From the NCBI GenBank assembly GCA_037131165.1, contig JBAXRO010000002.1, forward strand, positions 6,144 through 70,143: a stretch of 64,000 nt of DNA. Reading direction: 5' to 3'. Positions 1 through 64,000 of this stretch are shown here, piece by piece; within the stretch, counting starts at the first letter, position 1, and the number at the start of each line of letters is the position of its first letter. Under the pieces are notes generated by a model that did not search any database, was not told the origin of the DNA, and was given only the letters and a program-made list of their open reading frames with translations. A program made the position numbers and the translations under genes. The stretch is from Actinomycetes bacterium (GTDB lineage: Bacteria; Actinomycetota; Thermoleophilia; Solirubrobacterales; Solirubrobacteraceae).

Positions 1-1291
1 AAGCGACCGAGAAGTCCGACGCCAAGTGCTTCGAGTTCATGACGACGTAGGCGCCGCCGTAAGCCTTGCGGGTGATGACCGTGAGCTTCGGGACGGTCGC
101 CTCGGCGAACGCGTAAAGGAGTTTCGCTCCGCGGCGGATGATCCCCGCCCACTCCTGGCTCGTGCCGGGCAGGAAGCCGGGCACATCAGTGAATGTGATG
201 ATCGGAATGTTGTAGGCGTCGCAGGTGCGCACGAAGCGGGCCGCCTTCTCCGAGGAGTCGATGTCAAGCACCCCGGCCATGGCTGACGGCTGGTTGCCAA
301 CGATCCCGACCGGGATCCCGTTCAGCCGTGAGAAGCCGCAGATGACGTTCTTGGCGAAGTGCTCATGCACCTCGAAGAACTCGCCGTCGTCGACGATGTG
401 GCCAACGACTTCGCGCATGTCGTAGGGCTTGTTGGGGTTGTCGGGGACGACGGTGTCGAGCTCCGGATCCATCCGGTTCGGGTCGTCGGTCGGCTGAACC
501 CGTGGAGCGGGCTCGAGGTTGTTCTGCGGAAGGAAGGAGAGCAGGTAGCGGGCGTCCTCGAGGCAGGCGTCTTCGTCCTCGCTTGCGAACTGGGCGACCC
601 CGGACTTGGAGTTGTGGGTCATCGCCCCGCCGAGCTCCTCGAACGTCGGCTCCTCGCCGGTCACGGTCTTGATCACGTCGGGACCGGTGATGAACATGTG
701 GCTCGTCTCCTTCACCATGAAGATGAAGTCGGTGATCGCCGGGCTGTAGACGGCACCGCCGGCGCACGGACCCATGATCAGTGAGATCTGCGGGATGACA
801 CCCGAGCAGCGGACGTTGCGGAGGAATACGTCGCCGTAGGAGCCGAGCGAGACGACCCCTTCCTGGATGCGGGCACCGCCGGAGTCGTTGATGCCGATGA
901 CAGGGCAGCCGATCTTGGCGGCGAGGTCCATGACCTTGCACATCTTCTCGCTCATCACCTCGCCGAGCGAGCCGCCGACAACAGTGAAGTCCTGGCTGAA
1001 GACGCAGACGCGGCGGCCGTCGATCGTGCCGTGACCGGTGACGACGGCGTCGCCCCACGGCCGGTTCTTCTGCATGTCGAAGTCATGCGTGCGGTGGCGC
1101 ACGAAGGTGTCCGTCTCGACGAACGAGCCCGGATCGAGCAGCTTCTCGACCCGCTCGCGAGCCGTGTACTTGCCCTTCGCATGCTGCTTCTCGACTGCGG
1201 CCTCCGAAGCGGAATGGATCGCCTCTTCGCGCAGCTCCATCAACTGCTCAAGCTTCTCTTCGTAGGTCTCGGGTGCTTTTTCTCTTGACAT
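1..1291 (-). CDS. pccB: acyl-CoA carboxylase carboxyltransferase (beta) subunit, PccB / methylmalonyl-CoA carboxyltransferase 12S-like; C-terminal end runs off the window
   Basis: Own translation of the minus strand from ATG (complement 1289-1291): [97 protein letters not shown]. It stays open to position 1, so it is absent from the ORF track. The motifs are typical of carboxyltransferases. Confidence 0.85.
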
Positions 1292-1325
1292 TGGGCGGGG
1301 AGCCTATCGGTCGCGGGGGCAGGTC

Positions 1326-2939
1326 CTAGAACTCAGGCCGGTAGATACCGAACTCGTCGCGCATCGCCCCGCAGACCTCGCCGAGGGTGCAGTTGTCGCG
1401 AAGAGCTTCACGCAGGACGGGAAGGAGGTTGTCGGTCCCGCGCGCCGCTGCGCGGATCTCCTCGAGCCGGGCCGCGACCTTCTCCTGATCGCGGTCCTGC
1501 TTGAACGCCTTGAGGCGGGCGACCTGTTCGTCCTCGGACTTCTGGTCGACCTTCAGCGTGTCGGGGACCTCGAGCTGGTCGGTCACGAACTCGTTTACGC
1601 CGACGACGATGTCCTGCTTGATCCGGTAGCGCTCCTGGTAGCCCCAGGCCGACTCCTCGATCTCGTTGGTGATGAACCCGATCGCGTTCGTCGATCCACC
1701 GATCGAATCGACCTTGTCGATCAGCTCCTGAGCACGGACCTCGATCTCGTCTGTCAGCGCCTCGATGAAGTACGACCCGGCGAACGGGTCGACCGTGTCG
1801 ACTGCGCCCGACTCGGCGGCGATGATCTGCTGGGTGCGCAGGGCGATCCGGGCGGCTTCCTCGGTCGGCAAGGCCAGGGCCTCGTCGAAGCCGTTGGTGT
1901 GGAGCGACTGGGTGCCTCCGCAGACCGCAGCGAATCCCTGCAGCGCGACTCGGGCGATGTTGTTCTCCGGCTGCTGGGCGGTGAGCGTAACCCCGCCGGT
2001 CTGGGTGTGGAACCGCAACCGCAGCGACCGCTCGTCCTTGGCGCCGAAACGATCGCGCATGATCGTGGCCCACATCCGGCGGGCGGCCCGGAACTTCGCG
2101 ACCTCCTGGAAGACGTTGTTGTGACCGTTGAAGAAGAAGGCGAGCCGCGGGGCGAAGGCGTCGACCTCGAGGCCCGCGTCGAGCGCGGCCTGAACGTAAG
2201 CGATGCCGTTGGACAGGGTGAAGGCCACCTCTTGGACGGCCGAGCAGCCCTTCTCGCGGAAGTGGTAGCCACTGATCGAGATCGTGTTCCACTTCGGGAC
2301 GTTGTCGCGGCAGTACGCGAACAGGTCGGTCGTCAGCCTCATCGAACCCTCGGGCGGGTAGATGAAGTTGCCGCGGGCCATGTACTCCTTGAGGATGTCG
2401 TTCTGGGTCGTGCCGCGAAGCTCGTGTGACGGGACCCCTTGCTCCTCACCGACGAGCTGGTAGAGCAGCAGCAGCACCGACGCGGGAGCGTTGATCGTCA
2501 TCGAGGTAGAGACCTTGTCGAGCGGGATCTGGTCGAAGGCGATCCTCATGTCCGCGATCGAATCGATCGCGACACCGGTGCGGCCGACCTCGCCGAGGCA
2601 GCGTCCGTCATCGGAGTCGAGGCCGAGCTGGGTCGGCAGGTCGAAGGCCATCGAGAGGCCGGTCGAGCCGTTGTCGATCAGGAAGCGGTAGCGCTCGTTG
2701 CTCTCCTTCGCCGTCGCGTAGCCGGCGTACTGGCGCATCGTCCACTGCTGCTTGCGGTACATCTCGCGGTGAACGCCGCGGGTGAAGGGGAACTGGCCGG
2801 GATCGCCGAGCTCAAGTCCTGCCGGCAGGTCGCTCTCGTCATAGAGCGGCTTGATCTCGATTCCCGAGTCGGTGAAGTGACGTTCGTCGTCCGGGCCGAC
2901 GATCGGGGCGATGCTGCGATGGTCTGGTTCGATGCTCAC
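1326..2939 (-). CDS. methylmalonyl-CoA mutase, catalytic (substrate-binding TIM-barrel) subunit without a B12-binding domain
   Basis: 537-aa ORF with GTG start. Motifs FPFTRGVHREMYRKQQWTMRQYAGYATAKESNERYRFL, GLSMAFDLPTQLG and TTQNDILKEYMARGNFIYPP match the MCM large-subunit N-terminal domain. There is no C-terminal DxHxxG domain. Confidence 0.85.
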   Translation of the reverse strand: MSIEPDHRSIAPIVGPDDERHFTDSGIEIKPLYDESDLPAGLELGDPGQFPFTRGVHREMYRKQQWTMRQYAGYATAKESNERYRFLIDNGSTGLSMAFDLPTQLGLDSDDGRCLGEVGRTGVAIDSIADMRIAFDQIPLDKVSTSMTINAPASVLLLLYQLVGEEQGVPSHELRGTTQNDILKEYMARGNFIYPPEGSMRLTTDLFAYCRDNVPKWNTISISGYHFREKGCSAVQEVAFTLSNGIAYVQAALDAGLEVDAFAPRLAFFFNGHNNVFQEVAKFRAARRMWATIMRDRFGAKDERSLRLRFHTQTGGVTLTAQQPENNIARVALQGFAAVCGGTQSLHTNGFDEALALPTEEAARIALRTQQIIAAESGAVDTVDPFAGSYFIEALTDEIEVRAQELIDKVDSIGGSTNAIGFITNEIEESAWGYQERYRIKQDIVVGVNEFVTDQLEVPDTLKVDQKSEDEQVARLKAFKQDRDQEKVAARLEEIRAAARGTDNLLPVLREALRDNCTLGEVCGAMRDEFGIYRPEF

Positions 2940-2999
2940 GACGCGGGAGGGTACCGTTCCGGGAAGGATGAGAGGGGCGAGGCCAACAGCGACCGCCCA

Positions 3000-3656
3000 A
3001 TGGAGCGGCCACCGATGATGGTACGGGTGAAGCTGTTCGCCGGCCTTCGCGAGCGGGCAGGCACCGACGAGATCGAGCTCGAGCTCGAGCCGGGGGCCAC
3101 CACCGACGACCTGATCGAGGCGCTCGGCGACGTGACCGAAGGGGTCCGCTGCGTCGTGGCAGTCAACCGCGAATACTGCGGCCCGGGGACGACCATCTCC
3201 CCCGGTGACGAGGTCGCGCTCGTGCCGCCGATCTCCGGCGGCGCCGGCCCATCGGTGAGCGTCGGACCCGAACCGATCGACCCCGCCGAGCTGATGCGCC
3301 TCGTCGGCGATCCGGCAGCCGGTGCGATCGTCACCTTCACCGGAACGACCCGCGAGGTCGAGTCGCTCGACTACGAGGCCTACCTCGAGATGGCGACCGA
3401 ACGGATCGAGCGGATCTGCGAGGAGGTCTCAACCCAACACTCCCTGGCAGCGATCGCGGCGGCCCATCGGACCGGCACAGTGGCGCTGGGAGAGCCTTCC
3501 GTCGTCGTCGCCGTCTCGGCCCCCCATCGGCCCGAGGCGTTCGCCGGAGCGCGAGAGGCGATCGACCGGATCAAGGCCGAGGCCCCGATCTGGAAGGTCG
3601 AGGTGGACGGAGCCGACCGCCGCCGCGTGGAAGGAACCCTGCCCCCGGTCGAGTGA
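3000..3656 (+). CDS. fused molybdopterin synthase MoaD-MoaE (MoaX-like)
   Basis: The N-terminal part (M)MVRVKLFAGLRERAG..ISPGDEVALVPPISGG is a MoaD fold ending in Gly-Gly. The rest is MoaE: GAIVTFTGTTREVESLDYEAYLEMA..HRTGTVALGEPSVVVAVSAPHRPEAFAGAREAIDRIKAEAPIWKVE. Alternative starts are ATG 3015 and 3018. The upstream part of track ORF 2439-3656 is antisense to the mutase gene. Confidence 0.8.
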   Translation: MERPPMMVRVKLFAGLRERAGTDEIELELEPGATTDDLIEALGDVTEGVRCVVAVNREYCGPGTTISPGDEVALVPPISGGAGPSVSVGPEPIDPAELMRLVGDPAAGAIVTFTGTTREVESLDYEAYLEMATERIERICEEVSTQHSLAAIAAAHRTGTVALGEPSVVVAVSAPHRPEAFAGAREAIDRIKAEAPIWKVEVDGADRRRVEGTLPPVE

Positions 3657-3681
3657 CCGGCCTCCGCGGCAGCGGGAGTGC

Positions 3682-4215
3682 CTAGAGCGCTCCGCCGGCA
3701 GCACCCGGGGCAGTCATGTCTCCGCCCTCGCCGGCGCCGTGCTCCCGGGCGACCCAGTCCTCAACCTGGAGGACGTCGTTCTCGCCACGCTGCACGGCAG
3801 TCAGGAGAGTGGACATCGTCGCAACCTCCTCGACCTGCTCCTTGAGGAACCACTGGGTGAACTGCTCGCTGACGAAGTCACCGTCCTCCCGGGCCGTCCG
3901 GGCGAGCGCGGTGATCTGCTCGGTGACCTTCTTCTCCTGGGCGAGCGCGATCTCAACCGGCTCGACGATGCCAGTGAAGCTCGTCCGCGGCGCAGCCACG
4001 GCCGGGACGACTACCTCGGCGTCGGCGTCGAGCAGGTACTGGACCATCATCATCGCGTGGTTACGCTCTTCGACCGCCTGGCGGTAGAAGAAGCCGGCCA
4101 GCTGCGGCAGCGAATCGCCGTCGTAATGGACGGCGACGGCGATGTACTGCTGCGAGGCGCCGAACTCGTAGGCGATCTGCTCGTTGAGCTGAGCAGCGAA
4201 TCGGTCTGATGCCAT
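3682..4215 (-). CDS. ftn: bacterial non-heme ferritin (BfrB/Ftn-like)
   Basis: 177 aa with a ferritin-like helix pattern: [54 protein letters not shown] Shine-Dalgarno about 9 nt upstream. Confidence 0.8.
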
Positions 4216-4284
4216 TTCTGCGGACTCCTATCCGGTCGGGGCAGGTTCGCGTTCATCGTAGGGGCTGGTTGCCCCGCTGAGCGT

Positions 4285-5235
4285 ATGGTGTCCTCCATGC
4301 CGACTTCATTGGTTACCGGCGGAGCCGGGTTCCTCGGCTCGCACCTCTGCGAGGCGCTGCTGGCGCGCGGTCATCGGGTGATCTGCGTCGACAACCTCGA
4401 GACCGGGTCGCTGGCCAACATCGCCCACCTGCGCCAGCCCGAGTTCGTCCACCTGAACATCGACATCATCGAGCCGTACCAAGTGGACGGCGAGATCGAC
4501 TTCGTCTACCACCTGGCTTCGCCCGCATCCCCGATCGACTACCTCAGGCTTCCGCTCCACACCCTGAAGGTCGGCTCCTACGGCACCCACCACACGATCG
4601 GCCTCGCCAAGCACAAGCGCGCCCGGTTCCTGCTGGCGTCGACCTCCGAGGTATACGGGGACCCCAAGGAACACCCCCAGCACGAGACCTACTGGGGCAA
4701 CGTCAACCCGATCGGCCCTCGCGGCGTCTACGACGAGGCCAAGCGGTATGCCGAGGCGCTGACGATGGCCTACCACCGCCAGCAGGGAGTCGACACTGCG
4801 ATCGTCAGGATCTTCAATACCTACGGACCCCGGATGAGGGCGCACGACGGCCGGGCGATCCCGACCTTCCTCCGCCAAGCCCTGCTCGGCCGTCCGCTTA
4901 CGGTGTTCGGGGACGGAAGCCAGACGAGGTCGTTCTGTTACGTCGACGACCTGGTGGCCGGCCTGATCGCACTCGCCGAGTCGGGAGAGCACGAGCCGGT
5001 CAACATCGGCAACCCCAACGAGTTCACGCTGCTCGAGGCAGCCGAGGCAGTCAGGAGGGTCACCGGTGCATCGTCGGAGATCGTCTTCGAGCCGCTGCCG
5101 ACCGACGACCCGCAGATCCGCCAGCCCGACATCACGCGGGCCCGGGAAGTGCTCGGCTGGGAGCCGACCACCGAGCTCGAGGAAGGCCTCCGGCTGACCC
5201 TCGCCAGCTCAGGAATCGAGCGCCTCACCAGCTGA
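4285..5235 (+). CDS. uxs: UDP-glucuronate decarboxylase (UDP-xylose synthase), SDR family
   Basis: [12 protein letters not shown] Rossmann motif, then [41 protein letters not shown] and [10 protein letters not shown], all typical of UXS. ATG 4297 is an alternative start. Confidence 0.8.
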
Positions 5236-5314
5236 CCGCAATCGCGGTTCGCGACGGGTACGGCCTACGACCGTAACCGGTCAGGGTTGCACCCGCACCC
5301 ACCGTGTCTGTAAC

Positions 5315-6868
5315 TTGGAGGCGGGGGTGTATTCAGTCCCGAGGGAGAGACGAGCGATCAGCGACCAAGGCATCAGCGAGGCGGGTTCGACCCGCACCGA
5401 ACGGGCCGGGCAGGCGGAAGCACCGGTGACCAACGGCTCAGGCCCCGCGACCAAGCGTGTCGGGCGTGACATCCGCTCGGGCAATGTCCCGACTCTGGCC
5501 CGCCTCCTGCACAAGCGGACCCTGCGGGCGATCGCCCGGGTCGCGATCCTGCTGGCCAGCGACTACCTCGCGATCGCATCGGCCCTGATCGGCTGGCTGG
5601 CTCTCAAGGCTTGGCTCAAGGGCGACTTCGATGCCGCGCTCGTCCGCGAACAGGTCAACAGCTACCTGACCTTCGCCTACCTCGTCTCGGTACTGATGCT
5701 CGCCCGCCACGACCTGTACAACGAGAGGGCAAGGCGCCCCGGCCTGCCCTCGATCGTCAACGCCCTCTTCCAGGCGACGGTCGTCACTCTGATCTTCGCC
5801 CTCGCCAACGGCGAGAAGTTCAACTCCTACTCGGTCTTCATCGGCGCGCTCGGCTTCGCGATCGTCACCGTCACGACGGCGCGAGCGCTCGTCGACAGGG
5901 GCACGGGCCGTCTGAGTGCCGAGGCCGGTCTGGCCCGCAAGGCACTGGTGGTCGGGACCGGCGACCACGCAGCGTCGGTCGCAATCGCGCTCGGCGAATC
6001 CAACCGCTGGCCACTCGAGGTGATCGGCGGCCTCACCGCACCGGAGGACGTGGTCGCGAAGCTGCGGCGCGGCAGCATCGACGCGGTGATCATCGCCGAG
6101 CCCGAGCTGCCACAGGAACAGGTCGTGCTCATGGCGGACGAATGCCACCGAAAGGGAGTGGAGGTGCACGTCGCCCCGACGACGATGGAGATCCTCCTGC
6201 AGCGCGGCCAGTTCCGCCCCGGGATGGCGGTTCCGCTGTTCACGCTCGACGCGCCGACCTTCGACGGGTTCAACTTCGCGATCAAACGGGCGTTCGACCT
6301 GATCGGGGCGATCGTCCTGCTGGTACTGCTCAGTCCGACCCTGCTGATCGTGGCTTTGGCCGTGAAGCTGACCTCGAAGGGGCCCCTGCTTTACCGCTCG
6401 ATCCGGCCGGGAATCGGCGAGCAGCCGTTCGCCTGCCTGAAGTTCAGGACGATGTTCGACGACGCCGACTCGCGGATGGACGACCTCGAGAGCCTCAACG
6501 AAGCCAGCGGCGCACTGTTCAAGATCCGCAAGGATCCGCGAGTGACGCCGATCGGGCGGATGCTGCGGCGGTTCTCGATCGACGAACTCCCGCAGCTGCT
6601 GAACGTACTGAGGGGCGAGATGAGCCTCGTCGGTCCGCGTCCCCTACCCGAGCGCGACTTCAGACTGCTCGAAGATTGGCACCGTCAGCGCTACCAGGTG
6701 CTGCCCGGGATCACTGGCCTCTGGCAGGTCTCCGGTCGCTCGGATCTCGACTTCGACGACCTCGTGCGACTCGACTTCGTCTACGTGGAGAGGTGGTCCG
6801 TGGGCCTCGACCTGCTGATCCTGCTGAAGACGTTTCCGGCAGTCCTGTCGCGACGCGGCGCGTACTGA
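5315..6868 (+). CDS. polyprenyl-phosphate glycosyl-1-phosphate transferase (WbaP/CpsE-type bacterial sugar transferase)
   Basis: C-terminal domain KRAFDLIGAIVLLVLLSP..LKFRTM..KIRKDPRVTPIGRMLRRFSIDELPQLLNVLRGEMSLVGPRP..PGITGLWQVSGRS. The start is uncertain: TTG 5315 is the longest option and GTG 5426 is possible. Confidence 0.8.
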   Translation: MEAGVYSVPRERRAISDQGISEAGSTRTERAGQAEAPVTNGSGPATKRVGRDIRSGNVPTLARLLHKRTLRAIARVAILLASDYLAIASALIGWLALKAWLKGDFDAALVREQVNSYLTFAYLVSVLMLARHDLYNERARRPGLPSIVNALFQATVVTLIFALANGEKFNSYSVFIGALGFAIVTVTTARALVDRGTGRLSAEAGLARKALVVGTGDHAASVAIALGESNRWPLEVIGGLTAPEDVVAKLRRGSIDAVIIAEPELPQEQVVLMADECHRKGVEVHVAPTTMEILLQRGQFRPGMAVPLFTLDAPTFDGFNFAIKRAFDLIGAIVLLVLLSPTLLIVALAVKLTSKGPLLYRSIRPGIGEQPFACLKFRTMFDDADSRMDDLESLNEASGALFKIRKDPRVTPIGRMLRRFSIDELPQLLNVLRGEMSLVGPRPLPERDFRLLEDWHRQRYQVLPGITGLWQVSGRSDLDFDDLVRLDFVYVERWSVGLDLLILLKTFPAVLSRRGAY

Positions 6869-6894
6869 CCCCGCGAGTCCGTCATCATCAGGGC

Positions 6895-7854
6895 ATGGCC
6901 CTGCGTGAACGGATCAACATCTCGCCTGGGAGGTACAGGACTGTCACCCGTGTCGCTCTCGCGGCGATGATCGGGATCGTCTTCACGGGTGCGGCAGTCA
7001 GGCTGACCGGCTCAGGCCTCGGATGTCCCGATTGGCCCAAGTGCTTCGGCGGTGTGATCGCCCCTGCCGAGACGCCGGCGATCATCGAGTACTCGAACCG
7101 GCTGCTCACCGGGGTCGTGGCGGCCGCCGCAATCCTCGCCGCAGTCCTCGGGTTCTTCAGGCGCCCCTATCGCAGGGAACTGGAGATCCTCGCCGTGCTG
7201 CTGCCACTCGGGGTACTGCTCCAAGTGCTCCTCGGCGCACTCACGGTGATGACCGAACTCCACTTCGGCCTCGTGATGGCGCACTACATCGTGTCGATGG
7301 TGCTCGTGGACGCTGCCTTCGCGCTGGCTTGGTGCGCGACATACGAGCCGGGTGACCGCCCGCGAGCCAAGGACCGACTGGGCGTCTGGTCGGTGCGGGC
7401 GCTGCTCCCGCTCGGCGCCCTGACCGTCTCCGCCGGCACGGCTGCGACCGCAGCCGGCCCGCACGCCGGAGCGCGCAGCACCGGCGAGCTCGTGCCGCGC
7501 CTGCGGGTCTTCGGCGACGACACACTGCTCTGGATCGTCCAGCGGCACGGGGCGCTCGCCGTGGTCTTCGGGCTCGCGACGATCGCTTCGATCCTGATCC
7601 TCAGGCGCGAAGGCGGCGAGCGCCGGGCAGTCAAGCCGCTGCTGGTGGTCGTCGGCCTGTTGGCGGCCCAGGGAGTGATCGGCATCGGCCAGTGGCAGCT
7701 GGAACTGCCCGCCGCGATCGTCTGGGTCCACATCGTCTTCGCAGTCTTCACTTGGCTCGCGGTGCTCTGGTCGGTCGGGGCAGCCGGACTGCTCGAAGGC
7801 GAGTTCGCCCGCTACGGCAAGCGTCGGGCAGACGGCGCCGCGCTGAAGGCCTGA
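6895..7854 (+). CDS. ctaA: heme A synthase (CtaA/COX15)
   Basis: In-frame ATG inside the 747-aa track ORF. MALRERINISPGRYR..AAVRLTGSGLGCPDWPKC, followed by multiple His-containing TM helices. The upstream 428 codons of that ORF are an Arg-rich shadow of the sugar transferase gene. Confidence 0.8.
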   Translation: MALRERINISPGRYRTVTRVALAAMIGIVFTGAAVRLTGSGLGCPDWPKCFGGVIAPAETPAIIEYSNRLLTGVVAAAAILAAVLGFFRRPYRRELEILAVLLPLGVLLQVLLGALTVMTELHFGLVMAHYIVSMVLVDAAFALAWCATYEPGDRPRAKDRLGVWSVRALLPLGALTVSAGTAATAAGPHAGARSTGELVPRLRVFGDDTLLWIVQRHGALAVVFGLATIASILILRREGGERRAVKPLLVVVGLLAAQGVIGIGQWQLELPAAIVWVHIVFAVFTWLAVLWSVGAAGLLEGEFARYGKRRADGAALKA

Positions 7855-7861
7855 GGCCACG

Positions 7862-8779
7862 ATGGACCCCGGGATGGCTCTGGGGCTGACGCTCGCTCTC
7901 GGAGCGGCTTTCCTCTTCAACTACAGCTACATGATCCAGCACGGCGCGCTCGAGGGCGGGCCCGAGATCAACTTCCGCCGACCTCTCGGCACGATCCGCG
8001 AGCTGGCCCGCCACAGGCGCTGGATGCTCGGCCTGCTGGTCGGTCTTGTCGGCTTTGTGATGCATGCCATCGCGCTGGGCCTGGCCCCGCTCTCGATCGT
8101 TCAGGCGTTCCTCGCGAGCGGCCTCGTCTTCGCCGTGCCGATGAGCGTGAGGATGGCTGGCCACAAGCTCACGGCGAGGGATACGGCCGGAGCGATCCTG
8201 ATGACGGTTGCGCTGGTGCTGCTCGCCTTCGGCACGGGCGAGCACGGCTCGACCAACGAGTTCGAACCGTGGTCGCTCGGGCTCTATACGGCCGTGACTG
8301 TCGCTTTGGCGATCGGTGCTGCGGCGGCGGTCAGGGGTGAACGCAGGGCCGAGTCGCTCGCCCTCGCAGCGGGCCTCCTGTTCGGCATCGCCGACGCGCT
8401 GATCAACGCCCTCGTCGGCATCGCCTCCGACGGCCTGATCGCCCTGCTCCTGTCCGTTTGGCTCTGGCTCTGCATCGCGACCAACCTCGGCGCTTTCTTC
8501 GGCTGGCAGAAGTCACTTCAGGTCGGCACGACGAAGATCCTCGCGATCGTGGTCCTGATGACCGCAGCTACGAAGATCTCCGCGATCGGCGCCGGGTTCG
8601 CTGTCTTCTCGGATTCACTCGGCGAGACGACCACGTGGAAGGTGGTCCACATCCTCTGCTTCGTGTCGATCGCGATCGCAGGGCTGATGCTCGCACCGGC
8701 CCAGGCCGCGATAACGGCGGCGGCCGAGCTCGATCACGAACACGGGGAAGCGACTCCCCGTCAGGCCGGTCCGAATTGA
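7862..8779 (+). CDS. polytopic integral membrane protein, possibly DMT/EamA-like; function unknown
   Basis: 305 aa, about 9-10 hydrophobic segments, good G/C third-position bias. It lies 7 nt after ctaA. Confidence 0.6.
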   Translation: MDPGMALGLTLALGAAFLFNYSYMIQHGALEGGPEINFRRPLGTIRELARHRRWMLGLLVGLVGFVMHAIALGLAPLSIVQAFLASGLVFAVPMSVRMAGHKLTARDTAGAILMTVALVLLAFGTGEHGSTNEFEPWSLGLYTAVTVALAIGAAAAVRGERRAESLALAAGLLFGIADALINALVGIASDGLIALLLSVWLWLCIATNLGAFFGWQKSLQVGTTKILAIVVLMTAATKISAIGAGFAVFSDSLGETTTWKVVHILCFVSIAIAGLMLAPAQAAITAAAELDHEHGEATPRQAGPN

Positions 8780-9504
8780 CCCTCGCGCTCAGGTCGGTTG
8801 CGCTGGTGGGAGCGATCTCCCTGCTCGGCCACGAGATCCCCAACCATTTCGCCTACCTGGCAGTCGGCCTCGCCATCGGGATCGAGTCGATGGGCATCCC
8901 GATGCCGGGCGAGACCGCCCTGATCGCGGCATCGATCGCATCGAAGACCGGGGATCTCAACATCTACGTCGTGATCGCCGCTGCTGCAACGGGCGCGATC
9001 ATCGGGGACAACATCGGCTACTGGGTCGGCCGCAAGGGCGGGCGCAGGCTGCTGGAACACCCGGGTCCCTTCTACAACAGGCGAATGGCCCTGCTCGTCC
9101 ATGGCGACAGGTTCTTCGAGTCGCACGGACCGAAGGCCGTCTTCCTCGGACGATGGGTCGCGCTGCTGCGGGTGACGGCCGCGGTACTCGCCGGCGCGAA
9201 CCGCATGGACGCGAAGAAGTTCTTCGTCTGGAACGCGCTCGGAGGGGTCACCTGGGCAGTGAGCGTCGGAGTGGTCGGATACCTCCTGGGAGCCACGGGC
9301 GAGAGGCTGATCCACGAGCTCGGGATCTGGGCGGCAGTCGTGGCTGGGATCGCCCTCGTGCTCGTCCTCGGCTACGTCTCGCTGCGCGAACGGAGAGCCC
9401 TGAAAGCCGAGATGAGCGAGGTCGAACAGCGGCTCGAGACGGGCGAGCCGATCGCCGAGTGGCATGATTCGAAGGAGCCAAACAGCGGAGAGGAGCAGCG
9501 ATGA
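8776..9504 (+). CDS. DedA family membrane protein
   Basis: GIESMGIPMPGETALIAA..AATGAIIGDNIGYWVGRKGG..FLGRWVALLRV is the DedA/SNARE-associated signature. The TTG start overlaps the preceding TGA (TTGA). The N-terminal 106 codons of the track ORF are a shadow frame. Confidence 0.75.
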   Translation: MTLALRSVALVGAISLLGHEIPNHFAYLAVGLAIGIESMGIPMPGETALIAASIASKTGDLNIYVVIAAAATGAIIGDNIGYWVGRKGGRRLLEHPGPFYNRRMALLVHGDRFFESHGPKAVFLGRWVALLRVTAAVLAGANRMDAKKFFVWNALGGVTWAVSVGVVGYLLGATGERLIHELGIWAAVVAGIALVLVLGYVSLRERRALKAEMSEVEQRLETGEPIAEWHDSKEPNSGEEQR

Positions 9505-10733
9505 GGATCTTGGTGGTCGGAGCAGGTGGAGTGGGCGAGGCGGTGGCTGCGATCGCCCGACACAGGGACTTCTTCGAGCACATGGTGCTCGCCGACCTCG
9601 ACGCCGACCGCGCCGGATCGGTCGCGAGCCGGATGGGCGACCCGCGGATCACTTCCGCGGCTGTCGACGCCTCCGACGCAAAGGCGATCGCCGCACTCGC
9701 CGGCTCGGAGCGATGCGACGTGATCCTCAACGCCTGCGATCCGCGCTTCAACCCGCCGATCTTCGAAGCTGCCTTCGAAGCGGGTGCCACGTACCTGGAC
9801 ATGGCGATGACCCTCTCCGAGCGCCACCCGGAGCGCCCCTACGAGGAGTGCGGGGTGATGCTCGGCGACGCCCAGTTCGAGGTTGCCGGCAAGTGGGAGG
9901 AGAAGGGCCTGCTCGCCCTCGTGGGAATCGGGGTCGAACCCGGCTTCAGTGACGTGGCGGCCCGTTATGCGGCCGACCACCTGTTCTCCGAGATCGACGA
10001 GGTCGGAGTGCGTGACGGAGCCGATCTGGTTGTCGAGGGCTACGAGTTCGCTCCGACGTTCTCGATCTGGACGACGATCGAGGAGTGCCTCAACCCGCCG
10101 CTGATCTGGGAGAAGGACCGCGGCTGGTTCGTCACGCCGCCGTTCAGCGAGCCCGAGGTGTTCGAGTTCCCGGACGGGATCGGTCCGGTCGAATGCGTGA
10201 ACGTCGAGCATGAGGAAGTGGCGCTGATCCCCCGCTGGATCGAATGCCGCCGGGTGACCTTCAAGTACGGGCTTGGCGACGAGTTCATCGAGGTGCTCAA
10301 GACCCTCAACAAGCTCGGGCTCGACGGGGTCAAGCCGATCCCGGTGCGCGGCCAGATGGTCTCTCCCCGCGACGTTGTCGCCGCCGCGCTGCCGAACCCC
10401 GCGACCCTCGGCGACCGGATGAAGGGCAAGACCTGCGCCGGAACGCTCGTCACCGGCAAGGGCAAGGACGGCTCGCCGAAGGCCGCCTACATCCACCACA
10501 CGGCAGACAACGAGGAGTGCATGGCCAAGGACGGATGTCAGGCTGTCGTCTGGCAGACGGCGATCAACCCGGTGATCGCGATGGAGCTGATCGCCACCGG
10601 CATCTGGAGTGGAGCCGGGGTGCTCGGCCCCGAGGCGTTCGACGCCGTGCCGTTCCTCGACCTGCTGGTCGAGTACGGCTCGCCGTGGGGGCTCAGCGAA
10701 CGCGATCCTGCCAACCCGCAGAAGGCCCTCTGA
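9501..10733 (+). CDS. saccharopine dehydrogenase family NAD(P)-binding oxidoreductase
   Basis: MRILVVGAGGVGEAVA Rossmann motif, ILNACDPRFNPPIFEAAFEAGATYLDMA, 410 aa. ATGA overlap with dedA. Confidence 0.7.
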   Translation: MRILVVGAGGVGEAVAAIARHRDFFEHMVLADLDADRAGSVASRMGDPRITSAAVDASDAKAIAALAGSERCDVILNACDPRFNPPIFEAAFEAGATYLDMAMTLSERHPERPYEECGVMLGDAQFEVAGKWEEKGLLALVGIGVEPGFSDVAARYAADHLFSEIDEVGVRDGADLVVEGYEFAPTFSIWTTIEECLNPPLIWEKDRGWFVTPPFSEPEVFEFPDGIGPVECVNVEHEEVALIPRWIECRRVTFKYGLGDEFIEVLKTLNKLGLDGVKPIPVRGQMVSPRDVVAAALPNPATLGDRMKGKTCAGTLVTGKGKDGSPKAAYIHHTADNEECMAKDGCQAVVWQTAINPVIAMELIATGIWSGAGVLGPEAFDAVPFLDLLVEYGSPWGLSERDPANPQKAL

Positions 10734-10796
10734 CCGGATCGCATCGGGTCAGCGAACCGGACCCACCGGTTGTGACCGAATCGCGATGATCGAACC

Positions 10797-11501
10797 ATGT
10801 GCGGTCGCTACACGCTCACACTGAAGCGGGCGGATCTGGAGCGCTCCTTCCCGGAGGTTGTCTCGCTGCCCGAGGACCGTGTCTTCTGCGAGCGATTCAA
10901 CATCGCGCCCTCGCAGGAGGCGGTCGTGATCAGCCGTCCCGACGGCTCGCAGCCGACCGCCGAGCTGATGCGCTGGGGCTTGGTCCCACATTGGTCGAAG
11001 GGCCCGCAGGGAGAGGTGAAGATGATCAATGCCCGAGCCGAGACGCTCGCCGAGCGACCCGCCTACCGTGGCCTCGTCGCCAGCGCGTCGGGACGTTGCC
11101 TCGTGCCGGCCGACGGCTTCTACGAATGGCAGCAGGTGAAGCCTGGCACCAAGCAGCCCTGGCGCTACACGCTGGCCGACGGCGAGCCGTTCGCGTTCGC
11201 AGGCCTCTGCGAGACATGGACGCCGGCCGAGGGCGGCGAGCCGTTGAGGAGCTTCACAGTCGTGACGACGGAACCCAACAGCCTCGTCGCCGAAGTCCAC
11301 GACAGGATGCCCGCGATCCTCGCGACGGTTGAGGCGCGGGCGGCGTGGCTCGACAACGGACTGGAACCGGCCGCAACCCGCGAGCTGCTCGCCCCGCTCG
11401 AGTCCGGCGCGATGGCGGCCGAGCGGGTCAGCCGAGCGGTCGGGAAGCCCTCGAACGAAGGTCCGGCGCTGCTCGTCCCGGAGCAGCAGCAGCTCTTCTG
11501 A
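10797..11501 (+). CDS. SOS response-associated peptidase (SRAP/YedK family, abasic-site DNA crosslinking protein)
   Basis: N-terminal MCGRYTL with catalytic Cys2. NIAPSQ, MRWGLVPHWSK, INARAETL and CLVPADGFYEW motifs. Confidence 0.85.
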   Translation: MCGRYTLTLKRADLERSFPEVVSLPEDRVFCERFNIAPSQEAVVISRPDGSQPTAELMRWGLVPHWSKGPQGEVKMINARAETLAERPAYRGLVASASGRCLVPADGFYEWQQVKPGTKQPWRYTLADGEPFAFAGLCETWTPAEGGEPLRSFTVVTTEPNSLVAEVHDRMPAILATVEARAAWLDNGLEPAATRELLAPLESGAMAAERVSRAVGKPSNEGPALLVPEQQQLF

Positions 11502-11584
11502 GCCTGCGCACCGACCCCGGACACGGGAGAGCCGAGCGGTCCCCCGACCGCCCGGCTTGATTCACCCGATGTTGACCGTTCGTG

Positions 11585-12253
11585 TCAGACGGCGGGAGGA
11601 GCCGTGACTGTCACGGTCCCGAACTTCTGGCCAGTCTTGAACGTGGTCACTGAGAAGGCCTTGTTGAGCGCTCTGGCTGCCCGTTCCGTGAGGACGAGCG
11701 ATGCGGTGACGGTGCGTGCCTTGGCGTCGACTGCCGGGCTGGTCACGCGCAGGACGTCGATCCTGTGCTTGCCGTCGGTCTTGACGCTGACCTTGCCGCC
11801 CATCCCGGAGACGAACTGCGCTGCGACCGAGCTGAAGGTGACGCTCTTCGCCGCCTTGGTCGCGATCAGGCCTGCCTTGCCGAGCGAGAGAGCTCCCGCG
11901 CGGATCCGGTAGGTGGTCGCACCGTTGACGGTCCTGGCCGTGTAAGCCACCGCCCCTTGGGCAACCGCAGCATTCCAAGTGTCGGTCACCGGTACCGCGG
12001 CGCTTCCGTCACCGGCGCTGGCCGACAGGCTGACGCCGAGAGTGGCAAGTGCCGATACGGCAGCGGGATCAAGCTTGACGGAGGATGTACCGCCCTTGAG
12101 ATTGAGCACGCCGGACGAAACGGCATGTCGCGGTGTCGACGGCGAGTGAGCGATGGCCTTGGCCGCCGGCAGGGCAACGAGTACCGCCGACATAGCGCCG
12201 GCTGCCGCCACCCGAAGACCGAGGTTCGCTGTTCTGTGAAGTGTGTTTCGCAT
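11585..12253 (-). CDS. secreted hypothetical protein
   Basis: 222 aa. N-terminal signal-like RVAAAGAMSAVLVALPAAKAIA. Ala/Ser/Thr/Val-rich beta-type sequence with no recognisable catalytic motif. Confidence 0.55.
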   Translation of the reverse strand: MRNTLHRTANLGLRVAAAGAMSAVLVALPAAKAIAHSPSTPRHAVSSGVLNLKGGTSSVKLDPAAVSALATLGVSLSASAGDGSAAVPVTDTWNAAVAQGAVAYTARTVNGATTYRIRAGALSLGKAGLIATKAAKSVTFSSVAAQFVSGMGGKVSVKTDGKHRIDVLRVTSPAVDAKARTVTASLVLTERAARALNKAFSVTTFKTGQKFGTVTVTAPPAV

Positions 12254-12519
12254 TTCTCTGCTGTTTTCCCTGTGGTTGAACGTCCGTCCCCGGCACTGAC
12301 GACCAAGTTAGGCAGGGTCCGGGAAAGACCGGTTCGGCCCGGACCCAAACCTCGGTAAAGGCTTCGATCGGCCATTCCGGGAGGAGCAGCGCGGCCGAAG
12401 GCCGCGCGTCGTGCGCTCCGGAGGAGTAACCAACTGCCCCTGCGCTTGGGGCGGTGGTAGCTTCGACGCGAGACAACCCGGGGATGTTCGGCCCGGGACC
12501 CCCACGAAAGGACCGCTTG

Positions 12520-12915
12520 ATGCCAATCGCTTCGACCTTCGGACTTCCCGAGGCAATGATCGTCGTTCTCCAGATCTTCCTGTTCGTGATCTGGTTCTGG
12601 ATCCTGATCACGATCATCTCCGACCTGTTCCGTGACCACGAGGCATCGGGGTGGACGAAGGCATTCTGGATCATCTTCCTGATCCTGCTCCCGTTCCTCG
12701 GCGCGCTGATCTACCTGATCGTCCGCGGCAAGGGCATGCGCGACCGCGCGATCGCCGAGCAGGCTGAAGTCCAGAAGCAGATGAACCAATACATCCGCGA
12801 GACGGCCGCTGCCGGATCCCCCGCCGACGAGCTCCAGAAGCTCGTCGAGCTCAAGGAGAAGGGCGCCATCTCGGAGGAAGAGTTCCAAAGCATGAAGGCC
12901 AAGATCACCGGCTGA
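12520..12915 (+). CDS. small membrane protein with PLDc_N-type N-terminal domain and C-terminal SHOCT domain
   Basis: ATG 12520 preceded by GAAAGGA. FLFVIWFWILITIISDLF..GWTKAFWIIFLILLPFLGALIYLIVRGKG is PLDc_N-like. LQKLVELKEKGAISEEEFQSMKAKI is SHOCT. Confidence 0.7.
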   Translation: MPIASTFGLPEAMIVVLQIFLFVIWFWILITIISDLFRDHEASGWTKAFWIIFLILLPFLGALIYLIVRGKGMRDRAIAEQAEVQKQMNQYIRETAAAGSPADELQKLVELKEKGAISEEEFQSMKAKITG

Positions 12916-12925
12916 TCGGCTGTCA

Positions 12926-12951
12926 GGGGCGCGGCCAAGCGGCCGCGCCCC
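12926..12951. terminator. GC-rich hairpin between convergent genes
   Basis: GGGGCGCGGCC-aagc-GGCCGCGCCCC: perfect 11-bp stem with a 4-nt loop and no clear U-tract. Confidence 0.5.
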
Positions 12952-13006
12952 GCACATGCTGCACCACCCCGGACGGGTAAGCAGGCCCGATGCTGCGGCC
13001 CGCCCG

Positions 13007-13954
13007 TCAGGCAGGAGGAATCGTCGTAACGGCTCCGGTGCCGGTGCCCAACGGGTCGGTCCAGGAGGCGTAACCGAGCGCGCTCTGCAATGCGAGCGGC
13101 CAGAACGCCGCCTGTCGCTGCAGCCCGTAAGGGGTGCCGGGACCGTGGCCATTGACAGCCCAAGTGAGCATGCCCCCGAGCTCGGGGTGGATGGTGGCGG
13201 CATAGGTGAAGCGGGCCGGCCCGGGTGACGGCAGGGTCGTTAGGCGGATCGGGCGACCGATGACCTTGCCGTCCGGCGCAGAGAGCGGGTACCCGATAAC
13301 GCGCCTGCTGAGGTGAGGGGCTTGGCCAATGATCCACCAGTGGTCGAGCGGGTCGCGCAGGACGGTGAACTGGCCGGAGATCATCCCGCCGAGGGTGCCG
13401 ACCTCGCGGACACTGCCATCGGCCTGAGGGCGACCGACGTGCGGGTGGTGGCGCGAGTCGACCGCGTAGACGAGGGTTCCCTCCCCGTCCCTGGCCGCGG
13501 CTGCCGCCCAGATCATGCCGGGGCGCGGCATCGGCGTTACCGATGCACGGCGCGGAGCGCGGGGGTCGTAGTCGACCCTGACACCGCCAAGTACCTTGAA
13601 ACCCCACATTCCCGGCTTGACCTGCTCGACCTCCGCTCCGTACATCCCGACGCGCCCATTGGCCAACAGGAAGGGAGCGCCGGGCCAAACCCAGTGTCCC
13701 CTCTCGACTCCACCGATCGTGCCGGTGAAGACGCCGTTGAGAGTGACGGCGTTCCGCACGAAGAAACCGTTTACCCAAGAGTCCCCATAGACCCAGGAGT
13801 TCCCGCCCGGCGTAGAGAGGCTGAAGCCGACGTCGCCCGCCCGGAACGCGGCAGGACTGGCCTGGGTGGTCGCGATGGTGCCAATCGTGGCAGCGGAAAG
13901 GAGGATCGCAGCCGCGACCCGGGTCGACCTGACGGTTTGCCTGTGCAGACCCAT
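13007..13954 (-). CDS. secreted hypothetical protein
   Basis: ATG 13954 preceded by GGGAGGAAGG. Signal peptide RSTRVAAAILLSAATIGTIATTQASPA. Trp/Gly-rich beta-type sequence of unknown function. Confidence 0.6.
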   Translation of the reverse strand: MGLHRQTVRSTRVAAAILLSAATIGTIATTQASPAAFRAGDVGFSLSTPGGNSWVYGDSWVNGFFVRNAVTLNGVFTGTIGGVERGHWVWPGAPFLLANGRVGMYGAEVEQVKPGMWGFKVLGGVRVDYDPRAPRRASVTPMPRPGMIWAAAAARDGEGTLVYAVDSRHHPHVGRPQADGSVREVGTLGGMISGQFTVLRDPLDHWWIIGQAPHLSRRVIGYPLSAPDGKVIGRPIRLTTLPSPGPARFTYAATIHPELGGMLTWAVNGHGPGTPYGLQRQAAFWPLALQSALGYASWTDPLGTGTGAVTTIPPA

Positions 13955-14063
13955 GACTCCACCTTCCTCCCTTCTGCCGGAGCGGGTGGGGAGATTCACG
14001 ACCGACGCGGAAAGTCGGCGGGGAACCCGAGCCTGGTCCTTCTTCGAGCCCGCGAATACCGGG

Positions 14064-15422
14064 TCAGGAAGCGAGGATTTCGGCTGCCGCCCGCTCGCCG
14101 GAGCGGATTGCGCCGTCGATGTAACCGGCCCACTGCGAGCTCGTTTCCGTTCCCGCCCAGTGGATCCGCCCGAGCGGGTCGCTCAAGGCGCCGCGCCCCC
14201 TGGTGAGTACTCCCGGGCCTGCATAGGCGACCGGGCCGCCCTGACTCCAGCGCTCCTCGAGCCACTGCCTGTCCGTCCAGGCAAGGGGCTCGCGAACCTT
14301 CGGCCCGAAGCGGGCCTCGAGGCCCCTGAGGACGGCGTCACGCCGCTCCTCCGACCCCATCCGCGAATAGCTCAGCGCGTCGCGGCCACCGACAAAACCG
14401 ACGAGAACCCCGTGCGAGGCGTCGGACGGGGAGAGATCGAACGTTGTGCTGGCAAGGGCGCGGTCGCTGAGCGTCTCGCCCGACAGGCCGTCCGCCCGCC
14501 AGAACGGCTCGTCGTAGACCGCGAACACCTTCGTCAGCGCGCCCATCCGCCAACGCCCTGCGACCTCCCGCGAGCGCTGGGGCAACTCGGGGTTGAACGA
14601 GATCGTCGAACGCAGGGCGGGAGGCAGGGCGACCACGACGCGATCGGCCCGCAACTGGAGCGGGCCATCGGGCCCGCCGGCAGCGACCGTTACTCCGGTG
14701 TCGTCGGTGGAGATCGACTCGACCGCGGTACCGAGCCTGACCCTCTCGCCAAGTCCCTCGGCGACCCGTTCGGCAAGCGTCAAAGACCCACCCGGGAACC
14801 AGCTGTCCTGGGCTCCCCCCTCCGCGTCGAACAGCGGGTCGAGGCCACCGGCCGAGTTGATGTACGAGAGCACGTAGAGCAGTGAAAGCTGGTCGGGCTC
14901 GGCTCCCCAGATGGTCTTGCAGGCGACCCCGAGCATCACCCTTGCCTTCTCGCCGTGCCGGCGGGAGTGCAGCCAGTCGGCAAGCGTGATCGAGTCGAGC
15001 CGCTCAGCGTCTGCTGCGGACCACGGCTCGGCCGGGTCGACGCGCTTGGCCGCCCTGTCGGTGGTGAGCTGCATTCGGGCGATGTCGAGCAGGGTGGCGA
15101 GCCCGACCCGCGGGATCGTGCCGGAGTAGGAGATCCTTCGGCCCTTGAGCTCGATCAGGTTGTTGCCGGCGACGTGCTGGCGGGTCGTCGGAACGGAAAG
15201 CTGGCTCGCCCATGCGAGCACCCGGGTCTGAGTCGGGCCGACCCAGGTGCCTCCGAGGTCGACGGTCACACCGGGATGGGGCTCGCCGCGATCGACCCTG
15301 CCCCCGACCCGGTCGCGGGCCTCGAGCATCAGGACCGTGCGGCCGCCTTCGACGAGATCGCGGGCAGCTGCCAAGCCGCTGAAGCCGGCGCCTACGACGA
15401 TTGCATCGAGGTCGTTCGCCAT
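14064..15422 (-). CDS. flavin-containing amine oxidase (monoamine/putrescine oxidase-like)
   Basis: MANDLDAIVVGAGFSGLAAARDL..LEARDRVGGRV dinucleotide-binding motif, with GTETSSQWAGYIDGAIRSGERAA at the C-terminus. ATG 15422 is chosen over the longer track start. Confidence 0.8.
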   Translation of the reverse strand: MANDLDAIVVGAGFSGLAAARDLVEGGRTVLMLEARDRVGGRVDRGEPHPGVTVDLGGTWVGPTQTRVLAWASQLSVPTTRQHVAGNNLIELKGRRISYSGTIPRVGLATLLDIARMQLTTDRAAKRVDPAEPWSAADAERLDSITLADWLHSRRHGEKARVMLGVACKTIWGAEPDQLSLLYVLSYINSAGGLDPLFDAEGGAQDSWFPGGSLTLAERVAEGLGERVRLGTAVESISTDDTGVTVAAGGPDGPLQLRADRVVVALPPALRSTISFNPELPQRSREVAGRWRMGALTKVFAVYDEPFWRADGLSGETLSDRALASTTFDLSPSDASHGVLVGFVGGRDALSYSRMGSEERRDAVLRGLEARFGPKVREPLAWTDRQWLEERWSQGGPVAYAGPGVLTRGRGALSDPLGRIHWAGTETSSQWAGYIDGAIRSGERAAAEILAS

Positions 15423-15433
15423 CGCGGGAGGCC

Positions 15434-16159
15434 TCAGCCGGCCTTGCCGGCTCCGGCCAGCCGACGGACCACCTTGCGCCATTCATCGTTATCGAGACCA
15501 TGCGCGACGAGGCTGGACGGATCCCCGGGGTCGCGCATGAAGACATGGCAGATGTCTCCCTCTTGGGCGAGGACGACGTCGCTGGTCTCGCGGGTGCCGT
15601 CGTCCTGCCAGCTGCTGACGCTGACCAGAGCGGTCCGGGGACTCGAATCGAGCAGTGAGTCGGCGTCCGCTCCCTTCGGCCCGCGATGGCCCGCGGGCAG
15701 GCGCTTCCAGAGGCGGTCGAGTGCCTCGGTGGTCTTCCGAAGCGAGAAGAAGTGGATCCCAAGTGCGTCGATCAGGATCTCAAGGGTCACGCCCTCCGGT
15801 TGGGGCATCAGCACGAAACGCCAGGGGGTGTCGGGCTCTGTCCCAGTGACCCTCGCGTCGAGCACCCGGCGGCCACGCTGCTGGAAGGCGAGGGCGATGC
15901 CAAGATCGCCACGGACCTCGACATGGTCGGAGCCGGGCTTGGTGGTGATCAGGTTGCGCGCAGCGAGCGACCGCACCGCCTCGGCGACCAGCTCCGGTTC
16001 CGGGTCGCGCTCAAGGAAGTGAACCACCCCGCTTACCGCGTCGATCTCGGCGAGCGTGTAGGCACCGAGCGGCACGGGGCCGGTGTCCACAAGGTGGACG
16101 ACAGCCTCGACGAGTCCTTCGGGGATCTCCGCATCGCCTGAGAGGTCGGTCGTGCTCAT
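15434..16159 (-). CDS. hypothetical protein (no recognised domain)
   Basis: Open frame with strong G/C third-position bias. ATG 16159 forms an ATGA overlap with the stop of the upstream gene. The track start TTG 16168 is the alternative. Confidence 0.6.
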   Translation of the reverse strand: MSTTDLSGDAEIPEGLVEAVVHLVDTGPVPLGAYTLAEIDAVSGVVHFLERDPEPELVAEAVRSLAARNLITTKPGSDHVEVRGDLGIALAFQQRGRRVLDARVTGTEPDTPWRFVLMPQPEGVTLEILIDALGIHFFSLRKTTEALDRLWKRLPAGHRGPKGADADSLLDSSPRTALVSVSSWQDDGTRETSDVVLAQEGDICHVFMRDPGDPSSLVAHGLDNDEWRKVVRRLAGAGKAG

Positions 16160-17148
16160 CGTTCCCAATCCGCGTGTCCACGCTGGTTGATCCTCGCCGC
16201 GGTGGCGATCTCACGGTCACCGACCTTGACGGTCACGGACTTTGTCTCGGTGGCAACGGGGAGCATCCACTCCGGCGCCCCGTGGCCGCCATCGAGCACT
16301 TCCTGCGCGGCCGGGGAAAGCATCTCCGTAACGTAGACGTCGGAGGCGCCGAAGAGTCCGCGGCCGTTGCGGGCACCCGGATGGAAGACGAGTTCGGCCA
16401 AGCTGTCGGCTCGATCCGGCGGGGGAAAGCGTACGGCGAGGTCGGGCGACGCCGAAGTGACATCGTCGTCCTGCTCGATCAGCTTGAGTGAAGTGGTCAG
16501 CTCCTCCTCAGCCGAGGCGGGCAGCGGCATCGTCGTGCCGATGTCGGGAGAGAGGTACATCGGCCTCGATTCGGTGTTGCCAGAGAGGCCCCAAGGGCCG
16601 ACGTTCTTCTTGGTGACCCGATAGACGAAGTAGTCGAGCAGGTGCTTGAGGTCGGTCAGGCTCGGCAGGTGGAAGCCGCCGCCCATCGCGGCCGGCGTCT
16701 TCTCGAGCTGGACCCAAGTCCCGTTGGCGGTGCGGCCGTGGAGCTTCTCCCTGACGAGCGGTCCGCGGAGCCCGAGGTCGGGGTAGGCCTTCTTGTCCAT
16801 CTTCTTGTGGTGGCTGGAGAGCCGTTCATGGCTGTCGGGGAAGCGCCAGCGCTCGTAAAGGCCCGGCTCGTCGACGAGGACATGTGCGCCGCAGAGGACC
16901 TCACGAAGCTGGCGGACGTCGAGGCCATGGGTCTCGAGGTCAGCGATGATCGCGGCCTCCGCCGGGGTCAGGCGCTTGGCCGCCTGGGCCAGTCCGGATC
17001 GAAACTTGCCGGCCCGCGAAGTGATCTGGACCATTAGTCGGACCCGCTTGCGGATCCGTGCCGTTTCGGCTTCGTCGAGCTCGATCATCTCGATGACCGG
17101 CTGCTCGAGTTCCCCTCCACTGACTGGCTCATGCTCCGTTGCACTCAT
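16156..17148 (-). CDS. hypothetical protein (no recognised domain)
   Basis: 330 aa with good codon bias. ATG 17148 lies 7 nt downstream of a TACGAT box, which fits a leaderless transcript. Confidence 0.65.
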   Translation of the reverse strand: MSATEHEPVSGGELEQPVIEMIELDEAETARIRKRVRLMVQITSRAGKFRSGLAQAAKRLTPAEAAIIADLETHGLDVRQLREVLCGAHVLVDEPGLYERWRFPDSHERLSSHHKKMDKKAYPDLGLRGPLVREKLHGRTANGTWVQLEKTPAAMGGGFHLPSLTDLKHLLDYFVYRVTKKNVGPWGLSGNTESRPMYLSPDIGTTMPLPASAEEELTTSLKLIEQDDDVTSASPDLAVRFPPPDRADSLAELVFHPGARNGRGLFGASDVYVTEMLSPAAQEVLDGGHGAPEWMLPVATETKSVTVKVGDREIATAARINQRGHADWER

Positions 17149-17155
17149 CGCCCGG

Positions 17156-17161
17156 ATCGTA
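17156..17161 (-). promoter_or_regulatory. -10-like box TACGAT, 7 nt upstream of ATG 17148 (leaderless configuration)
   Basis: Plus strand reads atcgta. Spacer is 17149-17155. Confidence 0.4.
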
Positions 17162-17199
17162 ACCGGTGACCGCTGACCGGCCGTATGGGACAGGGGGTC

Positions 17200-17232
17200 G
17201 AGCGATCCCGACAGCAGGCGGAGCGATCCCGA
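17200..17232. repeat. 12-nt direct repeat GAGCGATCCCGA x2, 21-bp period
   Basis: Copies at 17200-17211 and 17221-17232. They lie between the nrdJ terminator and the start of the unknown operon. Confidence 0.7.
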
Positions 17233-17260
17233 AACAGAAAGGGCCGCCTTTCGGCGGCCC
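17231..17260 (-). terminator. intrinsic terminator of nrdJ
   Basis: On the minus strand: GGGCCGCC-gaaa-GGCGGCCC followed by TTTCTGTTTC, 48 nt after the nrdJ stop. Confidence 0.7.
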
Positions 17261-17307
17261 CTCCCGGAATCAGATTTGGCGGGTCGGAAGGAGCCGCCCG
17301 GCTCGGA

Positions 17308-20100
17308 TCAACCGCAGCCGGTGTTGTTGCCGCAGGACGGGCAGGTGTAGCAGGAGCCGGTCCGCTGCATCATGCCTCCGCACTGCTGGCAGGCCGGTCC
17401 GAGCTCGAGGCCGACGAGCTTCGCCGGCTGAACCGGCGGGGTGTCGGTCATCGCCGAAGCAGCAGCAACCGCGGCACCGCCATTGCCGCTGCCGTTGGTC
17501 GGCCCGGCGGTGTCGGAGACGATCGAGGTAGCTGCCTCTTCGGCCGTCTTCTTCGCCCGGACGTCGGCGGTCATGATGCCGAGCTCCTCCTGCGTCTCCG
17601 CATCGAGGAAGCGTGATGCGAGCCAACGCATGATGTAGTCGGGCATCGACTTGGCGAACGGGATCTCCGGGTTCTGGGTGATCCCTTCCGGCTCGAACCG
17701 CATGTAAGAGAACTTCCGCACGAGGGTCTCGAGCGGGACGCCGTACTGGAGGCCGACCGAGATCGAAGTCGCGAAGGCGTTCATCATGCCTCGCAGGGTC
17801 GATCCCTCCTTGCCGATGTCGGTGAGGAAGATCTCGCCCACCGAACCGTCCTCGTACATTCCAGCGGTGATGTAGCCCTCATGGCCGCCGATCGAGAACT
17901 TGTGGGTGATCGACTGGCGCTCCTGCGGCATCCGCCTGCGACGCGGCCCGACGACCTCGGCGACCATCTCGGCCTTCTGGTCGGCCTCGTCCTGGGCGTC
18001 GGTGCGCAGGGCCTGGGCCGTCTTCGAACCGTCGCGGTAGATCGCGAGCGCCTTGACCCCGAGGCGCCATGCCTCGGTGTAGGCGTCGGCGATGTCCTCG
18101 ACCGTGGCGGTGTGCGGGAGGTTGACTGTCTTCGAGATGGCTCCCGAGATGAACGGCTGGACCGCACCCATCATCTTGATGTGGCCGAGGTGGCTGATCG
18201 CCCTCTCGCCCACCGCCACATCGAACACCTCGAGGTCCTCGTCCTTGAGGTGCGGCGCACCGACGATCGTGCCGTTGGCGTTGATGTGCGCCTCGATCTC
18301 GGCGATCTGGCTGCCCTCGTAGCCAAGGGTCTCGAGCGCCAGCGGCACTGTGCGGTTCACGATCGTCATCTGCCCTCCGCCGACGAGCTCCTTGAACTTC
18401 ACGAGCGAGAAGTCGGGCTCGACTCCGGTCGTGTCGCAGTCCATCAGGAAGGAGATCGTGCCCGTAGGTGCGAGCACCGTGGCCTGGGCGTTGCGGTAGC
18501 CGTACTCGTCGCCGATCTCGACAGCGTCCTCCCATGACTGCTGGGCGGCGGTCAGGAGCGCCTCGTCGGTCGTGTTCTCGACGTCGATTTCGAACGCAGC
18601 GTCACGGTGCATCCGCATCACCGAATTGTGGGCCTCGGCGTTCTCCGGGTATGCCTCGTAAGGGCCGACGGCAGCGGCGATCCGAGCCGAGGCGCGGTAG
18701 GCCCGACCGGTCATCAGTGAAGTGATGGCGGCAGCGGTAGCGCGGCCCTCATCGGAGTCGTAGGGCATCCCGTTTGCCATCAGGAATGCGCCGAGGTTGG
18801 CGTAGCCAAGACCGAGCTGGCGGAACCGGTTCGCGTTGACGCCGATTCCCTCAGTCGGGTACGACGATGCCCCGACGACGATCTCCTGCGCGAGGAAGAC
18901 CACGTCCACGACGTGCTCGAAGGCGGCGACGTCGAAGGACCCGTCCTCGCGGCGGAACTTCATCAGGTTGATCGAAGCCAAGTTGCAGGCCGAATCGTCG
19001 ACGTGCATGTACTCCGAGCAGGGGTTGGAAGCGTTGATCCGACCCGAGTTCGGGCAGGTGTGCCAGGCGTTGATCGTCGTGTCGTACTGGACGCCCGGGT
19101 CGGCGCACCGCCAAGCGGCCTCGGCGATGTCGCGCATCAGGTCACGGGCGGCGATCGGCTCGCCGACCGGCCTGCCGGTCTTGCGGGCGATCAGGTTCCA
19201 ATCCTCACCGTTCTCGACGGCCTGCATGAAGTCGTCGGTGACGCGGACCGAGTTGTTGGCGTTCTGGTACTGAATCGAGGTGAATCCGTCGCCGTCGATC
19301 GACATGTCGAAGCCGGCACGGGCCAGGGCCTCGGCCTTGTCCTCTTCCTTCGCCTTGCACCAGATGAACTCGCGGATGTCCGGATGGTCGACGTCGAGGA
19401 CGACCATCTTGGCCGCGCGACGAGTCTTACCACCGGACTTGATCGTGCCTGCCCACGAGTCCGCTCCGCGCATGAACGAGACGGGACCGGATGCCGTCCC
19501 GCCCTTGGCAAGCGGCTCCATCGAACCACGGATGTTCGAGAGGTTGATGCCTGAACCGGAACCGCCGCGGAAGATCGTGCCCTCCTTGGTGTTCCAAGCG
19601 AGGATCGACTCCATCGTGTCCTCGACGGAGAGGATGAAGCAGGCCGAGCACTGCGGCTTCTCCTCGAAACCGACGTTGAACCAGACCGGCGAGTTGAAGG
19701 CGACAAGCTGGTGGAGCAGGACGTAAGTGAGCTCGTCCTCGAAGGCTTGTGCGTCCTCCTCGGTGGCGAAGTAGCCGCGGGTGCGACCCCAACCGGCGAT
19801 CGTTCCGGAGACGCGGCCGATCATCTGCTTGACCGAACGCTCGCGCTCGGGCGAATCGAGCTGGCCGCGGAAGTACTTCTGGGCGACGATGTTGGTGGCG
19901 TTCTGCGACCAGGTGGCGGGGAACTCAACGTCGCGCTGCTCGAAGGAGACGCTGCCGCCGTGGCCGATCACCGCGTCGCGGATCTCCCATTCGACAGTGT
20001 CGAAAGGATTCGCTCCGGACTCGGTGAATACCCTCGTGATCCCAAGGGCTCCGTCCTCGACTGTGATCTCTGCCGTGGTGTGCTCAGCTGCCTTTGCCAT
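17308..20100 (-). CDS. nrdJ: adenosylcobalamin-dependent (class II) ribonucleotide reductase
   Basis: 930 aa. FPATWSQNATNIVAQKYFRG, NSPVWFNVG, ASNPCSEY and the overall layout match NrdJ. Cys-rich C-terminal tail. Strong AAGGAGAGAG SD. Confidence 0.9.
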   Translation of the reverse strand: MAKAAEHTTAEITVEDGALGITRVFTESGANPFDTVEWEIRDAVIGHGGSVSFEQRDVEFPATWSQNATNIVAQKYFRGQLDSPERERSVKQMIGRVSGTIAGWGRTRGYFATEEDAQAFEDELTYVLLHQLVAFNSPVWFNVGFEEKPQCSACFILSVEDTMESILAWNTKEGTIFRGGSGSGINLSNIRGSMEPLAKGGTASGPVSFMRGADSWAGTIKSGGKTRRAAKMVVLDVDHPDIREFIWCKAKEEDKAEALARAGFDMSIDGDGFTSIQYQNANNSVRVTDDFMQAVENGEDWNLIARKTGRPVGEPIAARDLMRDIAEAAWRCADPGVQYDTTINAWHTCPNSGRINASNPCSEYMHVDDSACNLASINLMKFRREDGSFDVAAFEHVVDVVFLAQEIVVGASSYPTEGIGVNANRFRQLGLGYANLGAFLMANGMPYDSDEGRATAAAITSLMTGRAYRASARIAAAVGPYEAYPENAEAHNSVMRMHRDAAFEIDVENTTDEALLTAAQQSWEDAVEIGDEYGYRNAQATVLAPTGTISFLMDCDTTGVEPDFSLVKFKELVGGGQMTIVNRTVPLALETLGYEGSQIAEIEAHINANGTIVGAPHLKDEDLEVFDVAVGERAISHLGHIKMMGAVQPFISGAISKTVNLPHTATVEDIADAYTEAWRLGVKALAIYRDGSKTAQALRTDAQDEADQKAEMVAEVVGPRRRRMPQERQSITHKFSIGGHEGYITAGMYEDGSVGEIFLTDIGKEGSTLRGMMNAFATSISVGLQYGVPLETLVRKFSYMRFEPEGITQNPEIPFAKSMPDYIMRWLASRFLDAETQEELGIMTADVRAKKTAEEAATSIVSDTAGPTNGSGNGGAAVAAASAMTDTPPVQPAKLVGLELGPACQQCGGMMQRTGSCYTCPSCGNNTGCG

Positions 20101-20336
20101 TTGCTCTCTCCTTCTTCCTTGCCTTCTTCGATTGCTTCCCCGGACGACCGGTTGGGGCGTAGCCGGCCTGTATGCGAGGGTCGGGCAGTGTCTACCTTGG
20201 CTCGGACGGAACGCAACCTCCGTTGCAGCAATCAGCGGGAATCGGCCGTAACCACTGTAGGACGAGGACCCTGCAACCTGCCTGATTTCAGCGGCTTGTG
20301 GCCTCTCGCTGCCGTTGCCCCTAAGCTCGTCACCCG

Positions 20337-21326
20337 ATGAACATTCTCGTCACAGGCGGAGCGGGCTACGTCGGATCGGTGAGCGCCCGGGTGCTGATGG
20401 CAGCCGGCCACCGGGTGACGGTGCTCGACGACCTCTCCCGGGGCCACCGCGAGGCGATCCCCGAGGGGGCCGACTTCATCGAGTGCGACCTGCTCGACCC
20501 GGCCTCGCTCGACCGAGCCCTGGCCGAAGGGCGCTTCGACTGCGTCCTCCACTGCGCGGCCCTCGCTCTGGTCGGCGAATCGGTGACGAACCCCGAGCGC
20601 TATTGGCGCACGAACATCACCGGCTCACTGAACCTGCTCGACTCGATGCGCTCGGCCGGGATCGGGACCCTCGTTTTCTCCTCGACCTGCGCAACCTACG
20701 GCGAGCCTGAGGTCGTGCCGATCGCGGAGGACTGCCCCACGCGCCCGGTCAATCCCTACGGCGAGAGCAAGCTCGCGGTCGACAGAATGATCACGGCAGA
20801 AGCGGCAGCGCACGGCCTCGCTGCGATCTCGCTGCGCTACTTCAACGTCGCCGGGGCGAGCGGCCCGTGCGGCGAGGACCACGAGCCCGAGACGCACCTG
20901 ATCCCCAACGTCCTGCGCGCCGCTCAGGGGAAGCTCGAGCATGTCAACGTGTTCGGGACCGACTACCCGACCCCGGACGGCACCGCGATCCGCGACTACA
21001 TCCACGTCGAGGACCTCGCTGACGCCCACATGCTTGCCCTCGAGCAGGCGCGACCGGGCGAGCACCGGATCTTCAACATCGGCAACGGCAACGGATTCAG
21101 CGTCCTCGAAGTGATTGAGGCTGCGAAGCGGGTCACTGGGCTCGAGATCAAGGTCGTCGAGGCGCCAAGGCGCGAGGGCGACCCGCCGATGCTCGTCGCG
21201 GCGTCACAGAGAATCAGGGCCGAGCTCGGCTGGGAGGCCAAGCGCCCCGACCTCGACTCGATGATCGCCGATGCGTGGGGCTTCGCTCAGGCGAGGCCCG
21301 ACGGCTACGGGGCAGAGTCGGTCTGA
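20337..21326 (+). CDS. galE: UDP-glucose 4-epimerase
   Basis: MNILVTGGAGYVGS, PVNPYGESKLAVDRM (YxxxK) and DGTAIRDYIHVEDLADAH. Confidence 0.85.
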   Translation: MNILVTGGAGYVGSVSARVLMAAGHRVTVLDDLSRGHREAIPEGADFIECDLLDPASLDRALAEGRFDCVLHCAALALVGESVTNPERYWRTNITGSLNLLDSMRSAGIGTLVFSSTCATYGEPEVVPIAEDCPTRPVNPYGESKLAVDRMITAEAAAHGLAAISLRYFNVAGASGPCGEDHEPETHLIPNVLRAAQGKLEHVNVFGTDYPTPDGTAIRDYIHVEDLADAHMLALEQARPGEHRIFNIGNGNGFSVLEVIEAAKRVTGLEIKVVEAPRREGDPPMLVAASQRIRAELGWEAKRPDLDSMIADAWGFAQARPDGYGAESV

Positions 21327-21949
21327 GCGATCAGATCGGCCACCGCGTCGGCGGCGGCCAGCAGCAGTTCGCCCGGGGGCAGGCTCGCGTCGAGCACCCT
21401 GAACCGTTCAGGCTCGGCCTCCGCGAAGCGTGAGTAGGCGGCCGCGATCTCGGTGAAGAAGGAGTCGTCCTCGGCCTCGAGCCGGTCGGGGGCCTCCCCC
21501 CTCGAGTAAGCCCGTTGCCTGGCTGCGGCAGGGTCGATCGCGAGCAGCAGGGTGCGATCGGGGACCAGGCCACCGGTGGCGAAGCGGTTGATCGCGGCAA
21601 CGTCCTCGACCCCGAGTCCGCGGGCAACGCCTTGGTAGGCGAGCGAGGAGTCGACGTAGCGGTCGAGCAGCACCCACGAGCCGGAGTACATAAGCGGGGT
21701 GACTTCCTGCTCGATCAGCTCCGCTCTGGCGGCGGCGTAGAGCAGTGCTTCGGCCCGCCCGCCGATCGTCATCTCGGGATCCTTGAGCAGATCGCGGATC
21801 CTCTCGGAGAGGACGACACCGCCAGGCTCGCGCAGGAGCCGGGCATCCACCCCGTGCCGCTCGGCGAGGAGTTCGACGAGTGAAACGGCGAGGGTCGTCT
21901 TGCCGGCCCCGTCGATCCCCTCGACGGTTATCAGTCTCCCCATTGGCAC
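21305..21949 (-). CDS. tmk: thymidylate kinase
   Basis: GRLITVEGIDGAGKTT P-loop, REPGG and DRYVDSSLAYQG. GTG 21949 lies 7 nt after a TAGGGT box; ATG 21943 is the alternative. The 3' end overlaps galE by 22 nt (convergent). Confidence 0.85.
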   Translation of the reverse strand: MPMGRLITVEGIDGAGKTTLAVSLVELLAERHGVDARLLREPGGVVLSERIRDLLKDPEMTIGGRAEALLYAAARAELIEQEVTPLMYSGSWVLLDRYVDSSLAYQGVARGLGVEDVAAINRFATGGLVPDRTLLLAIDPAAARQRAYSRGEAPDRLEAEDDSFFTEIAAAYSRFAEAEPERFRVLDASLPPGELLLAAADAVADLIAQTDSAP

Positions 21950-21956
21950 GAGTCCG

Positions 21957-21962
21957 ACCCTA
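21957..21962 (-). promoter_or_regulatory. -10-like box TAGGGT, 7 nt upstream of GTG 21949
   Basis: Plus strand reads acccta. Spacer is 21950-21956. Confidence 0.35.
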
Positions 21963-21997
21963 CCCGCCCGGGTCGCCGCCTATTCTCCTGCGGCGCA

Positions 21998-23104
21998 ATG
22001 GACGTGCTCGCCAAACACGCTCAGGCCAACGCGGTGTTCGCGCCTGTGCTCGAAGGCCGGGTCGCCGCATCCCACGCTTACCTGCTGCACGGCCCGGCAG
22101 GAAGCGGGCGCTCGGAGGTCGCAGCGCTGGTCGCGACCGCCTTGCTGGCCGAAGGGTCGGCCAGAGACGACACCGCGAGCCGGGTCGAGGCCCGGTCCCA
22201 CCCGGACCTCACCTGGATCACCCCGGCCGGCGCGAACGGCGAGGTACTGGTGGACGACATCCGTGACCGGGTGGTGGCTGCGGTCCCGATGACCCCGTTC
22301 GAAGCGAGGCGCCGGGTGTTCGTGATCGAGGGGGCCGACCGGATGAACGAATCGGCCGCCAATGCCTTCCTCAAGACGCTGGAGGAGCCGCCGGCCTTCG
22401 CGCACCTGATCCTGATCGCCGATTCTCTCGACTCCGTCATGCCGACGCTGGTGTCGCGCTGCCAGACGGTGAGGTTCGACCCGGCCGGCACGGCCGAGCT
22501 GGCAGCGATGCTGGAACGTGAGGGCGTCCCCACCGCGCTCGCACTCGAATGCGCAGAGCTTGCCGACGGTGACGGAGCCAGGGCCAAGATGCTCGCCGAG
22601 GACAGCGGCGGGACGCTCAGGCGCGGCGGCGAGGAACTGGCGCGCGCAGCCCTGACGGGCAGTTCAGCCACTGCGAGGCCATGGGTCGAGCTGATTGCAT
22701 CCGCCGCGGAGTTGGGAAAAGCCGCAGGCGAGGAAGTGCGAAGGGAGTCCGAGGAGCGGCTCGAGACGGCGGCGCGCAGCGAACGCTCGCGGATCGAACG
22801 CGATGCCGAGGAGCAGGGCAAGCGGGCTCAGCGCAGGGCCGAGAGCGCAGCGGTGGACCTCGCCCTGTTCATCGCCGAGTCGTGGCTGCGCGACCTCCAC
22901 AGGTCCAGCCTCGGTGCCGGTGACCTGATCGCCAACGACCGGCGTCGAGCCGAGGTGACTGAGCTTTCGCGCTCGACGGCACCGTCGCGGGTAAGGTTTG
23001 CGATCGACATGATCGGTCGGACCCGCCGGGCACTCCGGTTGAACGTAACCCGGGAGCTCGCGCTCGAGTCCCTCGCCCACCGCCTCGACGGCGTACTTCG
23101 ATGA
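21998..23104 (+). CDS. holB: DNA polymerase III delta-prime subunit
   Basis: HAYLLHGPAGSGRS, RVFVIEGADRMNESAANAFLKTLEEPP and LVSRCQTVRF. Confidence 0.8.
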   Translation: MDVLAKHAQANAVFAPVLEGRVAASHAYLLHGPAGSGRSEVAALVATALLAEGSARDDTASRVEARSHPDLTWITPAGANGEVLVDDIRDRVVAAVPMTPFEARRRVFVIEGADRMNESAANAFLKTLEEPPAFAHLILIADSLDSVMPTLVSRCQTVRFDPAGTAELAAMLEREGVPTALALECAELADGDGARAKMLAEDSGGTLRRGGEELARAALTGSSATARPWVELIASAAELGKAAGEEVRRESEERLETAARSERSRIERDAEEQGKRAQRRAESAAVDLALFIAESWLRDLHRSSLGAGDLIANDRRRAEVTELSRSTAPSRVRFAIDMIGRTRRALRLNVTRELALESLAHRLDGVLR

Positions 23105-23952
23105 ACCTCCTCGCGGCGTCCGGAGCGGCGGACATGAACGCGCTCGAGGCGATCGTCCTCGGGATCGTCCAGGGCCTGACGGAGTTCCTCCCGATCTCCT
23201 CGACCGCCCACGTGAGGATCGTGCCCGCCCTGTTCGGCTGGGGCGATCCCGGAGCCGCCTTCACTGCGGTGATCCAGCTCGGCACGATGGCGGCGGTCGT
23301 CATCTACTTCAGGGCCGACCTTTGGCGCATCTTCACGACCTGGCTGCGGTCGCTGCCGAACGCGGAACTGCGCTCGAGCCACGACGCGAAGATGGGCTGG
23401 TACATCCTGCTGGGCACCCTGCCGGTCGGGATCTTCGGCTTCATCTTCAAGGACCAGATCGAGACCGCCGCGAGGTCGCTGTGGGTGATCGGCACCGTGA
23501 TGATCCTGTTCTCTCTGGTGATGGCCTCGGCCGACCAGACGGCGAAGCGGACCCGAGCGGTCGAGGACCTCGACCGCAAGGATGCAGCGATTATCGGCCT
23601 CTGGCAGGCGCTTGCGCTGATCCCAGGGGTCTCGCGCTCGGGAGCGACGATCAGCGCCGGCCTTTTCCGCGGCCTCGACGAGGTCGCCGCAGCCCGATAC
23701 TCGTTCCTGCTGAGCGTGCCTGCGGTCGTGGCAAGCGGTCTGTTCGAGCTGAGGAAGATCGGCGAGGCTGGGGTTCACCCAAGCTTCGCGATGACCGCGA
23801 TCGCGGCACTGTTTGCCTTCATCTCGGGATACGCAGCGATCGCGTTCCTGCTGCGCTGGCTGACGACCCACAACCTGCGGCCGTTCGTCGTCTACCGGAT
23901 CGTCGTCGGGGCCGGGATCCTGATCCTGACCGGCTTCGGCGTCATTTCCTGA
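23101..23952 (+). CDS. uppP: undecaprenyl-diphosphate phosphatase
   Basis: IVQGLTEFLPISSTAH and LIPGVSRSGATI motifs. ATG 23101 forms an ATGA overlap with holB; ATG 23134 is the alternative. Confidence 0.85.
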   Translation: MNLLAASGAADMNALEAIVLGIVQGLTEFLPISSTAHVRIVPALFGWGDPGAAFTAVIQLGTMAAVVIYFRADLWRIFTTWLRSLPNAELRSSHDAKMGWYILLGTLPVGIFGFIFKDQIETAARSLWVIGTVMILFSLVMASADQTAKRTRAVEDLDRKDAAIIGLWQALALIPGVSRSGATISAGLFRGLDEVAAARYSFLLSVPAVVASGLFELRKIGEAGVHPSFAMTAIAALFAFISGYAAIAFLLRWLTTHNLRPFVVYRIVVGAGILILTGFGVIS

Positions 23953-23961
23953 GCGACCGGC

Positions 23962-24840
23962 TCAGCGAAGGTCAATGGGCCCGAGGTCGACCTCGAGGCC
24001 CCACGTCTCGAACCCCCTGAAGCCACCGAACTGCTTGTGGTCGGGACCGTGGAAGTCGGTCGAACCGGTAGTCATCAGGCCGAGCTCGCGCGCAAGCGAG
24101 TGGAGCTGCTCGGTCTCCGAGCGGCTGTGGGTGACGTAGAAGCATTCGATCCCGTCGAGCCCGTCGGCGGCGAATCGCCTGACTGCATCGTCGACCGCCT
24201 CGACCCCGTATTCGCCGGCCGGGAAGAACGGGTGGGCGTAGACGGCCACGCCGCCTGCGTCATGGACCCAGCCGATCGCCTCGGCGACCGTCGGGTGGTG
24301 CCTCGAGACGAAGGCCTCCTTGCCGCGGCTGATCAGCGCCTCGATCACGTCGCCCGTGCTCTCGAAACCCCGTTCCGCGATCCGCTCGGCATTTTCGGGG
24401 TCGCGCAGCAGGGCCTCTGCGAGGTGCGGGCGGCCGAGCGTCCCTCCCTCAGCTTCGAGCAGTCGGAGATATTCAAGGTCGATGCTCCAGCCCGCCCGCT
24501 CGAGCTCCTCGGCCATCAGGTGACTGCGGCGGACCCTCTCCGCTCGGGCCTCGGCGAGGCGGGCCAGCAGCTCGGGGTCGCTGTGGTCGACGAGATAGCC
24601 GACGAGGTGAATGTCGTCGTGGTCGTCGTCGACTGCGGTGATCTCGACTGCGGGCACGATGGCGATGCCGTGCTCGGCACCGGCCTCGAGCGCCTCGGCG
24701 ACGCCATCGAGGTTGTCGTGGTCGGAGAGGGCGAGCAACTCAACTCCCGCCGCGGCGGCACGGGCTACGACTTCGCGCGGGCGGAGCTCGCCGTCGCTGA
24801 AGACGGAGTGCGACTGAAGGTCGAAGGTCGGCCTCTCCAC
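23962..24840 (-). CDS. PHP-domain phosphoesterase (TrpH/YciV-like)
   Basis: VERPTFDLQSHSVFSDGE..LALSDHDNLDG..YAHPF..GSTDFHG. GTG 24840 lies 7 nt after a TACCAT box. The longer track ORF adds only an Arg-rich extension. Confidence 0.75.
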   Translation of the reverse strand: MERPTFDLQSHSVFSDGELRPREVVARAAAAGVELLALSDHDNLDGVAEALEAGAEHGIAIVPAVEITAVDDDHDDIHLVGYLVDHSDPELLARLAEARAERVRRSHLMAEELERAGWSIDLEYLRLLEAEGGTLGRPHLAEALLRDPENAERIAERGFESTGDVIEALISRGKEAFVSRHHPTVAEAIGWVHDAGGVAVYAHPFFPAGEYGVEAVDDAVRRFAADGLDGIECFYVTHSRSETEQLHSLARELGLMTTGSTDFHGPDHKQFGGFRGFETWGLEVDLGPIDLR

Positions 24841-24847
24841 CAGTGCG

Positions 24848-24853
24848 ATGGTA
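24848..24853 (-). promoter_or_regulatory. -10-like box TACCAT, 7 nt upstream of GTG 24840
   Basis: Plus strand reads atggta. Confidence 0.35.
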
Positions 24854-24887
24854 CGGGTCCGGCGGACGGCCGGTCGGCGGCTGCCTC

Positions 24888-24893
24888 TACCCT
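24888..24893 (+). promoter_or_regulatory. -10-like box TACCCT, 6 nt upstream of GTG 24900
   Basis: taccct followed by gcgcct, then GTG. Confidence 0.35.
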
Positions 24894-24899
24894 GCGCCT

Positions 24900-25673
24900 G
24901 TGTCCGACCTGCCGGCAGACCTCGCACTGGCCCTGAGACTCGCCGACGCCGCCGACTCGGAGACCCTCCAGCGCTTCCAGGGGCGTGACCTGCGGGTCGA
25001 GACCAAGCCCGACAGGACACCGGTCACCGAGGCCGACCTGGCGGCCGAGGCAGCGATGCTCGAGTTGCTGGCAAGCGAGCGCGCCGGCGATTCGATCCTG
25101 AGCGAGGAGGCCGGCGCCTCCGGCTCCGGTGAGCGCCAATGGGTACTCGACCCGGTCGACGGGACAAAGCAGTTCCTGCGCGGACTGCCGTCGTGGGCGA
25201 CCCTGATCGCATTGAGGGAATCCGGGGAGACGATCGTCGCTGTCGTCTCGGCCCCGGCGCTGCGCCGCCGCTGGTGGGCTACCCGCGGGGGCGGCTCATT
25301 CGCCGATGGTGGCGACAGACTGAAGGTCAGCGCCGTGAGCGACTTGGCGGACTCCGTCCTGCTGCACGCCGAGCTGAGCGCGTGGCAGTCGGTCGGTGGT
25401 CCGGAGCCGCTGGTCGCGCTGGCCAGCGAGTGCTGGCAGAGCAGGGGCTACGGGGACTTCTGGATCCACTGCCTCGTAGCCGAGGGGGCCGCGGAGATCG
25501 CAGCCGAGCCGGGTCCGAGCCTTTGGGACCTGGCCGCCCCGGCGCTGATCGTCGAGGAGGCCGGCGGGCGCTTCACGTCGCTGACGGGCGAGCCCGGCCC
25601 CGAGGGTGGCTCCGCCCTGTCGACCAACGGGCTGCTGCACGACGCCGCACTCGAGTCGTTGGCCAGACGCTAA
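24900..25673 (+). CDS. inositol monophosphatase family protein (histidinol-phosphatase HisN-like)
   Basis: VSDLPADLALALRLADAAD..KPDRTPVTEAD..SEEAG..WVLDPVDGTKQF..WDLAAP. Confidence 0.75.
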   Translation: MSDLPADLALALRLADAADSETLQRFQGRDLRVETKPDRTPVTEADLAAEAAMLELLASERAGDSILSEEAGASGSGERQWVLDPVDGTKQFLRGLPSWATLIALRESGETIVAVVSAPALRRRWWATRGGGSFADGGDRLKVSAVSDLADSVLLHAELSAWQSVGGPEPLVALASECWQSRGYGDFWIHCLVAEGAAEIAAEPGPSLWDLAAPALIVEEAGGRFTSLTGEPGPEGGSALSTNGLLHDAALESLARR

Positions 25674-25691
25674 AGGACCCCGGAACAAGTT

Positions 25692-25721
25692 GAGCCGGCC
25701 GACCTCGCGGTCGACCGGCTC
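25692..25721. terminator. hairpin 1 between convergent genes
   Basis: GAGCCGGcCGACC-tcgc-GGTCGaCCGGCTC: 12 bp with one mismatch, flanked by AAAAA on the plus strand. Confidence 0.45.
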
Positions 25722-25736
25722 AAAAAGGAAGAAACC

Positions 25737-25762
25737 GTCCGCCGCGCTTTCGCGCGGCGGAC
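25737..25762. terminator. hairpin 2 between convergent genes
   Basis: GTCCGCCGCGC-tttc-GCGCGGCGGAC, a perfect 11-bp stem. TTT follows on the plus strand and GGTTTCTTCC on the minus strand. Confidence 0.55.
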
Positions 25763-25773
25763 TTTCAGGATCC

Positions 25774-27600
25774 TCAGGGAGTTGCGGGAGCTCCCCCTGT
25801 CTGACCGGTGCAGCCCTTGTAGGGGGCCGCGATCACGCAGCGCTCGAGCGGCTTGCCGAAACCGGCGGGCCATGCTCCAGGGCTTCCGTGAACGAAGAAA
25901 CGACCGTCGTGGTCACGGTTGTCGACCGTGTCCTCACCTGTCGGGTCGACCGCGCCAAGACCGGTGCCTCCCGAAGCAGCGGAATCATCGGCGAAGCTCA
26001 GCATCCAGAAGTAGGCGTCGCTCAGCTGGCCGGGCATCGTGGAGCTGTACTTCGGAGTCCCGGTCGGGTTGCAGGTCTGCCACTGGTTGGCGAGGGCAGT
26101 GACCTGCGGGAGGTTCCTCCCGATCTCCACCAACGGCTGACCGACCGGCGGCGTGTTGGCGTAAGTGCCAGAACCGCCGACGCAGTTGCCGGTACCGTCG
26201 TTGGAAGTGACGATGTCACGCCCGTTCCGGTTGACGTACGTCGTACCCGCCGTCGGGTTGAACCATCCCATCGAGTTGCCGAAGATCTTGTTCCACTTCG
26301 GGATCGCGGCCTGCTTCATGGTTCCGCAGTCGGCGCTTGTCGCGTTTGCCCCACCGCACAGCTTCTTCCAGTTGCCCGAGTCCTTGATCAGGATCTCAGG
26401 GTTGATCACCGCAACACCGGCGAGCTTGTTGCCCCAGATGCGGTTCTTGCTGACGTCGGTCTTCTGCGATCCGAACAGCAGCACGCCGATCCCGGGCGGG
26501 TAGGCAGCTCCACCACCGAGGCCACCGGCGTTCAGCGGGAACGGGGCACCCTTGAAGTAGTTGAAGTTGTTGGCGTAGATGTCGTTGTCGGTGTACTGGT
26601 TCTCGGCAGGCGGAGGCCAGTTCTCACCCATGGTGATGTTGGGAACGATGCCCATGCCGTTGTTGAAGATCCGGCTCTTGGTGATCGTCACGTAGCGGCT
26701 GTTCGTGCCCGAGTAACCGAGCTCGTTGCCCCACATCTTGACCCCGGCGATGTACGTGCGGCTCGCTGTGGTCTGCTTCGGGGTCTCCCCGATGTAGAAG
26801 GCGGAGTCGTTGTTGTAGTACGCCTCCGAGTTGATGAACGCACCACCCGCGCTGGTCCTGGCAAAGATGCCGTAGACGCCGCCGAAAGAGGCGGTGACGT
26901 TGTCGACCGTGAAGGTGTCGGCGTAGGTGTACTTGGTGCCTCCGACCGTGACCGTCTTCGTTCCGAAGCTCTCAGCCTTGCTGAGGGGCGCCTTCGGCTC
27001 GAGAACGGTGTTGGCCGTCTCCAGCTGGCGCCAGTACGACTCCGGCACGCCCGAGCGAACGATCCAGACGCCGTTGCCCTTGTAGTTGGTGACGGTCAGG
27101 TTCTTGACCGTGACGCCGACCGCTGCATCGATCGTGATCGCGTTCTCACGCGGAGTGACGCCGGCGTAAGGGCCGGATGCGATCGGGGACTCGGAGAGGG
27201 TCGCAAGATCGACTACGACCTTGGAGCGATCAGTGGAAGAACCCTGGATCGTCAGGCCGTCGAACTTGTGGCCCTGCGCGAGGACGAACTCGCGGTAGGT
27301 GCCGGGTGACACGGTGATGGTGAAGACGGACTTGTGCTTGGTCGCGTTTGCCGACCCGGCGTACTCGACCGCCTTCTGGATGGTGCTGAAGCAGTAGTTC
27401 TTGTCCGTCTTTGCCCTGGTGTCGTTGATCTTCGACGCGGGCGCCTGGCAGACGCTGAGCGACTTCTTCGACTTGCCCTTTGACGAATTCACCGTGCCGG
27501 GGTTCGCCGGCGGCTCGTAGGCCGATGCTGCCGGGGCGACCGCGAGAGCGGCGAGAGCCGCAAGCGCTGCCGCGCGGGTTGTCCTGCGTGTGTGGGTCAT
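25774..27600 (-). CDS. secreted right-handed parallel beta-helix repeat protein (pectate-lyase/NosD-like fold)
   Basis: ATG 27600 preceded by GGGAGGAA. Signal RRTTRAAALAALAALAVAPAASA. Repeated N/G/I/V-rich turns such as VKNLTVTN, NGVWIV, NNDSAFYIG, SRIFNNGMGIV, NDIYANN and NRIWGN. Several Cys pairs. Confidence 0.65.
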   Translation of the reverse strand: MTHTRRTTRAAALAALAALAVAPAASAYEPPANPGTVNSSKGKSKKSLSVCQAPASKINDTRAKTDKNYCFSTIQKAVEYAGSANATKHKSVFTITVSPGTYREFVLAQGHKFDGLTIQGSSTDRSKVVVDLATLSESPIASGPYAGVTPRENAITIDAAVGVTVKNLTVTNYKGNGVWIVRSGVPESYWRQLETANTVLEPKAPLSKAESFGTKTVTVGGTKYTYADTFTVDNVTASFGGVYGIFARTSAGGAFINSEAYYNNDSAFYIGETPKQTTASRTYIAGVKMWGNELGYSGTNSRYVTITKSRIFNNGMGIVPNITMGENWPPPAENQYTDNDIYANNFNYFKGAPFPLNAGGLGGGAAYPPGIGVLLFGSQKTDVSKNRIWGNKLAGVAVINPEILIKDSGNWKKLCGGANATSADCGTMKQAAIPKWNKIFGNSMGWFNPTAGTTYVNRNGRDIVTSNDGTGNCVGGSGTYANTPPVGQPLVEIGRNLPQVTALANQWQTCNPTGTPKYSSTMPGQLSDAYFWMLSFADDSAASGGTGLGAVDPTGEDTVDNRDHDGRFFVHGSPGAWPAGFGKPLERCVIAAPYKGCTGQTGGAPATP

Positions 27601-27632
27601 GTCGACCGTGTTCCTCCCTCTCCTTGGTTTCA

Positions 27633-28856
27633 TCACGCCTCCACGAGGTACCAACCGGCCATGCCGGCGTCCATGTGGGCCGCGACGTGGCAATGGTAAA
27701 GCCATCGCCCTGGGTTGTCTTCCTTGAACCGGGCGCTCAACGTCTCGCTCGGCCCCACTGTGGGGCTGTCCACGAGCATCCCGCCGCTGTCCGGCCAGCG
27801 GTGCCCGTGGATGTGGAAGGTGTGGAAATCATTGTTCGAGCCGAACACATGGATGTCGACCTGATCGCCGACCTTCGACTTCATCGTCGGCGTGTTGCCT
27901 GCGAAAGCCCGACCGTTGATCGTGTGGAGCATCTGGCCCTGACGGGTGACCGCGGGCGCGAAGCTGTGCAGGTGGAGGAAGTGCTCGGAGTCCGGCTTGG
28001 GTGCGTCCTTCTCGCGGACCACGATCGAGCCGAACAGGCCGCGGGCCGAGTTGAGCACGTGGTTTGGCCCGTGGTCGTGGTACGGCCATGCCCCGACGCT
28101 GGTCGGCAGGCACTCCCAGCGGTAGACGAACTCCTCGCCGGGGGCGACGAAGCCACCGGCCCGGGTGAAGTCCGCGAGGTAGATCCCGTCGTAGTCAGGC
28201 GTGTAGCGAACGCCGTGGGGATGCATCGTCAGTGGCTGCTCGAACCGATCGTCGGCATTGCGGAAGTGGACCTCGAGAACGTCACCCACCTCGGCCTCGA
28301 GCAACGGCCCGGGCATCTCGGGCTTGGCGACAGTGCCGTCCTCATAACGCTTCGGCCCGGAGAAGCCCGGCTCCATCTCTTGGTAGACGAGCGCCCAGAA
28401 CGGCCTGAACGATCTCTGCATACCCATCCATGTGTCGAAGCCGACACCCTTGCGCTTCTTGTTGGAGCCGATCAGGTCGCGGGTCGGGCCGAGCGGATCC
28501 CACAAGACCGGGGTTGCCTCGATCCAGTACTCGACGACCGAACCGCCCTCGGCCGGCTCGGGGACAGGGAAGACGCGATCGGCAGCGGGCGAGGACTCGT
28601 CGTCGCCCGCCGCGTAGGTGTCGACGATGTCCCAGCCGACCGGCCGGGAGGCCGGGGTGGCCGCAGCCTTCGGGCCTCGCCGGCCGGCCTTCGGCCGCTT
28701 GAGCGAGGCGGCGGCGGAGTCGAGCTTGTTGACGTCACGCTCGCTGAGGTTCGGCAGGTCCTTCGCCGTCACGGCGCAGAAGAGACCGGCGGCTCCCGCC
28801 CCAAAGCTCAGGAAATCGCGGCGGTCGATCCCACCCTTACGTCTCTCATCCCCCAT
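27633..28856 (-). CDS. Tat-exported two-domain multicopper oxidase (small-laccase-like)
   Basis: ATG 28856. The twin-arginine motif DRRDFLSFGAGAAG is present. All four Cu motifs are present: HPHG, WPYHDHG, HTFHIHGHRW and HCHVAAHMDAGM. The mature size of about 370 aa fits two cupredoxin domains. Confidence 0.8.
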   Translation of the reverse strand: MGDERRKGGIDRRDFLSFGAGAAGLFCAVTAKDLPNLSERDVNKLDSAAASLKRPKAGRRGPKAAATPASRPVGWDIVDTYAAGDDESSPAADRVFPVPEPAEGGSVVEYWIEATPVLWDPLGPTRDLIGSNKKRKGVGFDTWMGMQRSFRPFWALVYQEMEPGFSGPKRYEDGTVAKPEMPGPLLEAEVGDVLEVHFRNADDRFEQPLTMHPHGVRYTPDYDGIYLADFTRAGGFVAPGEEFVYRWECLPTSVGAWPYHDHGPNHVLNSARGLFGSIVVREKDAPKPDSEHFLHLHSFAPAVTRQGQMLHTINGRAFAGNTPTMKSKVGDQVDIHVFGSNNDFHTFHIHGHRWPDSGGMLVDSPTVGPSETLSARFKEDNPGRWLYHCHVAAHMDAGMAGWYLVEA

Positions 28857-29027
28857 CCTGAACCGGATCGTACACAGGGAGAGGCCTCCGCGCGCCGGAT
28901 GGCGCAGCGGCGCTCCTGACGGCCCGGGGGCGATAACGACAATCATTTTCGTCCTTGACCTGACTGGGTGATTGCGGGACTGGACAAGTGCCGCTTTCGA
29001 GTCCGGTCGCGGGTAAGCTTCCGCGCT

Positions 29028-29783
29028 ATGTCCCAGAAGTCAATGCGCTCAATGGCCATCGTCCTGCTGGCAGCACTGCTCGTCGGAGGCGTCTGCCTGA
29101 TGGTCCTCGACGTGGCCGGGGCTAAGCCGGCGAAGGCCGCGGCCGTCGCCGACATCGACGTGAGCCTGCTCGGCGACGAGAACGACGGCAACTACTTCTG
29201 GGAGGGGCAGAAGGAGGCCTGGGAGAAGGACGCAGACGCTCTCTCCGTCCAGTCCGGTCAGGCAAGGATCTTCTTCGTCTGGCCGCCGAACAACGGCTCG
29301 CACGACGTCAAGTTGCGCAAGTCGCAGAGCACGCCGGGCCTCACCTTCCCGGTCTCGGTCCTTCACCAGAACTACGGGACCGAGGACGAGCGCTGGCCCG
29401 CAGGGGGCTGGAAGCCCGGGAAGGCGGGCACGTACGCCCTCTACTGCTCGAAGCACACCGGCATGAAGATGCGCGTGATCGTCAAGGGCTTCGCGAGCCG
29501 GCTCGCGCCCGAGACCAAGCGAGGCACCGTCAAGCGGGGAGCGAAGGCCGTGTACTCGAACGTCCGGGCCAACGTCCCCGCCAGGGCCACCGTGCGGATG
29601 GTCGCCTGCCGCAACTCGAGCTGCTCAAGCAGCCGCGGCATCTACCGCAAGGACTTCAACCTCCGGGCAGGCAATAACCGCCTTCGCCTCGGACTCGCCA
29701 GCGGGCTCGCACCGGGCCGCTACCAGGTCCAGGTCGTCACCCAAGCCGAAACCTTGCGCTCGGGATTCGTCGTCAACCGCTGA
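29028..29783 (+). CDS. membrane-anchored/secreted type-1 copper (cupredoxin) protein with a C-terminal Ig-like extension
   Basis: ATG 29028. Hydrophobic anchor MAIVLLAALLVGGVCLMVL. T1Cu ligand pattern NGSHDV ... GTYALYCSKHTGMKMRV (H, C-x2-H-x2-M). Confidence 0.65.
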   Translation: MSQKSMRSMAIVLLAALLVGGVCLMVLDVAGAKPAKAAAVADIDVSLLGDENDGNYFWEGQKEAWEKDADALSVQSGQARIFFVWPPNNGSHDVKLRKSQSTPGLTFPVSVLHQNYGTEDERWPAGGWKPGKAGTYALYCSKHTGMKMRVIVKGFASRLAPETKRGTVKRGAKAVYSNVRANVPARATVRMVACRNSSCSSSRGIYRKDFNLRAGNNRLRLGLASGLAPGRYQVQVVTQAETLRSGFVVNR

Positions 29784-29970
29784 GCGCGAAGCGCAGGCGA
29801 TCGGTGACGGCGACCGCGTCGAAGTCAAGAGCGTTGGCGGCCGCCGAGACCTACCGGATCGCGGCCGACCCGACCGACATCCGCAGTCTCTGACCCCGGA
29901 GCGGGCAAGGCCCGCTGGAGCGAAGGAACCCCGAAGGGCGGCACCCAGCTGCCGCCATTCTCTTGGCCCG

Positions 29971-29995
29971 TGTTAGTATGTGAGTGCTTACTCAC
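29971..29995 (+). promoter_or_regulatory. extended -10 (TGtTAGTAT) overlapping an inverted repeat GTGAGT-gctt-ACTCAC; candidate TetR operator
   Basis: TG at 29971-29972, TAGTAT at 29974-29979, palindrome at 29980-29995. The site lies immediately at the 5' end of the tetR-MFS pair. Confidence 0.45.
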
Positions 29996-30612
29996 TTAGC
30001 CTGCCCGCCTTGCCTCAAACCCAATCGCATCCCACCACTCCGCCGAATGCCCGGACCGGGCGGCGCCGCACCCGCTCGACCGCGGCCGAACGACGCCGCG
30101 AACTCATCGAGGTTGCTCGCGCGCACTTCGCCGAGCGCGGCTACTTCGGCACCCCGACCCTCGCGATCGCCGAGGACGCCGGCATCAGCCAGGCCTACCT
30201 GTTCCGACTCTTCCCGACCAAGCAGGACCTCTTCGCGGCCTGCGTCGAGCGATGCATCGCCCTGACGAACGATGCCTTCGAGGCCGGTGCCGCCAAGCCC
30301 TTGGCGGGCGAGAGCCCGCTCGAGGCGATGGGCCGCGCCTACCGTGACCTCTTGTCGAGCGACCCGGCCGTGCTCCTCGGTCAGCTGCACGCGAACGCAG
30401 CCGCCCCGCGCGAGCCGAAGATCAGGGAGGCGATCCGCTCCGGTTGGGCCGACCTCTATTCAACGGTCGAGCGGATCTCCGGGGCCCAACCCGAGGAGAT
30501 CAAGGCCTTCTTCGCACACGGAATGCTGCTGAACGTCGTCGCGGCGGTCGGCTTCAACGAAATCAACGAGCCGTGGGCGATCGCCCTCGGCAGACAGGAG
30601 CAGGACTGCTGA
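29980..30612 (+). CDS. TetR family transcriptional regulator
   Basis: RRRELIEVARAHFAERGYFGTPTLAIAEDAGISQAYLFRLFPTKQDLF is a TetR HTH. The start is uncertain: GTG 29980 sits inside the putative operator and TTG 30010 is possible. Confidence 0.75.
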   Translation: MSAYSLSLPALPQTQSHPTTPPNARTGRRRTRSTAAERRRELIEVARAHFAERGYFGTPTLAIAEDAGISQAYLFRLFPTKQDLFAACVERCIALTNDAFEAGAAKPLAGESPLEAMGRAYRDLLSSDPAVLLGQLHANAAAPREPKIREAIRSGWADLYSTVERISGAQPEEIKAFFAHGMLLNVVAAVGFNEINEPWAIALGRQEQDC

Positions 30613-32105
30613 TGGCAACCACCGATCACACGGCAGCACTCGAACAGGCCGAGGTCGAGCTCCACGAAGAGCCGAAGGGTCACCCGGGATGGACGCTCGC
30701 CCTCGTCTCGATCGCCCTGTTCATGGTCACCCTCGACAACCTCGTCGTCGGGGTGGCGCTGCCGAGCATCCGCGAGGACCTCGGAGCGGGGCTCGAGGCG
30801 CTCGAGTGGACAGTCAACGCCTACACCCTCTCCTATGCCGTGTTCCTGATGCCGGCGGCGGCACTCGGCGACCGATTCGGTCGCAAGCGGATGTTCCTCC
30901 TCGGCATGACCGTCTTCACCGCAGCGAGCCTGCTGGCCGCAGTCGCGCCGAGCATCGACGCGCTCGTCGCCGCACGGGCAGTGCAAGGGTTCGGAGCGGC
31001 GATCGTCACCCCGCTGACCCTGACCCTGCTCGCCGAGGCTTTTCCCGGTGAGAAGCGGGGCCTCGCCCTGGGCATCTGGTCCGGGGTCAGCGGCCTCGGG
31101 GTCGCGCTCGGCCCAGTGGTCGGCGGAGCGGTGATCGAGGGCGCTGGCTCGTGGCAGTGGATCTTCGGCATCAACATCCCGATCGGGGTGGCGTTAATCG
31201 CCCTGACCGTCTGGAAGCTCGTCGAGAGCCGCGGCGAGACGAGGCCGCTCGACCTGCCCGGGATCGCCCTCGCAGGCCTCGGCCTGCTGGGAGTGACCGA
31301 CGCTGTCGTCCGCGGCGAGGGTGTCGGCTGGGGCGAGCCCGAGATCCTGATCCCGGGACTGGGCGGGGTCGCCCTGCTGATCGCCTTCGTCCTCTGGGAA
31401 CTGAGGACGCCCGAGCCGATGCTGCCGATGAGGTTCTTCCGCTCGCGCGGCTTCACAGCCACGAACATCGTCAGCTTCGCGATGTTCTTCGGGGTGTTCG
31501 GCTCGATCTTCTACCTCAGCCAGTTCTTCCAGACCGGACAGGGCTACAGCCCGCTCGAGTCCGGCCTGAGGACGCTGCCGTGGACGGCCATGCCGATCGC
31601 CGTGGCTCCGATCGCGGGCATCCTCAGCGACAAGGTCGGCCCGCGACCGCTGATGTCGCTGGGCCTCGCACTGCAGGCCATCGCGATCAGCTGGCTGGCA
31701 GTCGTCTCCGAGCCGACCACTCCCTACAGCTCGCTGATCCTGCCGTTCATCATCGCCGGCATCGGGATGTCGCTCGTCTTCGCTCCCGCAGCAAACTCGG
31801 TGCTCGCAAGCGTCCGCCAGAGCGAAAGCGGCCTGGCCTCCGGGGCGACCAACACGATCCGCGAAGTCGGCGGAGTGATGGGAGTCAGCATGCTCGGAGT
31901 GTTCTTCGCGGCGAACGGCTCCTACGACAGCCCGCAGGCCTACACCGACGGAGTCGTCGCCGCACTGCCGCTCGGAGCGGCAGTGCTCGCGATCGGCGCC
32001 GTGGCGGCACTGTTCGTACCGAGCCTGAAGGCGATGAGGGCCACCGCAGACGAACTCGCCGCCGAGGAGGCCTCCGAGAGGCGGGCCGCGGCCGAGGCTG
32101 GCTGA
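30612..32105 (+). CDS. MFS transporter, DHA2 (EmrB/QacA, 14-TMS) drug:H+ antiporter type
   Basis: ATG 30612 overlaps the tetR stop (TGATG). LDNLVVGVALPSI, LGDRFGRKRMFLLG and QGFGAAIVTP, with about 14 hydrophobic segments. Confidence 0.8.
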   Translation: MATTDHTAALEQAEVELHEEPKGHPGWTLALVSIALFMVTLDNLVVGVALPSIREDLGAGLEALEWTVNAYTLSYAVFLMPAAALGDRFGRKRMFLLGMTVFTAASLLAAVAPSIDALVAARAVQGFGAAIVTPLTLTLLAEAFPGEKRGLALGIWSGVSGLGVALGPVVGGAVIEGAGSWQWIFGINIPIGVALIALTVWKLVESRGETRPLDLPGIALAGLGLLGVTDAVVRGEGVGWGEPEILIPGLGGVALLIAFVLWELRTPEPMLPMRFFRSRGFTATNIVSFAMFFGVFGSIFYLSQFFQTGQGYSPLESGLRTLPWTAMPIAVAPIAGILSDKVGPRPLMSLGLALQAIAISWLAVVSEPTTPYSSLILPFIIAGIGMSLVFAPAANSVLASVRQSESGLASGATNTIREVGGVMGVSMLGVFFAANGSYDSPQAYTDGVVAALPLGAAVLAIGAVAALFVPSLKAMRATADELAAEEASERRAAAEAG

Positions 32106-32109
32106 ACGA

Positions 32110-34146
32110 TCAGCGCCTGACGTATGTGGCGGTCAGGCTCGTATCGCGGTCGGGCATCGTGACCTGCCTGCTCGCCGAGCGCGAGCCGTCCGACCACTTC
32201 GAGAAGCGGTAGCTGCGACCGCCGACCGTCGCCGTCTTCGGCACCGACAGAGCGGAGCGGAAGCCGACCGCGGTCGGGCGCGGGCCGGTCACGGTACGAC
32301 CCGCCCAGCCGATGTCGATGCCGGCGGGGCTGGTGGCGAGCCTCAAGGTCCGAAGCTTCGGGTCGACCCGCAAGGCCGAGGTTGCGGTCCTGCCCTCAAG
32401 GGTCGTGGCGGTGAGCCTGACCTCGTACCAGGAGTCGGCATCGTGATCGCGGGGGGTTCCGAAGCTGCCGACCGTCCCGTTGAAGCCGGTCAGGTAGTGC
32501 TCATGAGAGCCGTGGTGGAGGAGCACCGTCCAATTGAGGGCGCTCGGCCTGATCGGCACGCCGTCCACCGTTGCCGACCCGACGAGCCGGACGGTACCCC
32601 CGCCGACAGCCTTGGCCGTCGGCCCCGGCGAGGAGATCGTGACGGCCGGCAGGGCCAAGCCCACGTTGACCGGCAGCCAATCCGAACCGGACTCGTCGCC
32701 GTCGGAGACGGTGACTCGGACTTGGTACGAGCCCGGGACCGAATAGGCGTGGGTCGGTGTCGCCTCGGTCGAGGTGGTGCCGTCGCCGAAATCCCAGAGA
32801 TAGCTCAGCCCCGCCGAGTCGGCGTCCGCAACACGGGAGTCGAACCTCGCCGACAGCCCGTCCACGGTGACCTTCGGGCGGGGCCATGGCCTCTGCCCCC
32901 CGGCAGCGGGCCCGAGGACCCAAACCCGCCCGGGCTCGAGACCGTTCGCAGTGAAGCCGGCCTCGACCAGGGCGACTCCGCCGCCGGGCCCGCCGGTGAC
33001 GTCGACGACGGCATCGAGATTGGAGAGCAGCGGCGTAGTGCCGAGGCCGGGCTTGGCGAGGTCGAGCAGAGCGAGCGTGCCGACTGCGTAATCGCCGAGC
33101 ACCAGGCGTCCGCTCATCTCCGCCGGCCATGAGCCGCCGAGCAGCGGGCCCGCCATGATCGCGCCGCCGTTGGGGCCGTGGGCGTACTCGAAGAGCGGTC
33201 CCGTCTGGGACCCGGGATCGACCGCCCGGCAGGCGGAGCGGTTGGAGTAGCCCGGGGTCGGGTGGTTGCCCTCGCGGCACGGCCAGCCGTAGCTGCGGCC
33301 CGCCTCGGCGAGGTTCAGCTCTTCCCAGGCCTCAAAGCCGACATCGCCGACAGCCACCCGGCCGTCGGGCAGCAGGCTGAAGCGGAAGGGATTGCGAAAG
33401 CCCTTCGACCAAACCTTCGTGCACGAGCGCCTGAGGTCGGTGACCGACCGGCAGAAGCGATGACCGGGAAGGCCGCGACCGTTGCGGTCCACTCGGAGGA
33501 TCGCCCCGCTCATCACGTTCGGATCGAGCGCCCTCATGATCGTCGAGGAGGTGGAGCCGGGGGTGACCCCGTCGCCGACCCCGACCCAAAGGGTGCCGTC
33601 GGACCCGGCCCGGACCGTGCCGATGCTGTGCGAGAAGCCATCGGATGGGATGCAATCCACCGACAGCCCGGGCTTAGGGCATGACTTGAGGCTCGAACTG
33701 CCGAGAATCACGCGCTCACCGGAGACCACGCTCGCCCCAGCGCCAACGGTTATCCGCGTCAGACGGTTGACCTTCGGATCGGCGGTGCGAGAGGGATCCG
33801 GGTCGTAGGTGTACAGCAGGTAGAGGAACCCGTTGCTGGCGAAGTCCGAGTCGGTCGCGATCCCGAGGAGGCCGCGATCGACGTGGGTCGCGACATGGCC
33901 GGAGATGTCAGCCAACAGCCTCGCGCGCGGCGCCTCGCCCGGAAGGACCACCTTGACGGTCCCCTGCTTCTCGGCGACGAACACCCGGCCGTCCGGAGCG
34001 AAGGCGACCGCGGTCGGGGCTTGTAGGCCGCTCGCGACCGTCCTCGCCTCGAGGGTCGGCGGGATCGAGGGGGCCGCAGGGGCCGTGGAGGGCACCAGTG
34101 CGAGGGCGACGAGAGCCGCCAAGGTCGGGACTGAAGCTCTCCTCAT
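32110..34146 (-). CDS. secreted PQQ-dependent sugar dehydrogenase-like beta-propeller protein with a PKD domain and C-terminal extension
   Basis: ATG 34146. Signal VPTLAALVALALVPSTAPAAP. GLQAPTAVAFAPDGRVFVAEKQG, GLLGIATDSDF..LYLLYTY and GFRNPFRFS. PKD-like YLWDFGDGTTS..HAYSVPGSYQVRVTVSD. Confidence 0.7.
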   Translation of the reverse strand: MRRASVPTLAALVALALVPSTAPAAPSIPPTLEARTVASGLQAPTAVAFAPDGRVFVAEKQGTVKVVLPGEAPRARLLADISGHVATHVDRGLLGIATDSDFASNGFLYLLYTYDPDPSRTADPKVNRLTRITVGAGASVVSGERVILGSSSLKSCPKPGLSVDCIPSDGFSHSIGTVRAGSDGTLWVGVGDGVTPGSTSSTIMRALDPNVMSGAILRVDRNGRGLPGHRFCRSVTDLRRSCTKVWSKGFRNPFRFSLLPDGRVAVGDVGFEAWEELNLAEAGRSYGWPCREGNHPTPGYSNRSACRAVDPGSQTGPLFEYAHGPNGGAIMAGPLLGGSWPAEMSGRLVLGDYAVGTLALLDLAKPGLGTTPLLSNLDAVVDVTGGPGGGVALVEAGFTANGLEPGRVWVLGPAAGGQRPWPRPKVTVDGLSARFDSRVADADSAGLSYLWDFGDGTTSTEATPTHAYSVPGSYQVRVTVSDGDESGSDWLPVNVGLALPAVTISSPGPTAKAVGGGTVRLVGSATVDGVPIRPSALNWTVLLHHGSHEHYLTGFNGTVGSFGTPRDHDADSWYEVRLTATTLEGRTATSALRVDPKLRTLRLATSPAGIDIGWAGRTVTGPRPTAVGFRSALSVPKTATVGGRSYRFSKWSDGSRSASRQVTMPDRDTSLTATYVRR

Positions 34147-34299
34147 CAGCGCTACAAGGGTAATCGCGCCCGATGGGCCGGGCGCAGGTCGGACTCGGAG
34201 CTGCGGGATTCCCGCGACGAGCGAACGTAGGGATTCGGGTGGCGGCCCGGAGCGCAATCGGGCAGATTGGTCATGGACTCCCCGGAAGCACTTGCCCCC

Positions 34300-34506
34300 A
34301 TGACCTCACTCTCGATCCAAATTCCGACGCACTTGGCAGTCAGGCTCGACCGGATTGCCGCCGAGCGCCGCACGAGCCGCGAGGCACTCGCCCGCGACCT
34401 CCTGGCGGGCGTCGTCGACCGGGAGACCGAGCGAGTCGCCAGCGAACTGAGGCGGATGCAGTTCCGTCGGCGCAGCGCTCCGGTCGCCTACGGCAACGGC
34501 CGCTGA
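34300..34506 (+). CDS. ribbon-helix-helix (CopG/MetJ-type) DNA-binding protein
   Basis: MTSLSIQIPTHLAVRLDRIAAERRTSREALARDLL gives the beta-strand plus two helices of an RHH. Alternative starts are 34267 and 34273. Confidence 0.55.
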   Translation: MTSLSIQIPTHLAVRLDRIAAERRTSREALARDLLAGVVDRETERVASELRRMQFRRRSAPVAYGNGR

Positions 34507-34623
34507 GCGCCGTCAGTCGCCTCGAATCGAGCCACGCCAGCGGCGATCGTCTTCACTCCGGCCGTCAGGGCGGAGCGGCAGATCGCGAAGGCCGCCGCGA
34601 TCACAACGCGGTCGGCAGCCGGC

Positions 34624-35652
34624 TCAACCAAAGAAGATCTCAGCGTCCTCGAACAGAGTCGGGTCGAGAAGGCGCGGCTCCTCGAGCGCTCTTGAGAGCG
34701 GCTGGAGGGTGATCTCGGTTCCCGTCAGGGCGGCCATCACGCCGAACTGCCCGCCGAGCACTGCGCGGGCCGCCGCGAGACCGAGGCGGGTCGCGAGGAT
34801 CCTGTCGGTCGCTGTCGGCGTTCCGCCTCTCTGCAGGTGACCGAGGATCACGGCGCGGCAGTCGTAGCCCGTCCGCTCGGCTATCTGCTGCTCGAGCCAG
34901 ATCCCGACCCCACCGAGACGGGCGTGGCCGAAGGCATCGGTCTGCGCCCCTGCGGTGACAAGGTCCCCGCCGATCGGTGTCGCCCCCTCCGAGGTGACGA
35001 CGATCGAGAAGGAACGCCCGGTCTCGTGCCGGGTGCGCAGGTGCGAGCAGACCCGCTCGATCTCGAACGGGCGCTCCGGTACGAGGATCAGGTCCGCCCC
35101 GCCTGCCAACCCGGCCGAGCAGGCGATCCAGCCCGCGTGGCGACCCATCACCTCGACGATGATGATCCTGTCGTGCGACTCGGCAGTGGTGTGGAGGCGG
35201 TCGATCGCGTCGGTCGCGATCTGGACCGCGGTATCGAACCCGAAGGTGCGGTCGGTGCCGGGGAGGTCGTTGTCGATCGTCTTCGGCACGCCGACCACCG
35301 GCACTCCGTCGGCGGCGAGCTTGGCGGCTACCCCCAAGGTGTCCTCGCCTCCGATCGCGATCAGGGCGTCAACCCCGTCGGCGGCGAGCCTCGAGCGGAC
35401 CCGTTCCGTTCCGTCGGCTCCATCGGCGTAGGGATTCGTGCGTGACGAGAGGAGGATCGTGCCTCCCCTGGGGAGCAGGCCGGCGATGTCGGAGCGACCG
35501 AGCGGAACGGCTTCGCCCTCGAGCACTCCGGCCCAGCCTCGGCGGTAGCCGACCACCTCATGGCCGTCGGCGAGCACATCGCGGGCCGCGGCCCTGATCA
35601 CGGCGTTGAGCCCGGGGCAGTCCCCACCGCCGGTGAGCAGAGCGATCTTCAT
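34624..35652 (-). CDS. pfkA: 6-phosphofructokinase (ATP- or PPi-dependent; not distinguishable here)
   Basis: MKIALLTGGGDCPGLNAVIRA, IAIGGEDTLGVA, PKTIDNDL, VMGRHAGW and GHLQRGG. Confidence 0.85.
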   Translation of the reverse strand: MKIALLTGGGDCPGLNAVIRAAARDVLADGHEVVGYRRGWAGVLEGEAVPLGRSDIAGLLPRGGTILLSSRTNPYADGADGTERVRSRLAADGVDALIAIGGEDTLGVAAKLAADGVPVVGVPKTIDNDLPGTDRTFGFDTAVQIATDAIDRLHTTAESHDRIIIVEVMGRHAGWIACSAGLAGGADLILVPERPFEIERVCSHLRTRHETGRSFSIVVTSEGATPIGGDLVTAGAQTDAFGHARLGGVGIWLEQQIAERTGYDCRAVILGHLQRGGTPTATDRILATRLGLAAARAVLGGQFGVMAALTGTEITLQPLSRALEEPRLLDPTLFEDAEIFFG

Positions 35653-35721
35653 TGCTCCAGAGTGTCGGTTCCGGCGGTGGAGCGCAATACCGGCCGGTAC
35701 GGGGATCGAGCTGGGTGGTGC

Positions 35722-36003
35722 TCAGCCGACCGTCACGCCCTTCCAGAAGGCGACCCGACCGGCAATCTCGGCGGCAGCGTCCTTGGGCTGGGCGTAGTAC
35801 CAGGCGGCGTTCTCGTTGAGTTCGCCATCGACGCCGAGCGAGAAGTACTCGGCGGTCCCCTTCCAAGGGCAAACGCTCGTGTGCGAGCTCTCGACGAGGT
35901 ACTCGTCGTTGACCGAGCCGCGCGGGAAGTAGTGGTTTCCCTCGACGACCACGGTTTCGTCGCTCTCCGCGATCACTGCGCCGTTCCAGGTTGCCTTCAT
36001 CAT
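35722..36003 (-). CDS. DUF427 domain protein
   Basis: MMKATWNGAVIAESDETVVVEGNHYFP..CPWKGTAEYFSL..AAWYY. AAGGAGA lies upstream of ATG 36003/36000. Confidence 0.7.
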   Translation of the reverse strand: MMKATWNGAVIAESDETVVVEGNHYFPRGSVNDEYLVESSHTSVCPWKGTAEYFSLGVDGELNENAAWYYAQPKDAAAEIAGRVAFWKGVTVG

Positions 36004-36031
36004 CGCTCTCCTTCGGTATCGCCTTGATCGG

Positions 36032-36418
36032 GTGAGGTCGGCCGCGACGGCCACCGACGTTCTTCCGAGGTCAACGAGGTTACGGCTGCCGCAGCGCCTG
36101 CGATCTTGCGAGGCCGTGCGAGAGCGACTTGGAGCGGCATGGCTTCACTACCGGCGCCTGACTCGATCGGGTTGGCCGAGAGACTTTCCGATCGCGCAGC
36201 TCCCCAACCCGCCTCTGCTCGTCGCGATCGTCGGCTGGCTGGTCGGCGCGCTTGCCGGCGGTGAGGTTCACCGAGCCGGGCGGGCCGTCTTCTACATCGG
36301 CCTGTCCGTCTGGGCATGGGAGGAACTGACTTCGGGAGTCAACTGGTTTCGACGGCTCATCGGTGCCGGACTGCTCGTATGGCTGGCCGCGCAGATCGCA
36401 TCGTCACTGCCTGCGTGA
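36032..36418 (+). CDS. small hypothetical membrane protein
   Basis: The C-terminal 90 aa contain three hydrophobic segments: PPLLVAIVGWLVGALAGG, AVFYIGLSVWAW and LIGAGLLVWLAAQIA. The start is unclear (GTG 36032 or GTG 36116). Confidence 0.4.
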   Translation: MRSAATATDVLPRSTRLRLPQRLRSCEAVRERLGAAWLHYRRLTRSGWPRDFPIAQLPNPPLLVAIVGWLVGALAGGEVHRAGRAVFYIGLSVWAWEELTSGVNWFRRLIGAGLLVWLAAQIASSLPA

Positions 36419-36476
36419 ACCGGCCTCACGGACTACGATTCACGAGTCGGTGCCTTCTCGCCGAGGCACCGGCAAT

Positions 36477-36549
36477 GCCGACGTAGCTCAGCTGGTAGAG
36501 CACTTCACTCGTAATGAAGGGGTCAGCGGTTCGAATCCGCTCGTCGGCT
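36477..36549 (+). tRNA. tRNA-Thr (anticodon CGT)
   Basis: Manual cloverleaf. Acceptor GCCGACG/CGTCGGC. D arm GCTC-agctggta-GAGC. Anticodon arm CTTCA-ctCGTaa-TGAAG. Variable gggtc. T arm AGCGG-ttcgaat-CCGCT. Discriminator T. No encoded CCA. Confidence 0.9.
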
Positions 36550-36553
36550 CTCA
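36503..36553 (+). repeat. direct repeat copy 1 (3' half of tRNA-Thr plus 4 nt)
   Basis: The 51-nt segment from the anticodon stem to 4 nt past the tRNA end recurs at 38089-38139 with 2 mismatches. Confidence 0.9.
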
Positions 36554-36591
36554 TGCAGAAGTCAACCGGGAACCGGAGACCGGGCCCAGCC

Positions 36592-38085
36592 ATGAGGTTC
36601 CCCCGCATGACCGCCGACATGGCGTGCTTGATCTCATTGGTTCTCCTGACCGCGATCGGGGCCGCCCTGCGCCTCTGGCAGATCCGAAGCGGACTCTTCG
36701 GGGACGAGCTCTACGCATTCAGCGAAACCGCGGGTGCGAGCTTCGGCGAAGTGCTGGAGAACGTCAGCCAGAAGAGCATCGAGGTGACGCCTCCGCTGTT
36801 CTTCGTCCTGGCAAGTGCGGCGGAACGGCTGGGCGATGCCGCCACGACCGTGCGAATCCCCTCCGAAGTTGCAGGGATCCTGCTGATACCCGCCATGTTC
36901 GTGCTCGGGAAGGCCGGGGTCGATCGAAGGGTGGGCCTCGTCGCGTCAGCACTCACGACATTCAGCGTCTACGGCATCTACTACTCGGTCGAAGCCAGGC
37001 CTTACTCGCTCTTGATGCTCTTCTCCGCGGTGTCGACGATCTGCCTGTTCAAGCTGATCGACCAAGGGAGGCGAAGATGGCTTGTCGGCTACTCCCTGGC
37101 CTCGGCCGCAGTCCTCTACACCCACTACTCCGGTGTTGGAGTGCTGGCTGCCCAGTTCGGGTGGGCGGTCTGGTTTCACCGGGACCATTGGCGGGGACTC
37201 GTCGCGGGGAACCTCGTCGCGGGGCTTCTCTTCCTCGTTTGGGTCCCTTCGATCAGCCTCAAGGAAGGGGCCAAGGCGACAGTCGACCCGTTCAGCCCCG
37301 GAGTCGAGTCGCTCGTCAGCTGGGCCCGGCAGCTGGTGACCCTCCCCTACGGCGACGCTGGCTTCACCGATCTGCCCGGGATCCCATCCCTCGTAATCCT
37401 GGGACTCTGCCTGACCGTCGGTGCCGTCGGAACGGCGGTTCGCCAGGGGGACCGTGCCTACCGGTTGCGTCCGGGTTCCACCCAGGCGCTCTTTCCGGTC
37501 CTGATGCTCGCGTCGCCCGCCTTCATGTTGCTGGCTTCGTTGGCGACCGGACTCGGGTTCCTCCAACCCCGCTACTTCAGCGCTTCATTCCCGGCGTTGA
37601 TCGTCACGGTCTCGGCGCTTCTTGCGATGTCCGATCGACGACTCGGGATCGTCATCTCGGGCGTCGCAGTAGCGGTTTCCGCGTTCAGTGCAGTCAAGGC
37701 CCAGCAGCCCAGGTACCAACGCCCTGACATGCGTGCGGTCGCCCGTTGGGTCGACGCACCCGGCCCGCGAAACGCAGTCATTGCCGACTGGATCCTGCCG
37801 TACAACGGCCAGAACACCCTACGTCCCTACCTCGAAGTCCCCGCGCGCGACAGGTCGGCCTTTCCGCTCGGGAACGGGATCTCTCAAGTCGAAAACGCAT
37901 CCCTGATCGGAGCCGACGTCGTGCTCGTCACGAACGCTGGTTTCCTGAGGGAGACTGAACGGTCGATCACGTCGAACCCCCGGTATCGCCTGAAGTTCGT
38001 GAGGACGGCCCGCTGGCCCGGGCTGGTCGGCGGAATTCGCGCGTCATGGTTCGTCTTTACCGGTTCGAAGCCCGCAAAGCAATAA
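36592..38085 (+). CDS. GT-C fold glycosyltransferase (PMT_2/ArnT-like, polyprenyl-phosphate-sugar dependent)
   Basis: Polytopic membrane protein with an early-loop GDELYAF (DE motif), then YYSVEARPYSLLML and YTHYSGVGVLAAQFGWAV. It is a paralog of the 43714-45222 product. The start is uncertain (ATG 36592, 36607 or 36619). The part of track ORF 36514 upstream of ATG 36592 runs through the tRNA 3' half and is not coding. Confidence 0.65.
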   Translation: MRFPRMTADMACLISLVLLTAIGAALRLWQIRSGLFGDELYAFSETAGASFGEVLENVSQKSIEVTPPLFFVLASAAERLGDAATTVRIPSEVAGILLIPAMFVLGKAGVDRRVGLVASALTTFSVYGIYYSVEARPYSLLMLFSAVSTICLFKLIDQGRRRWLVGYSLASAAVLYTHYSGVGVLAAQFGWAVWFHRDHWRGLVAGNLVAGLLFLVWVPSISLKEGAKATVDPFSPGVESLVSWARQLVTLPYGDAGFTDLPGIPSLVILGLCLTVGAVGTAVRQGDRAYRLRPGSTQALFPVLMLASPAFMLLASLATGLGFLQPRYFSASFPALIVTVSALLAMSDRRLGIVISGVAVAVSAFSAVKAQQPRYQRPDMRAVARWVDAPGPRNAVIADWILPYNGQNTLRPYLEVPARDRSAFPLGNGISQVENASLIGADVVLVTNAGFLRETERSITSNPRYRLKFVRTARWPGLVGGIRASWFVFTGSKPAKQ

Positions 38086-38088
38086 CCC

Positions 38089-38139
38089 CTTCACTCCTAA
38101 TGAAGGGGTCAGCGGTTCGCATCCGCTCGTCGGCTCTCA
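38089..38139 (+). repeat. direct repeat copy 2: orphan 3' half of tRNA-Thr (att-like)
   Basis: cttcactcCtaatgaaggggtcagcggttcgCatccgctcgtcggctctca has 49/51 identity to copy 1. Differences are G to C in the anticodon and A to C in the T-loop. No 5' tRNA half lies upstream. It begins 3 nt after the GT-C stop. Confidence 0.9.
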
Positions 38140-38185
38140 CCTTATTGCGCAACGTGAGACTGACACCGGACATCGATTGCTCTGG

Positions 38186-38191
38186 TACTTT
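38186..38191 (+). promoter_or_regulatory. -10-like box TACTTT, 7 nt upstream of GTG 38199
   Basis: tacttt, then cgtgctt, then GTG. Confidence 0.35.
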
Positions 38192-38198
38192 CGTGCTT

Positions 38199-40493
38199 GT
38201 GCTTCGAAGCGGAAGGACCCGAGTGGCGATGGCGGTCTTGGCCGCCGTTCTCGCCGCCCCGGCATCGAGTGCCTCCGCTGTGGACGTCGCGACACAGTTG
38301 GACGCGGGCGTCGGAGCGTCGAGCTCATTCGTCGGCGGTGGGCACACCTGCGTCGTCACCACGACAGGCGGGATCAGATGCTGGGGCGACAACTCAACCG
38401 GCCAGCTGGGGGACGGCACCTTCGACCAGCGAACGAGTCCGGTCACGGTCTCCGGGGTGTCGAACGCCGTGCAGGTCGCGAGCGGCGGCGACCACAGCTG
38501 CGCCCGCGTTACCAACGGGGACGTCTACTGCTGGGGCGACAATACCTTCGGTCAAGTCGGCTCGGACCCGGAATCGGTGGCCAACTCCGCCACCGCCGTC
38601 AAGGTGGTCGGGGTGAGCGGGGCGACCGCGATCACAGCCGGCTCGCAACACACGTGCGCGCTGCTTCCAAACAAGACCGTCTCATGCTGGGGCAATGGCC
38701 TGTGGGGTGTGCTGGGAGTCGATGACGCGAACGGCAACTCGAGCTTCACCCCGCTCGCTGTGACCGGCCTCACCAACGTGACCCAGATCGCGGCCGGGGC
38801 AAGCCACACCTGCGCGTTGAGCGAATCAGGGGGCGTCAGCTGCTGGGGAAGCAACGACTCCGGCCAGCTCGGTATCGGGACGCTCGAATGGATGCCGCTG
38901 CCGACCTCGATCGCCGGACTCACCGGGGTTGCGCAGCTCGCAGCCGGTGCGACCAACACCTGTGCGGCGATGACCGACAGATCGGTCAAGTGCTGGGGCG
39001 ACAACACCTTCGGCCAGATCGGCGACGCCACCGACACGAACCGCCTCACTCCCACAGCCGTGAGCGGACTGGCCGACGCTACCTCCGTGACTGTCGGCGA
39101 CAGCTTCGCCTGCGCCCGGCTGGGCGGTGGTTCGGTCAAATGCTGGGGGGTGACCGACCCTGGCAGCCAGTGGTGCGAGGTCCTCTCCGGCACGTTGAAG
39201 AACTGCTTCAGCATCGTCGAGTACGGCGACCGAAGCCTCGACCCGACGATCGACCTCGCCGTCAACCCGGCGGCCGTCTCCTACACGCCGAAGGCAATCA
39301 CCGGGATCGCGGATGCCGCCCAACTGTCGGCCGGCGACAGGCACCTGTGCATTCTGCGAGTCAACAGCAGCGTCGCCTGCCTGGGACTCAACGCCTACGG
39401 CCAGCTGGGCGACAAGACAACCACGGCCACGTCCGCTCCGGTCGCCGTCGCGGGCCTCGGAGCCACGTTGCCTCCCCCGACCGTCACGGGCGGTGTTCCG
39501 GCGGCGTTCACGAAGCTCACGTCGGCGACGATCTCCTTCACCGGTGAGGCGAAGTCGACATTCACCTGCTCGCTCGACGGGGGCAAGCCCGCGACCTGCA
39601 CCAGCCCGCGCAGACTCACCCTCCTCAAGGACGGCACGCACAGCCTCTCGATCGTCCAGAAGAACCAATCCGGCGTCTCGAGCACGCCGACGGTGGTCAC
39701 CTGGACAGTCGACACCAAGGCACCGGCAGCGCCGACCCTCAGCGGAGCCCCAACACCGTTCACCAACCTCAAGAACGCGTCGATCGCGATCACCGGAGAG
39801 ACCGACGCCATCCTCTCCTGCTCGATCAACGGCGGCCCGTTCAACCCCTGCGCCAACCCCACCACACTCAACTCACTCCCCGACGGCACTCACTCCCTCA
39901 CCGCCCGACAAACCGACCGAGCCGGCAACACCAGCCCCAACGCGACTGCCAACTGGACAGTCGACACCAAGGCACCGGCAGCGCCGACCCTCAGCGGAGC
40001 CCCAACACCGTTCACCAACCTCAAGAACGCGTCGATCGCGATCACCGGAGAGACCGACGCCATCCTCTCCTGCTCGATCAACGGCGGCCCGTTCAACCCC
40101 TGCGCCAACCCCACCACACTCAACTCACTCCCCGACGGCACTCACTCCCTCACCGCCCGACAAACCGACCGAGCCGGCAACACCAGCCCCAACGCGACCG
40201 CCAAGTGGGTGGTCGACACGATCGCGCCCAGCCTGACCCGGAAGGTCGCTGGCTACATCACCCGCAGGGGGACGACCACTTCGATCGCCCTGCAGCCGGC
40301 CAAGGACCCGTCGGGGATCGCGTTCGTCGAGTATTCGACAGCGACCGCTTCGCCAGCGCCAACAGCCGAGCCGATCACCGCGAACGTCGTCAAGTATGAA
40401 TCGCCCACGGTGATCAGAAAGTCCGTCGCCGTCAAGTGGCTGCGGATCCGGGACGGCGCCGGAAACACCTCCCCCTGGTACCGAGCGACCTGA
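38199..40493 (+). CDS. secreted RCC1-repeat (seven-bladed propeller) protein with three Ig-like repeats
   Basis: Signal (M)LRSGRTRVAMAVLAAVLAAPASSASA. Seven CWG-type blades: IRCWGDNSTGQLGDG, VYCWGDNTFGQVG, VSCWGNGLWGVLG, VSCWGSNDSGQLG, VKCWGDNTFGQIGD, VKCWGVTD and VACLGLNAYGQLGD. These are followed by three 84-aa repeats of the form F.C..DGG....C....L..L.DGTHSL. GTG 38193 is an alternative start. Confidence 0.8.
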   Translation: MLRSGRTRVAMAVLAAVLAAPASSASAVDVATQLDAGVGASSSFVGGGHTCVVTTTGGIRCWGDNSTGQLGDGTFDQRTSPVTVSGVSNAVQVASGGDHSCARVTNGDVYCWGDNTFGQVGSDPESVANSATAVKVVGVSGATAITAGSQHTCALLPNKTVSCWGNGLWGVLGVDDANGNSSFTPLAVTGLTNVTQIAAGASHTCALSESGGVSCWGSNDSGQLGIGTLEWMPLPTSIAGLTGVAQLAAGATNTCAAMTDRSVKCWGDNTFGQIGDATDTNRLTPTAVSGLADATSVTVGDSFACARLGGGSVKCWGVTDPGSQWCEVLSGTLKNCFSIVEYGDRSLDPTIDLAVNPAAVSYTPKAITGIADAAQLSAGDRHLCILRVNSSVACLGLNAYGQLGDKTTTATSAPVAVAGLGATLPPPTVTGGVPAAFTKLTSATISFTGEAKSTFTCSLDGGKPATCTSPRRLTLLKDGTHSLSIVQKNQSGVSSTPTVVTWTVDTKAPAAPTLSGAPTPFTNLKNASIAITGETDAILSCSINGGPFNPCANPTTLNSLPDGTHSLTARQTDRAGNTSPNATANWTVDTKAPAAPTLSGAPTPFTNLKNASIAITGETDAILSCSINGGPFNPCANPTTLNSLPDGTHSLTARQTDRAGNTSPNATAKWVVDTIAPSLTRKVAGYITRRGTTTSIALQPAKDPSGIAFVEYSTATASPAPTAEPITANVVKYESPTVIRKSVAVKWLRIRDGAGNTSPWYRAT
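39701..40198 (+). repeat. perfect tandem duplication, 2 x 246 bp at 252-bp period, inside the RCC1 gene
   Basis: 39701-39946 is identical base for base to 39953-40198 (compared by eye line by line). A diverged third copy lies upstream at about 39470-39700. Confidence 0.9.
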
Positions 40494-40555
40494 GTCCCTG
40501 GCCGCAGTGGCTTCTCCCTTGTGGCAGGTGCCGTGGGGGCGTAGCATCAGACTCG

Positions 40556-41542
40556 ATGAGAACACCGAGGCAACCGGCGGTCGCCGCCGCCACGCTCGCC
40601 TGCTTGGTCGGCATTGCTCCCTTTGGCCTTGGGACGGCAACGGCCGCGGCCAAGATCCCCGGCTGCAAAGCCAAGAGCCTCCGCTCAGCGAACCTGAGCG
40701 GCTGCGACCTGAGGAAGGTGCGCGGGCTCGTGGGGGCCAACCTCTCAGGCAAGAACCTGACGAGAGCCAACCTCTCAGGCACGAACCTCTACGGGACGAA
40801 CCTCAACAGGACACGGCTGGCCGGGGCCAACCTCGTGGGAGTCCGCTCCGGGAAGGTCCGTGGGAGGCCCGCCAGTCTGCCTCGCCCGTGGCGCCTGAGG
40901 TCAGGGTTCCTCCTCGGTCCCAGGGCATCACTGTTGCGGGCGAACCTGACCGGAGCCGATCTCACCGGTCTCGACCTGACCGGAGCCAGCTTCAAGGAGG
41001 CCGACCTGACCGACGCCGACCTGAGCGATTCGGTTCTCGAGGGAGTGGCGTCGGGCGATGTTGCCGGTGAGCCCACGCTCCCGGACGCATGGGTTGTCAA
41101 CAGCGGTTTCCTGATCGGCCCGCGCGCGAACCTCAAGGCTGCGGGCCTGAGCGGAGCCGACCTGAGCGGAGGAGTGTTCATGGCCGGCGCGAACCTTGCA
41201 GGCGCCGACCTGAGCGGAGCGAACCTGAGCGATGCGAAGCTGACGAACGCCAACCTCACCGGGGCAAACCTCGCCGAGGCGAAGCTGACGCTGGCGGGAA
41301 TGACCCGGGCGAACCTGACGTCCGCCGACCTCAGCGGGGCCAAACTCGGCTTCACGAAGCTGCCCTACGCGAATCTGACGAAGGCCAACCTGACTGGGGC
41401 GTCGCTCAACTACACGACGATCCTCGGTGCCCGGTTCGCCCGAGCCGACCTGTCCGACGTCAAGAGCTCAAAGCTCTCGGGCGCACCGGCGAGCCTGCCG
41501 ACCGGCTGGTCGGTAGTGGACGGCAAGCTCATCCAGGAGTGA
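40556..41542 (+). CDS. secreted pentapeptide-repeat protein
   Basis: ATG 40556. Signal AVAAATLACLVGIAPFGLGTATAAA. Long runs of A(N/D)L(S/T)G pentapeptides such as ANLSGKNLTRANLSGTNLYGTNLNRTRLAGANL. Confidence 0.85.
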   Translation: MRTPRQPAVAAATLACLVGIAPFGLGTATAAAKIPGCKAKSLRSANLSGCDLRKVRGLVGANLSGKNLTRANLSGTNLYGTNLNRTRLAGANLVGVRSGKVRGRPASLPRPWRLRSGFLLGPRASLLRANLTGADLTGLDLTGASFKEADLTDADLSDSVLEGVASGDVAGEPTLPDAWVVNSGFLIGPRANLKAAGLSGADLSGGVFMAGANLAGADLSGANLSDAKLTNANLTGANLAEAKLTLAGMTRANLTSADLSGAKLGFTKLPYANLTKANLTGASLNYTTILGARFARADLSDVKSSKLSGAPASLPTGWSVVDGKLIQE

Positions 41543-41552
41543 CTCGGTTGGC

Positions 41553-42266
41553 TTGGCGGATAACTCCCCGCCCCACCTGCGGCTTGGAGTGACTAAACCC
41601 GATTCACCTCAGGAGACGAACTCTGAGCCTTCGTCACGTCGGCGCAGCTTGCTTGCCGCGCTCCTGTTGATCGTTGCGGTCGGGCTGCTCTGGCTGGTCG
41701 CGGTGACAGCCGGAGACGCGCCCGGGGATCGTCGGATCGACGCTTGGGCGCAGAGGCTGTTCTACGACTGGCGGGTGGATGGCCCGCGCGACGGGGCGGC
41801 CGTCCTCACCTGGCTGGTGGACTCCCTCAAGGCGATCGGGGACCCCCTGCCGGCCGCCCTGCTGACCCTTGGCGCGGTCGCTGCCGTCGCCCTGAGGATG
41901 GGACCGAGGTACGGACTCCTCCTGCTCTCAGCTGCCACCGTCGGACTAGCGACGACCGCGATGAAGATCGTCGCGCCGCGACCCGGAGTCGCCGATGGAA
42001 CACCGAGCTTCCCGAGTGGCCACACGGCCTATGCCACCGCCGTCCTCGGCACTGCCGCCGCGCTGGCCATCGAACGCGGCCATCGCCGCACAGCGGCGGC
42101 AGCGTGCGCGGCGATCTTCCTGATGGGGGCGACTCGGGTGATCGGCGGCGGCCACTGGCTGAGTGACGTGCTCGCCGGCTACGCGCTCGGCGGGGCATGG
42201 CTGCTGCTGATCCTCGCCTTCGGGATGCCGTGGGCAAGGAGAGGTGGCGACGGGGTCAAGGAGTGA
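41553..42266 (+). CDS. PAP2 family (type 2 phosphatidic acid / polyprenyl-diphosphate) phosphatase
   Basis: Three PAP2 motifs: KIVAPRPG, FPSGHTAY and TRVIGGGHWLSDV. TM-rich. TTG 41553 or GTG 41589 start. Confidence 0.75.
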   Translation: MADNSPPHLRLGVTKPDSPQETNSEPSSRRRSLLAALLLIVAVGLLWLVAVTAGDAPGDRRIDAWAQRLFYDWRVDGPRDGAAVLTWLVDSLKAIGDPLPAALLTLGAVAAVALRMGPRYGLLLLSAATVGLATTAMKIVAPRPGVADGTPSFPSGHTAYATAVLGTAAALAIERGHRRTAAAACAAIFLMGATRVIGGGHWLSDVLAGYALGGAWLLLILAFGMPWARRGGDGVKE

Positions 42267-42285
42267 ACTGTCAGGATCGGGCTCG

Positions 42286-43680
42286 ATGACCGCCAGCGGC
42301 TACTTCAACGGTCCGTGGCCAGCCGAAGACGGCGGCGCGCGGCGACTCCAAGCACCCCATGGTGAGCAGGGCCTCGGTATCGAGGCCGGCGAGTCGCTCT
42401 CCGTCTTGGCGGCACGCAGGGTCGGCGGAATCCAGATGATCGTCCGCGGCCCCGGGGACTCGATGTACGCACTGCGATCGATCCTCGGTCGCAGGGCGTT
42501 GCTCGACCCGGCGGAAACAGTGATCGAGCGGATCGACCCAATCACGCTCGAGTCTCTGGCCGAATCGCCCAGCCTGCCTGCTGGCCCCTGGTGGGCAGGA
42601 GGTCTGGCCGTCCTCGCCGACGGCGGAGTCGTCGCGATCAGCGGGCGCTGGGCCCACCGACTCGATCCCGACTCACTGCAGCCGACAGCCGCACGGGAAC
42701 TCCCTGTTGACGCCCCGTACAACTCATTCGTCGCCCTCGCCGACGGGACCCTCGTGACCAAGGACTTCGACCGTTCGCTCAACCGTCCCGCGACGCTTCT
42801 CGCACTGGACCCAGTCACGCTGGAAGACCGGGCTTCCCCCCTCCGCCTGCCCGAGACCGTGATCGCGCGGCTCAGCGCCGACTCGACAGAGATCTACGCG
42901 GTCGGGGTCAACCGCGCGATGAGGATCCGCTGGGATGGAGCCGATCTCTCCCTCGACGATTGGCAGCACCACTACCGGACCGGGTCAGGCGGCGGCTACG
43001 GATGGGACCCGGTGATCGCAGCCGGGAGACTGTGGTTCCTCGATCAGGGGCGCCACCGCTTCCGCCTTTCGATGCGCGGCTCCGGACTCGACAAGGGGCC
43101 GGTCAGGCTGCACTCGATCCCACTGGACGACGCATCCGGCGCGACGTCTGTCGTGATCTGCGGCGAGCCATACGGGGCGATCACCAACCCGCCGCTGATC
43201 GACCCGGAAAGGATGATCGCCGTCGGCTACGACACGGCCAACGGCAGGATGACAGCGTTCGACATCCCCGAAACGCCATCGGCCGAACCGACGCCGAGAT
43301 GGCGCAAGGCGATCGACAGCGGGCCTCACCTGTTGCGCTGGGCCGAGACCGGCGAGATGCTCGCCTGCGACCACAGGGCCCCCTGGCCGCTCGGGACGAG
43401 GTCCGGATCGCGCCTGCTCGACACCGCACTCTCCGATGCGTTGCGCCTGTCGGGAGAGCGCACTCCACACCTCGAACCGAAGCTCGCCGAGCGGCTCGCC
43501 GGCGAGGACGCCGTCGTGCTCGACATCGAGACCGGCGAGGAGAAGGGACGAGCAAGACTGCCCGTGCTTTCGCAGTCGGTGATGTTCCCGACGGCAGGGG
43601 CCAACCGAGACGCGATCCTGACGACGATGACAGCGATATTCAGGGTCGGGCCGGGCAGCCCGAAGCCGATCCAGACCTGA
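42286..43680 (+). CDS. hypothetical protein (no signal peptide; beta-rich, possibly propeller-like)
   Basis: 464 aa with good codon bias. Recurrent ADG.(V/L)V strands: LADGGVVAISG, LADGTLVTKD. No recognised catalytic motif. Confidence 0.6.
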   Translation: MTASGYFNGPWPAEDGGARRLQAPHGEQGLGIEAGESLSVLAARRVGGIQMIVRGPGDSMYALRSILGRRALLDPAETVIERIDPITLESLAESPSLPAGPWWAGGLAVLADGGVVAISGRWAHRLDPDSLQPTAARELPVDAPYNSFVALADGTLVTKDFDRSLNRPATLLALDPVTLEDRASPLRLPETVIARLSADSTEIYAVGVNRAMRIRWDGADLSLDDWQHHYRTGSGGGYGWDPVIAAGRLWFLDQGRHRFRLSMRGSGLDKGPVRLHSIPLDDASGATSVVICGEPYGAITNPPLIDPERMIAVGYDTANGRMTAFDIPETPSAEPTPRWRKAIDSGPHLLRWAETGEMLACDHRAPWPLGTRSGSRLLDTALSDALRLSGERTPHLEPKLAERLAGEDAVVLDIETGEEKGRARLPVLSQSVMFPTAGANRDAILTTMTAIFRVGPGSPKPIQT

Positions 43681-43701
43681 CCTCCCGGCCAAGACCGGGA
43701 G

Positions 43702-43707
43702 TATTGT
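43702..43707 (+). promoter_or_regulatory. -10-like box TATTGT, 6 nt upstream of GTG 43714
   Basis: tattgt, then ggcgcc, then GTG. Confidence 0.35.
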
Positions 43708-43713
43708 GGCGCC

Positions 43714-45222
43714 GTGGAGGAGCGGGAGCCAGTCAAGCGACCCACCGGGCCTCGCTGGGCGGCAGCGGTTGGACTGATAACGCTGCTCGCGGCCGTGCCG
43801 AGACTGATCGCGATGAGGGAGGGCCTCGCCTGGGACGAGCTCTACCTCTACTCGCTCGTTCACGACCAGGGCCTCGGGGCGATGCTCGATGCCGTCCGCG
43901 CAACCGAGAAGACGCCGCCGCTCGGGTTCGTGACGGCCTGGCTTCCGGACCGGCTGGGCGGACCACCCCAACTGATCAGGCTGCCCGCACTGATCGCCGG
44001 GCTCTCGTTGGTGCCACTGACGGCCCTGCTCGCCAGGCGAGCCTTCGGCTCAACAGCCGGATTGGCCGCCGCCGCCCTGGCGGCCGCCAGTCCGTTCCTG
44101 CTGTTCTACTCGGTCGAAGCTCGCTCCTACTCGCTCACCGCGGCCCTCGCGCTCGGATCGACCCTCCTGCTGTTGAGGGCGCTCGACAACGCCTCGAAGC
44201 GGGACTGGGTCGCCTACTCGTTGCTCGGCGCGGCGGCGTTGATGAGCCACTACACGGCCGTGTCGGTGCTCGCGGTCCAGTTCGGCTGGGCGTTGGCGAC
44301 TCGCCCCGACCGACGTCGGGCCGCGCTGCTGGCGCAGGCCGCCCCGCTCCTCGCCACTCTCGCCTGGCTGCCCTCGATGGCCGATCAGGTGCGCAACTCC
44401 AGTGACGAGCTGGCCCGGCTCTCCGCCGCGGCTCCGCTCTCGCTCGACACTCTCGGCAGGCTGATCGGACGCACCCTGGTCGGCAACCCGTTCGTCGCGC
44501 TCGACCGGGTTCCGGGATCAGCGGCGCTCGTAGCGATCGCGATCGGAGCGACGATCGCCGCGGGATTCGCGCTCGCTCGCTTTGTCGAATGGTCGAGGCT
44601 CGACGAAAGGCCGAAGCCGAAAGCGGAGACGATGCTGCTTGTCCTGATCGCGGTCGCTCCGCTGGCATTGGCCCTGCTCGTCAGCCTGCAGCCGAAGCAG
44701 AGCATGCTGCTGCCGCGGAACGTCCTCGTCGGCCTGCCCGCCGCGCTCGCGCTGGTTTCGGCACTGCTGGTGAGGCCGCCGCGGCCCGCTGCCGCCGCGG
44801 CCTGCGCGCTCGTCATCGGAGGCCTCGCCGTCGGCTCCGCCGTGGCCTTGACGGAGGGGCGCCGCCCGGCATCGCGCGAGGCCGCGCTGGCCGTCTCCTC
44901 GCGCTGGAAGCCGGGAGACAGGATCCTCGATCTCTGCTGCATCGCTGGCGCACGCGGCCCGCTCGGGACGGCAGTAGCGATCAACCTGCCCGAGGACAGG
45001 AGAGCCGCGCTCTCCATCGTGACCCTTCGTGGAAACGGGATCTACGACGAGGTACTCCGTGAGCGGGGCCGCCTGTTTGTGATCGGATCAAGGATCGAAG
45101 GCAACAAGGACCTGATCCTGTTCAGCCCCCCGAAGGGATGGCCGGATGCCTACCGTCCGGTTTGGAGCAAGCGCTGGCCCGGGGTCGTCGAGACGGAGGC
45201 GATCGAGTACGTCCCCCGCTGA
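43714..45222 (+). CDS. GT-C fold glycosyltransferase (PMT_2/ArnT-like), paralog of 36592-38085
   Basis: WDELYLY in the first loop, FYSVEARSYSLTAAL and SHYTAVSVLAVQFGWAL align with the equivalent motifs of the first GT-C. About 11 or more TM segments. Confidence 0.65.
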   Translation: MEEREPVKRPTGPRWAAAVGLITLLAAVPRLIAMREGLAWDELYLYSLVHDQGLGAMLDAVRATEKTPPLGFVTAWLPDRLGGPPQLIRLPALIAGLSLVPLTALLARRAFGSTAGLAAAALAAASPFLLFYSVEARSYSLTAALALGSTLLLLRALDNASKRDWVAYSLLGAAALMSHYTAVSVLAVQFGWALATRPDRRRAALLAQAAPLLATLAWLPSMADQVRNSSDELARLSAAAPLSLDTLGRLIGRTLVGNPFVALDRVPGSAALVAIAIGATIAAGFALARFVEWSRLDERPKPKAETMLLVLIAVAPLALALLVSLQPKQSMLLPRNVLVGLPAALALVSALLVRPPRPAAAAACALVIGGLAVGSAVALTEGRRPASREAALAVSSRWKPGDRILDLCCIAGARGPLGTAVAINLPEDRRAALSIVTLRGNGIYDEVLRERGRLFVIGSRIEGNKDLILFSPPKGWPDAYRPVWSKRWPGVVETEAIEYVPR

Positions 45223-45229
45223 GTCGCGC

Positions 45230-46435
45230 TCAGCGGACGGAGACGGACGAGGCTGCCGCGCGGGCGCGCGCCCGCGCGGAATCGGTGTCGGGGCCAGTCG
45301 CCAGGACGACACCCATCCTCCTGCCGGGCCTCGAGTCGGGCTTGCCGAAGAGCCTCAGGTCAACCTCCGGATCGTCGGCGAGTGCTTTTGCGGCTCCTTC
45401 GATCAGGGGGTGGTCGGCTTCAGCCTCGGCGAGGACTACTGCGCTGGCGCCCGGCGCGATCAACGGGATCTCGCCTCCCGGCACCGCGAAGCCAAGGATC
45501 GCCCTGACGTGGAGCGCGAACTCCGGAAGCGCCTGGGTCGCCATCGTCACCATGCCGGTGTCGTGCGGTCGGGGCGAAACCTCGCTGAAGAGGACCTCGT
45601 CGCCGCGGATGAACAGCTCGACCCCGAAGATGCCGCGGCCACCGAGGGCGTCGGTGACGGCAGTCGCGATCTCGCGTGAGCGGACCAGCGCGGTCTCGCT
45701 CATTGCTTGCGGCTGCCATGACTCGCGGTAGTCGCCGTCGACCTGCACATGACCGATCGGCGCGCAGAACGAGGTTCCTCCGGCATGGCGGACCGTCAGC
45801 AGCGTGATCTCATAGTCGAACTCGACGAAGCCTTCGACGATCACCCTCCCTGCCCCCGTCCTCCCGGCCTCCTGAGCGTAAGCCCACGCCGCGGGGCCGC
45901 CATCGGGCTGCGAGACGACCGACTGCCCCTTCCCCGACGACGACATCACGGGCTTGACGACGCAGGGGACGCCGACTTCGGCGACGGCGGCGGCAACCTC
46001 CTCCTCGCTGTCGCAGAACCGGTAAGGCGAAGTCGGCATGCCGAGCTCCTCGGCCGCGAGACGGCGAATCCCCTCACGGTCCATGGTCAGGCGCGCTGCC
46101 CTCGCAGTCGGCACGACATGCACCCCTTCCGCCTCGAGCAGTTCGAGCTCGGCGGTGGCGATCGCCTCGATCTCAGGCACGACCAGCAGACGGGCGCACG
46201 GGCGGGCCCGCTCGGCCTCGATCAGCGCGCGGAGCTCAGCCGGGTCGGTCATGTCGATCACGGCCGAACGGTCAGCGATCCGCTGGGCGGGAGCGCCCGC
46301 GTAGCGATCGACGGCCACGACCTCGCAGCCGAGCCGCTGCGCCTCGATCACGACTTCCCGACCGAGCTCGCCCGAGCCGAGCAGGACCAGCCGAACGGCC
46401 GCCTCGCTGCCCGGGACTCCGATCGCATCACTCAC
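45230..46435 (-). CDS. purT: formate-dependent phosphoribosylglycinamide formyltransferase (GAR transformylase 2)
   Basis: [25 protein letters not shown]-grasp body, [11 protein letters not shown] 46435 lies 7 nt after TATTGT and gives an N-terminus of E. coli PurT-like length. The longer track ORF overlaps the cupin gene. Confidence 0.85.
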
Positions 46436-46442
46436 CGTCGGG

Positions 46443-46448
46443 ACAATA
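46443..46448 (-). promoter_or_regulatory. -10-like box TATTGT, 7 nt upstream of GTG 46435
   Basis: Plus strand reads acaata. Confidence 0.4.
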
Positions 46449-46467
46449 CGCACCCCGGTCGGTCGGT

Positions 46468-46473
46468 TAGATT
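46468..46473 (+). promoter_or_regulatory. -10-like box TAGATT, 7 nt upstream of ATG 46481
   Basis: tagatt, then tctgccc, then ATG. Confidence 0.4.
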
Positions 46474-46480
46474 TCTGCCC

Positions 46481-46849
46481 ATGCTCGAACCCCCGCATCT
46501 CGATTCGCTTGAGCCGTTCATCACCGTTGACGGCTCGTCGATCCGCGAGCTGGCGCATCCGTCGTGGACGGCGGCCGCAAACCAATCGCTGGCCGAGGCG
46601 ACGCTCGGCCCCGGAGGCAAGACGGCCGAGCACTACCACCCGGTCGCCGAGGAGATCTACCACTTCACTTCAGGGAGCGGCAGGATGCGACTCGGCGATG
46701 AGGAGTTCGACGTGCGGGTGGGCCATGCGGTGGTGATCCCCCCGGGCGTCCCCCACAAGATTTGGAACACCGGCGAGGGTGACCTCGTCCTGCTCTGTTG
46801 TTGTGCCCCGGCGTACAGCGACGACGACGTCGTGATGACCGGCCGCTGA
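46481..46849 (+). CDS. cupin domain protein
   Basis: 122 aa with the two cupin motifs [17 protein letters not shown] and [18 protein letters not shown]. Confidence 0.65.
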
Positions 46850-46861
46850 TCCGGTTTGCGG

Positions 46862-46891
46862 TTGACAATCCGTCGCAATTGGCTCTAGTCT
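46862..46891 (+). promoter_or_regulatory. sigma-70-type promoter TTGACA-N18-TAGTCT upstream of the sulfatase gene
   Basis: -35 at 46862-46867 and -10 at 46886-46891. ATG 46935 is preceded by AAGGGGAAGAG. Confidence 0.45.
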
Positions 46892-46934
46892 CGGTCAGCC
46901 TGCCGGAGGAGCAGGTTCGACTCAAGGGGAAGAG

Positions 46935-48857
46935 ATGAAGAGGGTTCCGAGCAAGCTTGTCCCGTTCGCGATCGCCATGGCCGTGTTCTCGGCGTCGGCG
47001 TCGTCCGCTGTCGCGAGGACCGTTTCGAACACGAAGGACGGCAGGCCCAACATCGTCATCGTGATGACCGACGACCAGTCGGTCGAGGACTTGGACGCCA
47101 AGGGGATCGACACCGGAACGGGGCGGGCAATTGACGCCATGCCCGCAGTCGCCCAACTGCTCACCGGCAAGGGAGCACGGTTCGACAACGCGATCGACTC
47201 CTTCCCCCTTTGCTGCCCGTCCAGGGCGACGTTCATCACCGGCCAGTACGCCCACAACCACGGAGTCGGGGGCAACTTCTTCCCTTACGGCTGGTACGGG
47301 ATGACGGACCGGGCCAACACCCTCCCGAAGTGGCTCAAGGACTCCGGGTACTACACGGCCGCGGTCGGCAAGTGGCTCAACGGCTACGGAGCGGGAACCT
47401 CCGCCGACAAGGACGCGCAAGGCAATCCGCTCAAGGCGGGCGGCGAAAAGCCCGCCGGTTTCGACAACTGGAACGGCGCGGTCGACGTCTCCGCCTACGA
47501 CTACTTCAATCTCGCCCTCAACCAGAACGGAACCGTGAAGTACTGGGGCGACAAGAATTACGCCAAGGCGCTCAACGACTTCGCCCGCATCCAGGTGATG
47601 GGTCCGGCCGCCAAGAGCATCTTCACCGTGCTTGAGCGGGCGGCCGATCTCTTCGGCAACACCAATCCCTCGGCGTCGCTCAGCGAGAAGCTCGGCGCCT
47701 TGGGGAAGGCGGCGGCCGATCCGACCACCTACGGAGCAGTGCCCAAGCCCGGTTGTGACAGCACCACCAATCGCTACAACCTCACCAAGAGCTGCTATTC
47801 GCCCGACGTCACGGCGGCGATCTCAGACTCGATCATCAAGTCGCAGAAGAGCTCGAAGAAGCCCTTCTTCCTCTGGTGGTCGCCGGCCTCCCCGCACAGG
47901 GAGGACGTCAACGGCGGGATCCGCAACGGCCTCCGAGGGGGAGTCCGCTACAAGGCGCTTCCGGGCAATCCAAAGAAGGAAGACGTCCAGCCGTCAAAGA
48001 TCGTCCCCGACCCGCGGCCGGCTCCCCGCTACGCGAAGGCCAAGTTCGACTGGACCAAGATCACCTCCAAGCCGTCGTTCGACGCTGCGCCAACCGACAA
48101 ACCGGCCAGCCAGCGCGAGAACCCCGTGTTGAAGAAGCCCCTTTCCGCTCTCGACCGACAGCGCCTCGAAGCCAACTACAACGGCCGACTCGCCTCGCTG
48201 AAGGCCGTCGACGATGGCTTCAAGAAGATCTACGACACCCTCAAAGCGACCAAGCAGCTCGACAACACGCTCTTCGTCTTCACCTCGGACAACGGCTGGT
48301 TGAATGGCGAGCACAGGGTCCCCGGGGACAAGTTCCTTCCCTACGAGGAGTCGATCCGGGTGCCGCTGATCATGCGTGGCCCCGGGATCCCCGCCGGGCG
48401 CAGGGTCAGCAACCTCGTGACCAACGTCGACTTTGCGTCGACGATCCTCGAGGTGGCCAAGGCGACGGCGACGGCGGGACGCGTCCAGGACGGCATCTCG
48501 CTGCTCGGGCTCGCCAAGGGCACAGCGAACCCGCTGCCGAGGGCCATCGCGCTCGAGGCGAATGCGCCTCTGTTCGCCGATGCCTCGATGCCGCAGCAGT
48601 GGGACCATCCCTACCGCGGGGTCAGGACCGATCGCTGGAAGTACGTGATCTGGTGTGAGAAGAACAACCCGGAAGCGAAGGACGCCCAGACCTGCACGCC
48701 CAACGGTGACAAGGAGCTCTACGACCTCCAAGCCGACCGGTACGAACTGAACAACCTCGCCGACAACCCGGCCTACGCCGTGATTCAAGCCGCCCTTCAG
48801 GCGAAGCTCGACACTCTCAAGGCGTGCTCCGGGCTGGGCTGTCGGATACCGCAGTGA
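46935..48857 (+). CDS. secreted formylglycine-dependent sulfatase
   Basis: Signal KLVPFAIAMAVFSASASSAVA. PNIVIVMTDDQ. Sulfatase signature PLCCPSRATFITGQYAHNHG (C-x-P-x-R). FTSDNGW. Confidence 0.85.
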   Translation: MKRVPSKLVPFAIAMAVFSASASSAVARTVSNTKDGRPNIVIVMTDDQSVEDLDAKGIDTGTGRAIDAMPAVAQLLTGKGARFDNAIDSFPLCCPSRATFITGQYAHNHGVGGNFFPYGWYGMTDRANTLPKWLKDSGYYTAAVGKWLNGYGAGTSADKDAQGNPLKAGGEKPAGFDNWNGAVDVSAYDYFNLALNQNGTVKYWGDKNYAKALNDFARIQVMGPAAKSIFTVLERAADLFGNTNPSASLSEKLGALGKAAADPTTYGAVPKPGCDSTTNRYNLTKSCYSPDVTAAISDSIIKSQKSSKKPFFLWWSPASPHREDVNGGIRNGLRGGVRYKALPGNPKKEDVQPSKIVPDPRPAPRYAKAKFDWTKITSKPSFDAAPTDKPASQRENPVLKKPLSALDRQRLEANYNGRLASLKAVDDGFKKIYDTLKATKQLDNTLFVFTSDNGWLNGEHRVPGDKFLPYEESIRVPLIMRGPGIPAGRRVSNLVTNVDFASTILEVAKATATAGRVQDGISLLGLAKGTANPLPRAIALEANAPLFADASMPQQWDHPYRGVRTDRWKYVIWCEKNNPEAKDAQTCTPNGDKELYDLQADRYELNNLADNPAYAVIQAALQAKLDTLKACSGLGCRIPQ

Positions 48858-48862
48858 GCGAA

Positions 48863-48899
48863 GTTGGGGTCGGGGCCGGATCGCGGACCCGACCCCAAC
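48863..48899 (+). terminator. hairpin after the sulfatase gene
   Basis: GTTGGGGTCGGG, a 13-nt loop, then CCCGACCCCAAC: perfect 12-bp stem, 5 nt after the stop, no U-tract. Confidence 0.5.
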
Positions 48900-48978
48900 C
48901 GGTCGCCCGGTGCCAGGCGATCAGGATGTTTGTGGCGAACTGGCGAAGTCTTTACCTGCGACCGGTAACCTCGTTCCG

Positions 48979-50619
48979 GTGATCGTCCCTCGCGTCAGAA
49001 TGATCTTGCTCGCTGGCATCGTCTCGGTGGCCGTGGGTGCTGCGCTGCCGACAGCGGCCAGCGCCGGGTTCCAGCTTGGGATCGACGGGTCGGGGCTGAA
49101 CCTTGGCCTCAGCAACACGAGTAGTTCCGAGACGCTGGTAACGGCAACCGGTTCCTCAGTCTTCAGACGCTTCGTGTACTGGAGCCAAGTCGCTCCGCAG
49201 CGGCCGGGCAATCCGACCGATCCGTCGGACCCGGCCTACAAGTGGGCGGCGCCGGATCAACTAGCCAGAATTGCGGCGGGAGCTGGCACCTCCGCCATGT
49301 TTGCAATGTACTCGGCACCGAGCTGGGCGGAAGGAGCAAACCGGCCGACGACGGGCTACGGGCGACTGATGAATGAGCCCCCCTATCCCGGGTCTTGGAG
49401 ACCAAACCCCGTTGAACTCGGGTACTTCGCGCAGGCTTTGGCGAAACGCTACGACGGGAACACGCCAGACCCGCTGTTCCCCGGACGGAAGTTACCGGCC
49501 GTCAACCTGTTTGAGGCTTGGAACGAGCCGAACTACAAGATGTTCTTGGCGCCGCAGTGCACCAAGGGGACCATGATCGCAGGAAACATCTGTACCAGCG
49601 GCGGAAAGCTTGCGGCGCCGGAGCACTACCGACTGATGCTCAATGAATTCTTCAAAGGAGTCAAGAATTCCCAGCCGTCTGCCGTCGTCATCGGCGGTGC
49701 TCTTGGCCCTTACGGGAACAGCTCACAGGGCTACGAGATCGACCCGCAGGTCTTCGCCAGGAGCCTCCTCTGCTTGGGTGGAAGCGCTGCTGCTCCATCT
49801 CCGCTTCCCGCGCGATCGTGTCCAGTCAAGGTGAATCTCGATGGACTTTCCTTCCATCCCTACACGCTCACTGGGACACCTACTACGAAGGCCTCATCGC
49901 CCAACGGTGGCGCGCTCGGTAACGCGCCTGATCTGCGTCGGGCGCTCGACCGCGCTGCCTCGACCGGCTCGGTTCTTCCTGCCGGCAGGAAGGTCCTATG
50001 GGAGACCGAGACGGGATGGATGACCTGCCCGCCCTGCAGGTCGACAGTGAACGCGGGACAAGCAATTGGAGTAGCTCCTGATGTAGCCGCCCGTTACACG
50101 GCAGAGATGATCTACCGAGCTTGGTCGTGGGGGGTCGATGGACTGGTCTGGTACGGAATCCTCGACAGTCCAACGTGGCCGGCTGGACTCAATTATCGCT
50201 GCGCGCTTTCCGCGACGACGCGATTCGAATTCTGCCCGGCAGCGGGTCAGTCTGACGCGGTCGCGAAGCCCTCCCTGGCTGCCTTCCGCTTCCCGCTCTT
50301 CTCCGCGAAGACCTCCTCCACCATGGCGTTTTCCTGGGTCCTGAGTCCGTGCAAGGTCCCCGGCTCTACTGTCAGGTTAGAGGTCCTCAGCAGCAGAACG
50401 AAGAAGTGGAGCGCGCTCAACGTTCCCGGCCCTGTCGACCCGAAAACCAAGAGGCCGACTTCAATTCCGCTGACCCTGACTTTGCCAGCCGGCACCGACG
50501 GCACAGCGAAGAGCGCCGCGTGGACGATCCCGACTTACACGACCTCGATCCGCGCCACGGCGAGTGGAACAGGCTGCAGCACCGAGACCAGCATCGCCAT
50601 GCCGATCGCCTCCAAGTGA
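48979..50619 (+). CDS. secreted clan GH-A-like glycoside hydrolase (TIM barrel, NEP acid/base motif); family unassigned
   Basis: Signal (M)IVPRVRMILLAGIVSVAVGAALPTAASA. NLFEAWNEPN is the clan-A acid/base motif. ATG 49000 is an alternative start. Codon usage is visibly less GC3-biased than in the neighbours. Confidence 0.5.
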   Translation: MIVPRVRMILLAGIVSVAVGAALPTAASAGFQLGIDGSGLNLGLSNTSSSETLVTATGSSVFRRFVYWSQVAPQRPGNPTDPSDPAYKWAAPDQLARIAAGAGTSAMFAMYSAPSWAEGANRPTTGYGRLMNEPPYPGSWRPNPVELGYFAQALAKRYDGNTPDPLFPGRKLPAVNLFEAWNEPNYKMFLAPQCTKGTMIAGNICTSGGKLAAPEHYRLMLNEFFKGVKNSQPSAVVIGGALGPYGNSSQGYEIDPQVFARSLLCLGGSAAAPSPLPARSCPVKVNLDGLSFHPYTLTGTPTTKASSPNGGALGNAPDLRRALDRAASTGSVLPAGRKVLWETETGWMTCPPCRSTVNAGQAIGVAPDVAARYTAEMIYRAWSWGVDGLVWYGILDSPTWPAGLNYRCALSATTRFEFCPAAGQSDAVAKPSLAAFRFPLFSAKTSSTMAFSWVLSPCKVPGSTVRLEVLSSRTKKWSALNVPGPVDPKTKRPTSIPLTLTLPAGTDGTAKSAAWTIPTYTTSIRATASGTGCSTETSIAMPIASK

Positions 50620-51560
50620 GCGACGACAAGTTCGAACTCGGAGCCGAGATCGACACCGACGGCTCCTTCCGCCGTCAGGAGAACATCTTCCGCTCAGCCG
50701 TCACAGTTGACGGCAGCAGCCCTTTCCCGGCCGAGGCAGGCCGCTACCACCTCTACATCTCCTGGGCCTGCCCGTGGGCCCACAGGGCTGCAATCGCCCG
50801 ACAGCTGAAGGGCCTCGACGGAGTCGTGTCGATGTCGGCGGTGGATCCGATCCGCGACGCGCGCGGCTGGGCGTTCACCGGCGGCGAGTACACCGACCCG
50901 GTCAACGGCTTCGAGTTCCTCAAGGAGGCCTACCTCGAGGCCGAACCCGCCTTCGACCAACGCGTCACCGTCCCCGTCCTTTGGGACAAGGAGAGCGGCA
51001 CGATCGTCAACAACGAATCGAGCGAGCTGCTGAGGATCTTCGACTCCGGATTCGGCGACCTGGCGAATGACTCCATGACCCTCTACCCGGAACAGTGGCG
51101 AAGCGAGATCGACTCGATCAACCAAGTGGTCTACGACCGGGTCAACAACGGCGTGTACAAGGCCGGCTTCGCGACAACACAGTCGGCCTACGAGACAGCA
51201 GTCGAACCCCTTTTCGCGACACTCGACGAGCTCGATTCACGGCTATCGGGGCAACGGTGGCTCGTCGGCAGCGAGTCCCCGACCGAGGCCGACTGGCGGC
51301 TCTTCACGACCCTCGTCCGCTTCGATGCCGTCTACGTCGGCCACTTCAAGTGCAACATCAGGAGGATCGCCGACTACCCCTCGCTCTCGGGCTACCTGCG
51401 CGACCTCTACAGGCAGCCCGGAATCGCGGAGACCGTCCGGATCGATGAGATCAAGGCGCACTATTACGCGACCCATCCGATGATCAACCCCACGGGGATC
51501 ATCCCGTCCGGCCCGGAACTCGACCTCGATTCCGATCCGGGTCGTGAGCACCTCGTCTGA
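50616..51560 (+). CDS. yqjG: glutathionyl-hydroquinone reductase (Xi-class GST, YqjG/ECM4 family)
   Basis: GRYHLYISWACPWAHRAAI (CPWAHR active site) and VPVLWDK. GTG 50616 overlaps the GH stop (GTGA). Confidence 0.85.
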   Translation: MSDDKFELGAEIDTDGSFRRQENIFRSAVTVDGSSPFPAEAGRYHLYISWACPWAHRAAIARQLKGLDGVVSMSAVDPIRDARGWAFTGGEYTDPVNGFEFLKEAYLEAEPAFDQRVTVPVLWDKESGTIVNNESSELLRIFDSGFGDLANDSMTLYPEQWRSEIDSINQVVYDRVNNGVYKAGFATTQSAYETAVEPLFATLDELDSRLSGQRWLVGSESPTEADWRLFTTLVRFDAVYVGHFKCNIRRIADYPSLSGYLRDLYRQPGIAETVRIDEIKAHYYATHPMINPTGIIPSGPELDLDSDPGREHLV

Positions 51561-51653
51561 AAAATCGCCCTTTTGGCGCTTGAGAGCGCCCTCAGGCCGC
51601 TACCCTGAAGGCCAGGCCGGAGTCCCTCCCACCTCGACCGAAACGGTGACATC

Positions 51654-52865
51654 GTGACCAACTTCCTCCGCACAACTTCAACGAAGAGTCTGATCGCAGC
51701 CGGACTGGCCTCGGTCGGATTGTTTGCCGGAGGCGCCATGGTCGCCACCGGTGCCGGCTCGAACGACGCCACGCCCGCTCCGAAGCCGCTCGCCAAGGCA
51801 GTCGCCGACTCGCTTGGTTCGGATGTCGCATTCGAGGGAGTCTCGGCGCGGGTCAAGTTCACCAATCGCCTGCTCGACTCCTCCGGGATCACGTCCGGCA
51901 CCGACCCGGTGATGGGCGGCGGCAGCGGGCGCTTCTGGGCCGACCCGGACGGACGCTTCAGGATCGAGCTGCAGTCCGACGGCGGTGGCGGTGACGCCCA
52001 GATCGTCTCGGACGGCAAGCAGGTCTGGGTGAACTACGCGATGGCGGGAGCGTGGAAGGCCACCCTGCCCAGCGAGGAGAGCTCGAAGAAGTACAAGGAC
52101 TCGGAGTGGCCCCCTTCGGTCAAGGCCGTCGCCCGCGCCATCGAGGCCATCAGCGGTGACGCCACCGTTTCGGGAGCGACCCCGGACAACATCGGTGGCC
52201 GCCCTGCCTACACGGTCGAGATCTCACCCAAGGACACCAGCGGCCTGTTCGCCGGGGGCAAGGTCTCGTGGGATGCCGAGAACGGAGCGCCGCTCGCGGT
52301 CTCGATCCTCGCCAAGGGCGATTCGACGCCAGTGCTCGACATGCGGGCGACCGAGGTCACCTTCGGGCCGGTTGACGCGTCCGTCTTCGATGCCGCACCG
52401 CCTGCCGGAGCCAAGGTCGTCGACCTCGAGGCAGCCAAGGCCGAACTGAAGAAGGAAAAGGCCGCCTCGAAGGGCAGGTCGGACAAGCCGGTCACGGGCC
52501 GCGAGGCGGTCCAGGCGAAGCTCAGCTTCGACCTCGTCGCCCCGGCGACACTCGCCGGACGCAAGCTCGAGCGGGTCATGCTCGTCGGCGAAGGCAAGAA
52601 GGCCGGAGCCGCACTCGCTTACGGGTCAGGCATGGATGCCCTGCTCGTCGTCCAGATGCCGGATTCCGGCAAGAAGGTCGGTACCGGCGGTGACTGGAGC
52701 GAAGAGGGGATCTCGCTGCCGACCGAGAAGATCGGTTCGGTCGAGGCCCTCAAGCTCGGAACCCCCCTCGGGTCGGCAGTGTCGTTCGTCCGGGACGGGG
52801 TCAGGTTCACTGTCGCCGGCTCGGTCAAGGCCGACACGACCGCCTTGGCGGCGAGCCAGCTCTAA
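51654..52865 (+). CDS. membrane-anchored LolA-fold-like (lipoprotein-carrier/MucB-RseB-like) protein; function unknown
   Basis: N-terminal anchor LIAAGLASVGLFAGGAMVATGA. GRFWADPDGRFRIELQSDGGGGDAQIVSDGKQVWVNY resembles LolA-like half-barrels. The assignment is tentative. Confidence 0.45.
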   Translation: MTNFLRTTSTKSLIAAGLASVGLFAGGAMVATGAGSNDATPAPKPLAKAVADSLGSDVAFEGVSARVKFTNRLLDSSGITSGTDPVMGGGSGRFWADPDGRFRIELQSDGGGGDAQIVSDGKQVWVNYAMAGAWKATLPSEESSKKYKDSEWPPSVKAVARAIEAISGDATVSGATPDNIGGRPAYTVEISPKDTSGLFAGGKVSWDAENGAPLAVSILAKGDSTPVLDMRATEVTFGPVDASVFDAAPPAGAKVVDLEAAKAELKKEKAASKGRSDKPVTGREAVQAKLSFDLVAPATLAGRKLERVMLVGEGKKAGAALAYGSGMDALLVVQMPDSGKKVGTGGDWSEEGISLPTEKIGSVEALKLGTPLGSAVSFVRDGVRFTVAGSVKADTTALAASQL

Positions 52866-52871
52866 GCCGGG

Positions 52872-53846
52872 ATGGACCAGTCCATCCCGGTCTCCGTCCG
52901 GGGACTGACCAAGCAGTACGGCGAGATCCGGGCAGTTGACGACGTCGACCTGACCGTTGAGGCAGGTGACGTCTTCGGCTACCTGGGTCCGAACGGCGCC
53001 GGGAAGACGACCTCGATGCGGATGATGCTCGGGCTGATCAGGCCGACCGCCGGCTCGGTGAGGGTCTTCGGCCGCGATCCGCAACAGTCGGTCTCAGCTC
53101 TCGAGGGGGTCGCGGGCTTCGTCGAGGCGCCACGCTTCTACCCGTACCTCGACGGTCGCACCAACCTCAGGCTGTTGGCCTCCCTCGATGGGCGTGATGC
53201 CCGTTCGCTGGTCGAGGAGGTGCTCGAGGTGGTCGAGCTGCGCGACAGAGGGCGCGACAAGGTCGGCGGCTATTCGCACGGGATGAGGCAGAGGCTCGGG
53301 ATCGCCGCCGCCCTGCTCAGGCAACCGAAGCTGCTGATGCTCGACGAGCCCGCAACGGGCCTCGACCCAGCCGGGATGCGAGACATGCGCAAACTCGTTC
53401 GCAGGCTGGCCGACGACGGCATGACCGTGATCCTCTCCAGCCACCTGATGGCCGAAGTCGAGGAGCTCTGCGATCGGGTGGCGATCATCCGAACGGGGAA
53501 GATCGTCTACGAGGGAAGGCTCGACGAGCTCCGACGGGCGGCGGGGCTCTCGTACACGCTCCGCACGACCGACGACCCGAAGGCCCGCTCGGTCCTCGGG
53601 TCGGCGGCGGGGATCGAAGCCGCAGCCGACGGGCCCCAGGGCGAACTGCGCTTCCACCCCGAGGACGAATCCGCTGTGGCAGGGCTGTCATCGGCACTCG
53701 TCGAGTCCGGGATGGGGATCGTCGAACTCTCGCCTCGATCCGCAAGCCTCGAGGACCTCTTCTTCGACCTGACGGAGGGGGCCGACGCCGAGGCATCGGC
53801 AGCACGGCTCGACAAGGGGATCGAAGCAGTCGAGGGCGGCCAGTGA
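52872..53846 (+). CDS. ABC transporter ATP-binding protein (ABC-2/DrrA-type)
   Basis: Walker A GPNGAGKTT, signature YSHGMRQRLGIA, Walker B LLMLDEP, H-loop SSHLM. Confidence 0.85.
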   Translation: MDQSIPVSVRGLTKQYGEIRAVDDVDLTVEAGDVFGYLGPNGAGKTTSMRMMLGLIRPTAGSVRVFGRDPQQSVSALEGVAGFVEAPRFYPYLDGRTNLRLLASLDGRDARSLVEEVLEVVELRDRGRDKVGGYSHGMRQRLGIAAALLRQPKLLMLDEPATGLDPAGMRDMRKLVRRLADDGMTVILSSHLMAEVEELCDRVAIIRTGKIVYEGRLDELRRAAGLSYTLRTTDDPKARSVLGSAAGIEAAADGPQGELRFHPEDESAVAGLSSALVESGMGIVELSPRSASLEDLFFDLTEGADAEASAARLDKGIEAVEGGQ

Positions 53847-54664
53847 AACGCCCATCCACCCTCGCCGTCTATCGATGGGAAATCCGCAAGCTCCGCTCCC
53901 AGAAGCGCACCTACCTGGGCCTCGGCGCGGCAGTCGTCGTGCCCCTGATCTTCTCGACCGCGGTGGCCCTGCAGCCCGGCGGCCCCGAGGACGTGCCGTT
54001 CGGTCGCTACATCCAGGACACGGGCCTTGCGATCCCGCTGGTGATGCTGCTCTTCGGCTCGATCTGGCTGTTCCCTCTGATAACCGCCCTCGTCTCAGGC
54101 GACATCGTCGCCGCCGAGGATCAGAACGGGACCCTCAAGACGATCCTGACCCGCTCGGTCGAGCGCAGCCAGATCTACACGGCCAAAGCCCTCGCCGCGT
54201 TCTCCTACGCGATCCTCGCAATCGTGCTGACCGGAGCTACGGCGGTGACCTCGGGCATCATCGTCTCCGGCTTCAATCCGGTGACGAGCCTCTCGGGTCA
54301 GCTGATCCAACCCGGGGAGGCACTCGGGCTGGTGGCGGTAAGCCACGCCGTGTACCTGATGCCGATCCTCGCCGTCGCAAGCTTCGCACTCCTGCTCTCG
54401 ACCGTCACCCGCAACAGCGCAGCAGCAGTAGTCGGCACCCTGATGTTCAGCCTGCTGCTGCAGCTGATCACGATCGTCCCTGGCCTCGAGGGACTGAAGC
54501 CCTACCTGCTGAGCACACAGTTCAATGCCTGGCAGGGGCTGCTGCGGAGCCCTGCCGACTGGGATCCGATCATCAGGGCGAGCTGGGTCTGTGCTCTCTA
54601 CGCGATCCCGTCACTGCTGGTCGGATTGACCGTCTTCATCCGGCGGGATGTCACCGGAGGGTGA
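53843..54664 (+). CDS. ABC-2 family transporter permease
   Basis: GTGA overlap with the ATPase gene. Six hydrophobic segments. Typical N-terminus YRWEIRKLRSQKRTYL. Confidence 0.7.
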   Translation: MKRPSTLAVYRWEIRKLRSQKRTYLGLGAAVVVPLIFSTAVALQPGGPEDVPFGRYIQDTGLAIPLVMLLFGSIWLFPLITALVSGDIVAAEDQNGTLKTILTRSVERSQIYTAKALAAFSYAILAIVLTGATAVTSGIIVSGFNPVTSLSGQLIQPGEALGLVAVSHAVYLMPILAVASFALLLSTVTRNSAAAVVGTLMFSLLLQLITIVPGLEGLKPYLLSTQFNAWQGLLRSPADWDPIIRASWVCALYAIPSLLVGLTVFIRRDVTGG

Positions 54665-54763
54665 TTCCCGGAGGACCGCCCAAATGGCGGTCAGCACCGC
54701 CACGAAGTAGCCGACGAACGGGAGCCACATGAACGGCGAGGCCGAGCCGGCGATCGGGATCAT
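54611..54763 (-). CDS. possible 50-aa membrane mini-protein coupled to the dsbB stop
   Basis: Own translation: MIPIAGSASPFMWLPFVGYFVAVLTAIWAVLRESPSGDIPPDEDGQSDQQ. The ATG overlaps the dsbB TGA (TGATG). It is below the 60-aa track cutoff and overlaps the 3' end of the permease gene by 54 nt, which weakens the call. Confidence 0.25.
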   Translation of the reverse strand: MIPIAGSASPFMWLPFVGYFVAVLTAIWAVLRESPSGDIPPDEDGQSDQQ

Positions 54764-55338
54764 CAGCCCTCCCAGTTCCTGAGCGGACCCTCGTAGTGGG
54801 TCGGGTTGTCGGGGCAGGCACGCACGTCACACTCCGCGGCGACTGCGATCACGTTCGCGAAACAGAGCACGAGACCGGCGACTGCGGCGAACCGACCGGC
54901 GATGCGGGCAAGCGAAGGCGGATCGCCCTGCTGCTCGTCGAACTGCCTCTGGAAGCAGAGCACCGCCCCGATCGCCAAGAGCAGCACGCAGAAGACGATG
55001 AAGGCCCAAGTGTAGAGGTGGAACCCGAACACCGCCGAGCCGTAGGAACCCGTACCCGGGACGACGTGCAGGGCCACTTGCCTGAGGGAGATCGCGCCGC
55101 CGAGCACGGCTCCGAGGATCGCGATTCCGTAGTGCAGCGGCCGGGGCCGCCAGAGGGCGTTGAGAGTCAGGCCGAAGGCCGCGCCGAGCATCCCGAGGCG
55201 GATCAGCAGGCAGAGCGGGCAAGGGAGTTCGCTGTCCGCGAATTGGATGAAGAAGGCGCCGGCGACGACTCCGTAGAGGACGGTCGCCGCAACGGCGTTG
55301 AGCACCTGCATGACCGATCGGGTGGTCCACCCCGTCAC
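54763..55338 (-). CDS. dsbB: disulfide bond formation protein B (DsbB/BdbC family)
   Basis: ELPCPLCLLIRLGM (CxxC at the start of TM2), four TM segments, and a second Cys pair ECDVRAC near the C-terminus. Confidence 0.75.
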   Translation of the reverse strand: MTGWTTRSVMQVLNAVAATVLYGVVAGAFFIQFADSELPCPLCLLIRLGMLGAAFGLTLNALWRPRPLHYGIAILGAVLGGAISLRQVALHVVPGTGSYGSAVFGFHLYTWAFIVFCVLLLAIGAVLCFQRQFDEQQGDPPSLARIAGRFAAVAGLVLCFANVIAVAAECDVRACPDNPTHYEGPLRNWEG

Positions 55339-55487
55339 AGGTCGAGCTCGATCCTGTCGGTCAGGTGATAGCGGAACATCAGCGCGGTCAGCAACAGGCC
55401 GACAAGGCCGACCACGAGCGCCGGCCTGACCCGCCCGATCAGGGCAAGCAGAAAGGCGACCCCGAAGGCGAGGAAGACCAGTGACAC
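55335..55487 (-). CDS. possible 50-aa two-TM mini-protein upstream of dsbB
   Basis: Own translation from GTG 55487: VSLVFLAFGVAFLLALIGRVRPALVVGLVGLLLTALMFRYHLTDRIELDL. Its TGA overlaps the dsbB GTG start (GTGA). It is below the track cutoff. Confidence 0.3.
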   Translation of the reverse strand: MSLVFLAFGVAFLLALIGRVRPALVVGLVGLLLTALMFRYHLTDRIELDL

Positions 55488-55596
55488 TTCAGGCCCTGCT
55501 CGACGGGCGTTGGGCAGCGATGCTCATCGGGGCAAAAGCTATGCGGCGATGGGGACGGGACCGGCCCGTCGAGCGTGCGGCTGGCATATTCCGCTG

Positions 55597-56805
55597 ATGG
55601 AAGCGGGCGAGCGATCTGATCCCCACCCCGCAGTGGCCGCCTGGCTCCAAATGCTCGAGGGGAACTGGGGGCCGATCTCCAGGCGCGAGAGCGCCGGGGC
55701 GACAGCAGCGGCGATCGCCACCCGCCACGGCGATGCCGGAAAGGCATTCGCCCGGCTCGTGGAGGCTCCCGACAGCAACCGGGAGGACCTCTTCCGGGCG
55801 AAGAACGCGACCCTCGCCCTGAGCATCGACTCGTCGCTCGCCTGGTCGTCGGATCTCTACCGCCTCCAACTCGACCGGCTGGCGCGGGTGATCGAGCGCA
55901 TGCAACCGCGGTCGGTGATCGACGTCGGCTGCGAGCAGGGACTCGTGACCTGCTTCATCGCCTCGATCTCGCCGGCCTCCCGCGTGGTCGGGCTGGACAT
56001 CCGCCCAGAGGCGCTCGAACGGGCCCGGGATCTCGCCGGCGCGCTGGCGATCGGGAATGTCGAGTTCGGCCAATGCGACCTGACCACCGGCAGGACCGAC
56101 CACAGCGGAGCCGACCTCACAGTCACGTCGAGAGCCGTCCTCGGCGAGGCGATCGCCCCGGCCGACGACCGCCCGCCGGAAGTTCTGCCGGGCGAGATCC
56201 CCGCGGAGCCGCAGTGGCGGGAATCGGCCGACATCGCAGCCGGGACTCTCGCCCGGATCACCACACCGGGCGGGATGCTCATATCGATCGAGCGAAGCGG
56301 CACCTCCGGGATAGTTCGCTGGGCGTCGGCCCTGGGGGCGGCCGGGTTCTCGATCGACGGGCGAGTCGAGACTCTCGCAACGGACGAGCCGGGCAACCCG
56401 GGTGAACGGTTCCGGCTGCTTTCGGCTCGGCTCGGCGAGGGGCCGGCTACCCCGCTCTCTCCGTCACTGCTGCTTGGGGCTCCCGCAGAGGCCCCGGAGG
56501 GCGTGACGCTCCACGGCGATCAAGCCGAACGACTGGCACTCGCCGCCCGGCCGATCGGGTCGGTCGAAGCGTGGGAGTGGCCGAACAGCTCAGGTGATCG
56601 CGAACGACTCGAACTCGCGGAGCTCGCGGATGGCGGACTGCTCGAGCTGCGCTGCTCCACCAACGGAGAACGGAGCACCCAGCTTCACGGAGCGCAGGCC
56701 GCAGGCCGGGTGAGGCTTGCCCGCGAACGCGAGCTGGCGGCCCTGGCCGACGGTGAGCCACCGCCGGCCGAGCCGCTGCTCGGGAGCTTTCCCCCGGCTA
56801 GTTGA
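55597..56805 (+). CDS. class I SAM-dependent methyltransferase-like protein with an uncharacterised C-terminal half
   Basis: SVIDVGCEQGLVT (motif I), VVGLDIRPEALERAR (motif II region) and MLISIE. The start is uncertain (ATG 55597). Confidence 0.5.
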   Translation: MEAGERSDPHPAVAAWLQMLEGNWGPISRRESAGATAAAIATRHGDAGKAFARLVEAPDSNREDLFRAKNATLALSIDSSLAWSSDLYRLQLDRLARVIERMQPRSVIDVGCEQGLVTCFIASISPASRVVGLDIRPEALERARDLAGALAIGNVEFGQCDLTTGRTDHSGADLTVTSRAVLGEAIAPADDRPPEVLPGEIPAEPQWRESADIAAGTLARITTPGGMLISIERSGTSGIVRWASALGAAGFSIDGRVETLATDEPGNPGERFRLLSARLGEGPATPLSPSLLLGAPAEAPEGVTLHGDQAERLALAARPIGSVEAWEWPNSSGDRERLELAELADGGLLELRCSTNGERSTQLHGAQAAGRVRLARERELAALADGEPPPAEPLLGSFPPAS

Positions 56806-58474
56806 CGACCCTGAACGCGCCGCGCATGAACGGGTGCACGCGGCAGAAGTAGGTGTAGGTCCCCGCGTTGAGGTTCGACGGGGTCTTCCAGGTCCGCCGG
56901 TTCGCGGCAGCTGTGCCCAACAGCCCGCTCCGGGAGAGCAGTGGGGCGAAGCCGAGCTGGCCGGAATCGAAGGTCTTGGGCCCGTCGGCGAGCGGGTAGG
57001 AGAGCCCGGTGTTCTTGTTACACGGTGCCTTGCAGTCGGTGAGCGAGTGGTAGATCGACTTGTACTGCGCATTGTCGGTGGCAGTGACGTCCGGCGCGTC
57101 GAGGTTGACGAAGGTCAGCTGCCTGCCCTTCTTGACCACCGGTGGGCGCGCCTTCGTACCGGAAAGGCTCAGGTCGCCGTACTGGTAGACGAAGTCCTTG
57201 ATCTTGACCGTGCTGCCGCTCGGGGTGACTCCCTTCGGCAGCCTGGTCGGGTCATTGAGGGTCCGATAGGTGCCGCCGTAGTGCTTGTTCTCCGGGTACG
57301 AACCGTGGGTCGGAGTGCCCTTGTCCCAAGCGATCGAATCGGTGAACGGGTCTGCTCCGACGGTGCTGTCGAGGGCCGTCCAAACGACCATGATCCCCAT
57401 CGACTCGTACCAGTCGGACTTCCTTGTCTCGTAGGTCGCGCTGATCCTGAGCTTGTCGCCCGGCTTGACCTGAACGCGCCAATCCTCGGGCGTGGCCTCC
57501 ATCGCCATGTCCCATGAGATCGGGCCAGCTGGATCCCAATAGACGGCATTTGAGCGGAACGCCCTGGCGCTGTCGGTGAGAGTGCCCGGCTGCGGGCTGG
57601 CGCTCCCGTCCGCTCCGGTCCGCTGGACCTGCAGGTCGGTGTAGAGACCGCCGGGGTGAACGTGGCCGGCCGTGCCGAGCAGGGTCAGGTTGCGATCGGC
57701 GACGTAGACGTTGCGCCGTGGTCCCGACCCGTATGGGTTGGTGAACTGATCCGGGTAGGTCACGGTGCCGTTGAAGCCCATGCCACGGAAGGTGTCGAAG
57801 ACCGGGTATCCGGAGCCGCGCTGGACATCGAGCCAGAGCGGGTAGGCAGGCTTGAGCGATCGACCGAGATCGGAATCCATCGAGACCCAGTCGAGGTCGT
57901 AAACGATCTTGCCCCTGATGGTCGCCGGCGTGAGGTTGTGGATCATGTCGTTGACGTTCCAGACCTGGTCGGAGTAGACCGGGTAGCCGTAGCCGTCGGG
58001 CACCATCGAGATCGTCTTCTCCTCGCCGGCACCGAACGGCAGGTTGAACCCCTGAGGCCGGCCGCTGTTGCGTGGGTCGCTGACGAACCAGACCATGTGG
58101 TGCAGGTGGATGATGTCCGTCCTCGGAACCCGGTCGTTGGCGGGGTTGCTGTCCGAGTCGGCGAGGACGAGGTTCGGCTGCATCCGCTTGAGGTAGACGT
58201 TGCCCGGGGGCTTGGGCAGGGGGCCTGTCAGCTTGTTGATGTTCGCCCCGGGATGGATCGTGATCGGCACCTCGTAGCGAGTCCGCGTGTAGCCCGGCCG
58301 GGGAGGCTCCTGCGCGGGCATCGGGGTGGAGCTCGAAACCGCGGCGGCGGCCGCAGCCTTCTTCGCGGCTGCCGAGCCACTCGCGGCCGAAGCCGTCGAC
58401 GCCGGGCCAATGATCATCGCCACCGCCGTCACGGCGACCAGCGACCGCCCGAGTTGCGTGCTGCTCCGTCGCAT
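56798..58474 (-). CDS. secreted copper protein: PHM/DBH-like monooxygenase motif set fused to a C-terminal amicyanin-like cupredoxin domain
   Basis: ATG 58474 preceded by GGGGGAGAGA. Signal LVAVTAVAMIIGPASTASA. Motifs in order: IIHLHHMVWF, DMIHN, GHVHPGG, YESMGIMVVW. The C-terminus YHSLTDC..GTYTYFCRVHPFMRGAFRVVN has the H, C-x2-H-x2-M pattern. Confidence 0.6.
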   Translation of the reverse strand: MRRSSTQLGRSLVAVTAVAMIIGPASTASAASGSAAAKKAAAAAAVSSSTPMPAQEPPRPGYTRTRYEVPITIHPGANINKLTGPLPKPPGNVYLKRMQPNLVLADSDSNPANDRVPRTDIIHLHHMVWFVSDPRNSGRPQGFNLPFGAGEEKTISMVPDGYGYPVYSDQVWNVNDMIHNLTPATIRGKIVYDLDWVSMDSDLGRSLKPAYPLWLDVQRGSGYPVFDTFRGMGFNGTVTYPDQFTNPYGSGPRRNVYVADRNLTLLGTAGHVHPGGLYTDLQVQRTGADGSASPQPGTLTDSARAFRSNAVYWDPAGPISWDMAMEATPEDWRVQVKPGDKLRISATYETRKSDWYESMGIMVVWTALDSTVGADPFTDSIAWDKGTPTHGSYPENKHYGGTYRTLNDPTRLPKGVTPSGSTVKIKDFVYQYGDLSLSGTKARPPVVKKGRQLTFVNLDAPDVTATDNAQYKSIYHSLTDCKAPCNKNTGLSYPLADGPKTFDSGQLGFAPLLSRSGLLGTAAANRRTWKTPSNLNAGTYTYFCRVHPFMRGAFRVVN

Positions 58475-58638
58475 TCTCTCCCCCCTTCTTGGTCGCGGCA
58501 AGAACGCCACCCTCTCCTGCCCGGATCGTACCGGGAACGAGCCGGTACGCACCAGTTACGGTGCCCCCCCGGAGCGCTGACCGGCCAACTCCGCTTCCGG
58601 CGTGGAATCACCCCCGCCCGTGGCACAATCGCCACTCC

Positions 58639-59478
58639 ATGTTCGACCTGATCAAGGCCGCGATCCCCTTCTTCATTGCACTGATGATCCTCGAGGTCAT
58701 CGCCTACCGGTTCGACCACGAGGACGACAGGCCGGGCTACGACACCCGCGACACGGCGACCTCGCTGACGATGGGCTTCGGCAATGTGGTGATCAACCTG
58801 TTCTGGAAGGTCGCGCTGGTCGCGATCCTCGCAGTCGCCTACGAGGCGAGTCCGCTGAGGATCCCGATGGATCAACCGTGGGCGTGGGTACTGCTGCTGC
58901 TGGCAGACGACCTCTGCTTCTACGTATGGCACCGCTGCAGCCACCAGATCCGGGTCATGTGGGCGGCGCACGTAATCCACCATTCGAGCCAGCACTTCAA
59001 CCTCTCGACTGCTCTCCGACAGGACTGGACGCCGATGTTCAGCCTGCCTTTCTTCATCCCGCTGGCGGTCGTCGGCTTCCCGCCGTGGGCGATCATCCTG
59101 ATGCAGGCGATATCGCTCGTCTACCAGTTCGGCCTCCACACCGAGAAGATCGGGAAGCTGCCGAGGCCGATCGAGTTCGTCTTCAATACCCCATCCCACC
59201 ACCGGGTCCACCACGGTGCCAACCATGGCTACCTGGATCGCAACTACGGCGGTGTGCTGATCATCTGGGACAGGATCTTCGGGACCTTCAGGGAGGAGGA
59301 CGACAGGGTCGTCTACGGGTTGACGAAGAACGTCGACTCCTTCAACCCGTTGAGGGTCGCCACCCACGAGTGGAGCGACATGATCGCCGACGTCCGCTCC
59401 GCTCCCAACCTCAGGACCCGCCTCGGCCACGTCTTCCGCGGGCCGGGCTGGCAACCGACGGACCGCTCCCGGGACTGA
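58639..59478 (+). CDS. fatty acid hydroxylase / sterol desaturase family membrane di-iron oxygenase
   Basis: His boxes HRCSH, HVIHHSSQH and HHRVHHG. Four hydrophobic segments. Confidence 0.75.
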   Translation: MFDLIKAAIPFFIALMILEVIAYRFDHEDDRPGYDTRDTATSLTMGFGNVVINLFWKVALVAILAVAYEASPLRIPMDQPWAWVLLLLADDLCFYVWHRCSHQIRVMWAAHVIHHSSQHFNLSTALRQDWTPMFSLPFFIPLAVVGFPPWAIILMQAISLVYQFGLHTEKIGKLPRPIEFVFNTPSHHRVHHGANHGYLDRNYGGVLIIWDRIFGTFREEDDRVVYGLTKNVDSFNPLRVATHEWSDMIADVRSAPNLRTRLGHVFRGPGWQPTDRSRD

Positions 59479-59479
59479 C

Positions 59480-60619
59480 TCAGGCGGCCTTGGCAGGCCG
59501 GGTCTTGGCATTGGCCTTCGAGGCCTTGGCCGCACCCGGCTTCCTGCGCTTCGCTCTGACGGGGGGATTGTCGAGGAACAAGTCGACCTTCTCCCATGTC
59601 GTTGTCCGCGCCGAGCGCCCGGTCAGCACGCCGAGGTGCCCACCCGGAGCCTTCTCGAGCTTGACTCCGGCCGAACCCTTGAGCAAGCCGCCGACATGGT
59701 GCACCGAGGCCATCGGTGCGATCCCGTCCCCTGTCCCGGCGATTGAGAGGACCGGCTGGCGGACGTTCCCGAGGTCGATCTTCCGCCCATCCACGTCGAG
59801 GAATCCCGAGGCGAGGTCGTTGGTCCGGAAGAACCGGTGGTACAGCTGACCGAACGTCCGGCCCGGGTAGGCGAGCATCCCGTCCATGAAGCGGTCGACG
59901 GCCTCGAGCTGTGAGAGGAAATCACGGTCGTCGAGGTTCTGGAGGATCGCGAGCGGCTTCGTCAGGTACTTGTCGAAACCGGCCAACTGGTAGGCCCGCT
60001 TGACGATCGGTGCCGGCGCACCGCCGAGCGTCCTGTAGATCGCGGTCGGCGCCGCACCGCCGGCGACATTGGCGATCGGGCGCAGCGGGGCGATCAGCGG
60101 AACCTGCGTGAAGTCGAACGGACTCGCGACCGTCGCGATCGCCCTGACCGGCAGGTCCTGGCGGTCGGCGACTGCGAGCATCGCCATGATCCCGCCGAGG
60201 CACCAGCCAAGGATGTCCACGGACTCGGCACCGGAGTCGGCCGCAACCGCCTCGACAGCCTTCGGGATCACCTCTTCGAACCAATGCTCCAACCCGAGGT
60301 CCCTGTCGGCGAAGAGGATCGATCCGTAATCGACCATGTAGACGGCCCGTCCCTGAGTCAACTCATGCTCGATCAGCGAGCAGCCGCGACGCAGGTCAAA
60401 GCAGAGAGCAGGAGCAGCCAGCGGCGGCACCATCAGGAGCGGCGTTCCCTTGGGCGGGCCGGGAGTGATCGGGTGGTAACGGAAGACCGTCCGCTGCGGG
60501 CCCTCGTCGATGATCGCCCTGGGCATCTCTCTGAGGTCGGCCAAGCCACCGCGGGAGAGCCGATCGAAGACGTTGGCGGCGGCCGAGCTCGCCTCTGTCG
60601 GTGTCGGGGGAATCCTCAT
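59480..60619 (-). CDS. PHA synthase (PhaC class III/IV)-like alpha/beta hydrolase with Cys nucleophile and a basic C-terminal tail
   Basis: The nucleophile elbow ILGWCLGG is G-x-C-x-G rather than G-x-S-x-G. Candidate Asp (AGTGDGIAP) and His (PGGHLGVL). Tail RAKRRKPGAAKASKANAKTRPAKAA. Confidence 0.5.
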   Translation of the reverse strand: MRIPPTPTEASSAAANVFDRLSRGGLADLREMPRAIIDEGPQRTVFRYHPITPGPPKGTPLLMVPPLAAPALCFDLRRGCSLIEHELTQGRAVYMVDYGSILFADRDLGLEHWFEEVIPKAVEAVAADSGAESVDILGWCLGGIMAMLAVADRQDLPVRAIATVASPFDFTQVPLIAPLRPIANVAGGAAPTAIYRTLGGAPAPIVKRAYQLAGFDKYLTKPLAILQNLDDRDFLSQLEAVDRFMDGMLAYPGRTFGQLYHRFFRTNDLASGFLDVDGRKIDLGNVRQPVLSIAGTGDGIAPMASVHHVGGLLKGSAGVKLEKAPGGHLGVLTGRSARTTTWEKVDLFLDNPPVRAKRRKPGAAKASKANAKTRPAKAA

Positions 60620-60702
60620 CTCAAAGGGTTCGGTTCAGCTGCTTCCGTGGATTTTGATCCAAGCAGGTGGGTCGGGCCGGTGGCGTCGCTGAGAGCCCGG
60701 GA

Positions 60703-61554
60703 TCAGGCGGCCCGAAGGCCGACCCGCAGCCCGATGAAGTCGAACAACACCGAGGAGAACCGCTCCGGCTCCTCGAGCTGCGGGCAGTGGCCGCAGCCCT
60801 CCAGCAGCTCGAGCCGGGAATCGGAAACGGCTGCGAGCAGCTTGTCGGCTCCCGCCGGGTAGACCATCCGGTCCTCGCTGCCCCAGACGAGCAGGACGCG
60901 GGAGGCGATCCGCTCGAGCTCGAACGGATCCCGCAGCTCGGGCAGCAGCCGCCTGCCGTTCTCGAGCAGGCCGACGACTCTCTCGCGGCTTTGGAAATGG
61001 CGGCTGAAGTTCCTGACCACTCTCGGTTCGATCCGATCGGGATCGGCGAACGCGAGAGTCGAGTAAACGCGCCCCACTCCGGCCCTGAGGGCGGCCGGGG
61101 GCAACGGGACCGGAAGCGAAAGCACCCGCCTGAGGATCGGATCACGCTCAATGATCGAGAGCCAGCGAGGCATCTCGAGGCCGGCGGGAGCAACGGCGAC
61201 CACCCCGCCAAGATCGTGGCGGCGCTCCGCGAGACGCAGCGAGACGCATCCGCCGAGCGAGTTCCCGACGAAGATCGCCCCGGGCCCGGCAGCGTCGGCG
61301 ACGGCATCGATGAACGAGTCGAGCTGCGGCAGGATCGGCGAATCCTCGAGCGGCGACGCCTTGCCGTAGCCGGGCATGTCGACCGCGATCGCAGCCCTGT
61401 CGGCCCGCCCGAGGGCGGCGAGCGTGTGGCGCCAAGTGTCAGCCGAATCAGACCAGCCGTGGACGAGGACCACGGGCGGGCCGTTCCCTTCGAGCTCGAG
61501 AACTCGAGTCGATCGGCCGCCGAACTCGGCCTCGTGTTCGAACAGTGGCTGCAT
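60703..61554 (-). CDS. alpha/beta hydrolase fold protein
   Basis: VVLVHGWSDS (oxyanion HG), GNSLGG nucleophile elbow, CGHCPQLE (His). GAAGGGAGAGAG SD. Confidence 0.75.
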   Translation of the reverse strand: MQPLFEHEAEFGGRSTRVLELEGNGPPVVLVHGWSDSADTWRHTLAALGRADRAAIAVDMPGYGKASPLEDSPILPQLDSFIDAVADAAGPGAIFVGNSLGGCVSLRLAERRHDLGGVVAVAPAGLEMPRWLSIIERDPILRRVLSLPVPLPPAALRAGVGRVYSTLAFADPDRIEPRVVRNFSRHFQSRERVVGLLENGRRLLPELRDPFELERIASRVLLVWGSEDRMVYPAGADKLLAAVSDSRLELLEGCGHCPQLEEPERFSSVLFDFIGLRVGLRAA

Positions 61555-61698
61555 CTCTCTCCCTTCAACACCGCGCTTACGGCAGTGTTGCGTCCGTCAC
61601 ACTACTCCCACCGCCGGGGAACGGCGCCGCCGCCCGCGGGCAAGCGCCCGTCGGCGACCCCGGCGCCCGTCCGCAACGGCCATTACCGTCGGTCCACG

Positions 61699-62655
61699 AT
61701 GGCTGTCAAGGACATGAAGGGCGGAGAGAAGTTCGAGGGCGTACTGATCGTCCGCTCGGCCCAACAGCGCGAGACCAAGGCCGGAAAGCCGTTCATCAAG
61801 GTCGAGCTCGCCGACAGCAGCGGAACGATCCCCACCAACATCTGGGACAGCACCGAGTCCGACATCGCTCTCTTCTCGGCCGGCAAGGCGATCAAGCTCT
61901 CGGCAACCATCGAGGAACACGAACGCTGGGGTCGCTCCCTGAAGCTCCACGACGCCGACGAGGCCGAGGATGGCTCATACGACCCCGCGGACCTGTTCGA
62001 CGGCCCGCCCACTCCCCTCGCCGAGATGGAATCCCAGTTGCGCGAGCTGATCGAGAGCGTCCAGCAGCCCCACCTGGCGAAGCTGCTCGACCTGATCATC
62101 GGCCCCGACGCGCCGACGTGGCCCGTCTATCGGGATGCCCCCGCGGCCAAGCGCTTTCATCAGGCCTACAAGCACGGCCTGCTGGAGCACAGCCTCACGG
62201 TCGCCCAATCGGTTGCCGGAATCGCCGGCAACTTCCCCGGGATCGACCGAGACCTTGCGGTGACAGGTGCGCTGATCCACGACATCGGCAAGCTCGACGC
62301 CTACACGACCGACCCTGCCGCGATCGATTTCACCGACGACGGCAGATTGCAGGGCGAGATCCCACTCGGGTACTTCCGGGTCAAGACCCTCGCAGCGACG
62401 ATCGACGGCTTCCCCGAGGACCTCGAGCGCGGCATCTGCCACATCATCCTCAGTCACCACGGCAGGCTCGAGCACGGAAGTCCCGTAGTGCCGCAGACCC
62501 GCGAGGCGACGCTCGTTCACATGATCGACCACCTCGGCGGGCAACTCGGGAGCTTCGACCGGTTGGAGAAGTCCCTCGCTCCCGGCGAGAAGTGGTCCGG
62601 CTACGACACCGCGATCGGCGGCGGCGCCTGGTTCCCCCTCACAGGGGGCGGGTGA
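61699..62655 (+). CDS. OB-fold + HD-domain phosphohydrolase (YhaM-like 3'-5' exoribonuclease family)
   Basis: The N-terminal OB (FEGVLIVRSAQQRETKAGKPFIKVELADSSG) is followed by the HD domain (KHGLLEHSL..GALIHDIGK..ILSHHG). The upstream 344 codons of the track ORF are a shadow of the hydrolase gene. Confidence 0.7.
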   Translation: MAVKDMKGGEKFEGVLIVRSAQQRETKAGKPFIKVELADSSGTIPTNIWDSTESDIALFSAGKAIKLSATIEEHERWGRSLKLHDADEAEDGSYDPADLFDGPPTPLAEMESQLRELIESVQQPHLAKLLDLIIGPDAPTWPVYRDAPAAKRFHQAYKHGLLEHSLTVAQSVAGIAGNFPGIDRDLAVTGALIHDIGKLDAYTTDPAAIDFTDDGRLQGEIPLGYFRVKTLAATIDGFPEDLERGICHIILSHHGRLEHGSPVVPQTREATLVHMIDHLGGQLGSFDRLEKSLAPGEKWSGYDTAIGGGAWFPLTGGG

Positions 62656-62665
62656 GCTCAAGCCC

Positions 62666-62694
62666 GGCGAAACAGGCCGAAACAAGGCCGAAAC
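62666..62694 (+). promoter_or_regulatory. three direct GSCGAAAC repeats at 10-11 bp spacing upstream of the PafBC-like gene
   Basis: GGCGAAACa GGCCGAAACaa GGCCGAAAC. The CGAAAC cores are at 62668, 62678 and 62689. Confidence 0.4.
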
Positions 62695-62761
62695 GCCAAG
62701 AAAGTGCGGAACTAGCGGGGTATCGGCGGCCTCGCGAAATCATCGTCTGACGCGCTCTGTC

Positions 62762-62767
62762 TATGCT
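62762..62767 (+). promoter_or_regulatory. -10-like box TATGCT, 6 nt upstream of GTG 62774
   Basis: tatgct, then cggcgg, then GTG. Confidence 0.4.
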
Positions 62768-62773
62768 CGGCGG

Positions 62774-64000
62774 GTGGCGAAGGACACAGAGAAGCTGATC
62801 CGTCAGCTGTCGCTCATCAGCTACCTGATGGCAGAGCGGCGGCCCGTAACGGCCATGGAAATCCGCCGTGACGTCGAGGGATACAGCGCGATGAACGAGG
62901 ACGCGTTCGCGAGGCGTTTCTACGCCGACCGGTCCGAGCTCGAGGCGTTGGGAATCAGGCTCACGATCGAACGTCCGGCCGACGGCCAGGTCGAACAGGA
63001 GAACTACTCGCTGCCCCCGGAGGACTTCTACCTGCCGCCGGTCGAGTTCAGCGACGGCGAGCTGGCAGCCCTGCAGACCGCACTCTCCCTGCTCGATGGC
63101 GAGTTTGCCTACGCCGAGCCGCTGAGGCTGGCGCTGCAGCAACTCTCGTGGGGCCGGCCACGCCCCGACCGCCGCCCCGACCAGTCATCCGTCGCCCTGG
63201 GCATCACGGCCGCCGCCGGTGGCCACGAGCTCTCCCAGCGCCTCGCGAAGATCGAGACCGCGATCTTCCGCCGCAAGACGATCACGTTCGACTACTACAC
63301 GATCGAGCGCGACAAGCAGGGATCACGGACCGTCGATCCGTACCTGTTGCTGTTCCAGGGAGGCCAGTTCCACCTGATCGGGCATTCCCACGAGCGCGAC
63401 GCGATCAGGGTTTTCCGGCTCTCGCGGATGAGCGGCAAGGTGGCCTACGCGACGAAGGCCGAGCACGACTTCCAGCGCCCGAGCGACTTCGACCCGAGGC
63501 TCTACGCAAAGCGGGCGCTCTGGCAGTTCGGGGACATCGAGGGAACGGCCAAGATCGAACTGAGCGACCGGATCGCCTGGCAAGTCGAACGCAACTTCGG
63601 CCACACCGGGACGATCGAGCCGGGCAAGAGCGGCAAGACCATCTTCAGCTCCGATTACGCGCAGGGCCGGGCGCTCGTCTCCTGGACCCTCGGACTTGGA
63701 GCCAACGCGCGGATACTCGAGCCGAAGGAACTGGTCGATGAGTACGAACAGAGGCTGAAGCTCGTTCAGGACCGCCACCGCGGGGAAGCAAAGCTCGCCA
63801 ACCGCAGGCGCGGGCCGGTCAAGCAGCACCAAGCCGAGCAGCGTGAGCCCGACGAGGACCGCGAACAGGCGGCGATCCGCCCCGAGCGGTTCGCCCGCCT
63901 CGTGACCCTCGCCTCGATCCTGATCGAGGCCGGCCGCGCCGGTGACCGCCTCAATGTCATCGAACTTCAGGAGCGCCTCCAGGTAACGGAAGAGGAGCTC
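62774..64000 (+). CDS. HTH-WYL-WCX transcriptional regulator, PafB-like half continuing in frame into a PafC-like N-terminus (natural PafBC fusion?); 3' end off-window
   Basis: Own translation: (M)AKDTEKLIRQLSLISYLMAERRPVTAMEIRRDV..FRRKTITFDYYTIERDKQGSRTVDPYLLLFQGGQFHLIGHSHERDAIRVFRLSRM (WYL)..ARILEPKELV..ERFARLVTLASILIEAGRAGDRLNVIELQERLQVTEEEL. There is no stop through position 64000, so it is absent from the track. Confidence 0.7.
   Translation, partial: MAKDTEKLIRQLSLISYLMAERRPVTAMEIRRDVEGYSAMNEDAFARRFYADRSELEALGIRLTIERPADGQVEQENYSLPPEDFYLPPVEFSDGELAALQTALSLLDGEFAYAEPLRLALQQLSWGRPRPDRRPDQSSVALGITAAAGGHELSQRLAKIETAIFRRKTITFDYYTIERDKQGSRTVDPYLLLFQGGQFHLIGHSHERDAIRVFRLSRMSGKVAYATKAEHDFQRPSDFDPRLYAKRALWQFGDIEGTAKIELSDRIAWQVERNFGHTGTIEPGKSGKTIFSSDYAQGRALVSWTLGLGANARILEPKELVDEYEQRLKLVQDRHRGEAKLANRRRGPVKQHQAEQREPDEDREQAAIRPERFARLVTLASILIEAGRAGDRLNVIELQERLQVTEEEL

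Follow-up and report, generated by a model that had tools for sequence, protein, structure and literature searches.

CIMEs are att-flanked, integrase-less, cis-mobilizable derivatives of ICEs, found for example in Streptococcus thermophilus, and co-transcripts joining tRNAs to an mRNA exist as well, such as E. coli thrU-tyrU-glyT-thrT-tufB. Islander-type islands, which reside in tRNA genes, are marked at their ends by an intact tRNA and a same-orientation 3' fragment of it downstream, and anticodon-centred attP sites and 3' fragments form the majority class of mapped tRNA islands (PMC4383910). Here we describe a locus that partly resembles these systems. In a 64-kb stretch of actinobacterial DNA (the window), the 3' part of a tRNA-Thr(CGT) gene recurs downstream of the gene, and the two copies bracket a single glycosyltransferase gene (GT).

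The locus shares with Islander-type islands the intact tRNA and its downstream fragment on the same strand, a block of identity spanning the anticodon stem through the 3' end, empty sites in relatives and repeated use of the same tRNA in a related lineage. It differs from them in that the window element measures 1.6 kb, holds one gene and has no integrase, arm-type DNA or compositional signal. The integrase and length filters of Islander would in fact exclude it (PMC4383910), and integrase-based island finders miss mini-insertions of this kind. With CIMEs it shares att-like direct repeats at the 3' end of a conserved gene and the lack of recombination and transfer genes, and it would presumably move only with the help of an integrase acting in trans, or after accretion with a related element; it is much smaller, however, and no cognate ICE or integrase was found within 64 kb. 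In this sparsely sampled actinobacterial lineage of high GC content, we see in it a coordinate-exact case of a cell-envelope glycosyltransferase being gained or lost at a tRNA hot spot.

The only tRNA called in the window is tRNA-Thr(CGT), on the plus strand at 36477..36549 (36477-36550 in the ARAGORN call; Rfam RF00005, 72.1 bits; CCA not encoded), and its sequence is 100% identical in the window and in the related loci L081, L103 and L112. Repeat search confirmed what the first-pass annotation had reported, a 51-nt tRNA-Thr 3' segment that recurs 1.5 kb downstream with two changes. Copy 1, on the attL-like side (36503..36553, plus strand), consists of tRNA positions 27-73, the last 47 nt, and the 4-nt trailer CTCA; copy 2, on the attR-like side (38089..38139, plus strand), matches it at 49/51 positions (96%). 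The substitutions fall at 38097 (tRNA position 35, the middle anticodon base, G to C) and at 38120 (position 58 in the T loop, A to C), and between them the copies keep perfect blocks of 8, 22 and 19 nt. The first 26 nt of the tRNA are missing from copy 2, which opens with the base that starts the anticodon stem (tRNA position 27). Since ARAGORN does not call it and its Rfam tRNA score (22 bits) stays below the gathering score of 29, it is a displaced fragment that is non-functional as a tRNA, as had been claimed. A second complete, foldable tRNA-Thr, absent from the window by both ARAGORN and Rfam, is found in L081. The predicted fold of the fragment (-21.3 kcal/mol, z = -3.1) comprises the T arm and an anticodon arm lengthened to 9 bp by the upstream ACCC.

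More trivial origins of the repeat were rejected. The fragment is not an intrinsic terminator: the one terminator-like call falls on the minus strand, and the plus strand has no T-run after the fragment. Misassembly was discarded, the longest exact block common to both copies being just 22 nt. A dispersed family of tRNA-derived repeats, which had been named beforehand as one possible refutation, came out negative: a repeat-derived 32-mer (<=3 mismatches) matches the window at the two copies only, with 0 matches expected in 100 shuffles, and in 118 loci the motif is confined to tRNA-Thr loci and fragments.

In two related metagenomic contigs, L103 and L112, the locus lacks the 1586 bp and has a single tRNA-Thr. 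The DNA right after this tRNA is homologous to the post-fragment DNA of the window (about 81% identity; 80.7% over 88 nt for L112), and both loci are therefore empty sites; the comparison of empty and occupied sites that had been proposed as a check thus found both states. In the window, this native DNA (38140..38198, plus strand) leads into the gene of a secreted RCC1-repeat/Big_13 protein (38199..40493, plus strand; Pfam RCC1, WD40_RLD and Big_13), for which comparison with L112 makes GTG 38199 the likely start and whose orthologs directly follow the tRNA in L103 and L112. The empty site of L103 keeps the gene order RCC1-repeat, pentapeptide, PAP2, 478-aa protein, second PMT_2 and PurT. The proposal that the tRNA site opens an accessory cluster must therefore be abandoned, since the downstream genes are conserved synteny. 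A loop collapse in the L103 assembly is unlikely because this contig is 530 kb long. When species-representative genomes were searched with the flanking PFK as anchor, the best relative was a Solirubrobacteraceae MAG with only 67% PFK identity, and tRNA-Thr lay next to PFK in 0/27 scanned loci. The PFK relatives L104-L110 have a different synteny and no tRNA at the locus; L111 was too short and was left out.

To explain this arrangement we propose that 1586 bp were inserted into the 3' two-thirds of tRNA-Thr(CGT), a recombination hot spot, as a one-gene remnant or cassette that lacks an integrase; we give this explanation roughly an even chance. The inserted DNA would extend from 36503/36554 to 38088/38139. 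Recombination would have occurred inside the segment spanning the anticodon stem to the tRNA 3' end, regenerating the tRNA on the left and pushing the original 3' part to the right, where it would still be joined to the native RCC1-repeat flank. Such a geometry would be that of an anticodon-centred attL/attR pair of a tyrosine integrase, and a left boundary in the anticodon stem is what is expected for anticodon-centred, 'A' class att sites (Islander, PMC4383910). The element itself may be CIME-like, needing an integrase in trans, or a fixed remnant. We infer that an integrase took part and that the GT was gained, not lost: the GT is present in the window and L081 and absent in L103 and L112, and a four-point comparison of PFK groups the window with L103 against L081 with L104, so that gain takes fewer events.

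That the site has been used more than once became apparent in L113, a locus obtained via the DUF427 anchor P0147. ARAGORN gave no tRNA there, and a pattern search showed two more tRNA-Thr 3' fragments (A and B), which start at the same anticodon-stem position (27/28) and are each preceded by a 132-nt repeat whose copies are 80% identical, a shared element end. L113 also has an orphan tRNA-Thr 5' half, broken right after the anticodon. A random deletion would end within +/-1 nt of tRNA position 27/28 in about 3/74 cases. Because the boundary is common to the L113 fragments, and each of these adjoins the shared element end, it appears att-like and not random. Judged by these fragments, tRNA-Thr(CGT) is a repeatedly used integration site in this clade and its boundary is att-defined.

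L113 carries larger, decaying insertions at the same tRNA, and these, like the attL/attR-like geometry and the empty sites, would also suit a multi-kb, integrase-bearing island or prophage that entered tRNA-Thr and was later deleted down to one cargo gene. Membrane glycosyltransferases are common cargo beside the att sites of serotype-converting phages; Shigella gtr clusters, for instance, sit at thrW. We nevertheless hold such a stump very unlikely. Two separate deletions would both have to stop within 3 nt of the ORF, the composition is typical, and neither a PHROG match nor a viral relative turned up. Moreover, the same minimal content and left junction occur in L081, more than 1 substitution per synonymous site away from the window, which implies that the unit was already minimal long ago.

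Across the 64-kb window, Pfam searches of about 55 ORFs recovered no domain of an integrase, an excisionase or a transposase, and no recombinase-type domain of these kinds was found in L081. The interval contains one ORF (PMT_2) with a 3-nt margin to the repeat on each side, which leaves no arm-type or other non-coding element DNA, and viral contigs gave no match to the tRNA 47-mer, the 31-mer, the GT or the L113 element end. At 1586 bp and with host-like composition, the interval has neither island-scale length nor a foreign composition. Thus, the earlier statement that the bracketed segment lacks an integrase holds and extends to the rest of the window. The reading of the repeats as an attL/attR signature of integration stands in part: the geometry, the empty sites and the anticodon-stem boundary common with L113 speak for it, while an integrase, phage or viral relatives and atypical composition are all lacking. 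The locus is a real but fairly ordinary insertion scar without a recombinase of its own.

The bracketed gene (36553..38085, plus strand; 510 aa from the likely start ATG 36553) encodes a GT-C/PMT_2 glycosyltransferase. It matches PF13231 PMT_2 at 40.2 bits, above the cut-off of 26.1, over residues 67-219, and D38-E39, in the predicted first extracytoplasmic loop after TM1, is invariant in an alignment (A1) of the GT, three orthologs and a paralog; the D-E motif and the PF13231 score together are those of a GT-C fold PMT_2 protein (GT39/ArnT-like). Its sole NCBIfam match, Agl23, is sub-threshold, and a PHROG profile search gave no matches. The stop codon, TAA 38083-38085, lies 3 nt before repeat copy 2, and a single GT-C glycosyltransferase is indeed bracketed with its stop that close to the repeat, as first described. 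ATG 36553 lies 3 nt past the tRNA discriminator; alternative starts are found at 36592 (497 aa) and 36607 (492 aa, the pick of the gene caller). From 36553, the N-terminus has the same ungapped length as in the orthologs P0002 and P0003 (66% and 65% identical), with 25 aa to a conserved Cys, and the L081 GT has just one start codon ahead of TM1, an ATG that lies 3 nt past the tRNA. This makes 36553 the likely start of the gene.

A paralogous PMT_2 glycosyltransferase (43714..45222, plus strand), 30% identical to the inserted GT, belongs to the conserved core cluster outside the insertion; L103 has an ortholog 80.7% identical to it, and L104 has one too. None of 20 distant PMT_2 loci has a tRNA nearby, which suggests that tRNA adjacency is specific to the orthogroup of the inserted GT. 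In the gene table of P0002, the GT has a 93-nt gap upstream, room for a tRNA, and 8 nt downstream. A metagenome scan with the GT alignment returned only one close locus, L082, on the same contig as L081.

The composition of the GT is close to that of its host. Its GC3 is 0.798, against 0.843 +/- 0.041 for 46 other ORFs (z = -1.08), and it ranks 27/47 by Karlin codon-bias distance. The impression that it uses more A/T-ending codons is therefore weakly borne out, since GC3 is below the mean, and atypical composition is not. Host-like composition, together with an ortholog at the identical junction in another lineage, argues against a recent acquisition of the GT from a distant donor; we envision it as part of the clade's flexible pool of cell-envelope genes. 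Ordinary codon usage, like the lack of a recombinase and of non-coding element DNA, counts against an insertion.

In L081, a more distant relative, the orthologous GT sits at the identical junction and is flanked by two complete tRNA-Thr genes, the distal one identical to the first, with an 88-nt spacer. The arrangement recalls tandem tRNA and tRNA-mRNA operons, since two identical tRNA-Thr surround the GT and its start abuts the tRNA, implying co-transcription and release by processing. It differs in that the distal copy in the window is only a fragment, and the 3-nt spacing is far tighter than in classical operons. A tandem tRNA duplication would account for the complete distal tRNA of L081 no less well than an att site would. 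On sequence grounds, this double tRNA departs from the classic partial-att picture and may leave room for an origin without an integrase.

Such an origin can be formulated as follows. The ancestor of the window and L081 would have had a tRNA-Thr - GT - tRNA-Thr module with both tRNAs functional; RecA-type recombination between the 74-nt identical copies would have removed the GT precisely in the L103 and L112 lineages, leaving their empty sites; and in the window a recent deletion of about 110 bp would have taken the spacer together with the first 26 nt of the distal tRNA, followed by the two substitutions, no integrase ever being involved. With perfect blocks as short as those that remain, the GT would now be protected from loss. 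We consider this whole scenario, protection included, somewhat unlikely. It accommodates the L081 junction with its complete second tRNA and spacer, the lack of an integrase among the window ORFs and the C-run that follows the GT stop in both loci (TAACCCC in the window, TAAATACCCCCC in L081). The near-identity of the fragment (2/51 differences) would be natural for a tRNA under selection until recently. The GT has diverged like its core neighbours, with nucleotide identity between the window and L081 of 71.6% for the GT and 71.4% for the flanking PFK/DUF427, and its composition looks ameliorated in both hosts, that of the L081 GT matching its lower-GC host. These equal identities are compatible with vertical descent and later losses. 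At fourfold sites, however, the GT is somewhat less diverged than PFK (42.0% vs 31.6%, z about 2.1). The scenario also calls for a single gain and, among the relatives closest to the window, one or two precise losses that arose independently, and its deletion must run exactly from 3 nt past the stop to tRNA position 26, which is the L113 boundary again, a coincidence of about 4%.

The age of the fragment bears on the same question. Fourfold-degenerate sites are 48-71% identical between the window and L103 or L112, and the fragment differs from the tRNA at 2/51 positions. By these comparisons, either the fragment arose long after the empty-site lineages split off, or it has been protected. Taken alone, the intergenic dating (19% raw divergence) still allows the fragment to be old (P about 0.12); the estimate from fourfold sites would rule this out, unless gene conversion or recent function applies. 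An alternative is that the occupied and empty states are alleles of a flexible cell-surface locus, which close relatives exchange by homologous recombination through the conserved PFK/DUF427 and RCC1 flanks, the repeat being a historical scar. Host-like composition, the cell-envelope gene neighbourhood and the presence/absence polymorphism among lineages with 80-90% flank identity agree with such exchange. We give it a slim chance, because it leaves the first origin of the scar unexplained and can draw on only four informative loci.

Whatever brought the GT to this site, its position has consequences for expression. In both the window and L081 the ATG follows the discriminator by 3 nt, which leaves no room for a promoter or Shine-Dalgarno sequence, and the GT is therefore likely transcribed from the tRNA promoter; it is probably expressed as an essentially leaderless mRNA freed by tRNA 3' processing. 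If the tight tRNA-AUG junction is functional, the locus offers a simple, testable case of leaderless expression that depends on tRNA processing; otherwise it is an ordinary tRNA-targeted recombination scar. The start at 36553 is likely rather than proven, and the rival ATG 36607 is preceded by GAGG 9 nt upstream.

A bolder version of the insertion hypothesis would make the tRNA-Thr 3' segment plus one ORF a gene cassette complete in itself, with no integrase of its own. In it, the tRNA segment would serve both as a portable attachment site (for a trans-acting tRNA-Thr integrase, or for RecA between tRNA copies) and as a signal for expression, since a tRNA 3' end processed 3 nt ahead of the AUG would yield a leaderless GT mRNA. 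We think this improbable. If true, it would explain why the same minimal GT module and junction occur in two lineages, with a full tRNA copy in one and a partial copy in the other, and it would be a bacterial analogue of mitochondrial tRNA punctuation. Integron gene cassettes are similar in that a single promoterless ORF takes up nearly all of the DNA and is accompanied by one recombination site, which is short and structured. They differ from the locus, which has no IntI, attI or attC, and membership in this class was rejected: the window has no integrase, and its repeat is a direct, tRNA-derived fragment.

Upstream of the tRNA, a scan for the sigma-70 consensus found no full promoter. Conservation points to a candidate -10 element of the tRNA-Thr promoter, TACGAT (36434..36439, plus strand; it fits TANNNT); equally far from the tRNA, L103 and L112 carry the identical hexamer and L081 carries TAAGAT. 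Between this element and the tRNA, alignment A2 reveals a conserved leader hairpin, GGTGCC-TTCTCGCCGA-GGCACC (36449..36470, plus strand), which is missing upstream of the second tRNA of L081. Its loop is invariant. In L081 the two halves of the stem have both changed (GGCGCC/GGCGCC); in L103 a single-sided change yields a G-U pair.

We found that the window carries, beside its only tRNA gene, a real and well-delimited scar, left by insertion at a tRNA-Thr hot spot and holding one domesticated glycosyltransferase (GT). The tRNA-Thr(CGT) gene lies at 36477-36549/50 on the plus strand (ARAGORN; Rfam 72 bits), and its 3' part recurs downstream. Positions 36503-36553 and 38089-38139 are identical at 49 of 51 nt; the repeat comprises tRNA positions 27-73 and ends in the trailer CTCA, and the two differences of the downstream fragment fall on anticodon position 35 (38097) and on A58 in the T loop (38120), just as the first-pass annotation had described. 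That annotation had also taken the copy to be non-functional, and rightly: the fragment lacks the 5' 26 nt of the tRNA, is not called by ARAGORN and, with 22 bits in Rfam, falls short of the tRNA gathering score (29). It nevertheless folds into an anticodon arm and a T arm (-21.3 kcal/mol, z = -3.1), the former lengthened to 9 bp by an upstream ACCC, with no T-run on its 3' side. A dispersed family of tRNA-derived repeats, proposed as the alternative to integration, was not borne out, as a 32-mer from the repeat, allowing up to 3 mismatches, matches only these two sites in the window (0 expected by chance). An ATG inside the tRNA and another inside the fragment open long ORFs at 36514-38085 and 38046-40493, so that the peptide MKGSAVRIRSSAL appears twice in ORF lists (36514-36552 and 38100-38138). 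These N-terminal extensions arise from translating through the tRNA; they are artefacts that could misdirect gene calling.

A single ORF fills the interval between the copies. It matches PF13231 (PMT_2, GT-C fold) above threshold and its stop codon ends 3 nt ahead of the second copy; the lone GT-C gene reported at first pass was thus accurately described. Its supposed excess of A/T-ending codons is weakly present, with a GC3 of 0.798 against 0.843 +/- 0.041 (z = -1.08) and a codon-usage distance ranking 27 among 47 ORFs. The alignment displays an invariant N-terminal D-E motif, and the enzyme, a PMT_2/GT-C member, presumably moves a sugar onto an envelope glycan or protein, using a polyprenyl-phosphate donor. 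Further envelope-glycan genes occur in the window (4285-6868, 20337-21326, 23101-23952), encoding two NAD-dependent sugar epimerase/dehydratases, a Bac_transf priming sugar transferase and a BacA undecaprenyl-diphosphatase, a set consistent with GT activity in a polyprenyl-linked pathway.

With a start at ATG 36553, only 3 nt past the tRNA discriminator, the N-terminus aligns gap-free and at equal length to two orthologs (P0002 and P0003, 66% and 65% identical), and the ortholog on the related contig L081 has no other start codon ahead of its first transmembrane helix. The gene caller's start at 36607, with GAGG 9 nt upstream, could be an alternative. If ATG 36553 is the start, it sits so close to the discriminator that no space is left for a promoter or ribosome-binding site, which makes transcription from the tRNA promoter likely; tRNA 3' processing would then free a GT mRNA with a 0-3-nt leader. 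Upstream of the tRNA, a TANNNT is conserved in the alignment of relatives, as is a covarying hairpin in the leader, 6 nt ahead of the mature 5' end (window 36449-36470; L103:7711-7690, minus strand; L081:2306-2327). Its 10-nt loop, TTCTCGCCGA, is invariant, while the stem is altered on both sides in L081 (GGTGCC/GGCACC to GGCGCC/GGCGCC) and on one side in L103. The hairpin, missing ahead of the second L081 tRNA, may act in processing or regulation of the pre-tRNA.

The scar is flanked upstream by genes for PFK (34624-35652, minus strand) and DUF427 (35722-36054, minus) and by a 128-aa membrane ORF (36032-36418, plus). Downstream, on the plus strand, follow a secreted RCC1-repeat/Big_13 protein (38199-40493), a pentapeptide-repeat protein, a PAP2 phosphatase, a 478-aa protein without Pfam or NCBIfam match (42244-43680) and a second PMT_2 glycosyltransferase, 30% identical to the first (43714-45222), and then PurT on the minus strand. 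As first noted, no integrase accompanies the GT in the interval, and Pfam comparison of the ~55 ORFs across the whole window yielded no integrase, recombinase or transposase.

The organism is sparsely sampled: among species-representative genomes the best PFK match was 67% identical (a Solirubrobacteraceae MAG), although a large protein collection contained PFKs at 81-99% identity. Four relatives, every one a metagenomic contig, were informative. In L103 (530-kb contig; PFK 87.7% identical) DUF427, a small membrane ORF and tRNA-Thr(CGT) are directly followed by the RCC1 gene, pentapeptide, PAP2, a 458-aa protein, the second PMT_2 and PurT; the locus contains neither the first GT nor a second tRNA copy. 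This gene order, partly kept in a further related locus (L104), removes the accessory cluster claimed downstream of the tRNA. L112 (2.5 kb) has the same empty arrangement, its post-tRNA DNA being 81% identical to window 38140-38228, directly after the fragment; the contig is short and its bin may combine more than one strain. The 1586 bp are thus a true presence/absence difference whose limits match the repeat, and the lack of any empty site, which the first-pass annotation had set as a refutation, does not apply. L103 also shows a DUF427 called at 62 aa only, apparently disrupted, and a 1.5-kb ORF (491 aa, no Pfam match) between DUF427 and PFK, two genes only 70 nt apart in the window (L103:8157-10004); this is a second indel at the same locus.

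The GT is present in L081 (5.5 kb; PFK 85% identical), where PFK, DUF427 and tRNA-Thr(CGT) precede a GT whose ATG lies 3 nt on (65% identical), an 88-nt spacer, a second tRNA and an opposite-strand acyltransferase. The second tRNA-Thr(CGT) is complete and identical to the first. L113 (from a 24-kb contig, lower GC, DUF427 80% identical) lacks an intact tRNA-Thr over the 12 kb examined. Three pieces of the gene lie on the minus strand, at 5870-5942, 6361-6406 and 10742-10787 in order of position. One is a perfect 3' fragment directly 5' of a secreted Kelch/Big_13 gene and a pentapeptide gene, another is a 3' fragment that has decayed, and another is an orphan, consisting of a decayed leader with a 5' half broken right after the anticodon; DUF427 is located between the pieces. 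Both 3' fragments start where the window fragment starts (CTTCAC, position 27/28), each preceded by a copy of a 132-nt repeat (6404-6535, 10787-10918; 80% identical to each other) that is probably the end of an inserted element. The arrangement in L113 resembles the remains of repeated integrations or rearrangements at tRNA-Thr.

How did the GT get there? Among mapped tRNA islands, anticodon-centred att sites and 3' fragments are the prevailing kinds (PMC4383910). The window fragment has this typical boundary, shared by the plainly element-associated L113 fragments; a random deletion would end there (+/-1 nt) in ~4% of cases. Since the fragment differs from the tRNA at 2/51 positions, whereas the window agrees with L103 or L112 at only 48-71% of fourfold-degenerate sites, it must be far younger than the separation from the empty-site lineages, unless the fragment served as a selected tRNA until recently or is kept homogeneous by gene conversion. 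A four-point PFK comparison groups the window with L103 against L081 with L104 (28.7 vs ~37 summed percent differences), and gain takes fewer events on the tree than loss. Flank nucleotide identities place the window, L103 and L112 roughly equidistant. Allele exchange through flank recombination we consider very unlikely. The att-type integration first claimed is upheld in its repeat geometry and empty sites, and weakened by the missing integrase and typical composition; integration-type recombination of an integrase-less mini-element has, in our judgement, about an even chance of being correct.

A vertically inherited tandem-tRNA module with later losses, which we regard as possible but doubtful, would explain the two complete tRNAs of L081, the left junction common to L081 and the window (discriminator T, CTC or CTA, ATG), the complete absence of recombinase genes, a GT composition that follows the host (GC3 0.80 in the window, 0.65 in L081) and window-L081 nucleotide identities as high in the GT region (71.6%) as in PFK+DUF427 (71.4%). 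However, fourfold sites of window and L081 are 42.0% identical in GT and 31.6% in PFK, values near saturation (~29%) that hint at a somewhat later common ancestor for the GT copies. That the insert is the stump of a large island seems very unlikely to us, as the same one-gene content occurs in two lineages more than 1 synonymous substitution per site apart. In the window lineage the GT is effectively fixed, because the longest perfect block common to both copies is, with two mismatches, 22 nt, close to or under the shortest length on which RecA recombines efficiently.

In geometry the locus equals a tRNA-integrated island, yet the integrase that defines such islands is absent and the insert is too small by an order of magnitude. 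Of the categories described, it would come closest to the integrase-less, att-flanked CIME. We rejected an integron cassette (no IntI, no attC) and, given the partial copy, a tandem tRNA duplication, which L081 does represent; no phage link was found. What is unusual is limited to the tRNA-AUG juxtaposition and the full versus partial tRNA variants. The gene table of the P0002 contig (ENA ERZ21849424, 9724 bp) places this third ortholog (66%) in a different context, with a 617-aa Ig-like protein upstream across a 93-nt gap, into which a tRNA plus 3 nt would just fit, and a convergent gene 8 nt downstream, too near for another tRNA copy. Should a tRNA occupy the gap, the locus would have a fourth state.

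The 478-aa protein and the second PMT_2 are always paired beside purT (window, L103, L104/L105), the former 87% identical between window and L103 and the latter dropping to 48% between window and L104; they form a conserved two-gene module. Finally, inside the RCC1/Big_13 gene, at 39715-39988, an 84-aa Big_13-type unit is duplicated in tandem almost perfectly (252-nt period; peptide starting APAAPTLSGAPTPF and ending DRAGNTSPNATA), which suggests recent expansion of a surface-exposed domain.

Follow-up and report, generated by a model that had tools for sequence, protein, structure and literature searches.

A gene string encoding secreted repeat proteins, a PAP2 phosphatase and a GT-C glycosyltransferase is probably an evolutionary mosaic

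Five genes on one strand of a Solirubrobacteraceae genome encode two secreted repeat proteins, a PAP2 phosphatase, a 464-residue protein and a GT-C membrane glycosyltransferase (GT-C2), and a second such enzyme (GT-C1) is encoded just upstream. Do these genes form a dedicated glycosylation system for secreted proteins, as a first-pass annotation proposed? We analyzed the 64-kb stretch of DNA that contains them (the window; features in Table 1). The open reading frames, domains and coordinates described before all match ours, and the intergenic gaps of 62, 10, 19 and 33 nt are reproduced with the called start codons. We conclude, with a probability of roughly 0.6, that the string is not one dedicated system but a three-layered evolutionary mosaic. 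From the proposed glycosylation module we retain the GT-C folds, the tight spacing and a lead on RCC1 proteins, but not the co-conservation, the link to the 464-residue protein, a nearby donor synthase or lipid recycling by PAP2.

Table 1. Features of the gene string and its surroundings, with positions in the window.
Feature	Position	Strand	Description
tRNA-Thr (anticodon CGT)	36477..36550	+	ARAGORN; GT-C1 insertion site; bounds the variable slot on the left
Direct repeat copy 1	36503..36553	+	Intact tRNA-Thr 3' half
GT-C1, PMT_2-type GT-C membrane glycosyltransferase	36592..38085	+	497 aa; Pfam PMT_2, E 5.6e-10
Direct repeat copy 2	38089..38139	+	Displaced tRNA-Thr 3' half, 2 mismatches
RCC1 protein	38199..40493	+	764 aa; secreted RCC1 beta-propeller, three Big_13 Ig-like repeats, C-terminal domain
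252-nt tandem duplication in RCC1 gene	39701..40219	+	2.1 copies, 98% identical (Tandem Repeats Finder)
Pentapeptide-repeat protein, secreted	40556..41542	+	328 aa; Pfam Pentapeptide, E 9e-45
PAP2-family integral membrane phosphatase	41553..42266	+	237 aa; Pfam PAP2, E 3.4e-15
464-aa protein	42286..43680	+	8-bladed beta-propeller with helical insert; no family model
GT-C2, PMT_2-type GT-C membrane glycosyltransferase	43714..45222	+	502 aa; Pfam PMT_2, E 1.4e-12
purT (formate-dependent GAR transformylase)	45230..46663	-	Conserved right-hand synteny anchor
Secreted Cys-type sulfatase	46935..48857	+	CCPSRATFITG motif in translation; propeller gene 3.2 kb upstream

The spacing of the five genes is tight enough for co-transcription. 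Terminator-like sites within the string (four) are not in excess of the mean of 4.0 in shuffled sequence, and a scan for sigma-70-like promoters, which is ill-suited to actinobacterial promoters, returned none. The genes may well be co-transcribed in the host genome, in a recent and lineage-specific arrangement.

The att-like repeat noted upstream of the RCC1 gene is real. It consists of 51 nt of the 3' half of the tRNA-Thr gene, of which a second copy lies 5' of the RCC1 gene; no such repeat is expected by chance. The insertion in the 3' half of the tRNA gene measures 1,586 bp and contains GT-C1 as its sole gene. In the closest relative of the host genome, a congeneric metagenome-assembled genome (MAG; locus L005), GT-C1 is absent and its best match is the GT-C2 orthologue. 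The RCC1 gene begins there 63 nt past tRNA-Thr, and the flank 3' of the tRNA gene is homologous to the window sequence 3' of repeat copy 2. The tRNA-Thr gene itself is at the syntenic position in L005 and L001. GT-C1 is a recent single-gene insertion found in the host genome only, and therefore the pattern of two secreted proteins encoded between two GT-C genes, which had suggested a module, is an accident of insertion at the tRNA. The paralogy of the two enzymes stands (40% identity), limited to the N-terminal 184 residues. Only 20 homologues of GT-C1 were found (closest 66% identical), and large Ig-like proteins (ASH/Ig-like, Big_13) are encoded next to its relatives. Serotype-conversion gtr modules occur at the ends of prophages integrated in tRNA genes, and the position of GT-C1 directly against an att-like repeat at tRNA-Thr resembles such modules (GtrA, GtrB, GtrC). 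However, the site has no GtrA, GtrB, integrase or other phage gene, and a search of phage genomes and viral contigs with GT-C1 gave no match.

The remainder of the string falls apart when relatives are compared, all of which are MAGs or metagenome contigs, many of them short, with absences at contig ends being uninformative. Among the best 80 loci with a homologue of the 464-residue protein, the RCC1 (74% identical), pentapeptide (77%) and PAP2 (81% across 165 residues) genes are all present only in L005, where all genes from RCC1 to GT-C2 keep their order at 74–87% identity. Co-conservation of the gene set in other genomes thus fails, as trio and pair occur together in just this one relative. 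The sole recurrent unit is the 464-residue protein with GT-C2, which has a fixed place next to purT in about nine distinct loci, with spacings from a 20-nt overlap to a 52-nt gap; L001, L002, L007, L085, L086, L118 and L121 have this pair and lack the trio. Orthologues of GT-C2 also occur without the 464-residue protein (L120, 55% identical; L090, 51%), and the pair is separable. The slot between tRNA-Thr and the pair is occupied in other relatives by HSP20, DUF4395, amino-acid permease or short RCC1 genes. The ATP-grasp/PurT_C gene is syntenic in L001, L002, L005, L085 and L120; purT is a synteny anchor with no part in glycosylation.

The 464-residue protein matched nothing in Pfam, NCBIfam or the PDB sequences. 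Structure prediction, which had been recommended for it, gave a confident 8-bladed beta-propeller (AlphaFold2, pLDDT 91.8, pTM 0.92), with Foldseek matches to Rv3035, BamB, YxaL, PQQ dehydrogenases and tetrathionate hydrolase at 9–14% identity. No signal peptide is visible in the sequence. The protein has at least 771 homologues, more than 70 of them without a GT-C gene within 10 kb; among the best 80 loci, a GT-C gene lies in the flanks only in L005, L006 and L007. The commonest neighbour of the family is a sulfatase (28 of 63 loci, across phyla). In most cases its gene immediately precedes that of the propeller on the same strand (median gap 46 nt), and in eight loci the stop and start codons overlap by 4 nt. 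The CxPxR motif of Cys-type sulfatases is present in 29 of 33 of these neighbours. Genes syntenic with the sulfatase gene of the window occur in L001, L002 and L085. The primary functional tie of the propeller is more probably to sulfatases than to GT-C enzymes, which argues against its assignment to a GT-C module.

GT-C2 is predicted to have about 13 transmembrane helices and a small C-terminal alpha/beta domain (AlphaFold2, pLDDT 92.8). Among its Foldseek matches, ArnT in complex with undecaprenyl phosphate ranks first (5f15, E 1.6e-7, TM-score 0.52, 12–13% identity); Emb, AftB, AftD and PimE are matched as well, and oligosaccharyltransferase, ALG and Pmt4 about equally well, with TM-scores around 0.5 and 12–14% identity overall. 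Both enzymes of the locus have the GT-C fold, an Asp-Glu pair after the first transmembrane helix (TM1) and an EKxPPL motif (EKTPPL), and the general GT-C biochemistry ascribed to them is reasonable. In the GT-C2 family, D41 is invariant and E42, which together with it directly follows TM1, nearly so. In Pfam, GT-C1 and GT-C2 match the broad PMT_2 family only, and neither PF02366 nor PMT_4TMC; no Pmt chain was matched in a search of PDB sequences, nor were the NCBIfam ArnT models. GT-C2 is a generic GT-C fold and not an orthologue of GT39 Pmt, ArnT or Emb/Aft. A tblastn search of the window (GtrB-like query) and Pfam scans of those larger called genes that synteny had not already assigned revealed no polyprenyl-phosphate-sugar synthase (GT2), and UbiA-like or DprE-like donor genes were absent from the window proteins scanned.

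The RCC1 protein matches RCC1/WD40_RLD (E 1e-60), RCC1_2 and Big_13 Ig domains in Pfam. The Pro/Thr-rich segments (TVDTKAPAAPTLSGAPTPFT), previously taken for linkers, are present, but they start each Big_13 unit and are not free linkers. The duplication in its gene adds one Ig repeat and affects two of the three units; the L005 orthologue (680 residues) is 84 residues shorter. Sec signal peptides of the RCC1 and pentapeptide proteins were assigned by eye (basic N-terminus, hydrophobic core, AxA-type site), and that of the RCC1 protein is conserved in L005. The PAP2 protein, with weak matches to PgpB and SepP, contains PSGH and TRx5Hx3D ((S/T)Rx5Hx3D) and is, judged by these motifs, catalytically intact. 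PMT_2/ArnT-type GT-C enzymes take polyprenyl-monophosphate sugars and release polyprenyl phosphate, not polyprenyl diphosphate. The recycling of polyprenyl diphosphate proposed for PAP2 is therefore not a required step, and a BacA/UppP gene is also present in the window (23101–23952).

What GT-C2 modifies can be read in two ways. It is possible, though doubtful, that GT-C2, and by paralogy GT-C1, represents a new PMT_2 subfamily of protein O-glycosyltransferases, acting on the adjacent secreted repeat proteins: RCC1-Ig here and, in relatives, either RCC1-collagen with DUF11x6 or a short RCC1 protein. The pentapeptide protein, PAP2 and the propeller would then not be essential parts. Three different gene arrangements place an RCC1-repeat secreted protein no more than 7 kb from a GT-C2 orthologue. 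The distance between RCC1-propeller gene and pair is 0.6–5.4 kb in the window and in L005, L001, L118, L007, L010 and L085; L086 and L121 share the L001 arrangement, with contigs that stop inside the RCC1-collagen gene. Eight RCC1 matches lie within 7 kb of the pair vs none in 62.6 kb of more distant sequence (naive P 0.033, uncorrected for shared ancestry), and the window contains a single RCC1 gene. The recurrence and the Ig-like neighbours of GT-C1 relatives are suggestive of a real link between GT-C enzymes and surface proteins, the recurrence being confounded by shared ancestry: because the loci are close relatives, only about three arrangements are independent. Moreover, as neighbours, purT, HSP20 and the sulfatase are just as 'conserved', and the GT-C2 orthologues of L002, L120 and L090 have no RCC1 gene in view. 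In Actinobacteria, protein O-mannosylation is carried out by Pmt enzymes of family GT39 (among them M. tuberculosis Rv1002c and the Pmt of Streptomyces), for which Ppm1 is the polyprenyl-phosphate-mannose synthase, and PMT enzymes carry a DE motif. The likeness to actinobacterial Pmt lies in the GT-C fold, the Asp-Glu pair in the first outer loop, the predicted polyprenyl-phosphate sugar donor and candidate secreted proteins with Thr/Pro-containing segments encoded nearby. The GT-C enzymes here differ in lacking the Pfam signatures of known bacterial Pmt, a Pmt chain match and a nearby Ppm1-like synthase. Known Pmt systems are housekeeping and are not known to be encoded beside their own substrates. 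The best structural match, ArnT, modifies lipids, and fits a different reading, which we consider rather unlikely: GT-C2 would modify an envelope lipid or polysaccharide like ArnT, Emb/Aft or Mpt, and PAP2 would remove a phosphate either from the acceptor, the role of LpxE/LpxF prior to lipid A glycosylation, or from a polyprenyl-phospho-sugar-phosphate precursor of the donor, a function proposed for Rv3807c. The small C-terminal soluble domain and the intact PAP2, encoded 19 nt upstream of the pair, add to the likeness to ArnT (GT83) with LpxE/LpxF, but the low similarity to ArnT is shared by other GT-C enzymes, outside the window PAP2 is found with GT-C2 in L005 only, and Actinobacteria are not known to have lipid A. 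The mycobacterial arabinan machinery (Emb and Aft GT-C enzymes, Rv3806c, Rv3807c) offers a precedent for a PAP2 gene amid GT-C and donor-synthesis genes, with Rv3807c next to UbiA in the arabinogalactan cluster (PMC3229680), and for an 8-bladed propeller partnering a GT-C enzyme (PMC13041763). However, Emb/Aft structures match GT-C2 weakly (E 3e-4 to 6e-3), and the window proteins scanned include no counterpart of UbiA or DprE.

The propeller has also to be considered as a partner of GT-C2. In Mycobacterium tuberculosis, the periplasmic lipoprotein Rv3035, an 8-bladed propeller that associates with the GT-C arabinofuranosyltransferase AftB, supports this enzyme together with FecB (PMC13041763). 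Rv3035 is the top match of our model (9p3g, E 2e-13, TM-scores 0.63/0.72), and the two genes adjoin in the pair loci. An analogous accessory role is nonetheless improbable: BamB and other generic 8-bladed propellers score nearly equally, a visible signal peptide is lacking, more than 70 propeller homologues have no GT-C gene within 10 kb, and GT-C2 orthologues occur without the propeller. Least credible is a single dedicated system of all six proteins, with PAP2 recycling the lipid carrier. The common strand, the short gaps and the order kept in L005 are consistent with it, but the GT-C1 insertion is genome-specific, apart from L005 no relative with the pair has the trio, the propeller is tied to sulfatases elsewhere, a donor synthase is not found nearby, and the polyprenyl phosphate product needs no pyrophosphatase, with BacA encoded in the window.

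We therefore favour the mosaic. Its core layer would be the propeller, followed by GT-C2, beside purT. The variable slot between tRNA-Thr and the pair would form another layer, filled with the RCC1-Ig, pentapeptide and PAP2 genes in the host and one congeneric MAG, and the recent insertion of GT-C1 into tRNA-Thr the third. GT-C1 and GT-C2 would each use a polyprenyl-monophosphate sugar, synthesized by products of genes elsewhere in the genome, and pass a single sugar to an acceptor on the outer face of the membrane, with the Asp-Glu pair as probable catalytic residues. PAP2 may independently dephosphorylate lipid phosphates on that face. As acceptor, a repeat protein that is secreted or at the surface is about as likely as a lipid or glycan of the envelope.

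The relatives in which the pair sits next to purT, a cupin gene and a sulfatase gene form a clade at family level, made up of uncultured Actinomycetota from freshwater and soil. In the genus of the host and L005, the five genes may form one transcription unit with a shared role, given their tight spacing, the lack of a convincing terminator and the order kept in L005. The finding is a fairly ordinary one, of separately acquired pieces around one PMT_2-type membrane glycosyltransferase.

The gene map of the region (table below) agrees with the first-pass annotation: its coordinates, the gaps of 62, 10, 19 and 33 nt and the domain calls proved correct on checking with open reading frames and Pfam, and signal peptides were assessed by eye. 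The G+C content of the window is 64-70%, and the MAGs most closely related to it carry the labels Actinomycetes, Solirubrobacterales or Actinomycetota. Beyond the mapped genes, a candidate 569-aa ORF with a signal-peptide-like N-terminus lies just 3' of the sulfatase gene (48910-50619); it has no Pfam match and was not picked by the GC3-based gene caller.

Genes and repeats around the tRNA-Thr gene, in window coordinates
Feature	Position	Strand	Basis
PFK	34624-35652	-	translation + synteny
DUF427	35722-36054	-	
tRNA-Thr(CGT)	36477-36550	+	
GT-C1 (PMT_2)	36592-38085	+	Pfam
51-nt copy of tRNA 3' half, 2 mismatches	38089-38139	+	
RCC1 propeller + Big_13 repeats	38199-40493	+	Pfam
Pentapeptide-repeat protein	40556-41542	+	Pfam
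PAP2	41553-42266	+	Pfam
464-aa protein, no family model	42286-43680	+	
GT-C2 (PMT_2)	43714-45222	+	Pfam
purT	45230-46663	-	translation + synteny
Secreted Cys-type sulfatase	46935-48857	+	translation

We compared the 80 best genome loci with a homologue of the 464-aa protein, using every window protein as a query against the 10-kb flanks, and added near-clade members via contig look-ups and a metagenome scan (28 metagenome loci) that used a closer GT-C alignment, A3, as query. The comparison set consists of MAGs or metagenome contigs throughout; at loci of 59-61% GC the GC3-based caller under-called genes, and ORF listing with Pfam was used instead. The RCC1, pentapeptide and PAP2 genes occur together in only one of the 80 genome loci, that of L005, a congeneric MAG and the closest relative. 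A GT-C gene is present in the flanks of L005, L006 and L007 only, and none was found within 10 kb in the remaining loci, from Streptomyces, Mycobacterium, Solirubrobacterales, Acidimicrobiia, Burkholderiales, Binatia and Polyangia. Conservation of the gene set, which the first-pass annotation had named as a check on its proposal, likewise ends at L005: across the 80 genome and 28 metagenome loci, the five genes were not found together beyond this close relative.

The pair formed by the 464-aa protein, a predicted beta-propeller, and GT-C2 is found at about nine loci, all in one clade, in changing company (table below); the MAGs with the pair include CAVVVM01, WLNJ01, JAPLCJ01 and JBAXHG01. It is the sole recurrent unit, yet separable. 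The PFK, purT, cupin and sulfatase synteny is common to all the genomes tabulated, and adjacency within the clade is therefore weak evidence of common function. In L118, a GT-C2 orthologue is detected by tblastn (5080-6480; 55% over 467 aa) where the source called no gene; this copy may be frameshifted or pseudogenised, or the gene call may have been missed. In these Actinomycetota, tandem pairs of PMT_2-type GT-C genes, and several paralogues per genome, are seen (L087 1919-4881; L090 7956-11167; L120 11-811 and 3122-4702; L091 and L097, which belong to the same MAG, CAFBLU01).

Gene arrangements around GT-C2 in the window and its relatives
Type	Loci	Gene order
A	window, L005	tRNA-Thr, RCC1-Ig, pentapeptide, PAP2, propeller, GT-C2, purT
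B	L001, L086, L118, L121	HSP20, propeller, GT-C2, convergent DUF11x6 + RCC1-collagen, purT
C	L007, L010, L085	short RCC1 + DUF4395 divergent from propeller, GT-C2, purT
D	L002 group	HSP20, DUF4395, propeller, GT-C2, purT
E	L120	HSP20, GT-C2, 531-aa unknown, purT; without propeller
F	L090	GT-C2-like gene, then second PMT_2 gene; without propeller

The upstream enzyme, GT-C1, is the sole gene of a 1,586-bp insertion in the 3' half of tRNA-Thr (36503-38139), bounded by a 51-nt direct repeat that stems from the 3' part of the tRNA, with two mismatches between the copies. The gene spans from 38 nt past the tRNA to 3 nt short of the second repeat. In L005 (CAVVVM010000007.1; proteins 74-87% identical to those of the window) the site is empty: the RCC1 gene starts 63 nt 3' of tRNA-Thr with no GT-C1 between them, and the flank after the tRNA is homologous to window sequence beyond the second repeat copy, from which it follows that the window carries the insertion. 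The features of a tRNA island are thus present in the site at the tRNA 3' end, the tRNA-derived direct repeats and the empty site in L005; the integrase or recombinase expected of such an island was not found in the 1,586-bp insert. A search for more att copies bounding a larger island returned just the two known. Relatives of GT-C1 are few (20 matches, the best 66% identical; another, P0186, at 47%). Phage genomes and IMG/VR viral contigs gave no match, and plasmids gave only weak ones (29-32%, all to haloarchaeal GT39 genes), so that a phage or plasmid origin is unsupported. The comparison with L005 indicates that the insertion is recent and comprises a single gene; it may represent an island that has decayed, or the gene may have been mobilised in trans. 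As an example of a single gene inserted into a tRNA gene, it is a clean one. That two secreted proteins appear flanked by two GT-C paralogues, to which the first-pass annotation had attached weight, is a result of the insertion of GT-C1 at tRNA-Thr; the paralogy itself holds, but over 184 N-terminal residues only (40%).

The RCC1 protein does contain Pro/Thr-rich segments, but these are placed at the start of each Big_13 unit and are not the free linkers that had been assumed. A 252-nt tandem duplication (39701-40219, 98% identical) makes up two of the three Big_13 units and adds one Ig repeat; the duplication is recent, as the orthologue in L005 falls short by exactly 84 aa. RCC1-repeat secreted proteins are found near the pair in types A, B and C, with differing architectures, sides and orientations. 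Of the RCC1 matches in the available sequence, all eight lie no more than 7 kb from the pair, with none in the remaining, more distant 62.6 kb (naive P 0.033), and the 64-kb window holds one RCC1 gene. Relatives of GT-C1 adjoin Ig-like proteins. This proximity, seen in about three independent arrangements, is compatible with a link between GT-C enzymes and surface proteins. A literature search for RCC1 together with protein O-mannosyltransferases in Actinobacteria found nothing relevant. The type B gene pair (L001 12735-18651; L086 4910-9078; L118 6388-12490; L121 4067-8430), convergent and 3' of GT-C2, encodes a protein of 1,237-1,280 aa with six DUF11 repeats and one of 663-723 aa in which an RCC1 propeller is fused to collagen triple-helix repeats.

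For the 464-aa protein, the structure prediction proposed in the first-pass annotation gave a confident model of an eight-bladed beta-propeller with a helical insert (AlphaFold2, 48-sequence alignment; pLDDT 91.8, pTM 0.92). No Pfam or NCBIfam model matched, and a PDB sequence search gave nothing useful. Foldseek matched the model to Rv3035, BamB, YxaL, PQQ dehydrogenases and tetrathionate hydrolase at 9-14% identity, a resemblance in fold that we regard as generic. Together with FecB, the periplasmic lipoprotein Rv3035 supports the GT-C enzyme AftB (PMC13041763), and a similar partnership with GT-C2 was considered as the main explanation. It was rejected, given the generic match and the fact that the window propeller, in contrast to Rv3035, has no visible signal peptide. 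The commonest neighbour of the propeller family is instead a Cys-type sulfatase (CxPxR), mostly directly upstream on the same strand and often joined to it by a 4-nt stop/start overlap, which points the role of the propeller away from glycosylation. We hypothesize from this gene order that the propeller may be an accessory or pathway partner of the sulfatase. Genes for PF04185 phosphoesterases or arylsulfotransferases stand beside it in other loci, and the literature search yielded nothing of relevance on a sulfatase/beta-propeller operon. The sulfatase-propeller order was noted in many Acidimicrobiia, Burkholderiales and Thermoleophilia; propeller loci noted include L033, L041, L054, L056, L057, L059-L061, L063, L068, L069, L072, L073, L075-L077, L080 and L084.

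Both GT-C proteins match PMT_2 in Pfam and belong to a small subfamily with about 30 full-length members, which appears to be expanding by duplication in these Actinomycetota. The AlphaFold2 model of GT-C2 (pLDDT 92.8) has about 13 TM helices and a predicted multi-spanning GT-C core, with Foldseek probability 1.00 to ArnT, STT3/AglB, ALG9/12, Pmt4, Emb and AftB; PimE was also matched. In the first extracytoplasmic loop, directly after TM1 (H13-34), D41 is invariant and E42 nearly so; the DEL motif at this position is shared by GT-C1, and the GT-C2 family also keeps an EKTPPL motif and R89, R137, Y139 and H179. The predicted structure confirms the GT-C fold and assigns no family. As to a GT39 Pmt identity, Pmt4 is among the structural matches (TM 0.54, E 2e-4), more weakly than ArnT; at E <= 0.01, PMT_2 was the only Pfam match, with neither PF02366 nor PMT_4TMC (PF16192), and PDB sequence searches with the single sequence and the family profile gave no Pmt match and nothing useful. 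GT83 ArnT is the top structural match (E 1.6e-7), at TM 0.52 and 12-13% identity, and no NCBIfam ArnT model was matched. To our knowledge, lipid A, the acceptor of ArnT, is absent from this taxon. Agl23 matched below threshold (38 bits, cut-off 126), and the family reaches no curated NCBIfam cut-off.

A three-component system of the Gtr/Csb type would require a GT2 polyprenyl-P-sugar synthase and a GtrA-like flippase, neither of which was found with the GT-C genes: Pfam detected no Glycos_transf_2 or GtrA among about 40 window proteins, and tblastn with the GtrB-like GT2 of L088 gave a best E of 0.13 in the window. The PAP2 assignment is supported by a Pfam score of 56 bits, where the cut-off is 27, and by the catalytic motifs PSGH and, for SRx5Hx3D, TRVIGGGHWLSD in the translation; the first motif, KIVAPRP, is atypical. 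PMT_2/ArnT-type enzymes release polyprenyl monophosphate, and the recycling role originally given to PAP2 is therefore not needed; a BacA/UppP undecaprenyl-diphosphatase is moreover encoded at 23101-23952. An NAD-dependent epimerase/dehydratase gene followed by one for a Bac_transf polyprenyl-phosphate sugar-phosphate transferase (5315-6868) occupies 4285-6868. These envelope-sugar genes and BacA/UppP lie 18-37 kb from the gene string and have no synteny link to it.

The proposal of a dedicated glycosylation system of five or six genes is thus not upheld by comparison with relatives, and the description that fits the region best is that of a mosaic neighbourhood next to a tRNA gene, with additional GT-C-type enzymes. 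Were the proposal right, these Actinomycetota, a poorly known group, would have a protein-glycosylation cassette complete in itself. For its reduced form, that a GT-C enzyme acts on the neighbouring secreted repeat proteins, we estimate roughly one chance in four. It is clearly less likely that GT-C1, GT-C2 and their relatives are protein O-glycosyltransferases travelling with their own substrates, fast-evolving secreted beta-propeller, Ig and DUF11 surface proteins swapped in slots either side of the enzyme gene, with GT-C1 as a mobile addition altering surface glycosylation. If true, this would be bacterial protein O-glycosylation with the enzyme next to its substrate, in a form not described before. 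By the comparative evidence, what surrounds this uncharacterised GT-C glycosyltransferase is more likely ordinary mosaicism of the genome, and the practical value is therefore modest. The most testable lead of the region is probably the widespread beta-propeller family, which has no model and appears translationally coupled to Cys-type sulfatases.

Follow-up and report, generated by a model that had tools for sequence, protein, structure and literature searches.

A Bacterial Protein Family Predicted to Join a PHM/DBH-Like Fold to a Type-1 Copper Domain

The Locus and Its Gene Product

The window, by which the whole 64,000-nucleotide stretch of DNA analysed is meant, carries on its minus strand an ORF of 558 codons plus a stop, the translation of which was checked; its product is referred to here as the query. 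An ortholog (P0001) is 89% identical and of equal length (558 aa). The ATG at 58474 is taken as the start codon because the GGGGGGAGAGA ribosome-binding site is conserved and the ortholog has the same length; a longer ORF with a GTG start, reaching to 58552, is unsupported. Features of the gene and its product are collected in Table 1.

In the first 30 residues (MRRSSTQLGRSLVAVTAVAMIIGPASTASA) the n-region is basic, the core is hydrophobic (Kyte-Doolittle 2.5) and an ASA site is present, consistent with the signal peptide claimed in the first-pass annotation. Residues 1-31 have a pLDDT below 50 in the AlphaFold2 model, and the N-termini of homologs are alike, with a hydrophobic stretch after KR, RR or KK. 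The segment that follows, residues 31-60, is limited to the sub-clade of the query in an alignment of 37 homologs (A1).

Two neighbouring genes described earlier are real: an FA_hydroxylase gene (PF04116, E 2e-28) is divergent from the query gene, and a methyltransferase gene converges with it, overlapping by 8 nt (56798-56805). A functional link to fatty-acid hydroxylase and methyltransferase, which had been hinted at, is not supported, as these neighbours accompany the gene only in the 89% identical ortholog and at 0 of 78 other loci.

Table 1. Position of the gene, its predicted domains and its proposed copper-ligand motifs in the window.
Feature	Residues	Position	Strand	Basis
Whole gene: signal peptide, PHM-fold domains I and II, conserved linker and cupredoxin (predicted)		56798..58474	-	ORF list; ortholog P0001
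Ribosome-binding site GGGGGGAGAGA, immediately 5' of ATG		58475..58486	-	Kept in the window and in ortholog locus L001
Predicted signal peptide, probably Sec-type, cleavage after ASA	1-30	58385..58474	-	Hydrophobicity profile; AxA site
Ala-rich helix and Pro-rich linker	31-60	58295..58384	-	Alignment A1; helix 35-47 in model
Domain I, predicted beta-sandwich, CuH-like	61-216	57827..58294	-	Foldseek; hhalign; strand order
HLHHMVWF; H125/H126 proposed as PHM H107/H108	123-130	58085..58108	-	Invariance; aligned to PHM HHMLLF
DMIHN; H179 proposed as PHM H172	176-180	57935..57949	-	Invariant; aligned to PHM QVHY
Domain II, predicted beta-sandwich, CuM-like	217-372	57359..57826	-	Foldseek; GD anchor alignment; SURNod19 matches
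GHVHPGG; H271/H273 proposed as PHM H242/H244	270-276	57647..57667	-	Invariant; strand position
YESMGIMVVW; M359 proposed as PHM M314	356-365	57380..57409	-	Invariant; strand position
Conserved linker: DPF, T-H390-G, E395 and GG motifs	373-419	57218..57358	-	Alignment; pLDDT ~80-95
Type-1 copper cupredoxin domain	420-558	56801..57217	-	Amicyanin matches; NCBIfam; Pfam; Foldseek
IYHSLTDCKAPC; H476 as N-terminal type-1 His ligand, CxxxC pair C481/C485	474-485	57020..57055	-	Invariant
FCRVHPFM; type-1 loop C544-x2-H547-x2-M550	543-550	56825..56848	-	Residue-by-residue alignment to amicyanin; invariant

Proposed Copper-Ligand Motifs and Their Conservation

The four motifs from which a PHM/DBH-type pair of copper sites had been proposed all lie where they were first placed, and the C-terminal stretch GTYTYFCRVHPFMRGAFRVVN occupies residues 538-558. 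The earlier count of the gaps between ligands was also exact, being 53 residues from H126 to H179, 92 from H179 to H271 and 86 from H273 to M359, against 64/70/70 in PHM; the loops are longer in the query. Three sites would result: a His3 CuH-like site in domain I (H125, H126, H179), a His2Met CuM-like site in domain II (H271, H273, M359) and a type-1 copper site in the cupredoxin (H476, C544, H547, M550).

The six PHM-type ligands are identical in 119 of 119 intact homologs, as are the four type-1 ligands; all ten are also invariant among the 37 homologs of A1 and retained by those members of a more divergent set (A3, 32-47% identity) that are intact. The query contains just 11 His and 3 Cys; across the 37 homologs, nine of these His and every Cys are unchanged. 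As so few of these residues are present, nearly all of them invariant, and the ten ligands are 100% conserved, the motif set is not a product of chance.

The residues around the ligands are less uniform. H125 and H126 are invariant (120/120 sequences), and they are preceded by an extra family-specific histidine, H123, which is His in 118 sequences and Met in 2. The "HHM..F" resemblance to PHM that was noted early on stands for the sub-clade of the query but not for the family as a whole, in which M127 is found in 10 and F130 in 2 of 121 sequences, the usual residues being G and L. A similar likeness around the methionine ("..EM..") does not survive comparison, the query having E-S-M where PHM has D-E-M. 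Further along, an invariant M177 occupies the position of PHM Q170, and E357 is invariant; H390 of the linker is invariant in A1 and His in 120/121 of the larger set, and is lost in three divergent members.

Predicted Fold of the N-Terminal Region

The AlphaFold2 model of the query has a pLDDT of 84.9 and a pTM of 0.84. When it was searched with Foldseek, PHM or human DBH accounted for each of the 20 best PDB matches (E 1.7e-8 to 1.1e-6, probability 1.0). The alignments cover ~365-407 columns on targets of ~300 residues at ~11-13% identity; double-jelly-roll capsid proteins come next, at E ~1e-4. In this structure search, as the first-pass annotation had anticipated, the modelled N-terminal ~360 residues are assigned to the PHM/DBH fold and to no unrelated one. 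TM-scores to PHM are below 0.5 (0.36-0.47, target-normalised) with an rmsd of ~10 A, indicating either that the two domains are oriented differently or that the likeness is looser than the E-values suggest.

The order of strands in the model agrees, strand by strand, with that in the AlphaFold2 model of PHM. H179 and PHM H172 are each the penultimate residue of strand 7. As in PHM, the strand that carries the HxH at its C-terminal end runs into a tight hairpin and precedes a GD anchor by four strands; M359, like the PHM Met, occupies the N-terminal edge of domain II's last long strand.

Profile comparison using hhalign aligned domain I with PHM domain I at P=0.0026, compared to 0.05 and 0.18 for mismatched-domain controls. 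In the resulting register H125/H126/M127/F130 fall on H107/H108/M109/F112, "P.G.G" on "P.G.G" and H179 on H172. In domain II the anchor VKPGDKLRISATYET aligns to PHM VTFGDILAARCVFTG (P=0.0014); the GHVHPGG strand was placed one hairpin off the PHM HTH, and it is the strand order counted from the GD anchor in the models that supports equivalence to H242/H244/M314. HH-suite support is low overall, with P of 0.003-0.05 and a probability of at most 12-18%.

The Pfam models Cu2_monooxygen (PF01082) and Cu2_monoox_C (PF03712), which had been named earlier as a check, were matched by no member examined: there were no hits for the query or the 37 A1 members at E<=1, for 29 A3 members at E<=0.01 (28 of them also searched singly, at E<=1) or for three family consensus sequences at E<=10. 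In that database no true PHM lacks either domain. A PDB sequence-profile search with the N-terminal region likewise returned no matches. Taken together, the fold prediction, the invariance of the ligands and the register of the CuH motifs support the PHM/DBH-type CuH/CuM arrangement as a predicted one.

The C-Terminal Cupredoxin

Judged by its sequence, the C-terminal domain has the features of a cupredoxin, yet it is not amicyanin proper. The amicyanin-like C-terminus described previously is borne out by the C-x2-H-x2-M loop and by amicyanin chains being the best PDB sequence matches (E 0.03 for the query alone, 2.5e-4 when the family profile is used). The NCBIfam amicyanin model TIGR02657 gives 19.3 bits, below its cutoff of 110.2 (E 0.0011), and Pfam Cupredoxin_1 gives 11.8 bits for the query against a cutoff of 27; 32 of 37 members match the latter, all sub-threshold. 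Foldseek also returns NirK and a multicopper oxidase bearing C-terminal cupredoxins. The domain is present in every intact family member examined, the apparent exceptions being frameshifted translations.

In comparing it to amicyanin and other single-domain cupredoxins (TIGR02657; PF00127, PF13473), the type-1 set His...Cys-x2-His-x2-Met is shared, and the amicyanin loop CTPHPFMRG resembles FCRVHPFMRG of the query. Whereas amicyanin is a free carrier, the cupredoxin here is a domain of a 558-aa putative enzyme; it further differs in that the Cys lies 68 residues beyond the His ligand, with a loop inserted, and in that an invariant CxxxC pair adjoins this His. The pair, C481 and C485, accounts for all but one of the three cysteines in the query and probably forms a disulfide.

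Relation to Known Copper Proteins

PHM, DBH and tyramine beta-monooxygenase (PF01082 and PF03712) likewise consist of two consecutive beta-sandwich domains, the feature predicted for the query by its model. The order of the motifs is also shared, HH...H being carried by domain I and HxH...M by domain II, and the known enzymes reside either outside the cytoplasm, as is predicted for the query, or in the secretory-pathway lumen. In animal enzymes ascorbate, a soluble molecule, serves as the electron donor, while in the query a type-1 copper domain is covalently fused; the known enzymes are also animal, and the query is bacterial (Actinomycetota). The ligand set of PHM and its H108-Q170 electron-transfer path have been described (PMC12164859). 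Compared to PHM, the query has M177 in place of Q170 and the extra invariant residues H123, E357 and H390.

The SURNod19 family (PF07712) is reached by one member, P0268, at 25.7 bits against a gathering score of 25 (E 6.3e-6). Weaker collinear matches are seen in P0253 (E 7.9e-4), P0273 (0.012), P0296 (0.016) and P0297 (0.11), and there were none for the query or the family consensus sequences. Those of P0268, P0273, P0296 and P0253 fall in domain II, that of P0268 spanning the HxH through the Met. SURNod19/MtN19-like proteins of plants and fungi are secreted, as is predicted for the query family; published descriptions credit plant NOD19 with a hydrophobic C-terminal helix in addition to a signal peptide and do not mention a cupredoxin (PMC9632046, PMC10326430).

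A catalytic copper module followed by a C-terminal type-1 cupredoxin also occurs in NirK (PDB 6hbe) and in a Nitrosopumilus multicopper oxidase (PDB 9cck). Their catalytic modules are trimers built on the cupredoxin fold that contain T1/T2 or trinuclear sites, whereas for that of the query the prediction is a PHM fold bearing a non-coupled His3 / His2Met pair.

Proposed Function and Alternatives

The query is probably, though by no means surely, a three-copper oxidoreductase acting outside the cytoplasm, in which CuH-like and CuM-like sites on a PHM/DBH fold and a type-1 cupredoxin would cooperate in hydroxylating or oxidising C-H bonds. In the mechanism that we infer, from copper occupancy and the order of electron transfer to O2 activation and the type of reaction, the type-1 copper would accept single electrons from an extracytoplasmic donor, candidates being a c-type cytochrome or another carrier linked to the respiratory chain. 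Electrons would then pass to the CuH-like site and on to CuM (T1 -> CuH -> CuM), and the CuM-like site may bind O2 and attack a C-H bond of the substrate, which is probably not a glycine-extended peptide. The suggestion made in the first-pass annotation, that the fused blue-copper domain would act as a self-contained electron supply, is reasonable.

A His3 and a His2Met site on separate domains are characteristic of O2-activating non-coupled binuclear enzymes, and none of the intact sequences examined departs from this full pattern; this argues against a copper-binding protein of the same fold that is no monooxygenase. Such a protein could serve in copper handling, stress or electron transfer, or be a small-molecule oxidase or reductase, a reading that is rather unlikely but deserves to be taken seriously. 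The sole Pfam family that any member reaches, SURNod19, has no known function (PMC9632046, PMC10326430), and plant Nod19 is linked to stress and copper responses, being responsive to copper status and a target of miR398 (PMC3882225). The substrate-binding residues of PHM are absent from the query, and H123, M177, E357 and H390, invariant extras for which PHM has no counterpart, hint at a modified site. A type-1 copper with a His3 copper is also the layout of NirK, and 6hbe is among the Foldseek matches; in one possible variant the type-1 copper would feed a His3 type-2 site as in NirK, and in another it would be the exit for electrons instead of the entry. Against this, the NirK matches reach TM-scores of only 0.13-0.18, which suggests that they come from the cupredoxin part alone, and neither denitrification nor copper-resistance genes are conserved nearby in the neighbourhood survey.

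That the likeness to PHM is convergent or fortuitous, with an unrelated double beta-sandwich in which the His and Met residues are structural or hold a different metal, is improbable. The weak profile statistics, the TM-scores and the presence of capsid proteins among the Foldseek matches could all be read in this manner; however, the top 20 matches are all PHM or DBH with E-values about four orders of magnitude better than those of the capsids, matched-domain comparisons outscore mismatched ones, three CuH ligands align in register together with several flanking residues, and the ligands hold equivalent positions in the strand order. Given the permanent fusion to a type-1 copper domain, moreover, a redox role for copper is the simplest reading.

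A true bacterial PHM ortholog, alpha-hydroxylating glycine-extended peptides, for example to amidate peptides that are secreted or made by ribosomes, is very improbable in spite of PHM chains being the best structural matches and of the HHM..F kept in the sub-clade of the query, since R240, N316 and Y318, which bind the carboxylate and backbone of the substrate in PHM (PMC12164859), correspond by motif-anchored alignment to A269 (Ala in 114/121), I361 and V363, no PHM disulfide is present (the first Cys is residue 481), the PHM Pfam models are unmatched and neither a lyase (PAL) nor a precursor-peptide gene is conserved nearby in the neighbourhood survey.

Implications and Distribution of the Family

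Returning to the three-copper oxidoreductase, it is quite possible, if short of probable, that the query is the founding member of a large family of bacterial "self-wired" copper monooxygenases of the non-coupled binuclear type, in which a fused blue-copper domain replaces ascorbate as the source of electrons for the CuH/CuM pair. If true, the catalytic design of PHM and DBH would be no animal invention but common to soil Actinomycetota and, via the SURNod19 link, would probably also occur in secreted proteins of plants and fungi. It would further offer a natural system for triggering electron entry at CuH and transfer from CuH on to CuM, with the type-1 copper as an optical readout.

The predicted PHM-fold/cupredoxin family is large, unannotated and previously unstudied, and belongs to soil Actinomycetota. 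In the neighbourhood survey, no gene for a redox partner or related to a substrate keeps its place next to the family gene from clade to clade. The family comprises ~750 clusters at 50% identity from at least 546 species-level genomes; the genomes among the matches listed are Thermoleophilia and Acidimicrobiia MAGs, and members bear the public names "hypothetical protein" or "plastocyanin".

Gene product and ligand motifs

The ATG at 58474 that opens the copper-protein gene is preceded by GGGGGGAGAGA, and both are conserved at locus L001, which encodes the closest ortholog, P0001 (89% identity, also 558 aa). Residues 1-30 resemble a signal peptide of the Sec type: the n-region is basic, the core is hydrophobic, and there is an ASA site. 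All five motifs named in the first-pass annotation are found, at residues 123-130, 176-180, 270-276, 356-365 and 538-558, and its count of 53, 92 and 86 residues between ligands is exact; the protein holds only 11 His and 3 Cys. The proposed likeness of its HHM..F motif to that of peptidylglycine alpha-hydroxylating monooxygenase (PHM) holds in the sub-clade of the query but fails across the family: 110 of 121 sequences have G or A at the position of M127, and L is the usual residue at that of F130.

Coordinates of the copper-protein gene, neighbouring elements and segments of family members
Feature	Location	Strand	Detail
Copper-protein ORF	window 56798-58474	minus	558 aa
FA_hydroxylase mechanical ORF	window 58489-59478	plus	TTG start at 58489
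Perfect 8-nt inverted repeat	window 58527-58549		CGTACCGG-N7-CCGGTACG
DsbB-like gene	window 54763-55338	minus	PF02600
DsbB-like/DUF5993 counterpart	L001:10992-11868		
Three tandem family paralogs	L022 3633-8614	plus	3633-5225, 5316-6896, 7004-8614
Two adjacent family copies	L058 7001-10058	plus	second copy directly downstream, frameshift-split
Beta-propeller of P0296/P0404	residues 621-770		PF13360 E 1e-18, PF01011 E 2e-11
Second Copper-bind domain of P0296/P0404	residues 1132-1211		PF00127 E 4e-8

Predicted fold of the N-terminal region

An AlphaFold2 model built from a 37-sequence homolog alignment (pLDDT 84.9, pTM 0.84) has ~21 beta-strands before residue 370, followed by a further small beta domain. 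When the model was compared to the PDB with Foldseek, ranks 1-20 were taken by 19 PHM entries and human dopamine beta-hydroxylase (DBH, 4zel), with E-values from 1.7e-8 to 1.1e-6, probability 1.0, and alignments of ~365-407 columns to targets of ~300 residues; the predicted structure is therefore consistent with the PHM/DBH-like N-terminal region proposed from the motifs. After rank 20, three more PHM entries are interleaved with NirK 6hbe and the Nitrosopumilus multicopper oxidase 9cck, copper enzymes which, like the query, have a C-terminal cupredoxin, and double-jelly-roll capsid proteins appear only from E ~1e-4. TM-scores to PHM/DBH are modest (0.36-0.47 on the target, rmsd ~10 A), which is provisionally put down to the two domains being oriented differently to each other in the query model. 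The best score among PHM structures, 0.47, is to 6ala, a closed, citrate-bound conformer (PMC12164859), and that of the canonical open 11-A form is lower; the domains in the model may be packed closer than those of resting PHM.

C-terminal cupredoxin

Judged from its sequence, the C-terminal domain is no amicyanin but a divergent cupredoxin whose short ligand loop is of the amicyanin type, as the loop FCRVHPFMRG pairs with CTPHPFMRG of amicyanin and the scores are sub-threshold (NCBIfam amicyanin, 19 bits vs a cutoff of 110; Pfam Cupredoxin_1 also below threshold). Amicyanin chains in the PDB are matched at E=2.5e-4 with the family profile and at 0.03 with the single sequence; together with the loop alignment, these matches bear out the annotation of a putative type-1 (T1) copper domain with an amicyanin-like end. 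An invariant C481-x3-C485 pair, five residues past the His ligand, probably forms a disulfide.

Family size and conservation

More than 1371 relatives were found in a search of 5.8 billion proteins; none of them carries a precomputed Pfam domain, and their database names are only "hypothetical protein" or "plastocyanin". A family of this size under such names could stand for an extracellular oxygenase activity that is common in soil but has gone unrecognised. A HMMER scan with the N-terminal 361 residues against 1.84 billion representatives gave 753 matches at E<=1e-3, with 112 at E<=1e-30, and at 50% identity the family falls into ~750 clusters. When one genome for each species was scanned with a pattern, at least 546 encoded a relative. 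All 80 genomes among the matches listed are MAGs, assigned to Solirubrobacterales, Thermoleophilaceae, Acidimicrobiia or unclassified Actinomycetota, and the plasmid collection searched contained no relatives.

In the 37-sequence alignment (44-89% identity), H123, H125, H126, M177, H179, H271, H273, E357, M359 and H390 are invariant, as are the cupredoxin residues H476, C481, C485, C544, H547 and M550. When the proteins from 80 genome loci were included, all 119 intact sequences shared the ten proposed copper ligands, the sole exceptions being two halves of one frameshifted copy, and 28 divergent representatives (32-47% identity) keep the ligand pattern wherever the sequence is intact. Apparent cupredoxin-less relatives, considered for a Rosetta-stone argument, were rejected, since these short forms are frameshifted translations whose Arg/Ala/Pro-rich tails are typical of frameshifts in high-GC DNA.

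Tandem copies at two loci, L022 and L058, indicate that in some genomes of Solirubrobacterales the family grows through local duplication. Aligned members noted for extra segments are P0010, P0014, P0019 and P0054, and P0013, P0078, P0096, P0104 and P0107; in some, a low-complexity insertion of 40-80 residues, rich in Arg/His, interrupts the loop of domain II that lies between query residues 284 and 302, and others have a ~100-residue C-terminal extension with a CxxxxxC motif behind a Pro-rich linker. P0296/P0404 (1211 aa, from metagenome and JGI contigs) is a fusion of the PHM-fold domains and cupredoxin with a PQQ/BamB-like beta-propeller and a second Copper-bind domain, which may be a clue to a redox partner.

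Proposed function

The best-supported reading of the predicted structure is an exported three-copper oxidoreductase, with a scaffold of the non-coupled binuclear copper monooxygenase type and a built-in blue-copper domain. The predicted fold and ligands support the first-pass interpretation, while metal binding, geometry and chemistry are predictions. In the proposed mechanism, the T1 copper domain would feed electrons to the PHM-type His3 site, from which they would pass to the His2Met site, where O2 would be activated. As the fusion is permanent in every intact member, the cupredoxin would serve as the obligatory redox entry, or possibly exit. Electron transfer over the ~11 A CuH-CuM gap of PHM/DBH is debated between a long-range and an open-to-closed binuclear mechanism (PMC12164859), and a bacterial relative that can be expressed, with a covalently attached T1 copper visible to spectroscopy, would serve as a model in which to time the entry of electrons and their transfer between the coppers. 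Searches of open-access literature turned up no account of a PHM-like or cupredoxin-fused enzyme in bacteria and none of a Nod19-PHM link, and the novelty of a bacterial PHM-like cupredoxin fusion is provisional.

The likeliest of three rival explanations accepts the same scaffold and assigns it to non-oxygenase copper chemistry or to copper/stress handling.

Sequence comparison with PHM

Second in likelihood is that the resemblance to PHM is convergent, a reading with which the sequence searches would agree. Neither Cu2_monooxygen nor Cu2_monoox_C, the Pfam models named in the first-pass annotation, nor any other PHM model was matched in Pfam scans of the query, 37 + 29 relatives and consensus sequences, and the NCBIfam scan offered no route to PHM. 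Searches of PDB sequences with phmmer and profile hmmsearch returned amicyanin only and no PHM, and hhalign against a single PHM sequence gave nothing. With a PHM sequence checked against PDB 1sdw and a 22-sequence PHM alignment from database matches, profile-profile hhalign reached only P ~0.003-0.05 with the HxH strand mis-registered, and global hhalign collapsed. The domain-wise values, statistically weak, are 0.0026 for domain I vs I and 0.0098 for II vs II, against 0.05 and 0.18 for mismatched-domain controls.

Set against convergence are the Foldseek ranking and the local correspondence of the two proteins. In domain I, hhalign pairs LHHMVWF with V(H)HMLLF, VPDGYGYPV with LPKGVGFRV and IHN with VHY, which places H125/H126/H179 on PHM H107/H108/H172 and the invariant M177 on Q170, which is part of the electron path proposed to run through H108 and Q170 (PMC12164859). 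The sole robust pairing in domain II is VKPGDKLRISATYET with VTFGDILAARCVFTG (P=0.0014), and GHVHPGG is placed one hairpin too early. PHM itself was modelled (pLDDT 92.7) for a comparison of strand order. In both models strand 7 has the third CuH His as its last residue but one; a strand of 9-10 residues, the fourth before the GD anchor, bears HxH at its C-terminal end and is followed by a 3-4-residue turn and an equally long partner; and the Met lies 1-2 residues ahead of the last long strand. Because the modelled strand orders agree, and N309 and V311, which hhalign put under PHM H242/H244, are variable in the family, the original assignment of H271/H273/M359 to the CuM site is probable.

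A true peptide-amidating PHM is the least likely rival, and glycine-extended peptides are an unlikely substrate: PHM R240, N316 and Y318, which bind the substrate, correspond to A269, I361 and V363 when anchored on the motifs, and the PHM disulfides are absent, as the first 480 residues contain no Cys. Specific to the family in comparison to PHM are the invariant H123, M177 and E357 and a conserved linker, DPF...THG...E...GG, at residues 373-419. Given these added residues, the missing disulfides and substrate binders and the lack of a Pfam match, the query is predicted to be PHM-like in fold and metal sites, yet outside the curated PHM/DBH family.

Relation to SURNod19

In one family member, P0268, a match that spans HxH to Met clears the Pfam gathering score of SURNod19 (PF07712; 25.7 bits vs 25, E 6.3e-6), and P0253, P0273, P0296 and P0297 have weaker, collinear matches; family consensus sequences gave no match to SURNod19. 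By these alignments the two families look like distant homologs, which suggests that SURNod19 may consist of copper proteins with the PHM fold. To our knowledge, SURNod19 has been without a function since the 1990s, and this weak link suggests copper-dependent oxygen chemistry for the plant and fungal proteins. They are secreted, with their function stated as unknown (PMC9632046, PMC10326430), and in bean the SURNod19 gene is targeted by miR398, a microRNA of copper economy (PMC3882225).

Genomic neighbourhood

The neighbours described previously, a divergent FA_hydroxylase gene and a convergent methyltransferase gene with an 8-nt overlap, are present but recur only at the same-contig 89% ortholog; on this ground FA hydroxylase, methyltransferase, a PhaC-like hydrolase and DsbB were rejected as functional partners. 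Across 80 loci, the recurrent neighbours are a divergent ccmE-ccmF cluster (22 loci), a small zinc-ribbon ORF immediately upstream (21 loci; 106 aa, Cys4, same strand as the copper-protein gene), generic ABC exporters and WS/DGAT genes. At the 80 loci no partner gene is kept from clade to clade, and the gene thus behaves as a unit on its own. Most of the ccm loci come from a single clade, with a median identity of 68% among themselves and 49% to the rest, and this neighbourhood hints only faintly at a cytochrome c partner. At L012, L021, L024, L026 and 18 other loci the cluster lies ~0.5-3.5 kb upstream and consists of ccmE (PF03100, CPSKY motif), ccmF (PF16327, PF01578) and a gene for a 102-aa membrane protein.

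The inverted repeat, which falls in the 164 nt between the copper-protein and FA_hydroxylase genes, is no more than partly conserved in the 89% ortholog locus. A real FA_hydroxylase gene shorter than the mechanical ORF is indicated by an ATG at 58639 (MFDLIKAAIP...) and by the gene called for the ortholog (279 aa), which would leave a divergent promoter region of 164 nt. Two genes from the copper-protein gene, the DsbB-like gene and a small DUF5993 gene are found; they have a counterpart at the ortholog locus and elsewhere are not conserved beside the family, and the DsbB-like protein might serve the C481/C485 pair.
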